DNA of 62,390 nucleotides, filler included, from Babesia bigemina (GCF_000981445.1; 7 parts of 7 records of this genome joined end to end with filler, not necessarily neighbours in it), one strand, 5' to 3'; shown: positions 1 through 62,390, numbered from the whole stretch's first letter. Notes: generated by a model from the sequence alone, not told the origin. Numbers and translations: made by a program.

Positions 1-1307
1 TCTACATCGCTCCTAATCCACTCCACATCGCCTCTTTACCCACTCTACATCGCCCCTTTATCCACTCTACATCGCCCCTTACTCCACTCTACATCGCTCC
101 TTTATCCACTCTACATCGCCCCTTAACCCACTCTACATCGCCCCTTACTCCACTCTACATCGCCCCTTTATCCACTCTACATCGCCCCTTTATCCACTCT
201 ACATCGCTCCTTTACCCACTCTACATCGCTCCTTTATCCACATCGCCCCTTACCCACTCTACATCGCCCCTTTATCCACTCTACATCGCCCCTTTACCCA
301 CTCCACATCGCCCCTTTGTCCACTCTACATCGCTCCCTAATCCACTCCACATCGCCCCTTTATCCACTCTACATCGCTCCCTAATCCACTCCACATCGCC
401 CCTTTATCCACTCTACATCGCCCCTTTACCCACTCTACATCGCTTCCTAACCCACTCCACATCGCTCCTTTACCCACTCCACATCGCCCCTTAACCCACC
501 TTACATCGCTCCTTATCCACTCTACATCGCCCCTTTATCCATCTTACATCGCTCCTTTACCCACTGTACATCGCTCCCTAACCCACTGTACATCGCTCCT
601 TTACCCACTGTACATCGCCCCTTTATCCACTCTACATCGCCCCTTTATCCACTCTACATCGCTCCTTTACCCACTCCACATCGCCCCTTTCACCACTCCT
701 CATCGCTCCTTTATCCACTCTACATCGCCCCTTTATCCACTCTACATCGCTCCTTTACCCACTCCACATCGCCCCTTTATCCACTCTACATCGCTCCTTT
801 ATCCACTCTACATCGCCCCTTTACCCACTCCACATCGCCCCTTAACCCACTCTACATCGCTCCTAACCCACTCTACATCGCCCCTTTATCCACTCTACAT
901 CGCTCCCTAACCCTCTCTACATCGCTCCCTAACCCACTCTTCATCGCTCCTTAACCCACTCTACATCGCCCCTTAACCCACTCTACATCGCCCCTTAACC
1001 CACTCTACATCGCCCCTTTATCCACTCCACATCGCTCCCTAACCCACTCTACATCGCCCCTTTATCCACTCTACATCGCCCCTTTATCCACTCTTCATCG
1101 CTCCCTAACCCACTACACATCGCTCCCTAATCCACTCCACATCGCCCCTTTATCCACCCTACATCGCCCCTTTATCCACTCCACATCGCTCCTTTATCCA
1201 CTCTACATCGCTCCCTAATCCACTCTACATCGCTCCTTTACCCACTCCACATCGCTCCCTAACCCACTCTACATCGCTCCCTAACCCACTCTACATCGCC
1301 CCTTATC
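1..1307 (+). repeat. 22-bp tandem array (consensus CCACTCTACATCGC(C/T)CC(T/C)T(T/A)A(C/T)), C-rich strand on +
   Basis: Units such as ccactctacatcgcccctttat and cccactctacatcgctccctaa are repeated about 60 times, with occasional 21-bp variants. The array runs directly into coding sequence at ~1308. Confidence 0.97.
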
Positions 1308-4300
1308 TCCCTCCAATCCGAAAAATCTAAGCTTTCTTGCCCCTTCAAATACTCTGATAAGGAGACTTACTGTCAGTACTACGAGAAGCAAATTAGTGAC
1401 ACTACTAAGAAGCTTAAAGAATCTGGGAAAAAAGAAAATGAAATCGCTGAAAATCACAATATAAAGTTTAATAAAACATGTCTAGAAGAGTGTATAAATG
1501 CTCACAAAAAACATCCTCCATCTCCTGCCTTGAAGTCTGTTGAAGAGAAGATTGTCCAGCTTGGTCACCTTGCTGGTAAGCTTGGCGGATTTGTTGGTGA
1601 AAGTGACAGTGTTAACAAAGCCGTTAAGAATGCTATTATCGCTGTAATTAACAGTAATGAAGAGCTTAAAAATGAATACTCTTCTCATGTTACTACCCTT
1701 TCTGAGTCTGTCAAATCTGCTGACCAGGCTGTTGGCACCGTTGAAATTGAGCAGCTTAGTCAGCGAGTTAGTCAAGAAATTACTCTAATTACTCAACGTA
1801 TTAATAGCCCTAAAAACCTTCCTAATAATCTTCCTCCTTCCCCCTCTCCCTCTGCTGACTCAGCCGAATTGCAGCCCAAGTTGGAGGCTTTGAAGGAAGT
1901 GCAGAAGCTTTGTGAAAATTATGAGAATCTTAAGAATGCAAAAGATGAGCCTAAAAATCTCCTTGTTAATCTTTGCACTGGCCTCGAAACATTCCTCGGC
2001 TTCAATTCTGAGACTAAAGGCTACGACGGCACTGGGATTGTGTACTCCGACTTGGACAGGCTGTGTGACGGGGTGATGGGATTTTTGTATCAAGTGCTTA
2101 AGGATGTCAGCGATAAACAGCCTTACGAAACAGGTAAGGAATACTTAAATACATTAGTTAGTAGCACTTTAAAATCAAATTTGAACTCAGGTCACGATGG
2201 TTTTTGCAAGGCGTTTCCCATGGTGACTGTCAACGTCAACCGGTACAACCAGGCAGTGAAGTCGTCGAATGAGAACATAAAGAAAAAGATGGAAAAGCTT
2301 CAGAGTGAGATGAAAGTGTTCACGAAAAACGCATTAAAAGGCATTTTGCCGAAGGCAGATGAGAATGATTTTCAAAAGGTTCTGCAGGCTGTGGATACTG
2401 TCAACAGGGAGTTAGACAGCTGCAAAAATTACGCCAAAGTTTTCACTGACGCTTTGAACATCGATGACAAGAGTGTAAATGACGCAGTCGATGAACTCCA
2501 TTCTCCTTTATCGGTAAGAGTCAAGGATGCGTTGCGGACCGTCAAGCAGGAAAGTGAGCAACTGGGTAGGTTGGCTGAGAGACAGCAGGGCACGTTGAAG
2601 GAGACGGCTGAAAAAGTAAAGAAGACTTTGGGTGAGTTAAAAGTAAGCGTTGATTGCAAAATAGGCGACGACGTGAAAGAGTTTGTGGATGAACTGAAGA
2701 AGAAAGTGAAGCCCATTAAGAAGCATTTAGATGACATTACGACTGAGCTTTCTCAATACGTTATCGAGTTGCAGACGTGGATGGAAGACACGAAAAAGTA
2801 TATTAATGAAGTTAAGGATACGCACGTTAAGAGAATCGTTAACGAGACCACGGACAGTCTTACTGGCAAAACAAATTTGATTGAGGATGAGAGACAAAAG
2901 GTGTTGAAGTTGAAAAAAGATCTTACTACTCATATTGAAAGCGTTAGAAGTATTGTTAAAGACAAGGTATCGGATGCAAAGACTGCGAAAGTTGCGCAGC
3001 TGGACGGGTGGAAGAAGGCAGCCGGGAGCGTTGTGGAGGAAGCGAAGAGGAAGTGTATGCAGATTGGTGGGATGGTTGTGACTGATGGTACAGGTAACGG
3101 GGAAATTTATAAGTTAGCGAAAGAGATGCAAGATAAGGCTGAGGAGCTCAGAGTGGCGGCGAAGCATATTAAGGCGGAGATTGGGGGATGGGTTGGGAAT
3201 GCTACTAAAGCTGTTGGAGAATTAGAGGATGTACTAAAAACTGATTTGTATCACGTGAAAGATAATATTGATAGTGGGATACTCAAATATGTCAATGGGT
3301 TGAGAGATGCGTTGACTAAAGGAATGGAAGCCTCAAGCGGACGCGGTACATTTGGTTATAATCAATTGATAGGTGCACTCACGGGTAAATTAGGAGAACA
3401 GCTGCCGAAGTTTAAGGAAGCGCTTGTAACGACGCAGCGAAGCAACGACGTCGGCACTTATCTGGAAAAAATCTTGTATGATCTTCAGCAGTCGAAAACT
3501 ACATTGACAAAACCTTTAGAAGCCTTGAAAACGGCTTTTTATAATGATATGCAGGCTCAAGTCGAAACGCATTTACCAAAAGTCGATAATGAGGGTACAA
3601 CAAAAGTACAACTTACGAAGCTTTCCAGGTCTTTCTACAACGCTCGAACGGACGGCAAAGACATCACCAAGCAAACAGCACTTAAAAAAGCGATCGAAAA
3701 AATTGAAACCGACGTGAATGCAAAATTGCTGGACGACGAAGGCGTCAGAGGTAGCATTGAAGGTGAAAACAGTACCTTCACTTCCCCCTTTACCAAAATC
3801 GAACAACAGCTCCAACAGATCGCCGGGCTGGTTGACAGCGATAAAAAGCAGTCGGGGATACCGGGTGATGGGCAAAAGGAAGGCGTCATAAACTACTTGG
3901 ATGATGTTACGAGTATGCTTGCCGAAGATCCCGTTACCCTCAAGTCCGATATAAAATCTGCCCACGCCTCTATCAAAGGCCTCGAGACGATCAAGGGTGA
4001 AATCACTACCGCGCTGGACGGTATCGACACCTACGTCTCAAACATCTCAGTTTCGCACATAACCAATGGCCTGAATAACGTATCCACCGAAATCACGAAA
4101 CACCTTGGAGATCTCGAGCAAGCTATAGATCAAACCACGAATGCCGTCCATGCGAAATTGATCGCTCTGAAAGACGATAAAATTGGTAACGCTGCGAATA
4201 GCAAGACAATCAAGGAGAACACCTTACAAGCCATTTCTGACAAACTTGACAAACTTCAGAAGGGCCTGGTGACAGATGCCGTCAAAGAGACCAAGTCGCT

Positions 4301-7253
4301 GCTTGATACCTACTTGACGAAAGCTGAGGAACACTACACGAAAGAGCTGAAATCTCACCTCAACACTCAAGTAAAACAAGCCATCGAGACGCTCACCACC
4401 CACTCGCAAAAGCAATACTTCCTCTCCACGGTGTCACTCCTGTCCGAGTACTCCAATAGAGTTGAGAAGGAGTTGAAGCCGTTGCCGCAAGAAATTAAGA
4501 ACGATTTGGAGAGAGGGCACAAAGGGTTCATGAATGTATTTGCAGCCAAGTTCGTAAGCAATATTGAGAAAATTAAGCCGATCACCGCCACTTCCTTCAC
4601 TCAGAAGGGCTCACTAAAAATATCTCCAGTAAGTCAGGCTGCTAAAGAACTAAACAAGTCTCTCACATACTGCTTCCAAAGTCTCAACAGGCAGGCTGAT
4701 ATAACTGCTGACGTCGACTTAGCCGAGCCGGCGAAGACGGCTCTGATCACTGTCCTCGGTAGCATTCAAACGTCTAATCACTTCGATAACACCTTTGTAG
4801 ATAATTTAGTGTCACTTAAAAATACAATGCACGAATTCAATCCTAGAACGTACGGGGACAGCAACAACCCTTGGCTACTAGATGCACTTAAGAAGGGTCT
4901 GTCGTTTCTCATTGATGAACTTCAAGTGGCGTACGTGAGCGTGTATGATGGCCATGAAGATTACATTGATTTCAATAAACTGTTTGATCCTCCGATCAAC
5001 GTTTCCATGAATGTCAATCAGAAATCCGAGCTGACTGACGTAGGCAGAAAGCTGTCGAAGGTCTGCCTTACCATACTCGGCATTATTTTTGAAGACATCA
5101 GTACGTTGAAAAAATGCTGTGGTACCAAGTGTAAATCGGATCAAATTAATACATCAACTACACTTGGTGAGTTCTTCTCCGATCACGGTTATATAGTGTC
5201 GATGAGAGGTAAGCAGCATGGTGAGTTGCGGGATAAGGAAAAAATGAGAGGCTTCCATATTTATAAGATCCTCACCGATGCGATTACAGGCGCAGATAAG
5301 ATCATTGAACACATGAAGAAGTGTGAATCAAACAAAAGGGTTGGACAAGATGAGCCGATAAAAGCTGAGAAGTTTGCCATCATCGACCTCCTTAGTTGCA
5401 TCTATCAGCACATAGAGCAATACAATGAGGTCTGCCATATCGCTACATTCTCTGCTACCAGATCACCGTGCTCAGTATACGAGATGCTCATTTGGCTCAG
5501 CGGACTAACGCATAATCGCGTATGTTCTGCCATGGTTGGGAAAACGTTCTTGGATCTATTAAAGGACCCAGCTAAGGAAGCTAGGGAGACGCAACAAGAG
5601 GGAGAAGTGGACGAACCTATAGTCCTAGAAGTGGACCCAAACTCGATATCTCTTGACGCATATCCAAAGAGCATAGAATTTGTCAGACTTGATGCGACAC
5701 TGACACGTATATGTTCAAAAGCGTACGATCTTATTTGCACAATCGTTGGAACGGGAGACGAGTACACCACGTACGGCTGCGACTACTCTAACAATTCGTT
5801 CAAGCTGAAATATCCCAGCGATCCTGCCGCTTGCTTCGACATGTTGCTCGACATCCTTCGTCGCCTACTTCCGCAGCTCAGATATTTGTCCAGTCGTTGT
5901 GACGTAGCAACTGAGCACCACGGTTGGCGGAATTGCGAGTACGGCAAGGAAGTTCCTACAAGCACATCGCATTGTATCAACGAAACAGAGGGCCAGGCAA
6001 ACACGAAACCAAAGTGCCAACCAAATTGCCAGGCAAACACTAAAGTAAGCTGCCAGCCAACTTCACCACTGATGTCTTATTTGAACGATTGTCTACCAGG
6101 CCACTTGCCTCATCAACTCATTAGAATCGGCTGCAAGTACGAGTGCTCCACATGCCCGACCACTTCTAAGAAGGGAATGCCCTGTCTGACTCCTCTCGGT
6201 TTTAGAGGGTTTTCTGGTAGCACGAAACAGGGTAAAGATCTTTGTGAAGCAATTAGACTTTTCTTCGGTAGCGGTCTGATTTCAACTCTGCTGTGTCTCA
6301 CTCCCAAGCCACCATCCACATTACCGGAGCATTTTGGCTTTACCTTGTCACTCATAGAATGCCTTGAAACTTCAGAGAAGAAAACAACTGTTGATGGCGT
6401 CACAGTGAAAGCGGCATTTACAACATCAATAACGAAGCTGTCCGTACAGCTTTACACTGCACAATCCGACTTAACCAATGCTATAAGTAAGGCGTACGGC
6501 CCGACGGCCTCTGACCATGGTGAATGCGAGCATTCACATCTTAGAAATCTTACAAGTGCTCGTAGCTGCAGACAAAAATCAAACAAAGATATCGAATGCG
6601 CTCCTTACCTATACACCATGTGTCACGATGCGTATTCCTACTTGGCCGCCAAGCATACCGATGTCTATCTGTCGTGGGCCATCTATTTACCATGGGATTT
6701 TTGGAAATATCTCAAACACTTATACGACAGCTTCTGCAATATAAACTGCGCAGATTGGGGGTGTCGCCAGTGTTTACAAGGCACAGCATGTAATAGTGGC
6801 AAACACGGACAGAGCGAAACGAATAGTGATGGCATCCGTAAGTCGTATTGCCAATGCCCCTCTATCGTTGGCTGCAAAGGTGTGTCTCCAACGCTGTACC
6901 AATATGGATTCAGCTTCCAAGATGCATCTTCACTGAATCACGCAACTTATCCTAATACGTGCACTGATTTCTGCTCTCAGCTGGACAAGGTGTTGAAATC
7001 GAATTACTTCGTTAAGCTGTTCACGGAATGTGACAACTTCATTTGGACCATCAGAGAACCGTTCACCTACTTGGTCCTCGCACTCTGGTCACTATCGCTC
7101 TTCTACCTCATCTGCGTGATGGTTGGCAGACTGGATGTGCTCCACATACGCTCACACCTGAGGATACCGTCATCGCACAGGATAACGGCGCAGTCATTGT
7201 TGGCTGCAGCGCAAGTCGGAAGGCTTGCCAAAATATCGTATCTACAACCATGA
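1308..7253 (+). pseudogene. ves/VESA-related variant antigen gene A, 5'-truncated, no ATG start; otherwise an uninterrupted ~1980-codon frame
   Basis: The ORF-track frame 1530..7253 (TTG start) stays open upstream to 1308. There it reads SLQSEKSKLSCPFKY..., matching residue ~57 onward of the intact paralogue (SLQAEKSKLECPVKY). It contains the YSDLDRLCDGVM block, the Cys-rich domain, a TM segment (FTYLVLALWSLSLFYLICVMV) and the YLQP* end. Confidence 0.8.
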
Positions 7254-7404
7254 TCATCGTCACATTTGTAATTCACAACAACTCACGTAACATCTCACCT
7301 ACTCACCTAACTGACAAACGTAGTCTAATGTCTCAAATTACTCTAGCGGCAACCTGTGAACTAGGTAGTACATAAATTAGGTGATGAGTAAACGACAATG
7401 CAAC
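7254..7404 (+). promoter_or_regulatory. 3' flank of gene A containing the conserved TCACCTACTCACCTA motif (7295-7309)
   Basis: The same 15-mer lies ~40 nt after the stop codon of every paralogue whose 3' end is sequenced. Confidence 0.55.
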
Positions 7405-7762
7405 ATGTTGACCTAGCACCCAGGCGAGGTGCTGACCTAGCACCCAGGCAAAGTGCTGACCTAGCACCCAGGCAAAGTGCTAACCTAGCAACCAGGCAAA
7501 GTGATAAGCTAGCAACTAGGCAACGTGCTAACCTAGCAACCAGGCAAAGTGCTAAGCTAGCACCCAGGCAAAGTGCTAAGCTAGCAACCAGGCAAAGTGC
7601 TAAGCTAGCAACCAGGCAAAGTGGTAAGCTGGCAACCAGGCAAAGTGCTAAGCTAGCAACCAGGCAACGTGATAAGCAAGCACCCAGGCAAAGTGCTGAC
7701 CTAGCACCCAGGCAAAGTGCTAACCTAGCAACCAGGCAAAGTGCTAAGCTAGCATTCAGGCA
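7405..7762 (+). repeat. 24-bp tandem array (GCTAAGCTAGCAACCAGGCAAAGT), about 15 units
   Basis: Read directly. It produces the spurious ATRQSAKL-repeat ORF at 7398..7826. Confidence 0.93.
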
Positions 7763-7767
7763 AGTTA

Positions 7768-8135
7768 ATGGTTACGGCAGCGGTGACATGGTCACGGCAG
7801 CGATTACATGGTCACGGCAGCGATGACATGGTCACGGCAGCGATGACATGGTTACGGTAGCGATGACATGGACACGGCAGCGATGACATGGACACGGCAG
7901 CGATGACATGGACACGGCAGCGATGACATGGACACGGCAGCGATGACATGGACACGGCAGCGATGACATGGTCACGGCAGCGATGAAATGGTCACGGCAG
8001 CGATGAAATGGTCACGGCAGCGATGAAATGGTCACGGCAGCGATGACATGGTCACGGCAGCGATTACATGGTCACGGCAGCGATGACATGGTCACGGCAG
8101 CGATGACACGGTCACGGCAGCGATGACATGGACAC
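7768..8135 (+). repeat. 20-bp tandem array (ATGGTCACGGCAGCGATGAC), about 18 units
   Basis: Read directly. It ends at the AAGTGGTGATTATTA junction (8136-8150). Confidence 0.96.
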
Positions 8136-8150
8136 AAGTGGTGATTATTA

Positions 8151-10188
8151 CCCACTCTACATCGCTCCTTAACCCACTCTACATCGCCCCTTATCCACTC
8201 TACATCGCTCCCTAACCCACCTTACATCGCCCCTTTACCCACTCTACATCGCTCCCTTATCCACTCTACATCGCCCCTTTACCCACTCCACATCGCCCCT
8301 AATCCACTCTACATCGCTCCCTAACCCACTCTTCATCGCCCCTTTATCCACTCTACACCGCCCCTTAACCCACTCTACATCGCCCCTTTATCCACTCCAC
8401 ATCGCCCCTTTATCCACTCTACATCGCTCCCTTATCCACTCTACATCGCTCCCTAGCACACTCTACATCGCTCCCTAACCCACTCTACATCGCCTCTTAA
8501 CCCACTCCACATCGCCCCTTAACCCACTCCACATCGCCCCTTTATCCACTCTACATCGCCCCTTATCCACTCTACATCGCCCCTTATCCACTCTACATCG
8601 CCCCTTAACCCACTCTACATCGCTCCCTAACCCACTCCACATCGCTCCTTTATCCACTCTACATCGCTCCCTAATCCACTCTACATCGCTCCCTAACCCA
8701 CTCCACATCGCTCCCTAACCCACTCTACATCGCCCCTTTATCCACTCTACATCGCCCCTTTATCCACTCTACATCGCCCCTTTATCCACTCTACATCGCT
8801 CCTTTACCCACTCTACATCGCTCCCTTATCCACTCCACATCGCTCCTTAACCCACTCTACATCGCCCCTTAACCCACTCTACATCGCCCCTTTATCCACT
8901 CTACATCGCTCCTCTATCCACTCTACATCGCCCCTTAATCCACTCTACATCGCTCCTTTACCCACTCTACATCGCTCCCTTATCCACTCCACATCGCTCC
9001 TTAACCCACTCTACATCGCCCCTTAACCCACTCTACATCGCCCCTTTGTCCACTCTACATCGCTCCCTAACCCACTCCACATCGCTCCCTAATCCACTCT
9101 ACATCGCCCCTTTATCCACTCTACATCGCCCCTTATCCACTCTACATCGCCCCTTTATCCACTCTACATCGCCCCTTCATCCACTCCACATCGCCCCTTT
9201 ATCCACTCTACACCGCCCCTTATCCACTCTACATCGCTCCCTTACCCACTCTACATCGCCCCTTATCCACTCTACATCGCCCCTTTTATCCACTCTACAT
9301 CGCTCCCTAACCCACTCTACATCGCTACCTAACCCACTCCACATCGCTCCCTTACCCACTCTACATCGCCCCTTAACCCACTCTACATCGCCCCTTATCC
9401 ACTCTACACCGCCCCTTATCCACTCCACATCGCCCCTTATCCACTCCACATCGCTCCCTAACCCACTCTACATCGCCCCTTTACCCACTCTACATCGCCC
9501 CTTTATCCACTCTACATCGCTCCCTAATCCACTCTATATCGCCCCTTAACCCACTCTACATCGCCCCTTTATCCACTCCACATCGCTCCCTAACCCACTC
9601 TACATCGCTCCTTTACCCACTCTACATCGCCCCTTTATCCACTCCACATCGCTCCCTAATCCACTCCACATCGCCCCTTTATCCACTCTACATCGCCCCT
9701 TAACCCACTCCACATCGCTCCTTTACCCACTCTACATCGCTCCTTTATCCACCCTTCATCGCTCCTTTATCCACCCTTCATCGCCCCTTAACCCACTCTA
9801 CATCGCCCCTCAATCCACTCTACATCGCCCCTTTATCCACTCCACATCGCCCCTTTATCCACTCTACATCGCTCCCTTATCCACTCTACATCGCCCCTTT
9901 ACCCACTCTACATCGCTCCTTACTCCACTCTACATCGCCCCTTTATCCACTCTACATCGCCCCTTTATCCACTCAACATCGCTCCCTAATCCACTCTACA
10001 TCGCTCCCTAATCCACTCTACATCGCTCCCTAATCCACTCTACATCGCTCCTTTCTCCACTCTACATCGCTCCTTTCTCCACTCTACATCGCTCCTTTAC
10101 CCACTCTACATCGCTCCATAACCCACTCTACATCGCTCCCTTACCCACTCTACATCGCCCCTTTATCCACTCTTCATCGCTCCCTAAC
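8151..10188 (+). repeat. 22-bp tandem array, C-rich on +, runs into gap
   Basis: Same unit as 1-1307. Confidence 0.97.
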
Positions 10189-10288
10189 NNNNNNNNNNNN
10201 NNNNNNNNNNNNNNNNNNNNNNNNNNNNNNNNTTAATTAATTAANNNNNNNNNNNNNNNNNNNNNNNNNNNNNNNNNNNNNNNNNNNN
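10189..10288. other. Assembly spacer 44N-TTAATTAATTAA-44N
   Basis: An identical 100-bp spacer with a six-frame stop linker occurs six times. Confidence 0.98.
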
Positions 10289-10524
10289 AGGGCGATGTAG
10301 AGTGGATAGAGGAGCGATGTAGAGTGGGTTAGGGAGCGATGAGGAGTGGGTAAAGGGGCGATGTAAGGTGGTTAAGGGGCGATGTAGAGTGGGTTAGGGA
10401 GCGACGTAGAGTGGATAAGGGAGCGATGTAGAGTGGATAAAGGAGCGATTAGAGGAGGTTAAGGGGCGATGTGGAGTGGGTAAAGGGGCGATGTGGAGTG
10501 GGTTAGGGAGCGATGTAGAGTGGA
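10289..10524 (-). repeat. 22-bp tandem array, G-rich on + (cassette oriented on -)
   Basis: Units of ggggcgatgtagagtgggttaa type, followed by TAATAATCACCACTT (10525-10539). Confidence 0.95.
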
Positions 10525-10544
10525 TAATAATCACCACTTTGGTC

Positions 10545-11131
10545 ACCATGTCATCGCTGCCGTGACCATGTCATCGCTGCCGTTACCATGTCATCGCTGC
10601 CGTAATCATGTCCTCGCTGCCGTAACCATGTCATCGCTGCCGTGACCATGTCATTGCTGCCGTGTTGATGTCATTGCTGCCGTGACCATGTCGTCGCTGC
10701 CGTGTCCATGTCATCGCTACCGTGCCCATGTCATCGCTGCCGTAACCATGTCATCGCTACCGTGCCCATGTCATCGCTGCCGTGTCCATGTCATCGCTGC
10801 CGTAACCATGTCATCGCTGCCGTGACCATGTCATCGCTGCCGTAACCATCAATGTCATCGCTGCCGTGACCATGTCATCGCTGCTGTGACCATGTCATCG
10901 CTGCCGTGACCATGTCATCGCTGCTGTGACCATGTCATCGCTGCCGTGACCATGTCATCGCTGCCGTGACCATGTCATCGCTGCCGTAACCATGTCATCG
11001 CTGCCGTAACCATGTCATCGCTGCCGTGACCATGTCATCGCTGCCGTGACCATGTCATCGCTGCCGTGACCATGTCATCGCTGCCGTGACCATGTCATCG
11101 CTGCCGTGACCATGTCATCGCTGCCGTGACC
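10545..11131 (-). repeat. 20-bp tandem array (CATGTCATCGCTGCCGTGAC on +), about 29 units
   Basis: Read directly. Confidence 0.96.
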
Positions 11132-11136
11132 ACTAA

Positions 11137-11518
11137 CTTGGTCAGCACCTTGGTCACCACTTTGGTCATGGCATTAGTCAGCACATAGGTCACCACTTTG
11201 GTCATCACTTTGGTCATCACTTTGGTCACCCCTTTGGTCAGCACTTTGGTCAGCACATTGGTCAGCACATTGGTCAGCACCTTGGTCAGCACGTTGGTCA
11301 CCACATTGGTCACCACCTTGGTCATCACGTTGGTCAGCACATTGGTCAGCACCTTGGTCAGCACCTTGGTCACCACTTTGGTCAGCACGTTGGTCAGCAC
11401 ATTGGTCAGCACATTGGTCATGGCATTGGTCAGCACTTTGGTCAGCACATTGGTCACCACTTTGGTCAGCACATTGGTCAGCATCTTGGTCATGGCATTG
11501 GGCAGCACATTGGTCAGC
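11137..11518 (-). repeat. 12-bp tandem array (TTGGTCAGCAC(T/A) on +; GTGCTGACCAAA on -), about 31 units
   Basis: Read directly. It produces the VLTK/VLTN and LVST repeat ORFs. Confidence 0.95.
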
Positions 11519-11659
11519 TACTAAATCACCACATCAGTTAACTATTACACAATCACATACAACGATTAATGAGTGATGCAACAGATTAAAGCACAATTCA
11601 TAAGTTAGGTGAGTAGGTGATATGCTAGGTGAGTGTAGATAGTAAACACGTGAGTACGA

Positions 11660-14600
11660 TTACGGTTGCAGGTAAAACACCCTATTAAGCTTGTTAACCC
11701 TTGCTGCGGCGAGTAGTGATTGAGCAGCAATGCGATGTGATGAGGGACTATGCAAATGCGATTTGATGTGGAGCAGGTCGAGGCGGATGACCATGATGTG
11801 GAGCAGGTACAACAGAGAGAGGAGCCAGAGGGCGACGGTGGTCCAGATGAAGGGGGCGCGTATGGCAAAGAGGAAATTGGGAATAGTTCTGTAAACCAAT
11901 TCGGCAAGCGGATGATGAGCCGATTCTTCCTCGTTGGTCACGCTTTTCAATACCATACACAAATCTTTGCACGTGCGCTTTGTCGTCTTGGCAGATAGAC
12001 TTTTGCAGTCTCCAAGTACCAAGCCATATTTGTAGAATGTGGGTCGCATGAATCTACAATTCACGATAGAATTGCAGGAATCATCATGAGCAGAGCCTGG
12101 AGCCATAGGAGATTCTAGTGCGTTACAAGTCTTCTTACATTTGCTGACACGGCACTTAGGTCTGTCCCCGGCGCAATTATTGTTACATTCCTCGTACAGC
12201 TGTTTCAACAAATCAAGGAAGGACCCTGTGCAGTAAACAATCCACGACAAGTACTTATCGGCGTTCTCCTTTGTAAAGGTACCGCACATGTCATGGCATA
12301 TTGGTCGCATATAGCGGCCGCAAGGATGAGATGGAGCAGATGATGACATGCCGTTGCAATCGACAAGGGCGTAGAGGTCACCGGTGAGATGTGTCATATT
12401 TTCCTTCGAGGCATGATCGTTCTTTTTAAATATTTTAGTGACGTCCAGCTTGGTTTCTTCATTCCCGAAGTTGGCATCTTTGACAGCACCTTCCAAAGCT
12501 GTCTCTCTGTGCTGCTGGCGCCTTGGGTAATCACTATCCCACCCTCTGAGCAATCGGTAGTAAAAACCGAACATGTCGTCAAGTGTTTTGGGAGCGCTTG
12601 GCAAAAGACAGCTCAGTTGACCGCAGAGCTTGGGGAGAGGAGACCGTTCATCTCCGCAGAGTCTCTTAAGCGCATCGTAGATATGCCTGCCTCGCTGCGT
12701 ATGTGATGCCATATCGCTGATATTGCCGAAGCCCATAGGCGTTTTACACGGCAAATTGAAATGACCTTTGACCGAACATTCCATTTTTCCCCTCTCAAAT
12801 TTGATACTATGCGGCAGGAAGCCTTGCAACCCGTCTTCAAGGAACGATTGCAAAGGCGACTTTAGTCCGCAACTAGGGTGTTGATCACCTATTTGGTTAT
12901 GTATTTGGTTGCACGTTTGCTTACACTTTTGGTCACATGTTTGGTCAGGGCACTGCATCTGATTGCAAACCCATGATGATCCAGCGACGTACCGGCCGTA
13001 ATAGCACTCAGCCCAACCGTTGCGTTCAGTGTTGTGATAACACTGCTGGTACAAGAAATACAGTTGATGGTGAACACGTCTGAGGATATCATACAGCCAA
13101 CATGCTAACGTTACCATGTCGGCGGGATACGAGAACTTATCGGGGTTCGTGTTAAAGTCACAGGCATAACGACCGCCTGCGTGACCATGACCAAGTACAC
13201 TGGTCAGTACGTCGTGGGCACCGGAGCATACCGCTGCAAGGATGTCTGAAAGACCTGCGGGTGTAATGGTTACTGGATAGGCTTCCAACTTATTTTCATC
13301 TTTGGTGCTAACAGCGATAGACGATCCGTCGCTTCCGTCACCTTCGATTTCGAACGTGATGCCTCCGTCACTGTTCTCGACTTCCTTATCCTTTTTCTCG
13401 AACAGGTCAGCAAATCCATTAAGGTACAATTTGTCATATACGGTGCTGTGAGGTAGGCCACTAAGCCACGTTAACATTTGGTTGATATTGGAAGGATATT
13501 TGGTAGAGGTTGAAGTCTCGTAGTGGCAGACTTGGTAATACTCTTTGAGGTGGTTCATGAGACATTCAGCAAACTCTAACACGCTATAGTTGTAGTCTTT
13601 AGGCACGCACTTTTTGATGTGATGTTCATCGGTGATAGTTGGCGGTGATTTATCGTTCGTGAATAGACCGTAAACGTGTTTACCTCTCATACTGTCTTTG
13701 CACTGCAGCTCGTTGTCCTGCACACGTTCCATGCTAGGCACGCCGTAGCCGCAGTGCTTTAGGAACGCTCCTAGATCATTCTTGTCGTCATCATTCGACT
13801 TGAGACAAATCTGTCTGTCCCTCCAACGAACCTCACATTCTTCCTTAATATGTTTCATATCATAATTGCATATCTCAAGTAACGTTGCAAATACCTTAGC
13901 ACACTTACGACCGTAGTCGGTTAGCTTAGAAGTTTCGGGATTGTCAGACTCATCCAACAACGCTCCGGCAAACTTCGCATCATCGTACGCCGATACGTAT
14001 ACATTCCCGAGCTCCTTGATGAAATGACTAAGTCCCACTGCGACGCTGTCCATCGTCGGCGTGTTTGGCTTGGAGAAGTCATCCGGTTTCACAGCTGATA
14101 TTGCCGTCTTAAGATCTTCGAGCAGCCCATGTACCTTATGGTCGTACCTATTCTCATTGCTAATGTGCTCCAACAACCCTGTAAGTGCAATACCTACACG
14201 GCGGAATGTGTCGACATACGCATTGGTATCTCGCCCTGGAGGGTTTTTCTTTTTGTTTTCCTCAGTGTTTACATTGGTTATTTCACCTCTAACATAAGCG
14301 TCCAGCGGCAAATAGAATTTGCGAAAACCGGCGGACAATTTCCGGAAGTTTTCGGGAGTGTACCCAGACGCAAACTGATTTGCAAGTTCGCTAAGTTTCT
14401 TAATATTTTCTTTTCCCGTCACCGTAAGTGACTTATCACCATCCTCCAACGTCTTCATAAACCCCTTGAACCCGATCCGCAGATCCGCATCAATCTCCTC
14501 CGGCAACTCCCGCAACTCCTGGCCGACCTTGTCCGCGAACGCGGTGAGGAGCGATTTGATGGAGGAGACGTAGTTGCGGCGGGCGGCGGTGGTGAGGGTG

Positions 14601-17581
14601 GAGAGGGCGGAATATACCTCGTAGTCCACAAGTCTATTGAGATGAGCAATCGTTGTGTCACGCAAACTGTTGGCGTCGGAATCAATAAACCGGTATGCGG
14701 ACTGCATTGCATTTATCAAATTCGTATGTCTCAGATTGTGAATATTATTCTTGATCTCCGTGAGGAGATAGCCGATGTTACCATTTTTTATGTTATCCAG
14801 GTTCCAATTTATGCCCCTCCCGACCTCTATGATCTCCTTTGTGAAAGCATCGATATGGGTTATAAGATCGGTGGACCATTTCACAAGGTTCATTTTCGTC
14901 TCATTAATGTCCAGATCTGCTGCCTTGGTGAATATGAATGTGAGAACGTCTTCAAGCTCTTTCTTCTTTCCTGATTTATTGGCTCCGATGCCCGTTGCGT
15001 AATTTTGAAGCTTAGGCAATTGCACCTCATGGCTCGAAAATGATTCGTCCGGAAAACTTGTGTTTAGCTCCGTTAAAGGTATTTCGTTTAACGTTTTACA
15101 TAACGCATCAACGTTGCGCTTCGCGTTATGCAATGCTGAGTCAATAGCTTTGCCATGATTACCGGGATTATTTTCGAGTATATCTGCTATGTGTGCAATT
15201 TTCTCCATCGCTGGATGCAAGTTGGCAATGTTCGAAGTATTTCTAAACTTTTCCAGTTGTGCAGCTACCTGGCTGGCGGTATGGGAGAGCGTTACGATCG
15301 TGGATTCGACGATGCCGTCGAGTGTATGACTCCTATATTCCGCTGCAGCTGGATTTTTTACTTTATTTCCAATTTCTGCAACAATCTTTCCAACATCAAT
15401 TCCTTCGACACCCATCTCTTTTTTAAGTCTGTTTTGAACTGAATCAGCAAAACGCTTAATGCCGACTTCCACTGCGCTGAGATATATTTCAATCTTTTTA
15501 TTTGAGTTCGATTGCTCTTCCGCTTTCTTCATATGATTGGTAACCTGTGCACCAGCATTGGCAATATCTTGACGTAGCGTATTCATTATAGCCTCGATTA
15601 CTTTAGGATGCATATCCGCTGCACTATTTATTTTAGCGGATGCATCGAAATTATCCTTCCCCTTATGTGGAATATTTCCAAACCGCAGATTACTACTCGT
15701 ACCTATACCTTTGTTATACTTGAAATATGCATCAAGCCAACCTTTAACAGGTTCCAGATTAAGTATATCTTTTATCCAACGCCATACCACCATTTCCAAT
15801 GTGTCACTCCCCTTGTCGTCGAATTTTTCGGCATACGTCTTCACGCCATCGATTATCTGTCTTAGACCATTATAATTGGTCACAACATGGTTTTTTCCTT
15901 CACCATATATTGCTTCCAGATCCTTCCATATTCCATCTTTAAGCTTCGTCCAGTTGTAATACACACCGGGGGCGTTGTTTGGTTCACCAATGTTCTTTTT
16001 AATCTCCTCAAACTCCTTACGAGCCTTTTGAACATACCTCATAATTTCATCTTTAACCTTGTCTCTCACATGTTTCAAATCTCTCTTCAACGCTCCTTCC
16101 AACTCCGTGACTTTTAACTTTGCTTGCTCCACCAGCTTAGTAAGTCCAGGCCTCATATCCTCATCTATGTATTTCTCCAGATTAACTTTCGATTCCTCCA
16201 TTTCCGCCGATATATTTCTTATACGTATCTCATTTTGTGTACCCAATTGCTTATTCACAATTTTGTTAACATGTGTTCGCTGCACCTCATCAATCACCCG
16301 TTGCAGTTCCTTCATCCATTTCTCCAAGGAATCAATATATACAGTCAGTTGCGTATTGATGTGCTTCAGCTGATCTAATATTTTCTGGATCAATCCCTTT
16401 AACTGCTCAACCAGCCCACTGACTTGTGAATCTATATGCTTTTTTACGCACAACTTCAGACTTTCAAGTGCTGAACTGATTTTGTCTTCCATATCCCATA
16501 GGTCTCTCCACATTTTTTGAGATAGGTCATGAAGATTTGCTGAGGCATACGTTATGCTATTAAGTGCGCTATTCACATGAATACCACAATTATTATTAAG
16601 GTCTGCAATGTGTTCCTTTGCCTTTTGCATTTTACCGCAGAATATCTCGGCAAAATGCATACAGTCTCCAATCTTGTCTCTCATCCTCTCCACATCATTG
16701 AACGAATCATGATCATCACCTGCATCAGAATTATCTTTTAATATATTACTTACCTCAGTTTTGAAGTGTTCTCCGACCCGTTTAAGTAGTTCATTGATAG
16801 GCTTTTTTACATCATCGTTCCCCTGCTTAACTCTCTCATTATACTCCCCCACCTTCCCCGCCACCTGCGCAATGAACTTAAAACCCTCACGCCCGGTGGA
16901 TAAATTATTTTTAAGCTCAGTAACAATCTCTATTAGTATTGTTTTACCCACACTGTAAGGCTGTTTCTCGCTGACATCCTTTAGCACCTGATACAAAAAT
17001 CCCATAACCCCGTCGCACAGCCTGTCAAGGTCAGAGTAGACAATCCCAGTGCCGTCGTAGCCTTTGGACTCAGAGTTGAAGCCGAGGAAAGTCTGAAGGC
17101 CGTCACATAAATTATCTAAGAGGTTTTTACAATCATCAGAGTTATTTTTTTCAGTAAAAATGCTAAGCTTATTTTCAAGTTCTTTAAGTTGTTTCTCACG
17201 CTCTTCAATGTCCTGCAAGGCTTTCTTAGTAGCATCATCATAACGACGGGAGTGGGAAGCAATGCATTTATTTTTCATATCAGTTATTTGCTGCTTAGTA
17301 AAAACATTTTTAGGCTGATCGACATTGTCAGAATCTTTAGCATGTTTCATCAGCTTATCAATATAGGCACAGTTAGAGGGATGTCCAGCATACTTAACAG
17401 GGCATTCAAGTTTAGATTTTTCGGCATTAAGGGAGTTAGTAGCCTTCTCAATAGCCTCCTCAATCAACTTTTTCAAAGCTTGAGACAACTTGGTAAGACC
17501 CTTGTCACCGTCACCATTCCCATGCCTCACCTGGATCAACCAGTCGATGGACTCAGTCAGGAGGGAAGTGAAGGGTGACAA
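11660..17581 (-). pseudogene. ves/VESA-related variant antigen gene B; lacks the first ~16 codons, leader ATG out of frame
   Basis: A 1973-codon open frame with all family motifs. Homology to the intact copy starts at TGAGTCCATCGACTGG (ESIDW). The leader ATG at 17615 is out of frame and reaches TGA at 17553-17555. Confidence 0.8.
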
Positions 17582-17641
17582 GGCACAAGTTATTGCTATG
17601 GTTTATAGAAGTCATAGCGGTAATATGGCGAGGTAATTCGA
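17562..17641 (-). other. Conserved cassette leader (TCGAATTACCTCGCCATATTACCGCTATGAC...TTGTGCCTTGTCACCCTTC)
   Basis: Near-identical copies abut the 22-bp array at 20741, 42505, 51052 and 58269. Confidence 0.85.
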
Positions 17642-18398
17642 GCGATGTGGAGTGGATAAGGGAGCGATGTAGAGTGTGTTAAGGGGCGATGTGGAGTGGA
17701 TAAAGGGGCGATGTAGAGTGGGTAAAGGAGCGATGTAGAGTGGGTTAAGGGGCGATGTAGAGTGGTCAAAGGGGCGATGTAGAGTGGATTAGGGAGCGAT
17801 GTAGAGTGAATAAAGGGGCGATGTAGAGTGGGTAAAGGGGCGATGTGGAGTGGATAAAGGGGCGATGTAGAGTGGGTTAGGGAGCGATGTAGAGTGGGTT
17901 AGGGAGCGATGTAGAGTGGGTAAAGGGGCGATGTAGAGTGGGTAACGGGGCGATGTGGAGTGGATAAAGGGGCGATGTAGAGTGGATAAAGGGGCGATGT
18001 AGAGTGGGTAAAGGGGCGATGAAGAGTGGGTTAAGGGGCGATGTAGAGTGGGTTAGGGAGCGATGTAGAGTGGGTTAAGGGGCGATGTAGAGTGGGTTAG
18101 GGAGCGATGTAGAGTGGGTTAAGGGGCGATGTAGAGTGGGTTAGGGAGCGATGTAGAGTGGATAAAGGGGCGATGTAGAGTGGATAAAGGAGCGATGTAG
18201 AGTGGAGTAAGGGGCGATGTAGAGTGGAGTAAGGGGCGATGTAGAGTGGATAAAGGGGCGATGTAGAGTGGGTTAAGGGGCGATGTAGAGTGGGTTAGGG
18301 AGCGATGTGGAGTGGGTTAGGGAGCGATGTAGAGTGGATAAAGGGGCGATGTAGAGTGGGTTAGGGAGCGATGTAGAGTGGTTAAGGAGCGATGTGGA
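17642..18398 (-). repeat. 22-bp tandem array upstream of gene B
   Basis: G-rich on +, runs into gap. Confidence 0.97.
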
Positions 18399-18498
18399 NN
18401 NNNNNNNNNNNNNNNNNNNNNNNNNNNNNNNNNNNNNNNNNNTTAATTAATTAANNNNNNNNNNNNNNNNNNNNNNNNNNNNNNNNNNNNNNNNNNNN
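18399..18498. other. Assembly spacer
   Basis: 44N-TTAATTAATTAA-44N. Confidence 0.98.
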
Positions 18499-20740
18499 CT
18501 CTAATCGCCCCTTAACCCACTCTACATCGCTCCCTAACCCACTCTACATCGCCCCTTTACCCACTCTACATCGCTCCCTAACCCACTCCACATCGCTCCT
18601 TTATCCACTCTACATCGCCCCTTTACCCACTCTACATCGCCCCTTACCCACTCTTCATCGCCCCTTTACCCACTCTACATCGCCCCTTTACCTCCTCTAC
18701 ATCGCCCCTTAACCCACTCTACATCGCTCCCTAACCCACTCTACATCGCTCCCTAACCCACTCTACATCGCTCCCTAACCCACTCCACATCGCTCCTTTA
18801 TCCACTCTACATCGCCCCTTTACCCACTCTACATCGCCCCTTATCCACTCTACATCGCTCCCTAACCCACTCTACATCGCCCCTTAACCCACCCTACATC
18901 GCCCCTTAACCCACTCCACATTGCCCCTTTACCCACTCTACATCGCCCCTTTACCCACTCCACATCGCCTCTTACCCACTCTACATCGCCCCTTTATCCA
19001 CTCTACATCGCCCCTTAACCCACTCTACATCGCTCCTTTATCCACCTTACATCGCCCCTTATACACTCTTCATCGCCCCTTTACCCACTCCACATCGCTC
19101 CTTTACCCACTCTACATCGCCCCTTTACCCACTCTACATCGCTCCCTTACCCACTCTTCATCGCTCCCTAACCCACTCTACATCGCCCCTTTACCCACTC
19201 TACATCGCTCCCTAACCCACTCTACATCGCCCCTTTATCCACCTTACATCGCCCCTTAACCTCCTTTAGTCGCCCCTTTATCCACTTTACATCGCCCCTT
19301 TATCCACTCCACATCGCCCCTTAACCCACTCCACATCGCTCCCTAACCCACTCTACATCGCTCCCTTATCCACTCTACATCGCCCCTTTACCCACTCTAC
19401 ATCGCTCCTTAATCCACTCTACATCGCCCCTTATCCACTCTACATCGCCCCCTAATCACTCTACATCGCCCCTTTACCCACTCCACATCGCCCCTTTACC
19501 CACTCCACATCGCTCCCTAATCCACCCTTCATCGCTCCTCTACCCACTCTACATCGCCCCTTTGTCCACTCTACATCGCCCCTTTGTCCACTCTACATCG
19601 CCCCTTTATCCACTCCACATCGCCCCTTTACCCACTCTACATCGCTCCCTTATCCACTCTACATCGCTCCTTTACCCACTCCACATCGCCCCTTTACCCA
19701 CTCTACATCGCTCCCTAATCCACCCTACATCGCTCCCTAACCCACTCTACATCGCCCCTTTATCCACTCTACATCGCTCCGTAACCCACTCTACATCGCT
19801 CCGTAACCCACTCCACATCGCCCCTTTACCCACTCCACATCGCTCCCTAACCCACTCTACATCGCCCCTTTATCCACCCTACATCGCTCCTTAACCACTC
19901 CACATCGCTCCTTCATCCACTCTACATCGCTCCTTCATCCACTCTACATCGCTCCCTAACCCACTCTACATCGCCCCTTTACCCACTCTACATCGCCCCT
20001 TTATCCACTCTTCATCGCTCCTTTATCCACTCCACATCGCTCCCTAAACCACTCTACATCGCCCCTTTACCCACTCCACATCGCTCCTTTACCCACTCTA
20101 CATCGCCCCTTTATCCACTCTACATCGCTCCCTTATCCACTCTACATCGCTCCTTAACCCACTCTACATCGCCCCTTTACCCACTCTACATCGCCCCTTA
20201 CCCACTCTACATCGCCCCTTTACCCACTCTACATCGCCCCTTTATCCACTCCACATCGCCCCTTATCCACTCTACATCGCCCCCTAACCCACTCTACATC
20301 GCCCCTTAACCCACTCTACATCGCCCCTTTATCCACTCTACATCGCCCCTTTATCCACTCCACATCGCTCCCTAACCCACTCTACATCGCCCCTTAACCC
20401 ACTCTACATCGCCCCTTATCCACCTTACATCGCCCCCTAACCCACTCTACATCGCCCCTTATCCCACTCTACATCGCTCCCTAACCCACTCTACATCGCC
20501 CCTTTATCCACTCCACATCGCTCCCTAACCCACTCTACATCGCCCCTAACCCACTCCACATCGCCCCTTTATCCACTCTACATCGCCCCTTTATCCACTC
20601 CACATCGCCCCTTAATCCACTCTACATCGCCCCTTTATCCACTCCACATCGCTCCCTAACCCACCCTACATCGCCCCTTTACCCACTCTACATCGCTCCT
20701 TTGTCCACTCTACATCGCCCCTTAACCCACTCTACATCGC
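18499..20740 (+). repeat. 22-bp tandem array upstream of gene C, about 100 units
   Basis: C-rich on +, ends at the TCGAATTAC leader. Confidence 0.97.
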
Positions 20741-20766
20741 TCGAATTACTTCGTCTTATTAACGCT

Positions 20767-23700
20767 ATGACCTCTATGAACCACAATAATAACCTGTGCC
20801 TTGTCACCCTTCACTACCCTCTTCCACCTCTTGTCACTGCCCTGACCATGTGCCGCCTAGGGAGCTTGACATGAAATTTGACAAAATTTAAAACCTTAAA
20901 AACACCTCAAATAATAACCCTACTAACATCCTTAATAACCTCTGCTCTGGCCTCGAAAAGTTTCTCGGCTTTAACTCTGAGACTAAAGGCTACACTGGCA
21001 CTGGTATCGTCTACTCCGACCTGGACAGGCTGTGTGACGCAGTGATGGGATTTTTGAGTGGTGTTCTCAGTAACATCTACAACCATTTAGGGCAGCATAA
21101 AGGAGAAATTACAGAAGCAATTGACACTCTTAAGCAAAATAAACACGCCGGTAAAAAAGGTTTTAATGTTGCGATTGTGAAGGTGGTCGAAGGGGTGCGG
21201 GGGTATAATGAGAGTGTTAGGAAGTCTAATAAGAAAGTCTCTGATCCTATAAATACACTCAAAGAACAGATGGAAGAACTCAAAAAATCGGTAAGTGAAA
21301 TTAATACAAATAATTCTGTGCAGGGCCATGACTTCACTACGAAGAAGGAGCGAGTGGACAAGGAGCTGAAGAAGTGTACTGACAACGCTAGGGGATTCTA
21401 CTTCGGTATTCATAATGCCGATGCAGACATTTTAGACTTGAATAATAATTGTAAAACTAAAGTAGATTATGCCGTGATAGCCGTAGAACATGAGACTAAG
21501 CGTCTCGATGAGTTGCATAAACAGGCGGAATATGATTTTGGAGATGTGGAAAGTGCAATTTACCAACGACTAGCGAACCTCAAAAATAAGGTGAATGATC
21601 AAATATGTAGAGAAGTGAACTCTCTCATAAATGATTTGAAATCACTGGTCCGGAATATCTTGGAGAAACTTAACCAAATTAAACAGACATTGGAAACGTG
21701 CGTCAACAATTTGGATGAGTGGATTGAGGCTGCGAAGCAAGTTGTAGCAGCGGCGGAAACAAGGATAGATAAAGATATATTGCCAAAGATAGGTAAACAA
21801 GAAAAGAAACCTGAAGAAACAAATATTGGTAAAGCAGCCGTTGGACTGAAAACGAAAGGGGATAACTTGTTGGAGTCATACAAGCAGTCGTATGATGGGT
21901 TGAATAATCTAAAGCGGCAAATAGAGGAGGCGGTAATCGCATTAGAAGGAATTTATCAGACGAAGTTGTTAACATTGAAGAAAGATTTGATTAGTGATGT
22001 TACAGATGCTTTGGAGAAGGAAGACCACGGTCTAAATGCTTTGGACGGTCATGTGAAGAGTGATTTGGTTGCTTTGAGGGGTAAAATAAAAGCTGCGATC
22101 GATACTTACATTGATACCCAGGTTAAGGCCATCTTGGATGCAGCCAAGAAGTCTGATAGTCTCGGCAGTAGCGGTGTGATAAGTGCGCTGCAGAGTGGCT
22201 TGACCGGTGATCTCGGAAAGAATTTTACAGCCGAAGGTTTTTCCGCTAAATCATCTATAACATCCGCACTTAGAGCGATCAACACAGAACTAAACCTGAG
22301 AGATTCAGCTGTACCTGAGACGAGCAGTCTCAAATGTGTCATTGATCTTAAGAACGACATGAATGCGAAACTGACGGGAATAATAAAAAATCCAAGAGAC
22401 GTCATAGATTTCAAGAATGATGGCATCATGACGAATTACTATGCTAAGACAAAGGCAGAAAGCGGTACCTTTAGAGGCTTGATTATGACTATTAAAGCGC
22501 CTTTTAAAAAGGGAGGCTTCACAGCTGATGAAGACGCGACAACATTCAAGCCCGATGACATGGACAATTATAAGTACGTAACAGCTGGACAAGCAACAAC
22601 CGGTCCGGGAAAGCGGGATTTGCTTACAATTCAGATAAATGCATTGGATAAGGCTCTGCAATACTTTGTAGAAAAAGATTGCGTCGTACAGCCCTCGGGT
22701 GGAATAGCCGACGTCTCCGGCAAGAAAGGCGATCTCACCGCCTTAGTTACCACCATCACCAACGAACTCAAAGACATCGCCTGGCTCATTGACAATAAAG
22801 CGGGAGAGGCGGCGACACGTAGTTTAGAAGGAGAGGGTATAAAGCAAAAGTTGACTAAACTTAGAAGTGATATTGACGGTACGGATGAAAAAACTAAACT
22901 AAAAAAGATCAGAAACGATATTGACGAACTGACTAAACGAGAGTTGTCGATCGTCATTAAAATGACCGAGGCGTTCGAAGAGCAAACCAACGCATTGTCG
23001 CAAAATACTATTCGAAATCTACAATCATTTGTGTCTACGAAAATCGAAAAAGCACGTAAGTCATTACTCAAATCCGCCCGCCGCAACTACGTCTCCTCCG
23101 TCAAGCAGCTCCTCACCGCGTTCGCGGACAAGGTCGAAAAGGAGTTGAAGGAGTTGCCGGAGGAGATTGAGAGGGATCTGACTATCGGGTTCAAGGGGTT
23201 GATGAGGGTTATGGGAGGGGTAAAAAGCACCGATGGACTACCGGCAAACAATGGAAAAAGTTTGCTTGATGCTATTAAGGAACTTGCTCAATCCCCTGTT
23301 TCAGGTGCGTCCATGAAGGACACCTTCACAAAATTATCTACCGAATTCAACGCTTATTTTACTCCAATTTACACGTACGTTAAAGAGCAAATCAATAATG
23401 ATACGTCGTCTGAACCACAGGCCCTTCGAGACATTACTGCCGCCAACGTCCAACTGCTTGGCACCGTCAACACTAATTTCGGCGAATTACTCACCCACCT
23501 TAAAAATGGTATTTCACAACCTAGAACTTACATATTTGATTATACCTACACCAAAAAGCATGATCTACTCTCCTCCTCCCTCCACCTTCTCCACCCCTCC
23601 GCCTTCGCCAACCCCCGGCACCCGGAGCTGCTCGATGCGGTCAGAGCGGGGCTGCAGGGGTTTGTCGAGGAGATGGGGAAGGTGTATGTGAATGGGTATG

Positions 23701-24372
23701 ATGATGGAAAACCTATTAATTGGGATACATTTAAGCTTGTTAGACCAAAAATTGACGCCAAAAAATCTGATGGAGATTCTGGCTCAAACGAGGAGTTGAC
23801 GGATGACGGTAGGAGGTTGTCCAAGATCTTCCTCACGCTTTTTAATATCATTCACGAAGACATTTCGATGTTAAAATATGAATGTGAAGATGAGTGGAGC
23901 AACAAAAAACTTTGTGAAACTGAGGGAGGCGAGGATAACCCGCTTGGTTCATACCTTCGGCGTTGCGGTTATGCAGTAGCGAAAACGGAGAACTCTAAGG
24001 ACGGTGAATCGCAATGTATAACTAGCATGACCGGCAAAAAGGTTCTTGGCAAGCTCAACGAAGAAATAAAGACTCTCAACGTTGTTGATCATTTTAAGAC
24101 GTGCGAGTCGAATGAAGCAGATAAGACAACGAAGCAGAAAAAAGCTGATAAATTTGACATTTTCGATATGCTTAAATGCTTCCTCAATCACATTGACAAG
24201 TACTATGACGTCTGTCATATGGCCACATTAAATTCAACCAGAAAGCCGTGTAGCGTGTTCGAAATGTTAGTTTGGCTTTCGGGTCTAACACACAATCCAG
24301 CTAAACAAGACTTGTTTATCAACGGACTTCGTCCGCCATTCGAAAATGAAGACGAATCTCTGATCGTATGGG
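20767..24372 (+). pseudogene. ves/VESA-related gene C; frameshifted leader, in-frame TAA at 20889-20891, 3' end lost in gap
   Basis: The leader ATG at 20767 is out of frame. The main frame reads ...RELDMKFDKI*NLKNTSNNNPTNILNNLCSGLEKFLGFNSETKGYTGTGIVYSDLDRLCDAVMGFL into ORF 21042..24372. Confidence 0.8.
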
Positions 24373-24472
24373 NNNNNNNNNNNNNNNNNNNNNNNNNNNN
24401 NNNNNNNNNNNNNNNNTTAATTAATTAANNNNNNNNNNNNNNNNNNNNNNNNNNNNNNNNNNNNNNNNNNNN
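24373..24472. other. Assembly spacer
   Basis: 44N-TTAATTAATTAA-44N. Confidence 0.98.
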
Positions 24473-27400
24473 CCGGATGAGTGTCGGTGGATGGGACATA
24501 TAGAGCAGGTATACCGCGACACCAGGTCACATCGTGTGCTGCGCAGCGCCTGCCGCGGTCTGGCGATGTCTCGCCCAGCGACTCCACCCGGCGCCACAGA
24601 CCCTCCCCAGGCGTGCCGGCGGCGGTGGATCCACAGGTAGCAGCTGGTCGAGTGCCAGCAAGTGTTATATCAGCAAGTGTGGTGCCAGGCAGCTCCGATG
24701 ACAGTATCGTCGTCTCATGACGCCTGGTGCCACCGCCAGTGCCCGTGACCCGCCTGCCTCAGAGCCCGTCCGCAGCGGTGTAGGCGTGCCGGCGGTGGCG
24801 GCAGGGTGACGGTGTTGGGAGCCAGGCCATCAGAGCCACATAGAGTGCGTACCATACTACGTCTTATAGCTATTAAGTGCCGGCAGTGCATTGAGTTGTG
24901 GTATCTGCTAGACCCCGTATCCGCTGACACGGCGGCTGCGCGGCGCCGGCGGGCGTGGAGCGAGGCAAACGGACAAGGCCTACAACACGCAGCACTGCGC
25001 CAAACCTGGTCCAATCGGTCATCTGCCAGCAGTGCTTAACTGCCGTGCCCTAACTGCCATCCCTCCGGTGCCTCGACTGCCAAGCCCCCAGTCCCGGCAC
25101 CCCGCCCGCAGGCCTCACGCACCGGAGCCGGCACAACGGGCGGATGTGGGCTAGGATATGGAGGCAACACAGGCACGTAACCACACCAATGTGGCACCAG
25201 CGCGACACTGGCGGGGTCTGGCGTGCCGTACAGCCGCAGCTGCAGTTGGCCGTGGCGGCTCCGCAGGCGTGGCGGCGGCGGCGCTCCCGGAGTGCCCGGA
25301 TGCGTGTCGGTGGATGGGACATATAGAGCAGCTATACCGCGACACCAGGTCACATCGTGTGCTGCGCAGCGCCTGCCGCGGTCTGGCGATGTCTCGCCCA
25401 GCGACTCCACCCGGCGCCACAGACCCTCCCCAGGCGTGCCGGCGGCGGTGGATCTACAGGTAGCAGTTGGTCGAGTGCCAGCAAGTGTTATTTCAGCAAG
25501 TGTGGTGCCAGGCAGCTCCGATCACAGTATCGTCGTCTTATGACGCCTGGTGCCACCGCCAGTGCCCGCGACCCGCCTGCCTCAGAGCCCGTCCGCAGCG
25601 GTGTAGGCGTGCCGGCGGTGGCGGCAGGGTGACGGGTGTTGGGAGCCAGGCCATCACAGCCACGTCGAAGTGCGTACCATACTACGTCCTATAGCTATTA
25701 AGTGCCGGCAGTGCATTGAGTTGTGGTATCTGCTAGACCCCGTATCCGCTGACACGGCGGCTGCGCGGCGCCGGCGGGCGTGGAGCGAGGCAGACAGACG
25801 AGACCTACCACACGCAGCACTGCGCCGCACTACGTCTAAGCTGTCATCCGCCAGCAGTGCTTCACTGCCGTGCCCTAGCTGCCATCCCTCCGGTGCCTCG
25901 ACTGCCAAGCCCCCAGTCCGAGCACCCCGCCCGCAGGCCTCACGCACCGGAGCCCGGCACAACGGGCGGATGTGGGCTATGATAGGGAGGCAACACAGGC
26001 ACGTAACCACACCAATGTGGCACCGACGCGACACTGGCGGGGTCTGGCGTGCCGTACAGCCGCAGCCGCAGTTGGCCGTGGCGGCTCCGCAGGCGTGGCG
26101 GCGGCGGCGCTCCCGGAGTGCCCGGATGCGTGTCGGTGGATGGGAGATACAGAGCAGCTATACGGTGACACCAGGTCACATCGTGTGCTGCGCAGCGCCT
26201 GCCGCGGTCTGGCGATGTCTCGCCCAGCGACTCCACCCGGCGCCACAGACCCTCCCCAGGCGTGCCGGCGGCGGTGGATCTACAGGTAGCAGTTGGTCGA
26301 GTGCCAGCAAGTGTTATTTCAGCAAGTGTGGTGCCAGGCAGCTCCGATGACAGTATCGTCGTCTTATGACGCCTGGTGCCACCGCCAGTGCCCGTGACCC
26401 GCCTGCCTCAGAGCCCGTCCGCAGCGGTGTAGGCGTGCCGGCGGTGGCGGCAGGGTGACGGTGTTGGGAGCCAGGCCATCAGAGCCACATAGAGTGCGTA
26501 CCATACTACGTCTTATAGCTATTAAGTGCCGGCAGTGCATTGAGTTGTGGTATCTGCTAGACCCCGTATCCGCTGACACGGCGGCTGCGCGGCGCCGGGG
26601 GCGTGGAGCGAGGCAGACAGACACGGCCTACAACACGCAGCACTGCGCCAAACCTGGTCTAAGCTGACATCTGCCAGCACTGCTTCACTGCCGTGCCCTA
26701 GCTGCCATCCCTCCGGTGCCTCGACTGCCAAGCCCCCAGTCCGAGCACCCCGCCCGCAGGCCTCACGCACCGGAGCCCGGCACAACGGGCGGATGTGGGC
26801 TATGATAGGGAGGCAACACAGGCACGTAACCACACCAATGTGGCACCGACGCGACACTGGCGGGGTCTGGCGTGCCGTACAGCCGCAGCCGCAGTTGGCC
26901 GTGGCGGCTCCGCAGGCGTGGCGGCGGCGGCGCTCCCGGAGTGCCCGGATGCGTGTCGGTGGATGGGAGATACAGAGCAGCTATACGGTGACACCAGGTC
27001 ACATCGTGTGCTGCGCAGCGCCTGCCGCGGTCTGGCGATGTCTCGCCCAGCGACTCCACCCGGCGCCACAGACCCTCCCCAGGCGTGCCGGCGGCGGCGC
27101 TCCCGGACTGCCCGGATGCGTGTCGGTGGATGGGACATATAGAGCAGCTATACCGCGACACCAGGTCACATCGTGTGCTGCGCTGCGCCTGCCGCGGTCT
27201 GGCGATGTCACACCCAGCGACTCCACCCGGCGCCACAGACCCTCCCCAGGCGTGCCGGCGGCAGTGGATGCCCGGGTAGCAGCTGGACGAGTGCCAGCAA
27301 GTGTTATTTCAGCAAGTGTGGTGCCAGGCAGCCTCGGTCATTGCTATCGTCGTCTCATGACGCCTGGTGCCACCGCCAGTGCCCGCGACCCGCCTGCCTC

Positions 27401-30105
27401 AGAGCCCGTCCGCAGCGGTGTAGGCGTGGCGGCGGTGGCGGCAGGGTGACGGGTGTTGCGAGCCAGGCCATCACAGCCACATAGAAGTGCGTACCATACT
27501 ACGTCCGTGCCTGCCTGGTGCCGGTAGCGCAATGAGTTGTGGTATCTGCTAGACCCCGTATCCGCTGACACGGCGGCTGCGCGGCGCCGGGGGCGTGGAG
27601 CGAGGCAGACAGACAAGGCCTACAACACGCAGCACTGCGCCAAACCTGGTCCAATATGTCATCTGCGAGCACTGCTTCACTGCCGTGCCCTAGCTGCCAT
27701 CCCTCCGGTGCCTCGACTGCCACGCCCCCAGTCCGCGCACCCCGCCCGCAGGCGTCACGCACCGGAGCCCGGCACAACGGGCGGATGTGGGCTAGGATAG
27801 GGAGGCAACACAGGCACGTAACCACACCAATGTGGCACCAGCGCGACACTGGCGGGGTCTGGCGTGCCGTACAGCCGCAGCTGCAGTTGGCCGTGGCGGC
27901 TCACCAGGCGTGCCGGCGGCGGCGCTCCCGGACTGCCCGGATGCGTGTCGGTGGATGGGACATATAGAGCAGCTATACCGCGACACCAGGTCACATCATG
28001 TGCTGCGCTGCGCCTGCCGCGGTCTGGCGATGTCACACCCAGTGACTCCACCCGGCGCCACAGACTTACACCAGGCGTGCCGGCGGCGGTGGATGCCGGG
28101 GTAGCAGCTGGTCGAGTGCCAGCAAGTGTTATTATAGCAAGTGTGGTGCCAGGCAGCCTCGGTCACAGCTATCGTCGTCTCATGACGCCTGGTGCCACCG
28201 CCAGTGCCCGCGACCCGCCTGCCTCAGAGCCCGTCCGCAGCGGTGTAGGCGTGGCGGCGGTGGCGGCAAGGTGACGGGTGTTGGGAGCCAGGCCATCACA
28301 GCCACATAGAAGTGCGTACCATACTACGTCCTATAGCTATTAAGTGCCGGCAGTGCATTGAGTTGTGGTATCTGCTACGCCCCGTATCCGCTGACACGGC
28401 GGCTGCGCGGCGCCGGCGGGCGTGGAGCGAGGCAGACAGACAAGGGATACAACACGCAGCACTGCGCCAAACCTGGTCCAATCTGTCATCTGCCAGCAGT
28501 GCTTCACTGCCGTGCCCTAGCTGCCATCCCTCCGGTGCCTCGACTGCCACGCCCCCAGTCCGGGCACCCCGCCCGCAGACCTCACGCACCGGAGCCCGGC
28601 ACAACGGGCGGATGTGGGCTAGGATAGGGAGGCAACACAGGCACGTAACCACGCCAATGTGGCACCAACGCGACACTGCCGCGGTCTGGCGATGTCACAC
28701 CCAGTGACTCCACCCGGCGCCACAGACTTACACCAGGCGTGCCGGCGGCGGTGGATGCCGGGGTAGCAGCTGGTCGAGTGCCAGCAAGTGTTATTGTAGC
28801 AAATGTGGTGCCAGGCAGCTCCGATCACAGGTATGTCGTCTCATGACGCCTGGTGCCACCGCCAGTGCCCGCGACCCGCCTGCCTCAGAGCCCGTCCGCA
28901 GCGGTGTAGGCGTGGCGGCGGTGGCGGCAAGGTGACTGGTGGTGGGAGCCAGGCCATCAGAGCCACGTCAACGTACGTACCATACTACGTCTTATAGCTA
29001 TTAAGTGCCGGCAGCGCAATGAGTTGCGGTATCTGCTAGACCCCGGTGCTGCTGACACGGCGGCTGCGCGGCGCCGGCGGGCGTGGAGCGAGGCAGACAG
29101 ACAAGGGATACAACACGCAGCACTGCGCCAAACCTGGTCCAATCTGTCATCTGCCAGCAGTGCTTCACTGCCGTGCCCTAGCTGCCATCCCTCCGGTGCC
29201 TCGACTGCCACGCCCCCAGTCCGGGCACCCCGCCCGCAGACCTCACGCACCGGAGCCCGGCACAACGGGCGGATGTGGGCTAGGATAGGGAGGCAACACA
29301 GGCACGTAACCACGCCAATGTGGCACCAACGCGACACTGCCGCGGTCTGGCGATGTCACACCCAGTGACTCCACCCGGCGCCACAGACCCTCACCAGGCG
29401 TGCCGGCGGCGGTGGATCCACAGGTAGCAGCTGGTCGAGTGCCAGCAAGTGTTATTATAGCAAGTGTGGTGCCAGGCAGCTCCGATGACAGTATCGTCGT
29501 CTCATGACGCCTGGTGCCACCGCCAGTGCCCGCGACCCGCCTGCCTCAGAGCCCGTCCGCAGCGGTGTAGGCGTGGCGGCGGTGGCGGCAAGGTGACTGG
29601 TGGTGGGAGCCAGGCCATCACAGCCACATAGAAGTGCGTACCATACTACGTCTTATAGCTATTAAGTGCCGGCAGTGCATTGAGTTGTGGTATCTGCTAG
29701 ACCCCGTATCCGCTGACACGGCGGCTGCGCGGCGCCGGGGGCGTGGAGCGAGGCACACAGACACGGCCTACAACACGCAGCACTGCGCCAAACCTGGTCG
29801 AAGCTGTCATCTGCCAGCACTGCATCACTAGAGCGCCCTAGCTGCCATCCCTCCGGTGCCTCGACTGCCACGCCCCCAGTCCGGGCACCCCGCCCGCAGA
29901 CCTCACGCACCGGAGCCCGGCACAACGGGCGGATGTGGGCTGGGGTAGGGAGGCAAGACAGGCACGTAACCACGCCAATGTGGCACCAGCGCGACACTGG
30001 CGCGGTCTGGCGTGCCGTACAGCCGCAGCTGCAGTTGGCCGTGGCGGCTCCGCAGGCGTGCCAGCGGCGGCGCTCCCGGACTGCCCGGATGCGTGTCGGT
30101 GGATG
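24473..30105. repeat. GC-rich macrosatellite, ~823-826-bp unit with 661-bp deletion variants and one 167-bp internal duplication
   Basis: The anchor CCGGATG(A/C)GTGTCGGTGGATG occurs at 24473, 25296, 26122, 26945, 27112, 27937 and 30085. Deletion junctions CGACACTGCCGCGG lie at ~28671 and ~29332. Confidence 0.95.
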
Positions 30106-30205
30106 NNNNNNNNNNNNNNNNNNNNNNNNNNNNNNNNNNNNNNNNNNNNTTAATTAATTAANNNNNNNNNNNNNNNNNNNNNNNNNNNNNNNNNNNNNNN
30201 NNNNN
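30106..30205. other. Assembly spacer
   Basis: 44N-TTAATTAATTAA-44N. Confidence 0.98.
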
Positions 30206-30459
30206 GAGACCAGCGAAATTGTCAAGCGCCCGAGGGGCAGACCGCGGAAAGTCAGACCTGTTGAGACTGCTGATGTCGTCAAGCAGGAGGCAGTGCGGAC
30301 TCCCACATACACCAAGGACACGCCTCGACGCAGCAGCCGGTTGCGGAATCAACGCACAAACTCACAGCAATTTGTATATGACATAACAGAAATGGCCGAC
30401 GAGACGCCGGCTTACAGTGCTATGCTCTCACACAGGACGCATACCACTCGCCAATCAGG

Positions 30460-31314
30460 TTGCTCGCCGACTTTCCGTACGCTAGATTCGGCTATACGCA
30501 TCAACCGGCTCACTTCCGTTCGCCTACCAGGAGGGAACTGTGGTCACGGGTGGGCCGAATCTACAAGGAACTGCAGACTGTCCGCGATGACAATTTCAAG
30601 CTGCCGCTTGATCCGCATCAGATGGCCAAGGAATCGCACATTATGCAACTTGAAACTGCACTGGACGACGCGCTAGAGGACGCCAAGTTTCTCGACTGGC
30701 AGAGGGATCACATGAATCGGATCAAGGAGCGCAGCGTGGAACCGCAGCCGGCACAGGAGGAGCGTGAATTCCTGACTCTGGACAACGTGAGCTGCAATGA
30801 TGTTAGCAACGTTAATATGTTTGACTACCTGGTGACGCCGCAAGCGGAACGGTGGAACGCAGCGCAGCCAATTCGCTACCACGCCGACACACGCAACGTC
30901 AGCAGAGAGACGCCACCGCCACACCGAGTCGGAATGACCATCATACGCTATTCGCCGTCAGTATCGCAGCACTCAAATGATGAGACGCTCGATGACGGTG
31001 GCGAAAATGAGAATGTGCAAGAAAACACCGGCCGACCAGTCGTGCGCCGGGAGCCAAGCGTAGACAGCGGCAGACTGCTCAGATGGAACACGCATCCGAG
31101 GGATGTGATCCCTGCACGCTACTACGCAAATTACCCGGACGACATCGCGCCGTGTTTCTGCTGCACTATGCTATCTGAGCTTCCATGGAAACGCGTACGC
31201 AGCAACGCACCTGTGAGGTGTAAATGTGCAAGACGTAAGCAGTCCGGTGCCCAGCGAAAAAGACGCAGATTGCGCTTCCTGAGACTAATCAGCAAAATAC
31301 ATCACATATCGTGA
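30460..31314 (+). CDS. Hypothetical protein (possibly a terminal exon); short coiled coil, C-terminal Cys cluster (CFCC...CKC) and basic RKRRRLR tail
   Basis: A 284-codon frame, open from 30382, with protein-like composition. It has no ATG at its start; the ATG at 30392 is in another frame, suggesting splicing or a frameshift. Confidence 0.45.
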   Translation: MLADFPYARFGYTHQPAHFRSPTRRELWSRVGRIYKELQTVRDDNFKLPLDPHQMAKESHIMQLETALDDALEDAKFLDWQRDHMNRIKERSVEPQPAQEEREFLTLDNVSCNDVSNVNMFDYLVTPQAERWNAAQPIRYHADTRNVSRETPPPHRVGMTIIRYSPSVSQHSNDETLDDGGENENVQENTGRPVVRREPSVDSGRLLRWNTHPRDVIPARYYANYPDDIAPCFCCTMLSELPWKRVRSNAPVRCKCARRKQSGAQRKRRRLRFLRLISKIHHIS

Positions 31315-34300
31315 ACATACCTTTAATCGCTGCCACCGGCCAGTTAAGTGAGTAGACACGTGCTAGCAGTCAGCGGTGAGCTGACCATGGTGACGACTAC
31401 ACTATGTGTGCGGGGTCAATCGAACATCGGAGATGTATTCCGGATATCCCGATACCCGCGCAGGTTATAGTGTTTCCACGCCCAGACACGCCTGACTAAT
31501 TACACATGTGTGCAGCCACACATCCCACACCACCCTATCGGGGCCCAAGGGCCCCCGTCAGGCCACACCACGGCTGTTGGGTCAAAGTGGGTAAAAATTG
31601 GGGCTGAAGCATTACGTGTTTTATGCACATTTTACGACTCATGTAACTCCAAGCAGCCCGAGCGGTCACTGCCACACCGAGCGCCGCCAGATAGACACAT
31701 GACGACACCGGCAGGTGAAGTCCAATGCGAAATTTTTTACGGCACATCTAGAGTCACCAAACACGCTTCCCAATCATTTTACGACATTTTACAGCATTTC
31801 TCACTTTGGCAAATTTTTTGCCACGACGCGTACCCCGGCCGACCAGTGATTGGCGGAGTAGGATACCACAGGCACCGTCTAGCTACTCAAATAAGGTTGC
31901 AATACCACGTCACGTTGTTCGCACACCTGCTGCCATTCCGTCATATTTCAAGCATTTTAAGCCACTTTTATAAAAGCAATTACGTCCGCCACCGCCGAGA
32001 TTCCGGCTACTACCATGCCGAGCAGCTAGCTGACGGCCGACCTTCTTAATGAGACGTGATCACCGCATAGTTATATCAGCACATTGGTATCGTTTAACGT
32101 ATAATTTACGAGGTCAATGAGCACGTAAGTATGAGCGGTAGATTGCACAACGGTCAAGTAATGAATGCACAGGCAGACAGGGTGACACAGCTGGGTAGTG
32201 GTCAAATGTGAAAAATGATGAGCGTATAAATAGGAAGTGTAATATATCCACAAAAGTGTATTTTCATCTATAAGTCACATAACAATTTTAATACTAACAT
32301 GAGTAGTTATTAAGCATGTTACACCATACGTTTCCAATTGATGTACATTTGAATAGTCAACACAATCACCTATGCTTTTACTTAACTATTTACATACAAC
32401 CTTATTCCACACGCTAACAATATAATTCAGAATGTTTTTGCACAGTAACTACACCGCTAACTCACCAGCCGCTCCCTGCTGCGCTGATGCTCCCGTGCTG
32501 GGCGAATTGCTGTCCGACGGCATGTTGCGATTTGCGAAACGATGGTTGACTAAACAGCATCTTAATGACACATAAACAGCATTGTAAAATACGCAGCACA
32601 TCTGTCTGTCACGTCTAAGAGATGAGCCATTAGGTCGAGGCACGCAGCGGAGCTGCCTAGTGCTGGGTAGGTGGTGCACGGAAAACTGTATTAATTTGTG
32701 CGCTACATGCCTTTCGTATCACGTATGTGACGCTGTTATTACGTGGTATTCGCTGCGTGAGTGCCGGTCGCTGCATGTCTTCTGGCGGACAGGTAGCTGA
32801 CGTGTACGGCGTATTATCGCCGACATGATTACGCGATGAATAGCATTCTCATGTCTTCATATGTATGGAATGATGTTATAATAATCGCTATGTCAACTAA
32901 CCTTGTCACTTAGCTGTTGTCCGTAGTGGTCGTGGCCACGGCGTTACATGTTGCGTTTTCCACTGCTCACGTTTCACCTAGCGGAATGATTTGTTTTGTC
33001 ACGCATCCCTAATCACGTCACTAATCACATCTCAGACGCATAATTACTTGACTAGCCGCCTATAATTTTCCTGGACGACGTGGCCCGTTTCCTCTTCGTT
33101 CTAGGCTACCAGGGGTGTCGGCGCTGTGCTAGACCTGGCGGAGGGTATCCGCCGTGCATTTGGAATAACGTCGTTGATGCGATAATATGTCATTTGATGA
33201 TGTGATTGACAGTTTCTCAGCTGTATAACAATTTTGCCTTATCAGAGCAAATCTCACTGCTAGCGATGCAACGTTGATTAAGCTGGAATGTGCGTGAAAA
33301 CCGCTTCATCAATAATGCGTTGTTGCTAGTCGAGCGCGGTACGCGCATGTGACGGTATACACATGGTAGCGATTATGTAGCCAAAGAGACAAGAGACGCC
33401 GCGATTGGCGTCAGATGAGCTAGTAACCAAACACAAGGCAACGTCAGTTGCCCGTGTGACTGAAATAAGACGAATGGACGAAATGGGAATACACAAATCA
33501 GCGTCGCAACGCTGAGTAACAATATCACGAGCAGATTCACGTGATAGAATGTTAACACGTAAAAATAGCGATAAGCAATTAGACTAGCGCACAATTTAAC
33601 GCGGTGGCACATGTGATAATTAACAGTGTACTTCTGGTCACGAAGCAGCTGCGATAAGCTGCCGTGATAAACAAGCAGACTAGCAGCGAGTTAAGCACGT
33701 CGTAGAGCGGAAGGCGTAAGCCGGGGGAATGGGAAAGTAGAGAGGGAGGGTATCAGTCAGCTATCAATTCAGCCGTTTACTTAGCTATTTGCTTATCTTC
33801 TTGGTTACCTCTTTGGGTACCTTCTTGGTCACCACGTTACTCAGCCGCTTGTTCACGGCTTCGTTGCTCCTCTCACCCTTATCGGTGATCACATATTCGT
33901 AGGCATTACTGCCGCTCTCGTAGCTCATCTAGCGAACACTTTCGTTGCTCTTCACTGCTCCTGATGAAGGAACGGGCGCCTTCAGGAACGGTTGGGAAGG
34001 GCCGGGAACTGGGCGAATGGTTGTAGCTCCGATTTGGAGGCAACCCAGCTTTTGAGGCTGGGTGAGAGTTGAGTGTTTGAGTAAAGAGTGCGTATGAATT
34101 TGATTTGAATAGAAATTAGCAGCGTAGTCATATGTAACGTAGGTGCGCATCGTCACTTATTCGAACGTTTTACCCCATCCCCGTGGGAGACCGGCCGGCG
34201 CATGGTGATGCGATATCGAATCCTCAGTGCGATGTCGTTGTTGACTGGAAGGCTGGGCAAGAGCCGTGAGCAGGAGCGAATGGCGCCGGAAGGGAGAGCG

Positions 34301-34563
34301 AAGGCCGAGATTCCGCTGAGGTAGGTGGTCGAGGTAGCGATATAAACGGTTTTCCTTGTTAGGTGAGCGAGGAAGGCTGCGAAATTGGTGAGTTTTTGCG
34401 TGATTCCATAACGTAGTGTGACTGTGAGCGAGATTCCATCGAGATTCCATGTGCATGAGTTTGAGTTGAGTTATGTAATGTAGCTGTGGCATGCGTGTTG
34501 AGTGCGGGTGGTCGTGATTAGTTTGAAACGTGAGTGAAAGTGCGAGGTAAGTGAGCCTTGAAA

Positions 34564-37500
34564 ATGAGGCATGTCCCTAAGAAATTAACGGACTGTCCGG
34601 AGAATCTCCGTGAGTCCATCGACTGGTTGATCCAGGTTAGGCATGGGAATGGTAAGAATGGTGATGGTCTTACCAAGTTGTCTCAAGCTTTGAAAAAGTT
34701 GATTGAGGAGGCTATAGGTAAAGCTACTAAGTCCCTCCAAGCCGAAAAATCTAAACTTGAATGCCCTGTTAAGTACAAGGGAAATGAGTCCACTTGCCAG
34801 TTCTACCAGAAGAAAATTGAAGAAATTAACTCTCAACAACCTCCAGAATCCGGTAAGTCAAAAAATGGTTTTACTAGACAGGACCTTGAAGAAGCTAAAA
34901 AACGCTGTGAATCTAACCACACTTATTACCGTGACGGTTCCAAGCAGAAAGCGTATGATGAAATTACTGAGCGTCAGAAACAACTTAAAGAACTTGAAAG
35001 TAAGCTTACTAAATTCACTGAAGAACTCAATAAAGACGGTAATAATAATATTTTAACGCATTTATGTGACGGCCTTCAGACTTTCCTCGGCTTCAACTCT
35101 GCTACGAAAGGCTACGACGGCAGTGGCATTGTGTACTCTGACCTTGACAGGCTGTGCGACGGGGTGATGGCGTTTTTGAGTGGTGTGCTTGGTGCGGTGA
35201 AAAACGAAAATGAAGTTGAAACATACGACAAACATCTTAATAAAAGACTTAATGAAGTACTAAAAGAGGTAAATAATAAAATTGGCTCCGGGCGTACTGG
35301 GCTTGCGGCGTCTGTCGGCGCGGTGAAGGGGTGGTTGGAGGGGTATGAGGGGGAAGTAAAAAAGAGAACAGAAAATGTTGTTGATAACATAGGCAAATTA
35401 ATAATAAATTTAAATAGCCATAGTAATGTAGTAAACTCTAAAAAAGTCGATAACCTTGAAAAACAGTTGGAGTCATGGAACTCCACGGTGTCAGACATCG
35501 CTCGTGAAATTGAGGTGATTGAAGAAGAAAAAATAAGTAAGCTAGATAAAGCTCTCAAAATCAAAATTAACAGTGAAATTAAAGTAGTTAAGACATCTGT
35601 GAAACTGCTTAAAGACAGTGCTCTCAATGTTGCGTTGGTTAGGAAGGTGAAGGATGTGGACGAGGCACTCAGGAACAAGGAGGAAGAAATTAAGTGGAAA
35701 TTGATGCAGGCATTTTCGGATGTTGGTAAACGTGTGCAGTCGTTGGAGACATGTAAAGATCAACAAATTTGGCTTGTGAAAAAGACTATAGAGAAGGCTG
35801 ACGCTTTCTTAGACAGATCATTTTACACGGAATATATATACAAAATTTTGGCGTCTTTCAATCAGATAGAGAGTGAAGTTAAGAATGTCTATAAAAGCTT
35901 GAATGCTAATAAAGGGGTGCTTGTCACCTTAGTTGGTGAGGCTAGGAGTCTCTCGGGTGCGATTAAAAATGGAGTTAAAAAAGGTTCTGACAGCCGAGGC
36001 GATCTCAGCTTACAGCATCAGTGGAGTGATTTCAAAGAACATGTTACAACGCTTGTTAAGGAACTCAACGGTACGGATCGCGGTCATCCAGGTCCCAATA
36101 TAAATGGGCTATTTCACGATATTGAGTACGGTATCGAGACGTATGCCAAACAGTTCGAGAATACGAGGAATGGTGAGACGGGATTCAATGGTTTAGTGCA
36201 AAAATGGCTGACGGAGCTATTGCAAAGTGTAACGATTACTGCCGCGCTGGGAGATTACGTTAAGGATAACAAGAAGGCGAACATGGAAACCATTTTTGAC
36301 AACGTAGAGGAGGGAATTATGGAAATTGCTAAGGCGATTGCTGGGTTGCTTAGTACAGAGATTGAGGCTGCCATTGGAGCAGCAACTGCTGCAGCTAAAA
36401 GCGGCGAAAACGGGATAGAGAGGTACGTTAATGCTATCAGTGCTTGCTGCAGTACATTTGCAGGAAGGCTTGAAGCGAGAATAACCGAAGACAACCCAGT
36501 AGCTTCCACAGGTACTAAGTATGCTCTTTTCCGTGACATAGCCACAGCAATGGATACTTCGATTAAGAGGACAACGAAGACGCCAATCAATAAAGACAAA
36601 TCTCAACTATCGCACACTATAGAACTCTTACTCCACAAACTAGTTGTCGCTGCGAAACAAACAGGGACAGAACTTTTGGAATTCACCGGTATGGCCAATG
36701 AACTTGATGTAGACTCTGACGGTAAGCAGCGGTATGATCTTGGCAAAAATCTCAACGATGCTATGGATAAGGTTGGAGGGATTTGGGCGCAGCTCAAAAG
36801 CGGCGCTGGACATCAGATTGACACAGCATTGGACTTGGTGATTGCTAAGATTGGTGATCTTGAAAAATTGTTACAGAATACAAATGGTCAAATAAGCTTA
36901 AAGATTGAAGACATTCAAGATAACATAAACAGGCTTGAAAAACTGCAAAATCGTAGAGAAGATGGACGCAACAGAGAAAGTGATGTGGTCATAGACAGGA
37001 AAGGAGAGGAGGCCGATAGGCTTATGAAAGAGTTGAAAATAGACCTCAAGCACAAACTCAACGAAATTACTGTAGCTGTAAGCAATGCGGGTTACGCATT
37101 AGACACCGCCATTCAATCACTCCTAACCACCCTCAACAAATCTAAAGATCTATGTTTACAATCCGTCACCTCCGCCTTCACCACCGTCACCTCCGAGGTC
37201 CGCGCCCTCTTCTCCGACGCCCACAAAGCCGACCTGGCTGCGCTCAAGACGCTCGTCGACGGGCAGAAGGCGGAGATTGAGAGGATCATTGAGCATGATA
37301 AACATAATGGTCTGAAAGGTCTGTTGATTGATAAAATTAAGGAGGAAACGCACAGTAAACTTGATGACTTTATAAGAATCGCTGCTACTCCAATTGCGCA
37401 TGGTGCTCACCAGTCCCAGTTGTTCACGGAAATGTCAGAGAAATTCCAGTGGTATTCTAAATCCATCTTAGATTACATCAGATTCCAGCTGCGAACTCCT

Positions 37501-38586
37501 CCAAAAATCCCGGGGCAGGAATCAGAGCCCAGCGAGGTGTCCATAAAGGTTGGAAGCATCAGACTCAGTCTTGACAGATTGCTCGACCACCTCGAAAAAC
37601 CGAAATTATACGCCTACGATCACAAATTCGTCGACTTACTCAAAGATCTTAATGACCTCGTTACCGCTTTACACCCCTCATCTTTCGCCGACTCCCCCTC
37701 CCCCCTCCTCGCCCCCCTCAAGACCGGCCTCTCCGCCTTCACGCAGCAACTCGGCCACGCGTACGTGAACAGGTATAGTGGGAAACAATTCCGGGGTCAA
37801 TTGGTTGAAACTAAGCAAACTAACGTTATGAAAGATGGCAGAACAACCAATGAATCAAAAGAGGATTTAACCCCTGAGGGCCGGAACTGCGCCAAGGTCT
37901 GCCTGACGATAGTGGAGATGGTCTATGATGCTTTTGAAGAATTGAAAAAGAAATGCAGTAACGATTGGTACGGCAAACAAATTAATGCCATTAGTAGTTT
38001 AGGTGGTTATCTTAAGCGGAACGGCTATATTGTTTCGACTGGTTCCTCCAAGCAAGACGGGGAGTTGCGCAATACGGGTGACATGATGGGTCAGCATATT
38101 ATCAAAAATCTCATTGGCGCAATCACAGGCAGCGAAGGAAATGGGCATCTTCAAAAGTGTAAGGACGATGACAAAAACAACTCAGAAGAAAAAGTCACGC
38201 AAGTTGCATCGCCAGCACAGGTCAATGTCATGGCCATACTCAAATGCCTGTTCAGACACATCCGACAATATAATGAGGTCGGTCACTTCGTAATTCACTC
38301 TAAACCTAAAACGCCTTGCAGTATATACGAAATGTTGGTATGGTTCACAGGGCTTACGTATAACAGAGCCTATCAAGCGTTGCAAGATGACGGTTTCACA
38401 GGCCTACTTGTGAAGACTAAGAACCATGTAGTAGAGAGGGACGACGACTTTGAAGTCGAATACGTCGACAAGTCATCCTACTACATAGAAGCGTACCCAC
38501 AGAAAATCACGTACGAAGAAATTATGAAGTCGATCAATGACATGTGCACCAACTCCCATGAGCTGCTCACCACCATCCTCGGCACA
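34564..38586 (+). CDS. ves/VESA-related variant antigen gene D with intact N-terminus (MRHVPKKLTDCPENLRESIDWLIQV...), 3' end lost in gap
   Basis: ATG at 34564 in an AAAATG context, no interruption up to the gap, family motifs present. It is preceded by unique DNA rather than the 22-bp array. Confidence 0.88.
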
Positions 38587-38686
38587 NNNNNNNNNNNNNN
38601 NNNNNNNNNNNNNNNNNNNNNNNNNNNNNNTTAATTAATTAANNNNNNNNNNNNNNNNNNNNNNNNNNNNNNNNNNNNNNNNNNNN
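38587..38686. other. Assembly spacer
   Basis: 44N-TTAATTAATTAA-44N. Confidence 0.98.
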
Positions 38687-41600
38687 CATTCCAACCTTTA
38701 AGTAGATGGTAGTAGAATGAGAACATGTCGTCCAAGGTCCGCGGAGCTCGCTGTAACAAGCACGTAAGTGAGGCGCAGATTGCAGCCAAGGGTGTATTAG
38801 GTGTACCGCAGAAGGCTGCTAAAGCATCTGCGAGATGCGATCCTTTTTTTGTATGTGACGCCGTTACACTGATATCTGCAAAGCCCATTGGAGTTTTGCA
38901 TGGTATGCCACGATGGTTTGGCGCTTCGCAAGTTAGTTTGCAATTGGGTGTTTTGAAGGGGTGAGGGAGAAACCCAGGCAGACCATCCTCCAAGAATGAC
39001 TGCAGAGGCGACTTTATGCCACACTTCGGGTGTTGCTCACACGTTTGGTCAGCGTTTTGGTTACACTTTTGGGCACCTCTTTGGTTGGCAATTAGGTCAG
39101 CGCATTGTATCTCATTGCACTCCCATGACGAACCGCCCACGTGCCGACCATAATAACAATCACGCCACGATACAGCGTTTGATGCACGATGACACTGAAC
39201 GTATATGAAGTAGAGTTGATTATATAGTCTAATCAGTATTTCTATGCATAGGTCTAGACACTTTGACGGATTACTTGGATATGACAACTTGTCCGGGTTC
39301 GTATTGAAATCACAGGCGTAACGACCACCTGCGTGTCCGTGGCCTAGTATTGCACACAATACCTCATACGAATGATGGCATACCTCCATAAGTGTGGTCG
39401 AGAGATTTGCAACGCTGACTTCATGTGGATAAGCTGGCAATGCGTCGGCAGTTTCGTCAACGAAGGATACGTCCTCACTGTCTGCTGGCGCAGATTGTTC
39501 ACCCTTATCGAACAAATCGCTAAATGCGTTAAGCGATAGTTGCGGGTACACTTGATTATATGTTAAGCCACAGAGCCATGAGAGCATCTGGTAAATGTTG
39601 CATGGCAGCTTAGATGACTGTACAGTTGGTAGGTGACAGACAGTGTAGTATTGATTTACATGTTGGAAGATGCACGCTATTATATCGATTAGTCCGAAGT
39701 TGTACCGTTTCCTATTTGGTCTGCACTGCTTAAGATGTTCATTATAGTGCGCGTTTTGAATATTTTGCGTAAGGTGACCAAGTATGTTTCTGCCCATCAT
39801 TTTAGCAGAGCACTGAACCTCGCCATCCTGCCTACCATTCTCACTGCCTAATTTATACCCGCATTTTTGCAGTAGATCACCTAGCGTGTTTTCCTTGTCA
39901 TCAGAAGATGCGTATATTTTGAGCCCCCGCAACACAGTCTTTTCAGTCAACTGCGTATACAACTCAGTCAGGTCATCGGAAAGCATCTTTTGAATTGTCA
40001 AGAAGACTTTCACACCATTTCTGCTTTCCTCAGGTGCTTTGTCCGTAAAAGTACCATCCCACGTAATTCCTTTCGCACAGTCATAAGAGGATATGTATGC
40101 CTTCCTCATCTCGTTAACGAAACCGCGCAGACCAACACGTATGCCATCAAGGATGGCAGTGTTCGGATCGGCAAAATCTTGCGGCGTGAGACCATTGACA
40201 GCGTTCATCAGCTCATCGAGTAGACCGGGTATCTTATAGTCATAATAATTCTTGTCGGTGATGTGTTTGAGTACGTTGCCAAGCGCGGTGTACACAGCTG
40301 TGAGCTTCGATGCGTAGGGATCCGGTGTCTTCGGGAGGGAAGGATTCTTCTTTCTGTTCTCTTCATCGTTACGCCTAGTGATCTCCTGCTGGAGGTAATG
40401 GTTTATTGCGGTGAAAAAATTGTTGAAGGCGAAGGACAGATCACGGACACTTTTTGTCTCCTTTTTAGGAACGATGTTTTCGTTGAAGCTGTTGTAGAGT
40501 TTCTCCATGAAACCCTTGAATCCGATATGCTTGTCATTTTCTATGGCGTCCGGCAGTTTCTCTAACTCCGACTGCAGCTTGGCGACAAATTGCTGTAGCA
40601 ACAGCTTGACGACCGTCACGTGGCTCTGGACGATGCGTGAGGCGAGCTCCTTTTTGACGACATTGACTTCGCAGGTGACGAACTGGGTGACCCTTTTGAC
40701 AAGTTCGTCTTCCAATTTGGGAATGTCACCAAGTAACCTACGGGCGTCAGTGATTGCACCGGTGTCGAGGTTGCTTTTCAGCTCATTTAGCTCATGCGCA
40801 ATTTTTTTAATGCTGTCATCTGCACGCTTGCTACCTTTTACATAATCCGCGAAATGCGTATCTTTCAACACTTTCAGCGTTGTGTTTGCGTTGTACGCTG
40901 GCACCTTAATTGCTTCGCAGAGGTCGTGGAGTCTGGTTGTAACCTCGTTGAAATGGGTGTCGGCTTGACTACTCATTTCGTCGATTTTGGACAAAGCCTC
41001 CTCCACTTTTGTCTTAATCGCACCGATCGCCGCGGGGAGGGTGCCTGCTGCTTTGATGGCGTCGAAGTCAGGGTCGGAAAGGGCAGTCAGGTGTTGTTGG
41101 TCGACGTAGGTATTGTATTCGTTGAACGTTTTCGTTGTTTCAAGCGTCACTTTGTTATCAGCCTCCGTTGGAAAATGTTTTTTCAGCTCTTCAGTCACAT
41201 CGTTGATCGCCTCCTTAATACCCTTTACCTTCTCCTGAACAGCATCCTTCACCTTATACAAATCCCCTTTAAGCGCCTCGTCCATCTTCTTCACATCCGC
41301 AAGCGCCAGCTTTACTGTTTCCGCAACGTTCTCTTTTGCCTTCTGTCCTGCAGCCAACAACTCCTCCGCTTTTCCTTTCAACTGCAGTGCGGCGGCCTCG
41401 ACATTCTGCCTGTTTGCCGACATGGGATTCTCATTCACTTCCCTCAATATACTTTCAACCTGCGCGTGTGCCGACTTAACGTCGGCATCTGCTTTCTTAA
41501 TCCATTCCTGCAACTTGCTGACATACTGCTGCAAACTGGAAAAAATTGTCTCCAGCTTTTTCAAAATCTCCGAAACCCTTCTCTTCAACTCCGCGACTAG

Positions 41601-42479
41601 CGAACTCACATCATTCTTAACTTTTTGGTTTACCACTTTTTTCAAGTTTTCTGCGGAATCTTCGAGCAGCTTTATAACCGCGTCGTAGTTCTCGCGTTCC
41701 TTTTTGGACATCGCCTCAACACGTGCAGTCTCAAGCTGAATACGCTCACGCGTAGTTTTTACACTGTCACGCAATTTATAATTAAGATCATTAATATGCT
41801 TAGTTAACTTAGTAAGTTTGGTGTCAAATGACTTTGCGCTGCTTATGCACGCATCTCTCAACTTATCAACGGGCGAGACAATCTTGCCGATTTCTTCTGG
41901 AGTCATGATTTTCAAGTCCGTTTTATCTGGAATGCTAGTAATTGACTTGGTATACTCGTCTCTCACCTTACCTAATAGTTCATTAATCGGTTCACTTACC
42001 TTGTCATTTGAGTCTACAACTTTCTCATTGTACTGCTTCACCCTGCTGATGACACGGTCTACGACGCTCTTGAAGCCTTCAACACCTGAACATAATTTGG
42101 CATATATTTCACGAATTAAACGGTCTAAAAACATTCGCTAACCTGATTCATAAGGCTGTTTCTCGCTGACATCCTTAAGCACCTGATACAAAAATCCCAT
42201 CACCCCGTCACACAGCCTATCCAGGTCGGAGTACACAATCCCCTTGCCATTGTAGCCTTTGGATTCAGAGTTGAAGCCGAGGAAAGTTTCGACGCCAGAG
42301 CAGAGGTTAGTAAGGATGTTATTAGGGGTGTTATTTGAGGTGTTTTTGAGGTTTTAAATTTTGTCAAATTTCTTGTCAAGCTCCCTAGGCGGCACATGGT
42401 CAGGGCAGTGGCAAGAGGTGGAAGAGGGGAAGTGAAGGGTGACAAGGTACAAGTTATTATTGTAGTTTAAAGAGGTCAT
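38687..42479 (-). pseudogene. ves/VESA-related gene E; leader in frame but two premature stops (TAA 42354-42356, TAG 42138-42140); 3' end lost in gap
   Basis: From ATG 42479 it reads MTSLNYNNNLYLVTLHFPSSTSCHCPDHVPPRELDKKFDKI*NLKN...YSDLDRLCDGVMGFLYQVLKDVSEKQPYESG*RMFLDRL..., continuing into the ORF-track frame that starts at 42134. Confidence 0.85.
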
Positions 42480-42505
42480 AGCGGTATTATGGCGAGGTGA
42501 TTCGA

Positions 42506-42740
42506 GGGATGTAGAGTGGGTTATGGAGCGATGCGGAGTGGGTTAGGGAGCGATGTAGAGTGGATAAAGGGGCGATGTAGAGTGGGTTAGGGAGCGATGA
42601 AGAGTGGGTTAGGGAGCGATGTAGAGTGGGTTAGGGAGCGATGTAGAGTGGGTTAAGGGGCGATGTAGAGTGGGTTAAGGAGCGATGTAGAGTGGATTAG
42701 GGAGCGATGTAGAGTGGATAAGGGGGCGATGTAGAGTGGA
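42506..42740 (-). repeat. Short complete 22-bp array (about 11 units)
   Basis: Bounded by the leader on the left and the variant junction TGATAAACACCACTT (42741-42755) on the right. Confidence 0.95.
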
Positions 42741-42765
42741 TGATAAACACCACTTAGGTCACCAC

Positions 42766-42866
42766 TGTCATCGCTGCCGTGACAATGTCATCGCTGCCGT
42801 GACCATGTCATCGCTGCCGTAACCATGTCATCGCTGCCGTGTCCATGTCATCGCTGCCGTGACCAT
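42766..42866 (-). repeat. 20-bp array (about 5 units)
   Basis: tgtcatcgctgccgtgacca units. Confidence 0.93.
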
Positions 42867-42870
42867 TGAC

Positions 42871-43127
42871 TTGGTCAATTGGTTGGTTATGACATTGGTC
42901 AGCACTTTGGTCATGGCATTGGTCACCACTTTGGTCATGGCATTGGTCAGCACTTAGGTCATGGCATTGGTCAGCACTTTGGTCAGCACTTTGGTCACCA
43001 CTCTGGTCATGGCATTGGTCAACACGTTGGTCAGCACATTGGTCAGCACTTTGGTCACCACTCTGGTCATGGCATTGGTCAGCACATTGGTCAGCACTTA
43101 GGTCAGCACTTTGGTCAGCACTTTGGT
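42871..43127 (-). repeat. 12-bp array (about 21 units)
   Basis: ttggtcagcact / ttggtcatggca units. Confidence 0.92.
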
Positions 43128-43226
43128 AAGGTGCTAGGTCACCTCACTGCTCATGCGATTGGTCATCAACACAATCGTTACTTTGTCTATAACATTAGAT
43201 GTCAGTTGGCAGTTAGGTTGTTTTAA

Positions 43227-43667
43227 TCAGCTGCGCAGTAGATACCGCACCCTGTGGAACGGCCGGATGCGGAAGTAGATCATGGCGCAGATGACGATGA
43301 AGATGAGGGCGACGGCGGCGATGATGTAAGGAACGGGGGTGGATGAAGCAGAGGGGCCGGTGGAATGCTGTAGACCGGTGTGCTGCTCTACGCTGGGGAG
43401 AGAGGAGGGACCGGAAGAACGAAGGGTTTGGGCTTCACGCTGGGATTGAAGTTCGGCTTTATGACGTTCATATCTACAACAGTAACATAGGCATGTGCCC
43501 TTGTTACACTCTCCACATCCGGCAGGATCGCATTCCGCCGCTCCACTTCGGCGATTTTGGTAGAAGGTACGACATTGAAAAAAGCATGAACTACATTGTT
43601 TACAACACAAGTAACAGCAATAACAATTGTTTCCGGTACATCGTTTGTTACACTTACAATAACCCAT
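43227..43667 (-). CDS. Small cysteine-rich protein with C-terminal transmembrane helix (146 aa)
   Basis: ATG start, 18 Cys in the first 64 residues, a Ser/Pro-rich stalk, hydrophobic YIIAAVALIFIVICAMIYF and a basic cytoplasmic tail. No signal peptide is visible. Confidence 0.75.
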   Translation of the reverse strand: MGYCKCNKRCTGNNCYCCYLCCKQCSSCFFQCRTFYQNRRSGAAECDPAGCGECNKGTCLCYCCRYERHKAELQSQREAQTLRSSGPSSLPSVEQHTGLQHSTGPSASSTPVPYIIAAVALIFIVICAMIYFRIRPFHRVRYLLRS

Positions 43668-43679
43668 CTTCCCCTCTCC

Positions 43680-44294
43680 CTCCCAGTCCCCTCAACCTGC
43701 AAACATATCAATCACTCAAGCAGCACTCACCTACTGCAACACTACCACTGCCGCTCCCAGTCCCCTCAACCTGCGAACATATCAATCACCTATGCAAGCA
43801 CTCACCAACTGCAACACGTAACACTGCCGCTCCCTGTCCCCTCAACCTGCAAGCATGTCAATCACCTAGCAACGCACTCACCAACTGCAACGTACCACTG
43901 CCGCTCCCAGTCCCCTTAACCTGCAGACATCAATCACTCAAGCAACGCACTCACCAACTGCAACACTACCACTGCCGCTCCCAGTCCCCTCAACCTGCAA
44001 CCATATCAATCACCTAGCAACGCACTCACCAACTGCAACACGTACCACTGCCACTCCCAGTCCCCTCAACCTGCAGACATATCAATCACCTAGCAACGCA
44101 CTCACCAACTGCAACACTACCACTGCCGCTCCCAGTCCCCTCAACCTGCAACCATATCAATCACCTAGCAACGCACTCACCAACTGCAACACGTACCACT
44201 GCCACTCCCAGTCCCCTCAACCTGCAGACATATCAATCACCTAGCAACGCACTCACCAACTGCAACACTACCACTGCCGCGCCCAGTCCCCTCA
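43680..44294 (-). repeat. ~75-bp tandem array (at least 8 units) built from intron-like modules
   Basis: Units start at ~43680, 43754, 43830, 43904, 43978, 44054, 44129, 44205 and 44280. On - each contains GTGAGT...TGATTGA...GCAG (34-35 nt). Confidence 0.92.
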
Positions 44295-44394
44295 NNNNNN
44301 NNNNNNNNNNNNNNNNNNNNNNNNNNNNNNNNNNNNNNTTAATTAATTAANNNNNNNNNNNNNNNNNNNNNNNNNNNNNNNNNNNNNNNNNNNN
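44295..44394. other. Assembly spacer
   Basis: 44N-TTAATTAATTAA-44N. Confidence 0.98.
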
Positions 44395-44785
44395 GGAGCG
44401 ATGTGGAGTGGGTTAAGGGGCGATGTAGAGTGGAAAAAGGGGCGATGTAGAGTGGGTTAAGGGGCGATGTAGAGTGGGTTAAGGGGCGATGTAGAGTGGG
44501 TTAAGGGGCGATGTAGAGTGGGTTAAGGGGCGATGTGGAGTGGATTAGGGAGCGATGTAGAGTGGGTAAAGGGGCGATGTGGAGTGGGTAAGGGGCGATG
44601 TAGAGTGGATAAGGGAGCGATGTAGAGTGGGTTAAGGGGCGATGTAGAGTGGGTTAGGGAGCGATGTAGAGTGGGTTAGGGAGCGATGTAGAGTGGATAA
44701 AGGGGCGATGTAGAGTGGGTTAGGGAGCGATGTAGAGTGGGTTAGGGAGCGATGTAGAGTGGGTTAGGGAGCGATGTGGAGTGGA
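44395..44785 (-). repeat. 22-bp array
   Basis: G-rich on +; junction 15-mer at 44786-44800. Confidence 0.96.
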
Positions 44786-44800
44786 TAATAATCACCACTT

Positions 44801-45021
44801 GTAACCATGTCATCGCTGCAGTGAATATATGACCACTTGTGACCATGTCATCGTCGCCGTAACCATGTCATCGTCGCCGTAACCATGTCATCGCTGCCGT
44901 GACCATGTCATCGCTGCCGTGGCCATGTCATCGCTGCCTAACCATGTCATCGCTGCCTAACCATGTCATCGCTGCCGTGACCATGCCATCGCTGCCGTGA
45001 CCTTGTCATCGCTGCCGTAAC
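44801..45021 (-). repeat. 20-bp array (about 10 units, first ones degenerate)
   Basis: Read directly. Confidence 0.92.
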
Positions 45022-45027
45022 TGATAA

Positions 45028-45322
45028 CTTGGTCAGGTGCTTGGTCAGCACATTGGTCATAGCATTGGTCACCACTTTGGGCAACACGTTGGTCACCACT
45101 CTGGTCATGGCATTGGTCAGGTGCTTGGTCAGCACCTCGGTCAACACGTTGGTCAGCACTTAGGTCAACACGTTGGTCACCACCTTGGTCACCACATTGG
45201 TCACCACGTTGGTCAGCACCCTGGTTATGGCTTTGGTCAGCACGTTGGTCACCACTTTGGTCAACACATAGGTCAGCACTTTGGTCAGCACTTTGGTCAG
45301 GTGCTTGGTCATGGCATTGGTT
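45028..45322 (-). repeat. 12-bp array (about 24 units)
   Basis: Read directly. Confidence 0.93.
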
Positions 45323-45485
45323 AGGTGGTAGGTCAGCCACTAGATCAGCACATAACCCACGTGTTAACTACTACACAATCACATACAAAGATTAATGAGT
45401 GATACAACAGATTAAAGCACAATTCATAAGTTAGGTGAGTAGGTGATATGCTAGGTGAGTGTAGATAGTGAACACGTGAGTACGA

Positions 45486-48400
45486 TTATGGCTGCAGATA
45501 AAACACCCTGCCCAGTTTGTTAACACGTGCAGCGGCGAGTAGTGATTGAGCAGCAATGCGATGTGATGAGGGTGAGTGCAAGTGAGATTTGATGTGGAGC
45601 AGGTCGAGGCGGATGACCATGATGTGGAGCAGGTAGAGGAGGGAAAGGAGCCAGAGGGTTAATACAGTGATCGAGAAATTAAATCTGATAGCCCATAAGA
45701 AGTTGTCGATTTGCCCGCGTAGTGTGATGAGTACAGACTTCTCTCCTAGCATCAATTTTAACGCTTCGCAGAAATCTTTGCACGTTCGTTTGGTCATGTT
45801 GGTGTTACCTGCGCCACTAAGAGCCCAGGTATTTCCGAATGATAAACCGTATCTATACAGAGTTGGATTGGCGTCCCGGCAGTTGACAATCGATTTGCAT
45901 TTTCTATGGTGGTGCACGTTGAGTGATTTGCCTACTGTTGTGTCACGTGTGTAGTCCACTGAGCACTGCTCAACACAGCTTTTGTCATGGCATTTGGTAC
46001 CGGAAGAACCGCACTTCTTGCAGCAGTCGTCATACAATTTCTTTAGCAAATCGTAAAAGGTTTCTGTGATATAGACTATCCACGAGAGGTGATTTGCCTT
46101 ATGTTCGGAAGAATAAATGCTAAAGTTGTTCGACGTCAGTGGCTTAAGGTAGAGTCCACATGTTTTAACCGACTCCGATTTGCACGTTGATATGCTGCAC
46201 AGATTACCGTTCGTGTGGTTCTCGTGATCCATCTTACCAAACATAATACTAGGGTTAAACCCGTATTCGTGGCCGAAATATGCTTCCTTCACCGCATCAT
46301 TGAAAGATACTTGGGTACGGTTCTCGCCACCTTTGCGCTTATAAAACCCTCCCTCCCAGTTTGTAAAGTAACCATGGAAGAATGCGAAAATGTCACCCAG
46401 AGTCTGAGGAGGCTGTTGCAACAAACATACGAAGTAACCGCAAAGTTTAGTTAGACATGAATCTTTATTACCACAGAAACTGCTGAGAACATCCATGAGG
46501 TATGCGCCTCTCTGAGTATGCGATGCAGCGTTGCTAATGTCGGCAAAGCCCATCGGCGTTTTGCAAGGAATTCCTCTGTGATTCGAAACGGTGCATTCCC
46601 ATTTACAACCCGGTTTAGTGAACGAATGTGGTAGAAAACCGGGCAAACCGTCTTCTAAGAAAGATTGAAGCGGCGACTTTAGTCCGCAGTTGGGATGTTG
46701 GTCACCCTTTTGGTCGTGTATTTGGTCACGTGTTTGCTTACACTTTTGGTCACACGTTTGGTTGAGGCATTGCTTATCGTTGCACCTCCAATCCGACCCA
46801 CCTACGTACCTGCCGTAGTGGCAGTCGTACCAACCGCTCAGTTCAGTAGCGTTGCGACATTGTCTGAAGAGGAAATAGAGTTGCTCATAGAGCCTGTTCA
46901 ATACATCAACCAACATATCAAAGCACTGTGCGGGGGCAGCCGGGTACTGTAAATTGAAGGAGTTGTTCGAGAACTCGCACCCATATTTACCGCCAATGTG
47001 ACCGTTGCCAAGAATTGTGATAAGCAATGCGTACGATTCGGCGCATACATCACGAAGTGCGGTTGTCAAGTGGGCAGGTTGGATTGTAGTTGTGCCAGCT
47101 AGGCTCAGTCTCGAAAAATCAATATTTTTGTACGGCTCATTTTCAAGGTCTTCAGGTTTTTTAAACAATTCTTTAAAATACTGACACAGTGGCTCATAGA
47201 CTGCATTGAACTGTAAGCCGGAACACCACGCAAGCATTTCGTAAACGGAAGACGGCGTCCTCGGTTTCGCAATATGAGTGAAGTGACAAACATTAAAGTA
47301 TAGTACGAGGTGTCCGTGCAGCTTCTGTAAAAGACCGTCTTCCTCCTCATGTTCAACCACTATATGAACACCGCCAGACGACATGGCGGTCGGAGGAGTT
47401 TTAGTTGTGTTGATCAATTTCCCTTTAATGTTATTCATGAGACGATCGTGAATATGTACGCCACAGAAGTTTTCTTTGTTCTTTAATTCAGCGTCGCTGA
47501 TCTCAGCACTTGTCGGAACGTCGTAGCCTGCAGTTTTAAGGAAGTCGCCAAGACCATTATTATTATGTAAATTAATGCTAAGGTTATAATGATCCCCTGT
47601 GACGTTAGTGTTCGTCAGTAGCTCCTCGAATTCAGATAGGAGCATAGGGATAATGGTCAACGCTATTCTTGCGCAATTCATGGCTTCGTTGGTGGGATCG
47701 CCTTGCGCAGCTGGATGAGGAGGTGTCTTTTCCCAGACGATTGGATTATTGCCATCATATGCATTGATGTAGGCGTACTGTAACTCTCTACAAAAATATG
47801 TCATGCCATCCTTAATTATGTTGAGAAGAGTGGGATGATTTCCTTCGCCGAATGTATCGGCGCTTAACTGCTTTACAGCATTGATGAGTGACTGAGAATT
47901 CACTTCAAAGTTGTGATTGAATGTTTTAAGTTCAGCGAGTAACTTTACAACTTTACTTCTAATGGTATCAACCCTGGTTGCATAAGGGTCTTGGACCTGG
48001 GTTCCTGGATTCTGACGTAGAGTCTGTGCGCTTCTTGGTCTTATTTCTTCATCGACATATTCAAATACCCCTTCAAAAAAGTTTAATACTTTCGTACCTA
48101 AATCGTATAACTTCATGCCATTGCTAAGCTCAACTGGCGTCGAACCCTTCAAACGGTTGGTGATCCCATCCTTCAATATAGTCAAGAAACCCTTCACCCC
48201 GCTCCCCCTATCCTCCTCAATTACCCTTTCAATCTCCGCCAACTGCGTCGTGACAACGGTCTCCAGCGCGGTCAGCTCGGCCTGCTTCTGCTTCGCGAAG
48301 AGGGATTGGACTTGGGAGGTGAGGGCGGAGAAGGCGTTTTTAACAGCCGAAAGAGCGAATATTCGTAGGTTCTCAACTGCTGCTTTAGAAGCTTGTTTTG

Positions 48401-51026
48401 CGCCGGTTAATGCGTTACTAAGTTTGTCAATCGCAGATTGTAGATATCTGTTGGCAGATATGATACCCTGATCAATGTCACTTATCCGCCTTTGAATATT
48501 TCTGCAGCGATTATCCAATAAATTCAGCATTGCATCAGTTTCTTTTCGAGCGAATTCCACAGCTGCCGGTAGACTCTCCAACTCTGTTACTGTCGCAAGC
48601 GCTGTGTCAATGGCTTGTTGGATAATGCCCGTTTTTATGGTGGTGAACTCATCTTCAGTCATTCTCGTAAGTCTTTCATGAATATTAGTGACGCTTTTCC
48701 TGAGACCGTAATGCATTTTTTCGTTTTTCTTCAGCATGTCGTCTAGCTCAGTCAAAAGTATCAGGACACCTTTCTCTCCATCGTCCAAAAAGGATGCAGG
48801 ACGATTGACCAACGTGCTGAGCTTTTCGAGCTGATCTTCTATAGTTTTCAATTGTTTTCCTACTTCAGTTATATCTGCTGCGCCATTTTTGGTTGTGTCA
48901 GTTACGGCTTTCTCGCCATCGGCGGTAAAAGATGATAGTGTATCGCTAGTGATGGCTGCAATAGCTTCCTTGTACTCTCCGTGTGCACCCTTGACATTAT
49001 CACTTACACCGCGAGATGGAGAGCCGTAACCGGTCATATCAGCGGGTTTAAACTCTATTCTGCTGTCTCCTTCGTCAAAACCATCCTTATTCAAAGGTGC
49101 CTTGATTCCCTCAATCATGCCTCTTAGCATACCGTTGCGGTTACCAAATTTCATTGTTTGCACGTAATAATTGTTCATGAATTGCTCATCATATTTAATA
49201 GTGTTTTTCGGATTTTTAATGACACTTTGCAATTCATTTTCGATGTCCAGCTTGAGTTTGTTGACAAATTCGAGGCTTTCTACTTCGGGAAGTGGAAGTA
49301 TGGATGACAATTTAAGTTCACTATGAAGAGCCCTCAAAGCTTCAATTACATTCTTGGATCTGTCAGCTTGAGAAGAGGCGAAAAGTTTCTTGACCTCACC
49401 TGTCAAAGATGCATAAAGACCTGTACGAGCTAGATTATTATGACCCACCTCAAAAGCCTTCTGTGCGGCTTTTAGAATTGCAATTATTTGCGTGTCTATG
49501 TAACGATTGATCCCATCTCTAATCTTATTCCTCACATTCTCCAAATCTGTTTTCACATGCTCATCCAAAGCTGTGAGACTATTGTCCTTTCCATCCAAAG
49601 CTTCTTTCACCGCCGCAACAACCTCTATTTTAATCGTTTGCAGCCGTTCCCTGTACGCTTTTTCAATATGTTCGACAGCAGTCGTCACCTTTGCCACCAA
49701 AGCACCAACTCCCCGCCGCGCCGATTCATATGCTTTCAGAAGCCTCTCAGCTTTAGTTTTCAATGCAACTGCATTGGTCTTAATTAAAACATGTTTCCCA
49801 CTTTCTGTCTTTATGTCAACTCTCATTAGTATTTCTTTACATTTATTCATAGCATATTTCACTACGTCCGCCGCACTGGAATTCCACTTGGCCAAATCCG
49901 CAGCTTCTCTTCCAAGTTCCTTACCAACTGCCAACAACTTCGACCTGATTTCATTAATGTCTGTTCGAAGCTGCGGTTGGACGCTAGTAGAATCCACCAT
50001 CACCAACTTCTCTCTCACGTCATAGAATCTTCTATTGATTTGCTCCCTGTACGTTCCATTGAAATTCTCAGTTAATTCTTCAGCCAAGTCCAAGGCTTCA
50101 TCCATTGCATTCCTGACCTTGCCAAATTCATCATGTTTGGTCTGAGAAAGTTCATTGAAGGCTATCTCAATATCATGAAACTGACTTGTCAAATTACTAT
50201 CAAGCTTCTTGGTTTCATCATTAATGGCTTTATTCAGTATGCGTTTTTGCTCTGTCAACCCGCTGTCCACGGCCTTGGCTTCTTCCATAACATCCGGTCT
50301 GTTTGCTACATCTTGAAAAACATTCGCTGCCTGCGACACCAATTTCATGGCGCATTGAAGCTTACCTCGTAAGTGTTCATCAAGCTGTTTTACAGCGCCG
50401 TCTGCATTTGTGGCCGTTCGCAGACACCAAGCAGCTCTGGAAGATACAGCTTTTAACTGACTTTCGAGATTATATTTTTTATTATCTTCGATTTCACGTT
50501 TATAGCGCACAATATCAGTCTGTGATAGCGTTTTTAAAATAATGCTGACTCCCTCAGTTCTTGCCGTCATCCCCTCCTCATACCCCTGCAGCCCGCTCTT
50601 AACCTTCCCAACGGCCTTCGCAAATCCCGAAACGCCACGTCCCTTGCCTATCGAGGCTTTCAAATCATTAATAGTCTGTGTAATATTAGGATTGTAATGT
50701 TCTAACAAGCCTTTACTTCCTTCCAGGCAGCTAAGCAAAAACGCCATCACCCCGTCGCACAGCCTGTCAAGGTCAGAGTACACAATGCCCTGGCCGTCGT
50801 AGCCTTTGGAGTCAGAGTTGAAGCCGAGGAAAGTCTGAAGGCCGTCACAAAGGTTATTAAGGATGTTAGTAGGGTTGTTATTTGAGGTATTTTTAGGGTT
50901 CAAAATTTTGCCAAATTTCTTGTCAAGCTCCCTAGGCGGCACATGGTCAGGGCAGTGGCAGGAAGTGGAAGGAAGGAAGAGAAGGGTGACAAGGCACAAG
51001 TTATTAGAATGATTTATAGAGGTCAT
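45486..51026 (-). CDS. ves/VESA-related gene F; complete ORF from the cassette-leader ATG, but lacking the canonical ~160-aa N-terminal region
   Basis: An 1846-aa ORF, MTSINHSNNLCLVTLLFLPSTSCHCPDHVPPRELDKKF..., with all family motifs, TM segment and YLQP* end. Confidence 0.8.
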   Translation of the reverse strand: MTSINHSNNLCLVTLLFLPSTSCHCPDHVPPRELDKKFGKILNPKNTSNNNPTNILNNLCDGLQTFLGFNSDSKGYDGQGIVYSDLDRLCDGVMAFLLSCLEGSKGLLEHYNPNITQTINDLKASIGKGRGVSGFAKAVGKVKSGLQGYEEGMTARTEGVSIILKTLSQTDIVRYKREIEDNKKYNLESQLKAVSSRAAWCLRTATNADGAVKQLDEHLRGKLQCAMKLVSQAANVFQDVANRPDVMEEAKAVDSGLTEQKRILNKAINDETKKLDSNLTSQFHDIEIAFNELSQTKHDEFGKVRNAMDEALDLAEELTENFNGTYREQINRRFYDVREKLVMVDSTSVQPQLRTDINEIRSKLLAVGKELGREAADLAKWNSSAADVVKYAMNKCKEILMRVDIKTESGKHVLIKTNAVALKTKAERLLKAYESARRGVGALVAKVTTAVEHIEKAYRERLQTIKIEVVAAVKEALDGKDNSLTALDEHVKTDLENVRNKIRDGINRYIDTQIIAILKAAQKAFEVGHNNLARTGLYASLTGEVKKLFASSQADRSKNVIEALRALHSELKLSSILPLPEVESLEFVNKLKLDIENELQSVIKNPKNTIKYDEQFMNNYYVQTMKFGNRNGMLRGMIEGIKAPLNKDGFDEGDSRIEFKPADMTGYGSPSRGVSDNVKGAHGEYKEAIAAITSDTLSSFTADGEKAVTDTTKNGAADITEVGKQLKTIEDQLEKLSTLVNRPASFLDDGEKGVLILLTELDDMLKKNEKMHYGLRKSVTNIHERLTRMTEDEFTTIKTGIIQQAIDTALATVTELESLPAAVEFARKETDAMLNLLDNRCRNIQRRISDIDQGIISANRYLQSAIDKLSNALTGAKQASKAAVENLRIFALSAVKNAFSALTSQVQSLFAKQKQAELTALETVVTTQLAEIERVIEEDRGSGVKGFLTILKDGITNRLKGSTPVELSNGMKLYDLGTKVLNFFEGVFEYVDEEIRPRSAQTLRQNPGTQVQDPYATRVDTIRSKVVKLLAELKTFNHNFEVNSQSLINAVKQLSADTFGEGNHPTLLNIIKDGMTYFCRELQYAYINAYDGNNPIVWEKTPPHPAAQGDPTNEAMNCARIALTIIPMLLSEFEELLTNTNVTGDHYNLSINLHNNNGLGDFLKTAGYDVPTSAEISDAELKNKENFCGVHIHDRLMNNIKGKLINTTKTPPTAMSSGGVHIVVEHEEEDGLLQKLHGHLVLYFNVCHFTHIAKPRTPSSVYEMLAWCSGLQFNAVYEPLCQYFKELFKKPEDLENEPYKNIDFSRLSLAGTTTIQPAHLTTALRDVCAESYALLITILGNGHIGGKYGCEFSNNSFNLQYPAAPAQCFDMLVDVLNRLYEQLYFLFRQCRNATELSGWYDCHYGRYVGGSDWRCNDKQCLNQTCDQKCKQTRDQIHDQKGDQHPNCGLKSPLQSFLEDGLPGFLPHSFTKPGCKWECTVSNHRGIPCKTPMGFADISNAASHTQRGAYLMDVLSSFCGNKDSCLTKLCGYFVCLLQQPPQTLGDIFAFFHGYFTNWEGGFYKRKGGENRTQVSFNDAVKEAYFGHEYGFNPSIMFGKMDHENHTNGNLCSISTCKSESVKTCGLYLKPLTSNNFSIYSSEHKANHLSWIVYITETFYDLLKKLYDDCCKKCGSSGTKCHDKSCVEQCSVDYTRDTTVGKSLNVHHHRKCKSIVNCRDANPTLYRYGLSFGNTWALSGAGNTNMTKRTCKDFCEALKLMLGEKSVLITLRGQIDNFLWAIRFNFSITVLTLWLLSLLYLLHIMVIRLDLLHIKSHLHSPSSHRIAAQSLLAAARVNKLGRVFYLQP

Positions 51027-51052
51027 AGCGGTATTATGGCGAAGTGATTTGA

Positions 51053-52247
51053 AGGATGTAGAGTGGGTAAAGGGGCGATGTAGAGTGGATTAGGGAGCGA
51101 TGTGGAGTGGGTTAGGGAGCGATGTAGAGTGGATTAGGGAGCGATGTAGAGTGGATAAGGAGCGATGTAGAGTGGATAAAGGAGCGATGTAGAGTGGATA
51201 AAGGAGCGATGTAGAGTGGCTAAAGGGGCGATGTAGAGTGGGTTAGGGAGCGATGTAGAGTGGATAAGGGGCGATGTAGAGTGGGTAAAGGGGCGATGTA
51301 GAGTGGGTTAGGGAGCGATGTAGAGTGGATAAGGGGCGATGTAGAGTGGGTAAAGGGGCGATGTAGAGTGGATAAAGGGGCGATGTAGAGTGAGTTAGGG
51401 AGCGATGTGGAGTGGGTTAGGGAGCGATGTAGAGTGGGTAAAGGGGCGATGTGGAGTGGATAAGGGGCGATGTAGAGTGGGTTAGGGAGCGATGTAGAGT
51501 TGGTTAAGGAGCGATGTAAGGTGGATAAAGGGGCGGTGTAGAGTGGGTAAAGAGGCGATGTGGAGTGGGTTAAGGGGCGATGTGGAGTGGATAAAGGGGC
51601 GATGTGGAGTGGATAAAGGAGCGATGTGGAGTGGGTTAAGGGGCGATGTAGATTGGATAAAGGGGCGATGTAGAGTGGATAAAGGGAGCGATGTGGAGTG
51701 GATAAAGGGGCGATGTAGAGTGGGTAAGGGAGCGGTGTAGAGTGGGTAAGGGGCGATGTAGAGTGGGTTAAGGGGCGGTGTGGAGTGGGTTAGGGAGCGA
51801 TGTAGAGTGGGTTAGGGAGCGATGTAGAGTGGTTTAGGGAGCGATGTGGAGTTGATTCGAGGGATGTAGAGTGGGTTAGGGAGCGATGTAGAGTGGGTAA
51901 GGGAGCGATGTAGAGTGGGTAAAGGGGCGATGTAGAGTGGATAAAGGTGCGATGTAGAGTGGGTTAGGGAGCGATGTAGAGTGGGTAAAGGGGCGATGTA
52001 GAGTGGAAAAAGGGGCGATGTAGAGTGGAAAAAGGGGCGATGTAGAGTGGGTTAAGGGGCGATGTAGAGTGGGTTAAGGGGCGATGTAGAGTGGGTTAAG
52101 GGGCGATGTAGAGTGGGTTAAGGGGCGATGTGGAGTGGATTAGGGAGCGATGTAGAGTGGGTAAAGGGGCGATGTGGAGTGGGTAAGGGGCGATGTAGAG
52201 TGGGTTAGGGAGCGATGTAGAGTGGATAAGGGGCGATGTGGAGTGGG
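51053..52247 (-). repeat. Complete 22-bp array (about 54 units) between cassettes G and F
   Basis: Bounded by the leader (51052) and the junction 15-mer (52248-52262). Confidence 0.97.
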
Positions 52248-52264
52248 TAATAATCACCACTTTG

Positions 52265-52611
52265 GTCACCATGTCATCGCTGCCGTGTTGATGTCATCGC
52301 TGCCGTGTTGATGTCATCGCTGCCGTGTTGATGTCATCGCTGCCGTGTCCATCTCATCGCTGCCGTGTCCATGTCCTCGCTGCCGTGACCGTGTCATCGC
52401 TGCCGTGACCATGTCATCGCTGCCGTGACCATGTCATCGCTGCCGTAACCATGTCATCGCTGCCGTGACCATGTCATCGCTGCCGTGTCCATGTCATCGC
52501 TGCCGTGACCATGTCATCGCTGCCTCAACCATGTCATCGCTGCCGTGACCATGTCATCGCTGCCGTGACCAGTCATCGCTGCCGTAACCATGTCATCGCT
52601 GCCGTGACCAT
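52265..52611 (-). repeat. 20-bp array (about 17 units)
   Basis: Read directly. Confidence 0.95.
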
Positions 52612-52614
52612 CAA

Positions 52615-52760
52615 CTTGGTCAGCACGTTGGTCAACACGTTGGTCAACACTTTGGTCAGCACATTGGTCATGGCATTGGTCAACACGTTGGTCAGCACTT
52701 TGGTCAGCACATTGGTCAACACGTTGGTCAGCACTTTGGTCAGCATCTTGGTCACCACAT
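52615..52760 (-). repeat. 12-bp array (about 12 units)
   Basis: Read directly. Confidence 0.92.
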
Positions 52761-52883
52761 CAGTTAACTACTACACCATCACATACAACGATTAATGAGT
52801 GATTCAAAACATTAGAAAACAATTAGTTGTATAGGTGAGTAGGTGATGCTAGGTGAGTGTAGACAGTAAACACGTGAGTACGA

Positions 52884-55800
52884 TTATGGTTGCAGATAAA
52901 ACACTTTGCTGAGCTTGCCAACGCGTGCAGCGGCGAGCAGTGATTGAGCAGCGATGCGATGTGATGAGGGACTATGTAAATGCGATTTGATGTGGAGCAG
53001 GTCGAGGCGGATGACCATGATGTGGATGAGGTAGAGGAAGGAGAGGAGCCAGAGAGCGACGTTCATCCACAGGAACGGTGCGCGGATGGTGAATAGGAAG
53101 TTAGGGATTGTGACGTAGATTAGTTTAGCGAGAGGTGCGTCATGTGCTTCGACATCGCTTATTACTCTGCCCAATGCTGTGCAGAAGTCTTCACAAGTAC
53201 GCTTATACATTTTGTCTTTCTGACCGCTTAGAGCATGTGGACTACCAAATGTGAAACCTGAAGCATATATAAGCGCATGAGTACTGCGGCACTGTACGAT
53301 GGAATTGCACGTAGTTCTATGTTTGATATTACTTAAGGCGTCCGGTATCTCTCGGTCGACGGGTTTCTTATATTCATATTTGAATCTCACTTGACAATCT
53401 TTGTTACAGCCCTTGTCGTAGCATCGACGCCCCTTCTTGTTGCACTTGTTACAACAATCATCATACAGCTTTTTGAGTAGGTCATAGAAGGTTTCGGTGA
53501 TATACACAAACCATGATACATAGTCACCGGCGTGCTTCTTAGAGAAGACCATCGTGATGTCGTCACTGATGGATTGTAAGTATGGTCCGCACGGTAGGCC
53601 TGGATTTGTGCCATTATCACAAGACGTAAGGCTGAACATATCACCCTTAAGTTTAGGCAGTTTGCCGGGCGCATGACTGTCGTGCTTCTTGGTGTTCTGC
53701 AAATGTATGACGTCCAACGTTGTGTCCATATCTCCGAAGTTGGCGTCGCTGACGGCTGCCTCAAACGCATTCTTCTTATGTACCTGACCGGCTTTATCCC
53801 AGTTGTACAGGAATTGATGGTAAAACGCGAACATGTCACCCAGCGTCTGCGGAGTCCGGCGCATTAGGCAGTTGAGCATACCACACAGCTGACTGAGTGG
53901 CTTATTGGAATCGCCGCACAGCTCTTTGAGAATGTCTTTGAGATGAGAACCTTGCTGGGTATGCGACGCCATGCTTGAAATATCAGCGAATCCCATTGGC
54001 GTTTTGCACGGGATACCTCTATGTTTAGTGACAGTGCATTCTAGTTTACAACCTGGCTTTGTAAATTGGTGAGGGAGGAAACCTTGCAAGCCATCCTCGA
54101 GGAATGATTGCAAAGGCGATTTAAGGCCACAGGTAGGATGCCTATCACACTTTTGTTCAGCACCTTGGTCAGCCTTTTGGTTGGCCATTTGCTTGCATGG
54201 TTGATCACCGATTTGGTTAGGGCACTGCTTGGTATTGCAGCTCCACGCCGATCCACCAATTTCCTTGCCGTACCAGCAGTCTGCCCATCCGCTACTACCG
54301 GGGCCGTTGATGCACTGACCGTATACGAAGCGCAATTGGTGGAACAAACGATTCAAGATATCAGCTAGCATGTCCAAGCACGCCCCGTTGTCACTCGGGT
54401 AATGTAGCCCATAATGGTTGGTATTGTAGTCGCAAGCGTAGACACTGTTTTCGTGACCATGACCAAGGATAGCGGTGAGCACGGAGTGAGCGTGGGTGCA
54501 GACAGCGGAAAGATCATCTGCCATTTCCGAAGCCTTGACAGGTTTGGGGTATGCGTCCAAACAGTTCTCGTCACCGACTTGAACGGGTAGACTGATTCCA
54601 TCACTTCCATCCGTGATTTCCAGCGTAATCACACCCGTATCACTCTCCTTGGTTTTGTCCTTTGGTTTCTCAAACAGGTCATCAAACCCGTTGAGGTGGA
54701 AATCTTGGTAGCGAGGGGAGTAAGGAAAGCCGGCCAGCCATACCAGCATCTTGTGCACGGATGACGGTTGCGTTTTGGCGGAGGTAGTGCCAAGATGACA
54801 AGCACGATAATATTGATGGAGATGTTTCATGAGACATTCAAGTACGTCAGATAGGTTAAATGCGTTTTTAGTTGTTTTCTTCGTTAACTCTTCCTTCTCA
54901 TCACCCTCGTAACACCTTTTGAGATGGCCGTTGCTGTTTGCGCCATTAATCGGTACATTGAGCAAATCATCAAAAATCTTTTGACCGGTCTTGTTCTTAT
55001 CTAGGTCGCCGTTTTGCTTTTGGGGATCATCGGTGAGGCGGTAGTCACATTGCTGGAGGAAGGCACCAAGTCCATTGACAACTTGTTCCGGCTTTACTCC
55101 CGATTTGTACGCAACACCGTTTCTGTTGACCGTCTTCAGATTGATTTTATAGTAAGCCCATCCACCGCCTTCTTTACACCTTTTCGTCAACTCGCTCAAG
55201 TCATGTTCCAATATTTCAAATACGGTAAATAACACTTTCGCGCAAGCTTTTCCTTCATCCGTCACCTTTTGTGATTTTGCGTTATATAATAATATATCTT
55301 CGTGCCCGTCATACTTGTTCACGTATGCCTTTCCTAGTTCCCATGAGAAATCAGTAAGACCCGCACGTAAGGCATCAAGTAGTTCTGGGTGACGAGGATT
55401 GTTGTTTTGAGTATGGGTCAGATGAGACAAGGAAGCGTGAAGATTAGTGAGTTTTGTTTTGAAAGTATAGTCGAAGGTGTAAGTTCTAGGTGCCTTAACT
55501 TCTGTCTTTAGATAAACAAGCATATCGTCCACCGCGCTTTTAATGTCGTCGACCTGCTTGGACTGATCGTTGGGCTTATTTGCACCTATAAGCTGATACG
55601 TTATAAACATTAATATATTATCCAAATATATTTGCAATTTATCGAAAAGAGAACTCATATGCTGCACGGTATGCTGATTTTCAGGTGGCAAGTTCTCTTT
55701 AATTTCCTCCAAAGTACTTTGCGCATTGCCTTTCAACCTATTCATTAATTCTTTTAACCCTGTCTTCATGTCTGATTGAATAATTTTATCGATAACATTT

Positions 55801-58243
55801 TTCTGCTCAAGAGCCAATTTTTTAAGAGCATCTAGACCTGCAATTTTGGAGGTAGCAAACGATAGCCTAACCTGTTTGGTGACATCGTTGAAGCCGTCAC
55901 GTGTATTTTGAGTCAACTTTGTCTGCAGTTCTAATATGGCTTGTGTGATGTGCTCGTAGGCTTTATCCAACGCTTGCTTAAGGAGGTTTATCGTGTGCGT
56001 TACAGCGTCATTAGCTTGATAGGCGGCTTGGCTTATTGCTTTCAGTTTTTTTTGCATTGCTTCTTTCAACTCATCCAATTTAGCTGCTGCCGTGTCCTTT
56101 TGCTTATTTATTTCGCCGTCTTCCTTGTTCAATTCGTCTTTCTCTTTCTTAAGATTATGAAGTGATTCAATGTCACCTTTGATATATTCAATCGTACTAT
56201 CGATTTCACCGCTCGATTTTGTTAACAATTTGTCAAGCTCTGTGATTTTGTCATCGACAGTTGCCAACGCCGATCCGATCTTTTCTCCGCGGCTCTGCTT
56301 ACTGTTGTCAAACTCCTTGCCAATAAGTTCGACTTTATTTATAGCTTCACTGACGTGTTTGCCGAGATTGTATTCATGATTGTCATCGTCACTTAACATC
56401 TGAGCATCAATGCCCGTGAACGACGTAAGTTCGTCGCTAACGTGTTCCGCCTTGGATTGCAGAGCAGTTAGAATAGCAAGTAGCGCATCAGGGAGATGTG
56501 ATTTGTATGCGGAGGGATTTTTGGATAGGGCTCCTTCCGAAATCAGTCTCCTCTCAATTTCCTTCACTAAGGGATCGGCAAATTTCTCGAATACGCCACC
56601 TGTTAATTTCATCTTCTGCCCAAGCGGCGCGACAAATGTTTCTATAACACTTTTGACAGCGGAGATATTTGCAGAGATGTAATCGGCCTCTGATTGTTCT
56701 TGCTTCGTGTCTTTAAACGCTTCAACGGCGACTTCAATGACATCGCGCTTAATTGCATTAGTTATAGCAGCAGCGATGATTTTCGTAAGTTTTGTATACT
56801 TTTCACCTTGACTCGGGTTGTCGTTGTAGTTCTTGTCTAAATAATTCTGAATCCAGCCCATAACGACTTCATTCCCATTCAATATGTCATCAATCCACTT
56901 CTCAACTTTCTTACCAAACTTTGTTGCGTCGCTAAACGTTCCCGCATACGCCCCTACATTAGTGACCATTTCGCCCAGATGACCATTTTTCGTGCGATTT
57001 TCATCTACATCATACAGCTCCTTAACGCGTTGTTTTATGTTCTTCATGAGTTGGCCCCAATTTCCGTTTATAGTTTCTTCGCTACCGTCTCCCAGTTTTC
57101 CCGCTTGTTCCTTTATACCCGTAAAGTTGTCCCTTGCCTGATTGACTAAATGGTGAAGCACCAATCTGTTTGTCGATATATTTTTATGGAGCGACTTCAC
57201 TGAATCTTTTATATCTTCAAACCTGGCTAGAATTTTGTTTTTATATTTGTTATCGAAGTCTCTACCGTTGTAACCAAGCAACTCTCGAGAAGCAATTTTC
57301 AAAGCATTGTCTAGATGCTTAAACACATCGTTTCTGGCATTTTCTAAAGTTAAAATGTTTTCTCTCACTTTCCACAACTCATCTTCTGATGTTATTTTAA
57401 GCGCCTTGTATTGTTTTTCAATTGCCGTTAATATTGCTTGCTCCTTCTCTACCAGTGCCTCATCTAACATCTTGGCCTGCATCGCGATGACATCATTTCC
57501 TGCCGATTTTTTCAGAACTTCAATCGCACCATCCATTTTTCCAATTGCTCCATCCATCTTGTTTTTTAATGCTTCATCGAGCCCGTTGTAACCATCATTA
57601 TTGTTTTTGATCGTCGACATGTGATGAGTAATCTGCTTCACTATATCATTGAATGTTTTGTGAATGGCTTCGCAACCACTGGATTGAGCATTATTTATGT
57701 CGGTGGTTTTGTCGTTTATTTTTTCTATTATTAACTCATTTATGTTTTTAATTACATTATTAGTTTTCTCACTCAATTCACCGTCATACCCCTCCAACCA
57801 CTCCCTCACCTCCGCGACAGCATCCGCAAGCCCAGTACGCCCGGAGCCAATTTTATTATTTAGAGTGTTAAGTACATTTTCAAGTCTCATAGCAAGATGT
57901 TGATCGTACGTTTTAACCGCATCATCATCTTTCACCGCACCAAGCACACCACTCAAAAATCCCATCACCCCGTCACACAGCCTATCCAGGTCTGAGTACA
58001 CAATCCCAGAGCCATCGTAGCCTTTGGAAGCAGAGTTGAAGCCGAGGAATTTTTCGAGGCCAGTGCAGAGGTTATTAAGGAGGTTAGTAGGGTTGTTATT
58101 TGAGGTATTTTTAAGGTTTAAAATTTTGTCAAATTTCTTGTCAAGCTCCCTAGGCGGCACATGGTCAGGGCAGTGGCAAGAGGTGGAAGAGGGAAGGGAA
58201 GGGTGACAAAGCACAAGTTATTGTGATGGTTAATAGAGGTCAT
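52884..58243 (-). pseudogene. ves/VESA-related gene G; leader ATG (58243) put out of frame by a 1-nt shorter pyrimidine tract; body intact
   Basis: A 1776-codon open frame (52884..58214, GTG start) with all family motifs. The leader ATG is 29 nt upstream, so it is out of frame. Confidence 0.78.
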
Positions 58244-58269
58244 AGCGGTAATATGGCGAGGTAATTCGA

Positions 58270-60976
58270 GGGATGTAGAGTGGATAAAGGGGCGATGTAG
58301 AGTGGATAAAGGGGCGATGTAGAGTGGATAAAGGGGCGATGTAGAGTGGGTAAAGGAGCGATGTAGAGTGGATAAAGGGGCGATGAAGGGTGGATATAGG
58401 GGCGATGTAGAGTGGGTAAAGGGGCGATGTAGAGTGGGTAAAGGGGCGATGTAGAGGAGGTTAGGGAGCGATGTAAGGTGGATAAAGGGGCGATGTAGAG
58501 TGGATAAAGGAGCGATGTAGAGTGGATAAGGGGCGATGTAGAGTGGGTTAGGGGGCGATGTAGAGTGGGTAAAGGGGCGATGTAGAGTGGGTTAAGGGGC
58601 GATGTCGAGTGGGTTAAGGAGCGATGTAGAGTGGGTAAGGGAGCGATGTAGAGTGGGTTAGGGAGCGATGTAGAGTGGGTTAAGGGGCGATTTGGAGTGG
58701 ATAAAGGGGCGATGTAGAGTGGGTTAGGGAGCGATGTAGAGTGGGTTAGGGAGCGATGTAGAGTGGATAAAGGAGCGATGTAGAGTGGATAAAGGAGCGA
58801 TGTAAGGTGGGTTAGGGAGCGATGTAGAGTGGGTTAAGAGGCGATGTGGAGTGGGTTAGGGAGCGATGTAGAGTGGGTTTAGGGGCGATGTGGAGTGGGT
58901 TAGGGAGCGATGTAGAGTGGGTAGAGGAGCGATGTGGAGTGGATAAAGGAGCGATGTAGAGTGGATAAAGGAGCGATGTAGAGTGGATAAAGGGGCGATG
59001 TAGAGTGGATAAGGAGCGATGTAGAGTGGGTAAAGGAGCGATGTAGAGTGGGTTAAAGAGCGATGTAAGGTGGGTTAGGGAGCGATGTAGAGTGGGTTAA
59101 GGGGCGATGTAGAGTGGGTTAAGGGGCGATGTAGAGTGGGTAAAGGAGCGATGTGGAGTGGGTTAAGGGGCGATGTAGAGTGGGTTAGGGAGCGATGAAG
59201 AGTGGGTAAAGGAGCGATGTGGAGTGGATTAGGGAGCGATGTAGAGTGGGTTAAGGGGCGATGTAGAGGAGATTAGGGAGCGATGTAGAGTGGGTTAGGG
59301 AGCGATGTGGAGTGGATAAAGGGGCGATGTAGAGTGGGTTAGGGAGCGATGTAGAGTGGATAAAGGGGCGATGTAGAGTGGATAAAGGAGCGATGTAGAG
59401 TGGATTAGGGAGCGATGCAGAGTGGATGAAGGGGCGATGTAGATTGGGTTAAGGGGCGATGTAGAGTGGATAAAGGGGCGATGTAGAGTGGACAAGGAGC
59501 GATGTAGAGTGGGTTAGGGAGCGATGTAGAGTGGATAAAGGAGCGATGTAGAGTGGGATAGGGAGCGATGTGGAGTGGGTTAAGGAGCGATGTAGAGTGG
59601 AAAAGGAGCGATGTGGAGTGGGTAAGGGAGGGATTTAGAGTGGATAAGGGAGCGATGTAGAGTGGATAAAGGGGCGATGTAGAGTGGCTAAGGGGCGATG
59701 AAGAGTGGGTTAGGGAGCGATGTAAAGTGAGTTAAGGGGCGATGTAGAGTGGATAAGGGGCGATGGAGAGTGGGTAAAGGAGCGATGAAGAGTGGATAAA
59801 GGAGCGATGTAGAGTGGGTTAAGGGGCGATGTAGAGTGGATAAGGGGCGATGTAGAGTGGGTTAGGCAGCGATGTAGAGTGGATAAGGGGCGATGTGGAG
59901 TGAGTTAAGGGGCGATGTAGAGTGGATAGAGGAGCGATGTAGAGTGGATAGAGGAGCGATGTAGAGTGGGTTAGGGAGCGATGTGGAGTGGATAAAGGGG
60001 CGATGTAGAGTGGATAAAGGAGCGATGTAGAGTGGATTAGGGAGCGATGCAGAGTGGATGAAGGGGCGATGTAAGGTGGATAAAGGAGCGATGTGGAGTG
60101 GATAAAGGGGCGATGTAGGGTGGATAAAGGGGCGATGTGGAGTGGGTAAAGGGGCGATGTAGAGTGGGTTAGGGAGCGATGTAGAGTGGATGAAGGGGCG
60201 ATGTGGAGTGGATAAAGGGGCGATGTAGAGTGGATAAAGGGGCGATGTAGAGTGGATAGAGGAGCGATGTAGAGTGGATAAAGGGGCGATGTGGAGTGGG
60301 TTAGGGAGCGATGTAGAGTGGATTACGGGCGATGTAGAGTGGATTACGGGCGATGTAGAGTGGGTTAAGGCGCGATGTAGAGTGGGTTAAGGGGCGATGT
60401 AGAGTGGGTAAAGGGGCGATGTAGAGTGGGTTAGGGAGCGATGTAGAGTGGGTTAGCGAGCGATGTGGAGTGGATAAGGGGCGATGTAGAGTGGGTAAAG
60501 GGGCGATGTAGAGTGGATAAGGGGCGATGTAGAGTGGGTTAAGGGGCGATGTAGAGTGGTTAAAGGGGCGATGTAGAGTGGTTAAAGGGGCGATGTAGAG
60601 TGGGTAAAGGAGCGATGTAGAGTGGGTTAGGGAGCGATGTAGAGTGGATAAGGAGCGATGTAGAGTGGGTTAAGGGGCGATGTAGAGTGGGTTAAGGGGC
60701 GATGTATAGTGGATAAAGGGGCGATGTGGAGTGGTCAAAGGGGCGATGTAGAGTGGGTTAAGGGGCGATGTAGAGTGGGTAAAGGGGCGATGAGGAGTGA
60801 GTAAAGGGGCGATGTAGAGTGGATAAGGAGCGATGTAGAGTGGGTAAAGGAGCGATGTAGAGTGGATAAAGGGGCGATGTAGAGTGGGTTAGGCAGCGAT
60901 GTAGAGTGGGTTAAGGAGCGATGTGGAGTGGATAAAGGGGCGATGTGGAGTGGGTTAGGGAGCGATGTGGAGTGGA
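58270..60976 (-). repeat. Complete 22-bp array (about 120 units) between cassettes H and G
   Basis: Bounded by the leader (58269) and the junction 15-mer (60977-60991). Confidence 0.97.
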
Positions 60977-61005
60977 TAATAATCACCACTTAAGTCAGGT
61001 GCTTG

Positions 61006-61111
61006 GTCACCATGTCATCGCTGCCGTGTCCATGTCATCGCTGCCGTGACCATGTCATCGCTGCCGTGACCATGTCATCGCTGCCGTAACAATGTCATCG
61101 CTGCCGTGACC
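61006..61111 (-). repeat. 20-bp array (about 5 units)
   Basis: Read directly. Confidence 0.93.
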
Positions 61112-61116
61112 TTAAC

Positions 61117-61562
61117 TTGGTCAGGTGCTTGGTTACCACGTTGGTCAGCACTCTGGTCATGGCATTGGTCATGGCATTGGTCAGCACTTTGGTCAGCACC
61201 TTGGTCAGCACTTTGGTCAACACTTTGGTCACCACCTTGGTCACCACCTTGGTCACCACCTTGGTCAGCACGTTGGTCAACACTTTGGGCAGCATCTTGG
61301 TCAACACGTTGGTCAACACTTTGGTCATGGCATTGGTCAGCACTTTGGTCAGCACTTTGGTCATGGCATTGGTCAGCACTTTGGTCATGGCTTTGGTCAG
61401 CACATAGGTCAGCACTTTGGTCAGCACATTGGTCAGCACATAGGTCATCACCTTGGTCAACACGTTGGTCAGCGCATTGGTCATGGTATTGGTCAGCACT
61501 TTGGTCAGCACGTTGGTCAGCACGTTGGTCAACACTTTGGGCAGCATCTTGGTCAGCACTTT
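61117..61562 (-). repeat. 12-bp array (about 37 units)
   Basis: Read directly. Confidence 0.94.
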
Positions 61563-61684
61563 AGTTAACTATTACACAATCACATACAACGGTTAATGAG
61601 TGATTCAAAACATTAGACAACAATTAGTTGTATAGGTGAGTAGGTGATGCTAGGTGAGTGTAGGCAGTAAACACGTGAGTACGA

Positions 61685-62390
61685 TTATGGTTGCAGATAA
61701 AACACCCTGTTAAGCTTGTTAACACGTGCAGCGGCGAGTAGTGACTGAGCAGCTATACGATGTGATGATGGACTATGTAGATGCGATTTGATGTGGAGCA
61801 GGTCGAGGCGGATGACCATGATGTGGGTCAGGTAGAGGAAGGAGAGGAGCCAGAGGGCGACGGTGGTCCAGAAGAATTTTTCTCTAATTTTCCAAAGGAA
61901 GTTCGGAATGGTGATATATGTCAAATCGCCAAGAACATTACCCTTTTTCAAAACCTTATTTAATGCGTTGCAGAAGTCTTGGCACGTTCGTTTTGTTTCC
62001 GGGCCATATGTTCCGCTGAGGTTTGATTCGCTCTGAAATACAAATCCGTATTTGCATAATGTCGGACGTGTGAATGGGCACTGAGCAATTGACCTACAGT
62101 TTTTAGAATGAGTGGAGGTATGGGAAACTAAACAGTTCTGGTGACACGTCTTAACATGACACCGTGATCCTGGGGTTTTGCAGTTTTTGCAACACTCTTC
62201 GTACAGCTTCTTGAGTAAATCGTAAAATGCTTCCGTGAGATAGACAATCCAAGTGAGATATTTGTCGGCATTGACTTTCGAAGAAAACTGTCCATATATT
62301 GTGGCCAAATGGCTGCTAATACCGGCGGATTTCCATTTCAGTTTTGGTACGGTAACCCGCGGTAATAAACTATTCAGCTCACCGTTAAGG
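61685..62390 (-). CDS. 3' end of ves/VESA-related gene H (continues beyond window; possibly frameshifted near 62281)
   Basis: Cys-rich domain, TM segment and RVNKLNRVFYLQP* end, as in the paralogues. Confidence 0.8.
   Translation of the reverse strand, partial: LNGELNSLLPRVTVPKLKWKSAGISSHLATIYGQFSSKVNADKYLTWIVYLTEAFYDLLKKLYEECCKNCKTPGSRCHVKTCHQNCLVSHTSTHSKNCRSIAQCPFTRPTLCKYGFVFQSESNLSGTYGPETKRTCQDFCNALNKVLKKGNVLGDLTYITIPNFLWKIREKFFWTTVALWLLSFLYLTHIMVIRLDLLHIKSHLHSPSSHRIAAQSLLAAARVNKLNRVFYLQP

What the first reader, a model, noticed from the sequence alone, without database searches (positions are those of the whole stretch)
44395..62390. Repeat-delimited cassette archive of variant-antigen genes (candidate VSG-like gene-conversion system in a piroplasm)
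Seen: a fixed, strand-polarised module order recurs. In gene sense it is 22-bp array > ~65-nt leader > antigen ORF > conserved 3' tail > 12-bp array > 20-bp array > AAGTGGTGATTATTA > next 22-bp array. Cassettes H (3' part), G and F are contiguous with no gap. The same grammar appears, as far as each contig extends, on four other contigs (A, B, C, E). Array lengths vary widely while order, orientation and junctions do not. Intergenic DNA is almost entirely repeat, with no obvious unique promoter. Known: Babesia bovis ves1 varies by segmental gene conversion into an active locus, and Trypanosoma brucei silent VSG cassettes are bounded by upstream 70-bp repeats and a conserved 3' motif. Inference: these are silent donor cassettes whose repeats serve as recombination anchors and/or silencing elements. 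I do not know of this three-array grammar being described in Babesia, but I could not search.
Basis: partly seen in the sequence, partly recalled or inferred. Interest (0 to 1): 0.92.

Follow-up and report, generated by a model that had tools for sequence, protein, structure and literature searches.

The report
Start-less antigen gene archive in Babesia
In this cattle-parasite (Babesia bigemina-type) DNA, surface-antigen genes that lack the family's normal start lie head to tail between three fixed kinds of short repeat, and they likely form a mostly silent chromosome-end library from which a few complete genes copy new antigen sequence.

Summary
The repeat grammar is real. H, F and G are contiguous head-to-tail BbigVes1b-type genes, each followed by 12-bp, 20-bp, junction and 22-bp arrays; 91% of the intergenic DNA is array. 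All six array-headed copies in the window lack the family's conserved start, and the 'leader' ATG is open into the ORF in only 1 of 5, yet the 5.3-6 kb bodies stay open. Among annotated B. bigemina relatives, 30 of 43 on chromosome-size contigs but 1 of 75 on small contigs have the start. That one begins MRHVPKK, exactly like gene D in this window; both share rare sequence blocks with start-less copies. In published blood-stage RNA-seq, chromosome-end copies are absent or at 1-2 CPM, against 98-310 CPM for an intact interstitial gene. Best reading: a near-silent subtelomeric donor archive that recombines at conserved coding blocks. The arrays cannot be the 5' anchor into D, which has none upstream, so the VSG analogy holds only in part. 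No conversion event was observed, and the MRHVPKK gene is absent from that RNA table. Ten literature searches found no description of the arrays.

The parts
44398..44784 (+). 22-bp minisatellite, G-rich on +, cut by the contig start
   Evidence: 4 G3N1-12 motifs and 6 TTAGGG on +
44786..44800 (-). 15-nt junction between the 20-bp and 22-bp arrays
44801..45021 (-). 20-bp minisatellite after G
45041..45345 (-). 12-bp minisatellite after G; resembles the gene's internal QxxD-coding repeat
45363..45485 (-). conserved 3' UTR of G
45486..51026 (-). cassette G: ves1b-type ORF without the family start; the only window copy open from the leader ATG (1846 aa); one C-terminal hydrophobic segment
50736..50849 (-). 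conserved 5' coding block (LC.GL..FLGF...YSDLDRLCDGVM), candidate recombination anchor; 93.9% identical to D over 114 nt
50986..51054 (-). leader of G, partly like ves coding sequence near residues 223-240 of full-length P0129
51055..52250 (+). 22-bp minisatellite upstream of G (about 55 copies)
52248..52262 (-). 15-nt junction
52268..52611 (-). 20-bp minisatellite after F
52616..52760 (-). 12-bp minisatellite after F
52763..52883 (-). conserved 3' UTR of F
52884..58217 (-). cassette F: open ves1b-type frame of 1777 codons, no family start, leader ATG out of frame
58203..58268 (-). leader of F
58272..60979 (+). 22-bp minisatellite upstream of F (about 124 copies)
60977..60991 (-). 15-nt junction
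61009..61111 (-). 20-bp minisatellite after H
61129..61562 (-). 12-bp minisatellite after H
61564..61684 (-). conserved 3' UTR of H
61685..62390 (-). 3' end of cassette H, cut by the window end
1..10185 (+). cassette A with arrays: 22-bp array fused to coding sequence at about residue 55 of the full-length protein, no leader, second type of 3' end, 24-bp variant array
10290..18395 (-). cassette B with arrays: body begins at about residue 15-17 of the full-length protein, leader ATG out of frame
18499..24372 (+). 22-bp array, leader and 5' part of cassette C; leader out of frame, stop in the head
34564..38586 (+). gene D: ves1b-type gene with the family start (MRHVPKKLTDCPENLRE) and array-free upstream DNA; candidate acceptor locus; 3' end cut by the contig end
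38687..43127 (-). cassette E (5' part, two stops in the head) with leader and 22/20/12-bp arrays; body 99.4% identical over 1150 aa to a named B. bigemina protein that has a different head

Best explanation
These are head-to-tail copies of the Babesia bigemina ves1b surface-antigen gene that lack the family's start and sit in a fixed three-minisatellite spacer, and they most likely form a near-silent chromosome-end archive whose sequence is copied by gene conversion into a few complete, start-bearing genes such as gene D. Shown here: the grammar; loss of the start at several different positions; open bodies; block sharing between the archive and D/P0129. Taken from published tables: tandem arrays of ves-sized genes at the ends of chromosomes 2, 3 and 4 pointing inward, and very low RNA counts for them. 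Inferred: that the window's contigs are subtelomeric; that exchange initiates at the conserved 5' coding block(s) and at the conserved 3' coding end plus UTR; that sequence flows archive to acceptor; that the arrays serve archive upkeep (unequal exchange, telomere-like silencing, G-quadruplex fragility) and not pairing with the acceptor. Intact interstitial ves1b genes appear to be a second, separate compartment expressed in place.
For: 6 of 6 array-headed copies lack the family start; the leader ATG is open in 1 of 5; all 4 complete bodies are open for 1777-1996 codons. The same leader joins the body at about residues 15, 27, 128 and 223-254 of P0129. Family start in 30 of 43 named B. bigemina hits on contigs >500 kb versus 1 of 75 on smaller ones, Fisher p=1e-16; B. 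ovata 21 of 33 versus 1 of 49. That one (P0129) starts like D and carries an archive-type 3' end. Rare exact 12-mers shared with 85 start-less proteins cover 424 of 1341 residues of D (32%) and 396 of 2007 of P0129 (20%), against a median of 5.1% and maximum of 12.0% for 30 intact chromosomal genes and a median of 21.6% for start-less ones; D's blocks come from 23 different start-less proteins. E shows the same body with a different head in another genome. Chromosome-end tandem genes point inward with gaps of 1.2-4.6 kb, like the window's 1.9 and 3.4 kb. In blood-stage RNA-seq, 2 of 22 searched chromosome-end genes are in the table, at 0.8-2.0 CPM, while intact BBBOND_0304560 has 98-310 CPM and BBBOND_0303650 is high in one calf of three (PMC9806345 DataSheet_1).
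Against: P0129's gene (CDR71764) is absent from that RNA table, so it is not shown to be expressed; the best-expressed verified ves1b there is an interstitial intact gene that draws little from the archive. Peptides were assigned to at least 27 chromosome-end genes, the top one (BBBOND_0300010 = P0157, leader type) above the published dominant VESA1B; this fits mosaic products but also expression in place. Block sharing has no direction: D and P0129 could be parents or ordinary members of the pool. That D and P0129 are the same locus could not be shown (searches found no relative of the upstream ORF). Starts of database proteins are gene-model calls, and small contigs may carry more errors. 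Only the best 120 of 335 and 120 of 203 hits were listed. In B. ovata the intact and start-less sets are less separate. The RNA and protein data come from parasites mapped to another isolate's genome, which loses divergent and multi-mapping reads.
Confidence: 0.48

Rival explanations
1. Passive subtelomeric amplification: 5'-truncated ves1b copies were captured next to telomere-like satellites and multiply and shuffle by unequal exchange between arrays and conserved blocks, with no regular role as donors; antigenic variation runs on the intact interstitial genes alone.
For: Intact interstitial genes share little with the archive (median 5.1%) and are the ones well expressed. The two arrays flanking G share a 194-nt exact tract against a unit-shuffle maximum of 87 (could also be an assembly effect at the contig start). 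P0129 is not in the RNA table.
Against: Four of four complete bodies are open over 5.3-6 kb while heads are broken in 4 of 5, which points to selection on the body; archive-type peptides are detected; start-bearing D is a patchwork of archive blocks.
Confidence: 0.22
2. Expression in place: cassettes are switched on one at a time from a promoter in or beside the 22-bp array, using the leader ATG when it is in frame (as in G), an internal ATG, or splicing at the pyrimidine-rich leader, giving N-terminally shortened antigens.
For: G is open from the leader ATG; 18 of 87 non-canonical B. bigemina models start at a leader-type ATG; peptides map to many chromosome-end genes; several give low blood-specific reads.
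Against: Leader length is not held in frame (1 of 5 open), A has no leader, the entry point varies over about 240 residues, and RNA counts are about 100-fold below an intact gene.
Confidence: 0.15
3. One reading: an unseen telomeric expression site carries a long 22-bp array, and whole cassettes are copied into it with the array as 5' homology and the 3' tail as 3' homology.
For: Fixed polarity and junctions; homogenised 3' ends, 73 of 87 start-less models ending in four related motifs; G-rich strand inferred to run toward the telomere; an exact tract shared between neighbouring arrays.
Against: A cassette copied from array to tail would still lack the family start, and mostly a usable ATG; the start-bearing candidate D has no such array; no array-bearing site with unique promoter DNA was seen.
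Confidence: 0.12

Closest known systems
BbigVes1b family of Babesia bigemina (Jackson et al. 2014, PMC4066756)
   Same: Same proteins: strong hits to genes named BbigVes1b in that paper's Table S1, single C-terminal hydrophobic segment, very low orthology between strains, mosaicism.
   Different: The parts read (Results parts 1-3 of 4, Discussion, Methods part 2, supplements 2 and 3) describe no flanking minisatellites, no start-less subtelomeric class and no special MRHVPKK locus; the Discussion says flanking motifs 'may exist'. Chromosome-end copies are labelled hypothetical in Table S1.
Babesia bovis ves1 LAT and segmental gene conversion (PMC2034396, PMC6630957, PMC9047050)
   Same: Conversion from silent donors into an active ves locus; truncated copies proposed as functional pseudogenes; blocks of gene-derived repeats downstream of LAT genes; predicted G-quadruplex enrichment near ves loci.
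   Different: B. bovis has dozens of head-to-head potential LATs, 75% away from telomeres and centromeres. Here the copies are head to tail, start-less as a class, intron-free in their bodies and embedded in three satellites.
Trypanosoma brucei VSG archive with 70-bp repeats (PMC4858185)
   Same: Large silent archive, upstream repeat of variable length, conserved 3' end.
   Different: The 70-bp repeat is in both archive and expression site and is shown to supply homology; here the candidate acceptor lacks the upstream array, and there are three repeat types.
Pneumocystis msg-I with UCS and CRJE (PMC5676039)
   Same: Subtelomeric tandem genes lacking promoter and protein start, which a dedicated site supplies; mosaic genes; a conserved coding block at the gene head.
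   Different: One UCS and one 33-bp junction there; here several truncation points and conserved blocks, probably more than one start-bearing locus, and a parallel set of intact self-expressing genes.

Membership tests
BbigVes1b | Homology to named BbigVes1b proteins, including the conserved C-terminal domain | tested here: met
   F's C-terminal 678 aa hit BBBOND_0300080, 0300560, 0303510, 0303650 and 0304670 at E<=2e-176, named BbigVes1b in Table S1; the five window C-termini fall among B. bigemina sequences in a 173-sequence tree (32 rows lacking the C-terminal motif dropped)
BbigVes1b | Single C-terminal transmembrane segment and short tail | tested here: met
   One hydrophobic peak above 1.9 about 60 residues from the end in A, B, F, G; H peaks at 1.86
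BbigVes1b | Conserved N-terminal start (M..KKLTDCPENLRE.IDWL) of intact members | tested here: not met
   Absent from A, B, C, E, F, G; present only in D. The cassettes are therefore filed as 5'-truncated copies of the family, not as intact members
VESA1 (Pfam) | Match to a Pfam VESA1 model | tested here: not met
   No VESA family among hits at E<=0.01 for 9 proteins, D included; naming rests on the hits above
B. bovis-type LAT | Head-to-head ves1 pair with a short bidirectional promoter | tested here: not met
   H, F, G are head to tail; no ves-length frame faces D
VSG-type repeat-anchored archive | Same upstream repeat in donors and in the expression site | tested here: inconclusive
   Donor-side arrays in 6 of 6; none in 4.36 kb upstream of D; the true expression site is not established
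VSG-type repeat-anchored archive | Archive copies are silent | tested here: inconclusive
   Near-silent in published RNA-seq but peptides assigned in a published proteome; no RNA run for this genome
VSG-type repeat-anchored archive | Observed conversion from archive to expressed locus, with repeat as boundary | not testable with these tools
   Needs clonal time-course transcripts; only static block sharing was measured
Pneumocystis UCS/CRJE type | Archive genes lack promoter and protein start | tested here: met
   (promoter absence inferred from 91% array content)
Pneumocystis UCS/CRJE type | A single-copy site supplies the start | tested here: inconclusive
   One MRHVPKK gene in the window and one among 118 named hits, but P0122 and P0123 are further near-full-length pool members and 30 intact genes have their own start
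Pneumocystis UCS/CRJE type | One fixed junction element at the head of every gene | tested here: not met
   Entry points at about residues 15, 27, 55, 128 and 223-254

The most novel reading that the evidence does not exclude
B. bigemina, and probably B. ovata, run a cassette system not described in apicomplexans: about 85 or more start-less ves1b cassettes stored at chromosome ends in a telomere-polarised three-satellite grammar feed one dedicated acceptor locus, marked by the MRHVPKK start and seen here as gene D, in parallel with an independent set of intact genes switched in place; the 12-bp array is an expanded piece of the antigen's own coding repeat and the 22-bp array is a transcribed, G-quadruplex-forming control element.
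Probability: 0.3. Interest if true: 0.87.

Novelty: new variant of a known kind. Interest (0 to 1): 0.7.

Why it matters
How B. bigemina varies its red-cell surface antigen has not been worked out, and its ves1b genes have been treated as one class. Splitting them into intact interstitial genes and a start-less chromosome-end archive, with a named candidate acceptor and named candidate anchors, makes the question directly testable by long-read cDNA and one 5'-specific PCR. It would also mean that much of the repertoire sits on unplaced contigs annotated as hypothetical or Ebh-like proteins and was left out of earlier counts. As a by-product, the widely used SpeI-AvaI diagnostic PCR appears to target the conserved 5' block of this family, which would explain its sensitivity and its cross-reaction with B. 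ovata.

Tried and rejected
No whole genome is held for this window, so no genome-wide repeat map. No RNA holder was listed for 50200-58300; this blank says nothing on expression. In one search run X5 (RNA by guess) covers only the bin with leader and 22-bp array (1 of 30 bins), with no tail cover, whereas DNA runs X1-X3 cover both; contig depth cannot rank parts and it is one run, so this is kept as a lead only. The 22-bp/junction/20-bp join could not be checked in public runs. Pfam gave only sub-threshold coiled-coil matches. The ORF upstream of D (30382-31311) has no relative in two searches, so D could not be tied to P0129's contig. The C-terminal tree does not separate start-less from intact genes and is partly ill supported, so a separate archive clade is rejected. 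The 22-bp motif is not in JGI metagenome contigs. The small ORF at 43227-43691 has no convincing look-alike (best 0.82). Retro-copy origin (constant 3' end, variable 5' truncation) was considered; no poly(A) tract lies between tail and 12-bp array, so it is set aside. A protein-coding role for the 12-bp array was not supported: open frames there follow from its make-up. The scan's earlier notes held nothing relevant. Supplement searches of PMC9806345 found no row for CDR71764, BBBOND_0303890, 0312140 or 0300010. The proteome table holds no unplaced-contig genes at all, so P0129 was not testable there.
Full report
Observation. The window is a string of contigs joined by spacers, and 44395-62390 is one of them. 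It holds three minus-strand genes, H (3' part), F and G, and between them the same run of elements: about 120 nt of conserved 3' UTR, a 12-bp array, a 20-bp array, a 15-nt junction, a 22-bp array and a 65-nt leader. Copy numbers vary from 5 to 124 while order and junctions do not; the junction occurs 6 times against 0.07 expected. Arrays are 5809 of 6392 non-coding bases. Contigs of three DNA runs from three studies hold tail, leader and 22-bp array, one spanning leader into array. The same grammar is on contigs A, B, C and E, with exceptions: A has no leader and a 24-bp variant array, and on E the 12-bp array follows a small unrelated ORF.

What the genes are. F's C-terminal 678 residues find 335 relatives; the best 120 listed are, apart from two of the window's own, B. 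bigemina and B. ovata proteins at 42-55% identity, annotated hypothetical or Ebh-like. Several are named BbigVes1b in Table S1 of Jackson et al. 2014. The window's C-termini sit among B. bigemina sequences in a tree, and E is 99.4% identical over 1150 residues to a B. bigemina protein. A, B, F and G have one hydrophobic segment near the C-terminus. Pfam does not recognise them.

Intact members begin M..KKLTDCPENLRE.IDWL. None of A, B, C, E, F, G does. The leader has an ATG, but it is open into the body only in G; it is out of frame in B, C and F and followed by stops in C and E. Yet the four complete bodies are open for 1777-1996 codons. Across window and database copies the same leader meets the body at about residues 15, 27, 128 or 223-254 of a full-length protein, and A's array meets it at about residue 55. 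Among the 118 named B. bigemina proteins listed (best 120 of 335 and best 120 of 203), the start is present in 30 of 43 on contigs over 500 kb and 1 of 75 on smaller ones; B. ovata gives 21 of 33 and 1 of 49. These starts are gene-model calls; I saw the DNA only in the window.

Where they lie. Table S1 of Jackson et al. gives coordinates: runs of ves-sized genes at the left ends of chromosomes 2, 3 and 4 all forward, and at the right ends of 2 and 3 all reverse, with neighbour gaps of 1.2-4.6 kb; the window's gaps are 1.9 and 3.4 kb. Eleven such chromosome-end genes are among my hits and all lack the start; two begin with the leader peptide. I infer that the window's contigs are subtelomeric and that the G-rich strand of the 22-bp array runs toward the telomere, the polarity of the TTTAGGG telomere repeat reported for B. 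caballi and B. bovis (PMC10463595, passages); strand polarity of telomeres is general knowledge. The three arrays hold 6, 15 and 25 TTAGGG and 4, 5 and 10 G3N1-12 motifs on that strand, none on the other, against 0-1 in the ORFs. I could not read the reference's intergenic DNA, so arrays there are inferred.

A candidate acceptor. Gene D (ATG 34564) has the full start and 4.36 kb of upstream DNA without 22- or 20-bp arrays. The single small-contig protein with a full start, P0129 (CDR71764), begins with the same MRHVPKK, seen in no other listed B. bigemina hit, and ends in an archive-type C-terminus. Rare exact 12-residue words shared with the 85 start-less proteins cover 32% of D and 20% of P0129; 30 intact chromosomal genes score a median of 5.1% (maximum 12.0%) and start-less ones 21.6%; the window's own cassettes score 11-28%, E 98%. 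D's blocks come from 23 different start-less proteins. D and P0129 differ in their bodies (29% over the one central stretch aligned). So they belong to the archive's recombining pool, which the other intact genes do not. Direction is not shown, and I could not prove that D and P0129 are one locus. P0122 and P0123 are further near-full-length pool members.

Expression. In blood-stage RNA-seq from three calves (PMC9806345, DataSheet_1, 3,721 genes kept), of 22 chromosome-end genes known from the proteome table and covered by my search terms, 2 are listed, at 0.8-2.0 CPM; BBBOND_0400010 has 0.5-2.5 CPM. Intact BBBOND_0304560 has 98-310 CPM and BBBOND_0303650 has 82 CPM in one calf and under 2 in the others (I read parts 117-118 of 118 only). 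This fits a near-silent archive beside intact genes switched in place. Against my acceptor reading, CDR71764 is not in the table. The reads were mapped to a reference genome in which divergent bodies would not map, so neither result is decisive. In the proteome, peptides were assigned to at least 27 chromosome-end genes, with summed abundance 3.7 million against 1.7 million for the 18 rows named BbigVes1b; the top one is a leader-type model, BBBOND_0300010. Archive-type sequence therefore reaches protein, by mosaic or in place.

Mechanism. I propose that start-less cassettes are stored at chromosome ends and exchange segments at conserved coding blocks: the 5' block ending YSDLDRLCDGVM (93.9% over 114 nt between D and G) and the last 300 nt of coding plus UTR (84-91% among B, F, G, H). 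A few start-bearing loci take up such segments and give the protein. The arrays cannot pair with D's upstream DNA, so they more likely keep the archive: length change and unequal exchange (a 194-nt exact tract is shared by the arrays flanking G), silencing, or breakage at G-quadruplexes as proposed for B. bovis (PMC9047050, passages). The 12-bp array resembles the gene's internal repeat coding QxxD: with H's array as probe the best 90-nt window falls on that repeat in B, E, F and G and beats all 100 codon shuffles in 3 of these 4; A's variant array best matches A's variant repeat but not beyond the shuffles, and B's and F's own arrays did not pick their own repeat. Gene-derived repeat blocks downstream of B. 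bovis LAT genes are mentioned in PMC2034396.

Comparison and novelty. It works most like Pneumocystis msg-I (archive without start) and B. bovis segmental conversion, less like the VSG 70-bp system. It is not a LAT and has no single junction element. Ten searches of the paper library turned up no description of these arrays or of a start-less class in B. bigemina; subscription papers are mostly missing, figures are not held (Fig. 3 of Jackson et al. shows gene models), and that paper's ves lists on an FTP site and the second supplement store were not available. Papers seen: PMC4066756 (abstract, Results parts 1-3 of 4, Discussion, Methods part 2, supplement 2 text, searches in supplement 3); PMC5660447, PMC6630957, PMC9047050, PMC12025327, PMC10975891 (passages); PMC10463595 (passages, section 14); PMC2034396 (passages, section 11 part 1); PMC5676039 (abstract, Introduction); PMC4858185 (abstract); PMC9806345 (passages, section 14 part 1, supplement searches and two parts).

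Verdict. Observation confirmed; interpretation partly supported and refined. New variant of a known kind, interest 0.7; best explanation 0.48.

Noticed in passing
window:57825-57994 and 35138-35307: The published SpeI-AvaI nested primers for B. bigemina (PMC12025327 Table 1) match facing sites exactly 170 bp apart, the published product size, in F and D (2-5 mismatches each); BiIB and BiIBN match all 7 ves1b 5' blocks in the window, BiIA none within 6 mismatches. The classic diagnostic target appears to be this gene family.
   Followed up: partly
window:24473-30105: A whole contig of GC-rich (about 66%) tandem units of roughly 0.7-0.85 kb with internal deletions and a 167-bp duplication; no long ORF.
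   Followed up: no
window:43227-43691 (-) and 43680-44294: Small Cys-rich ORF with a C-terminal hydrophobic stretch, headed by a 76-bp tandem array and followed by the 12/20/22-bp arrays in place of a ves tail; no Pfam or convincing Atlas match.
   Followed up: partly
window:33800-33861: Degenerate 12-bp-array-like tract about 700 bp upstream of D, 74-80% like the cassette arrays (E 4e-4), in the orientation expected for a leftward partner unit.
   Followed up: no
window:30206-31314: Frames upstream of D with an AT-hook-like RPRGRPRK stretch and a 310-codon Cys/basic-ended frame; no relative found.
   Followed up: partly
window:50945-51120: Public run X5 (insect metagenome, RNA by guess) holds much 22-bp array and a leader-array contig but no tail or ORF; a weak lead that the array is transcribed.
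   Followed up: partly
window:44398-44784 and 51055-52250: The arrays on either side of G share a 194-nt exact run of unit variants, beyond 50 unit shuffles (maximum 87); recent exchange or an assembly effect.
   Followed up: partly
window:52830-52883 and equivalents: The conserved 3' UTR carries three GTGAGT motifs on the antisense strand; role unknown.
   Followed up: no
B. ovata hits: B. ovata shows the same split of start-bearing and start-less copies, with its own homogenised 3' end (42 of 60 start-less models end alike) and different head sequences.
   Followed up: partly
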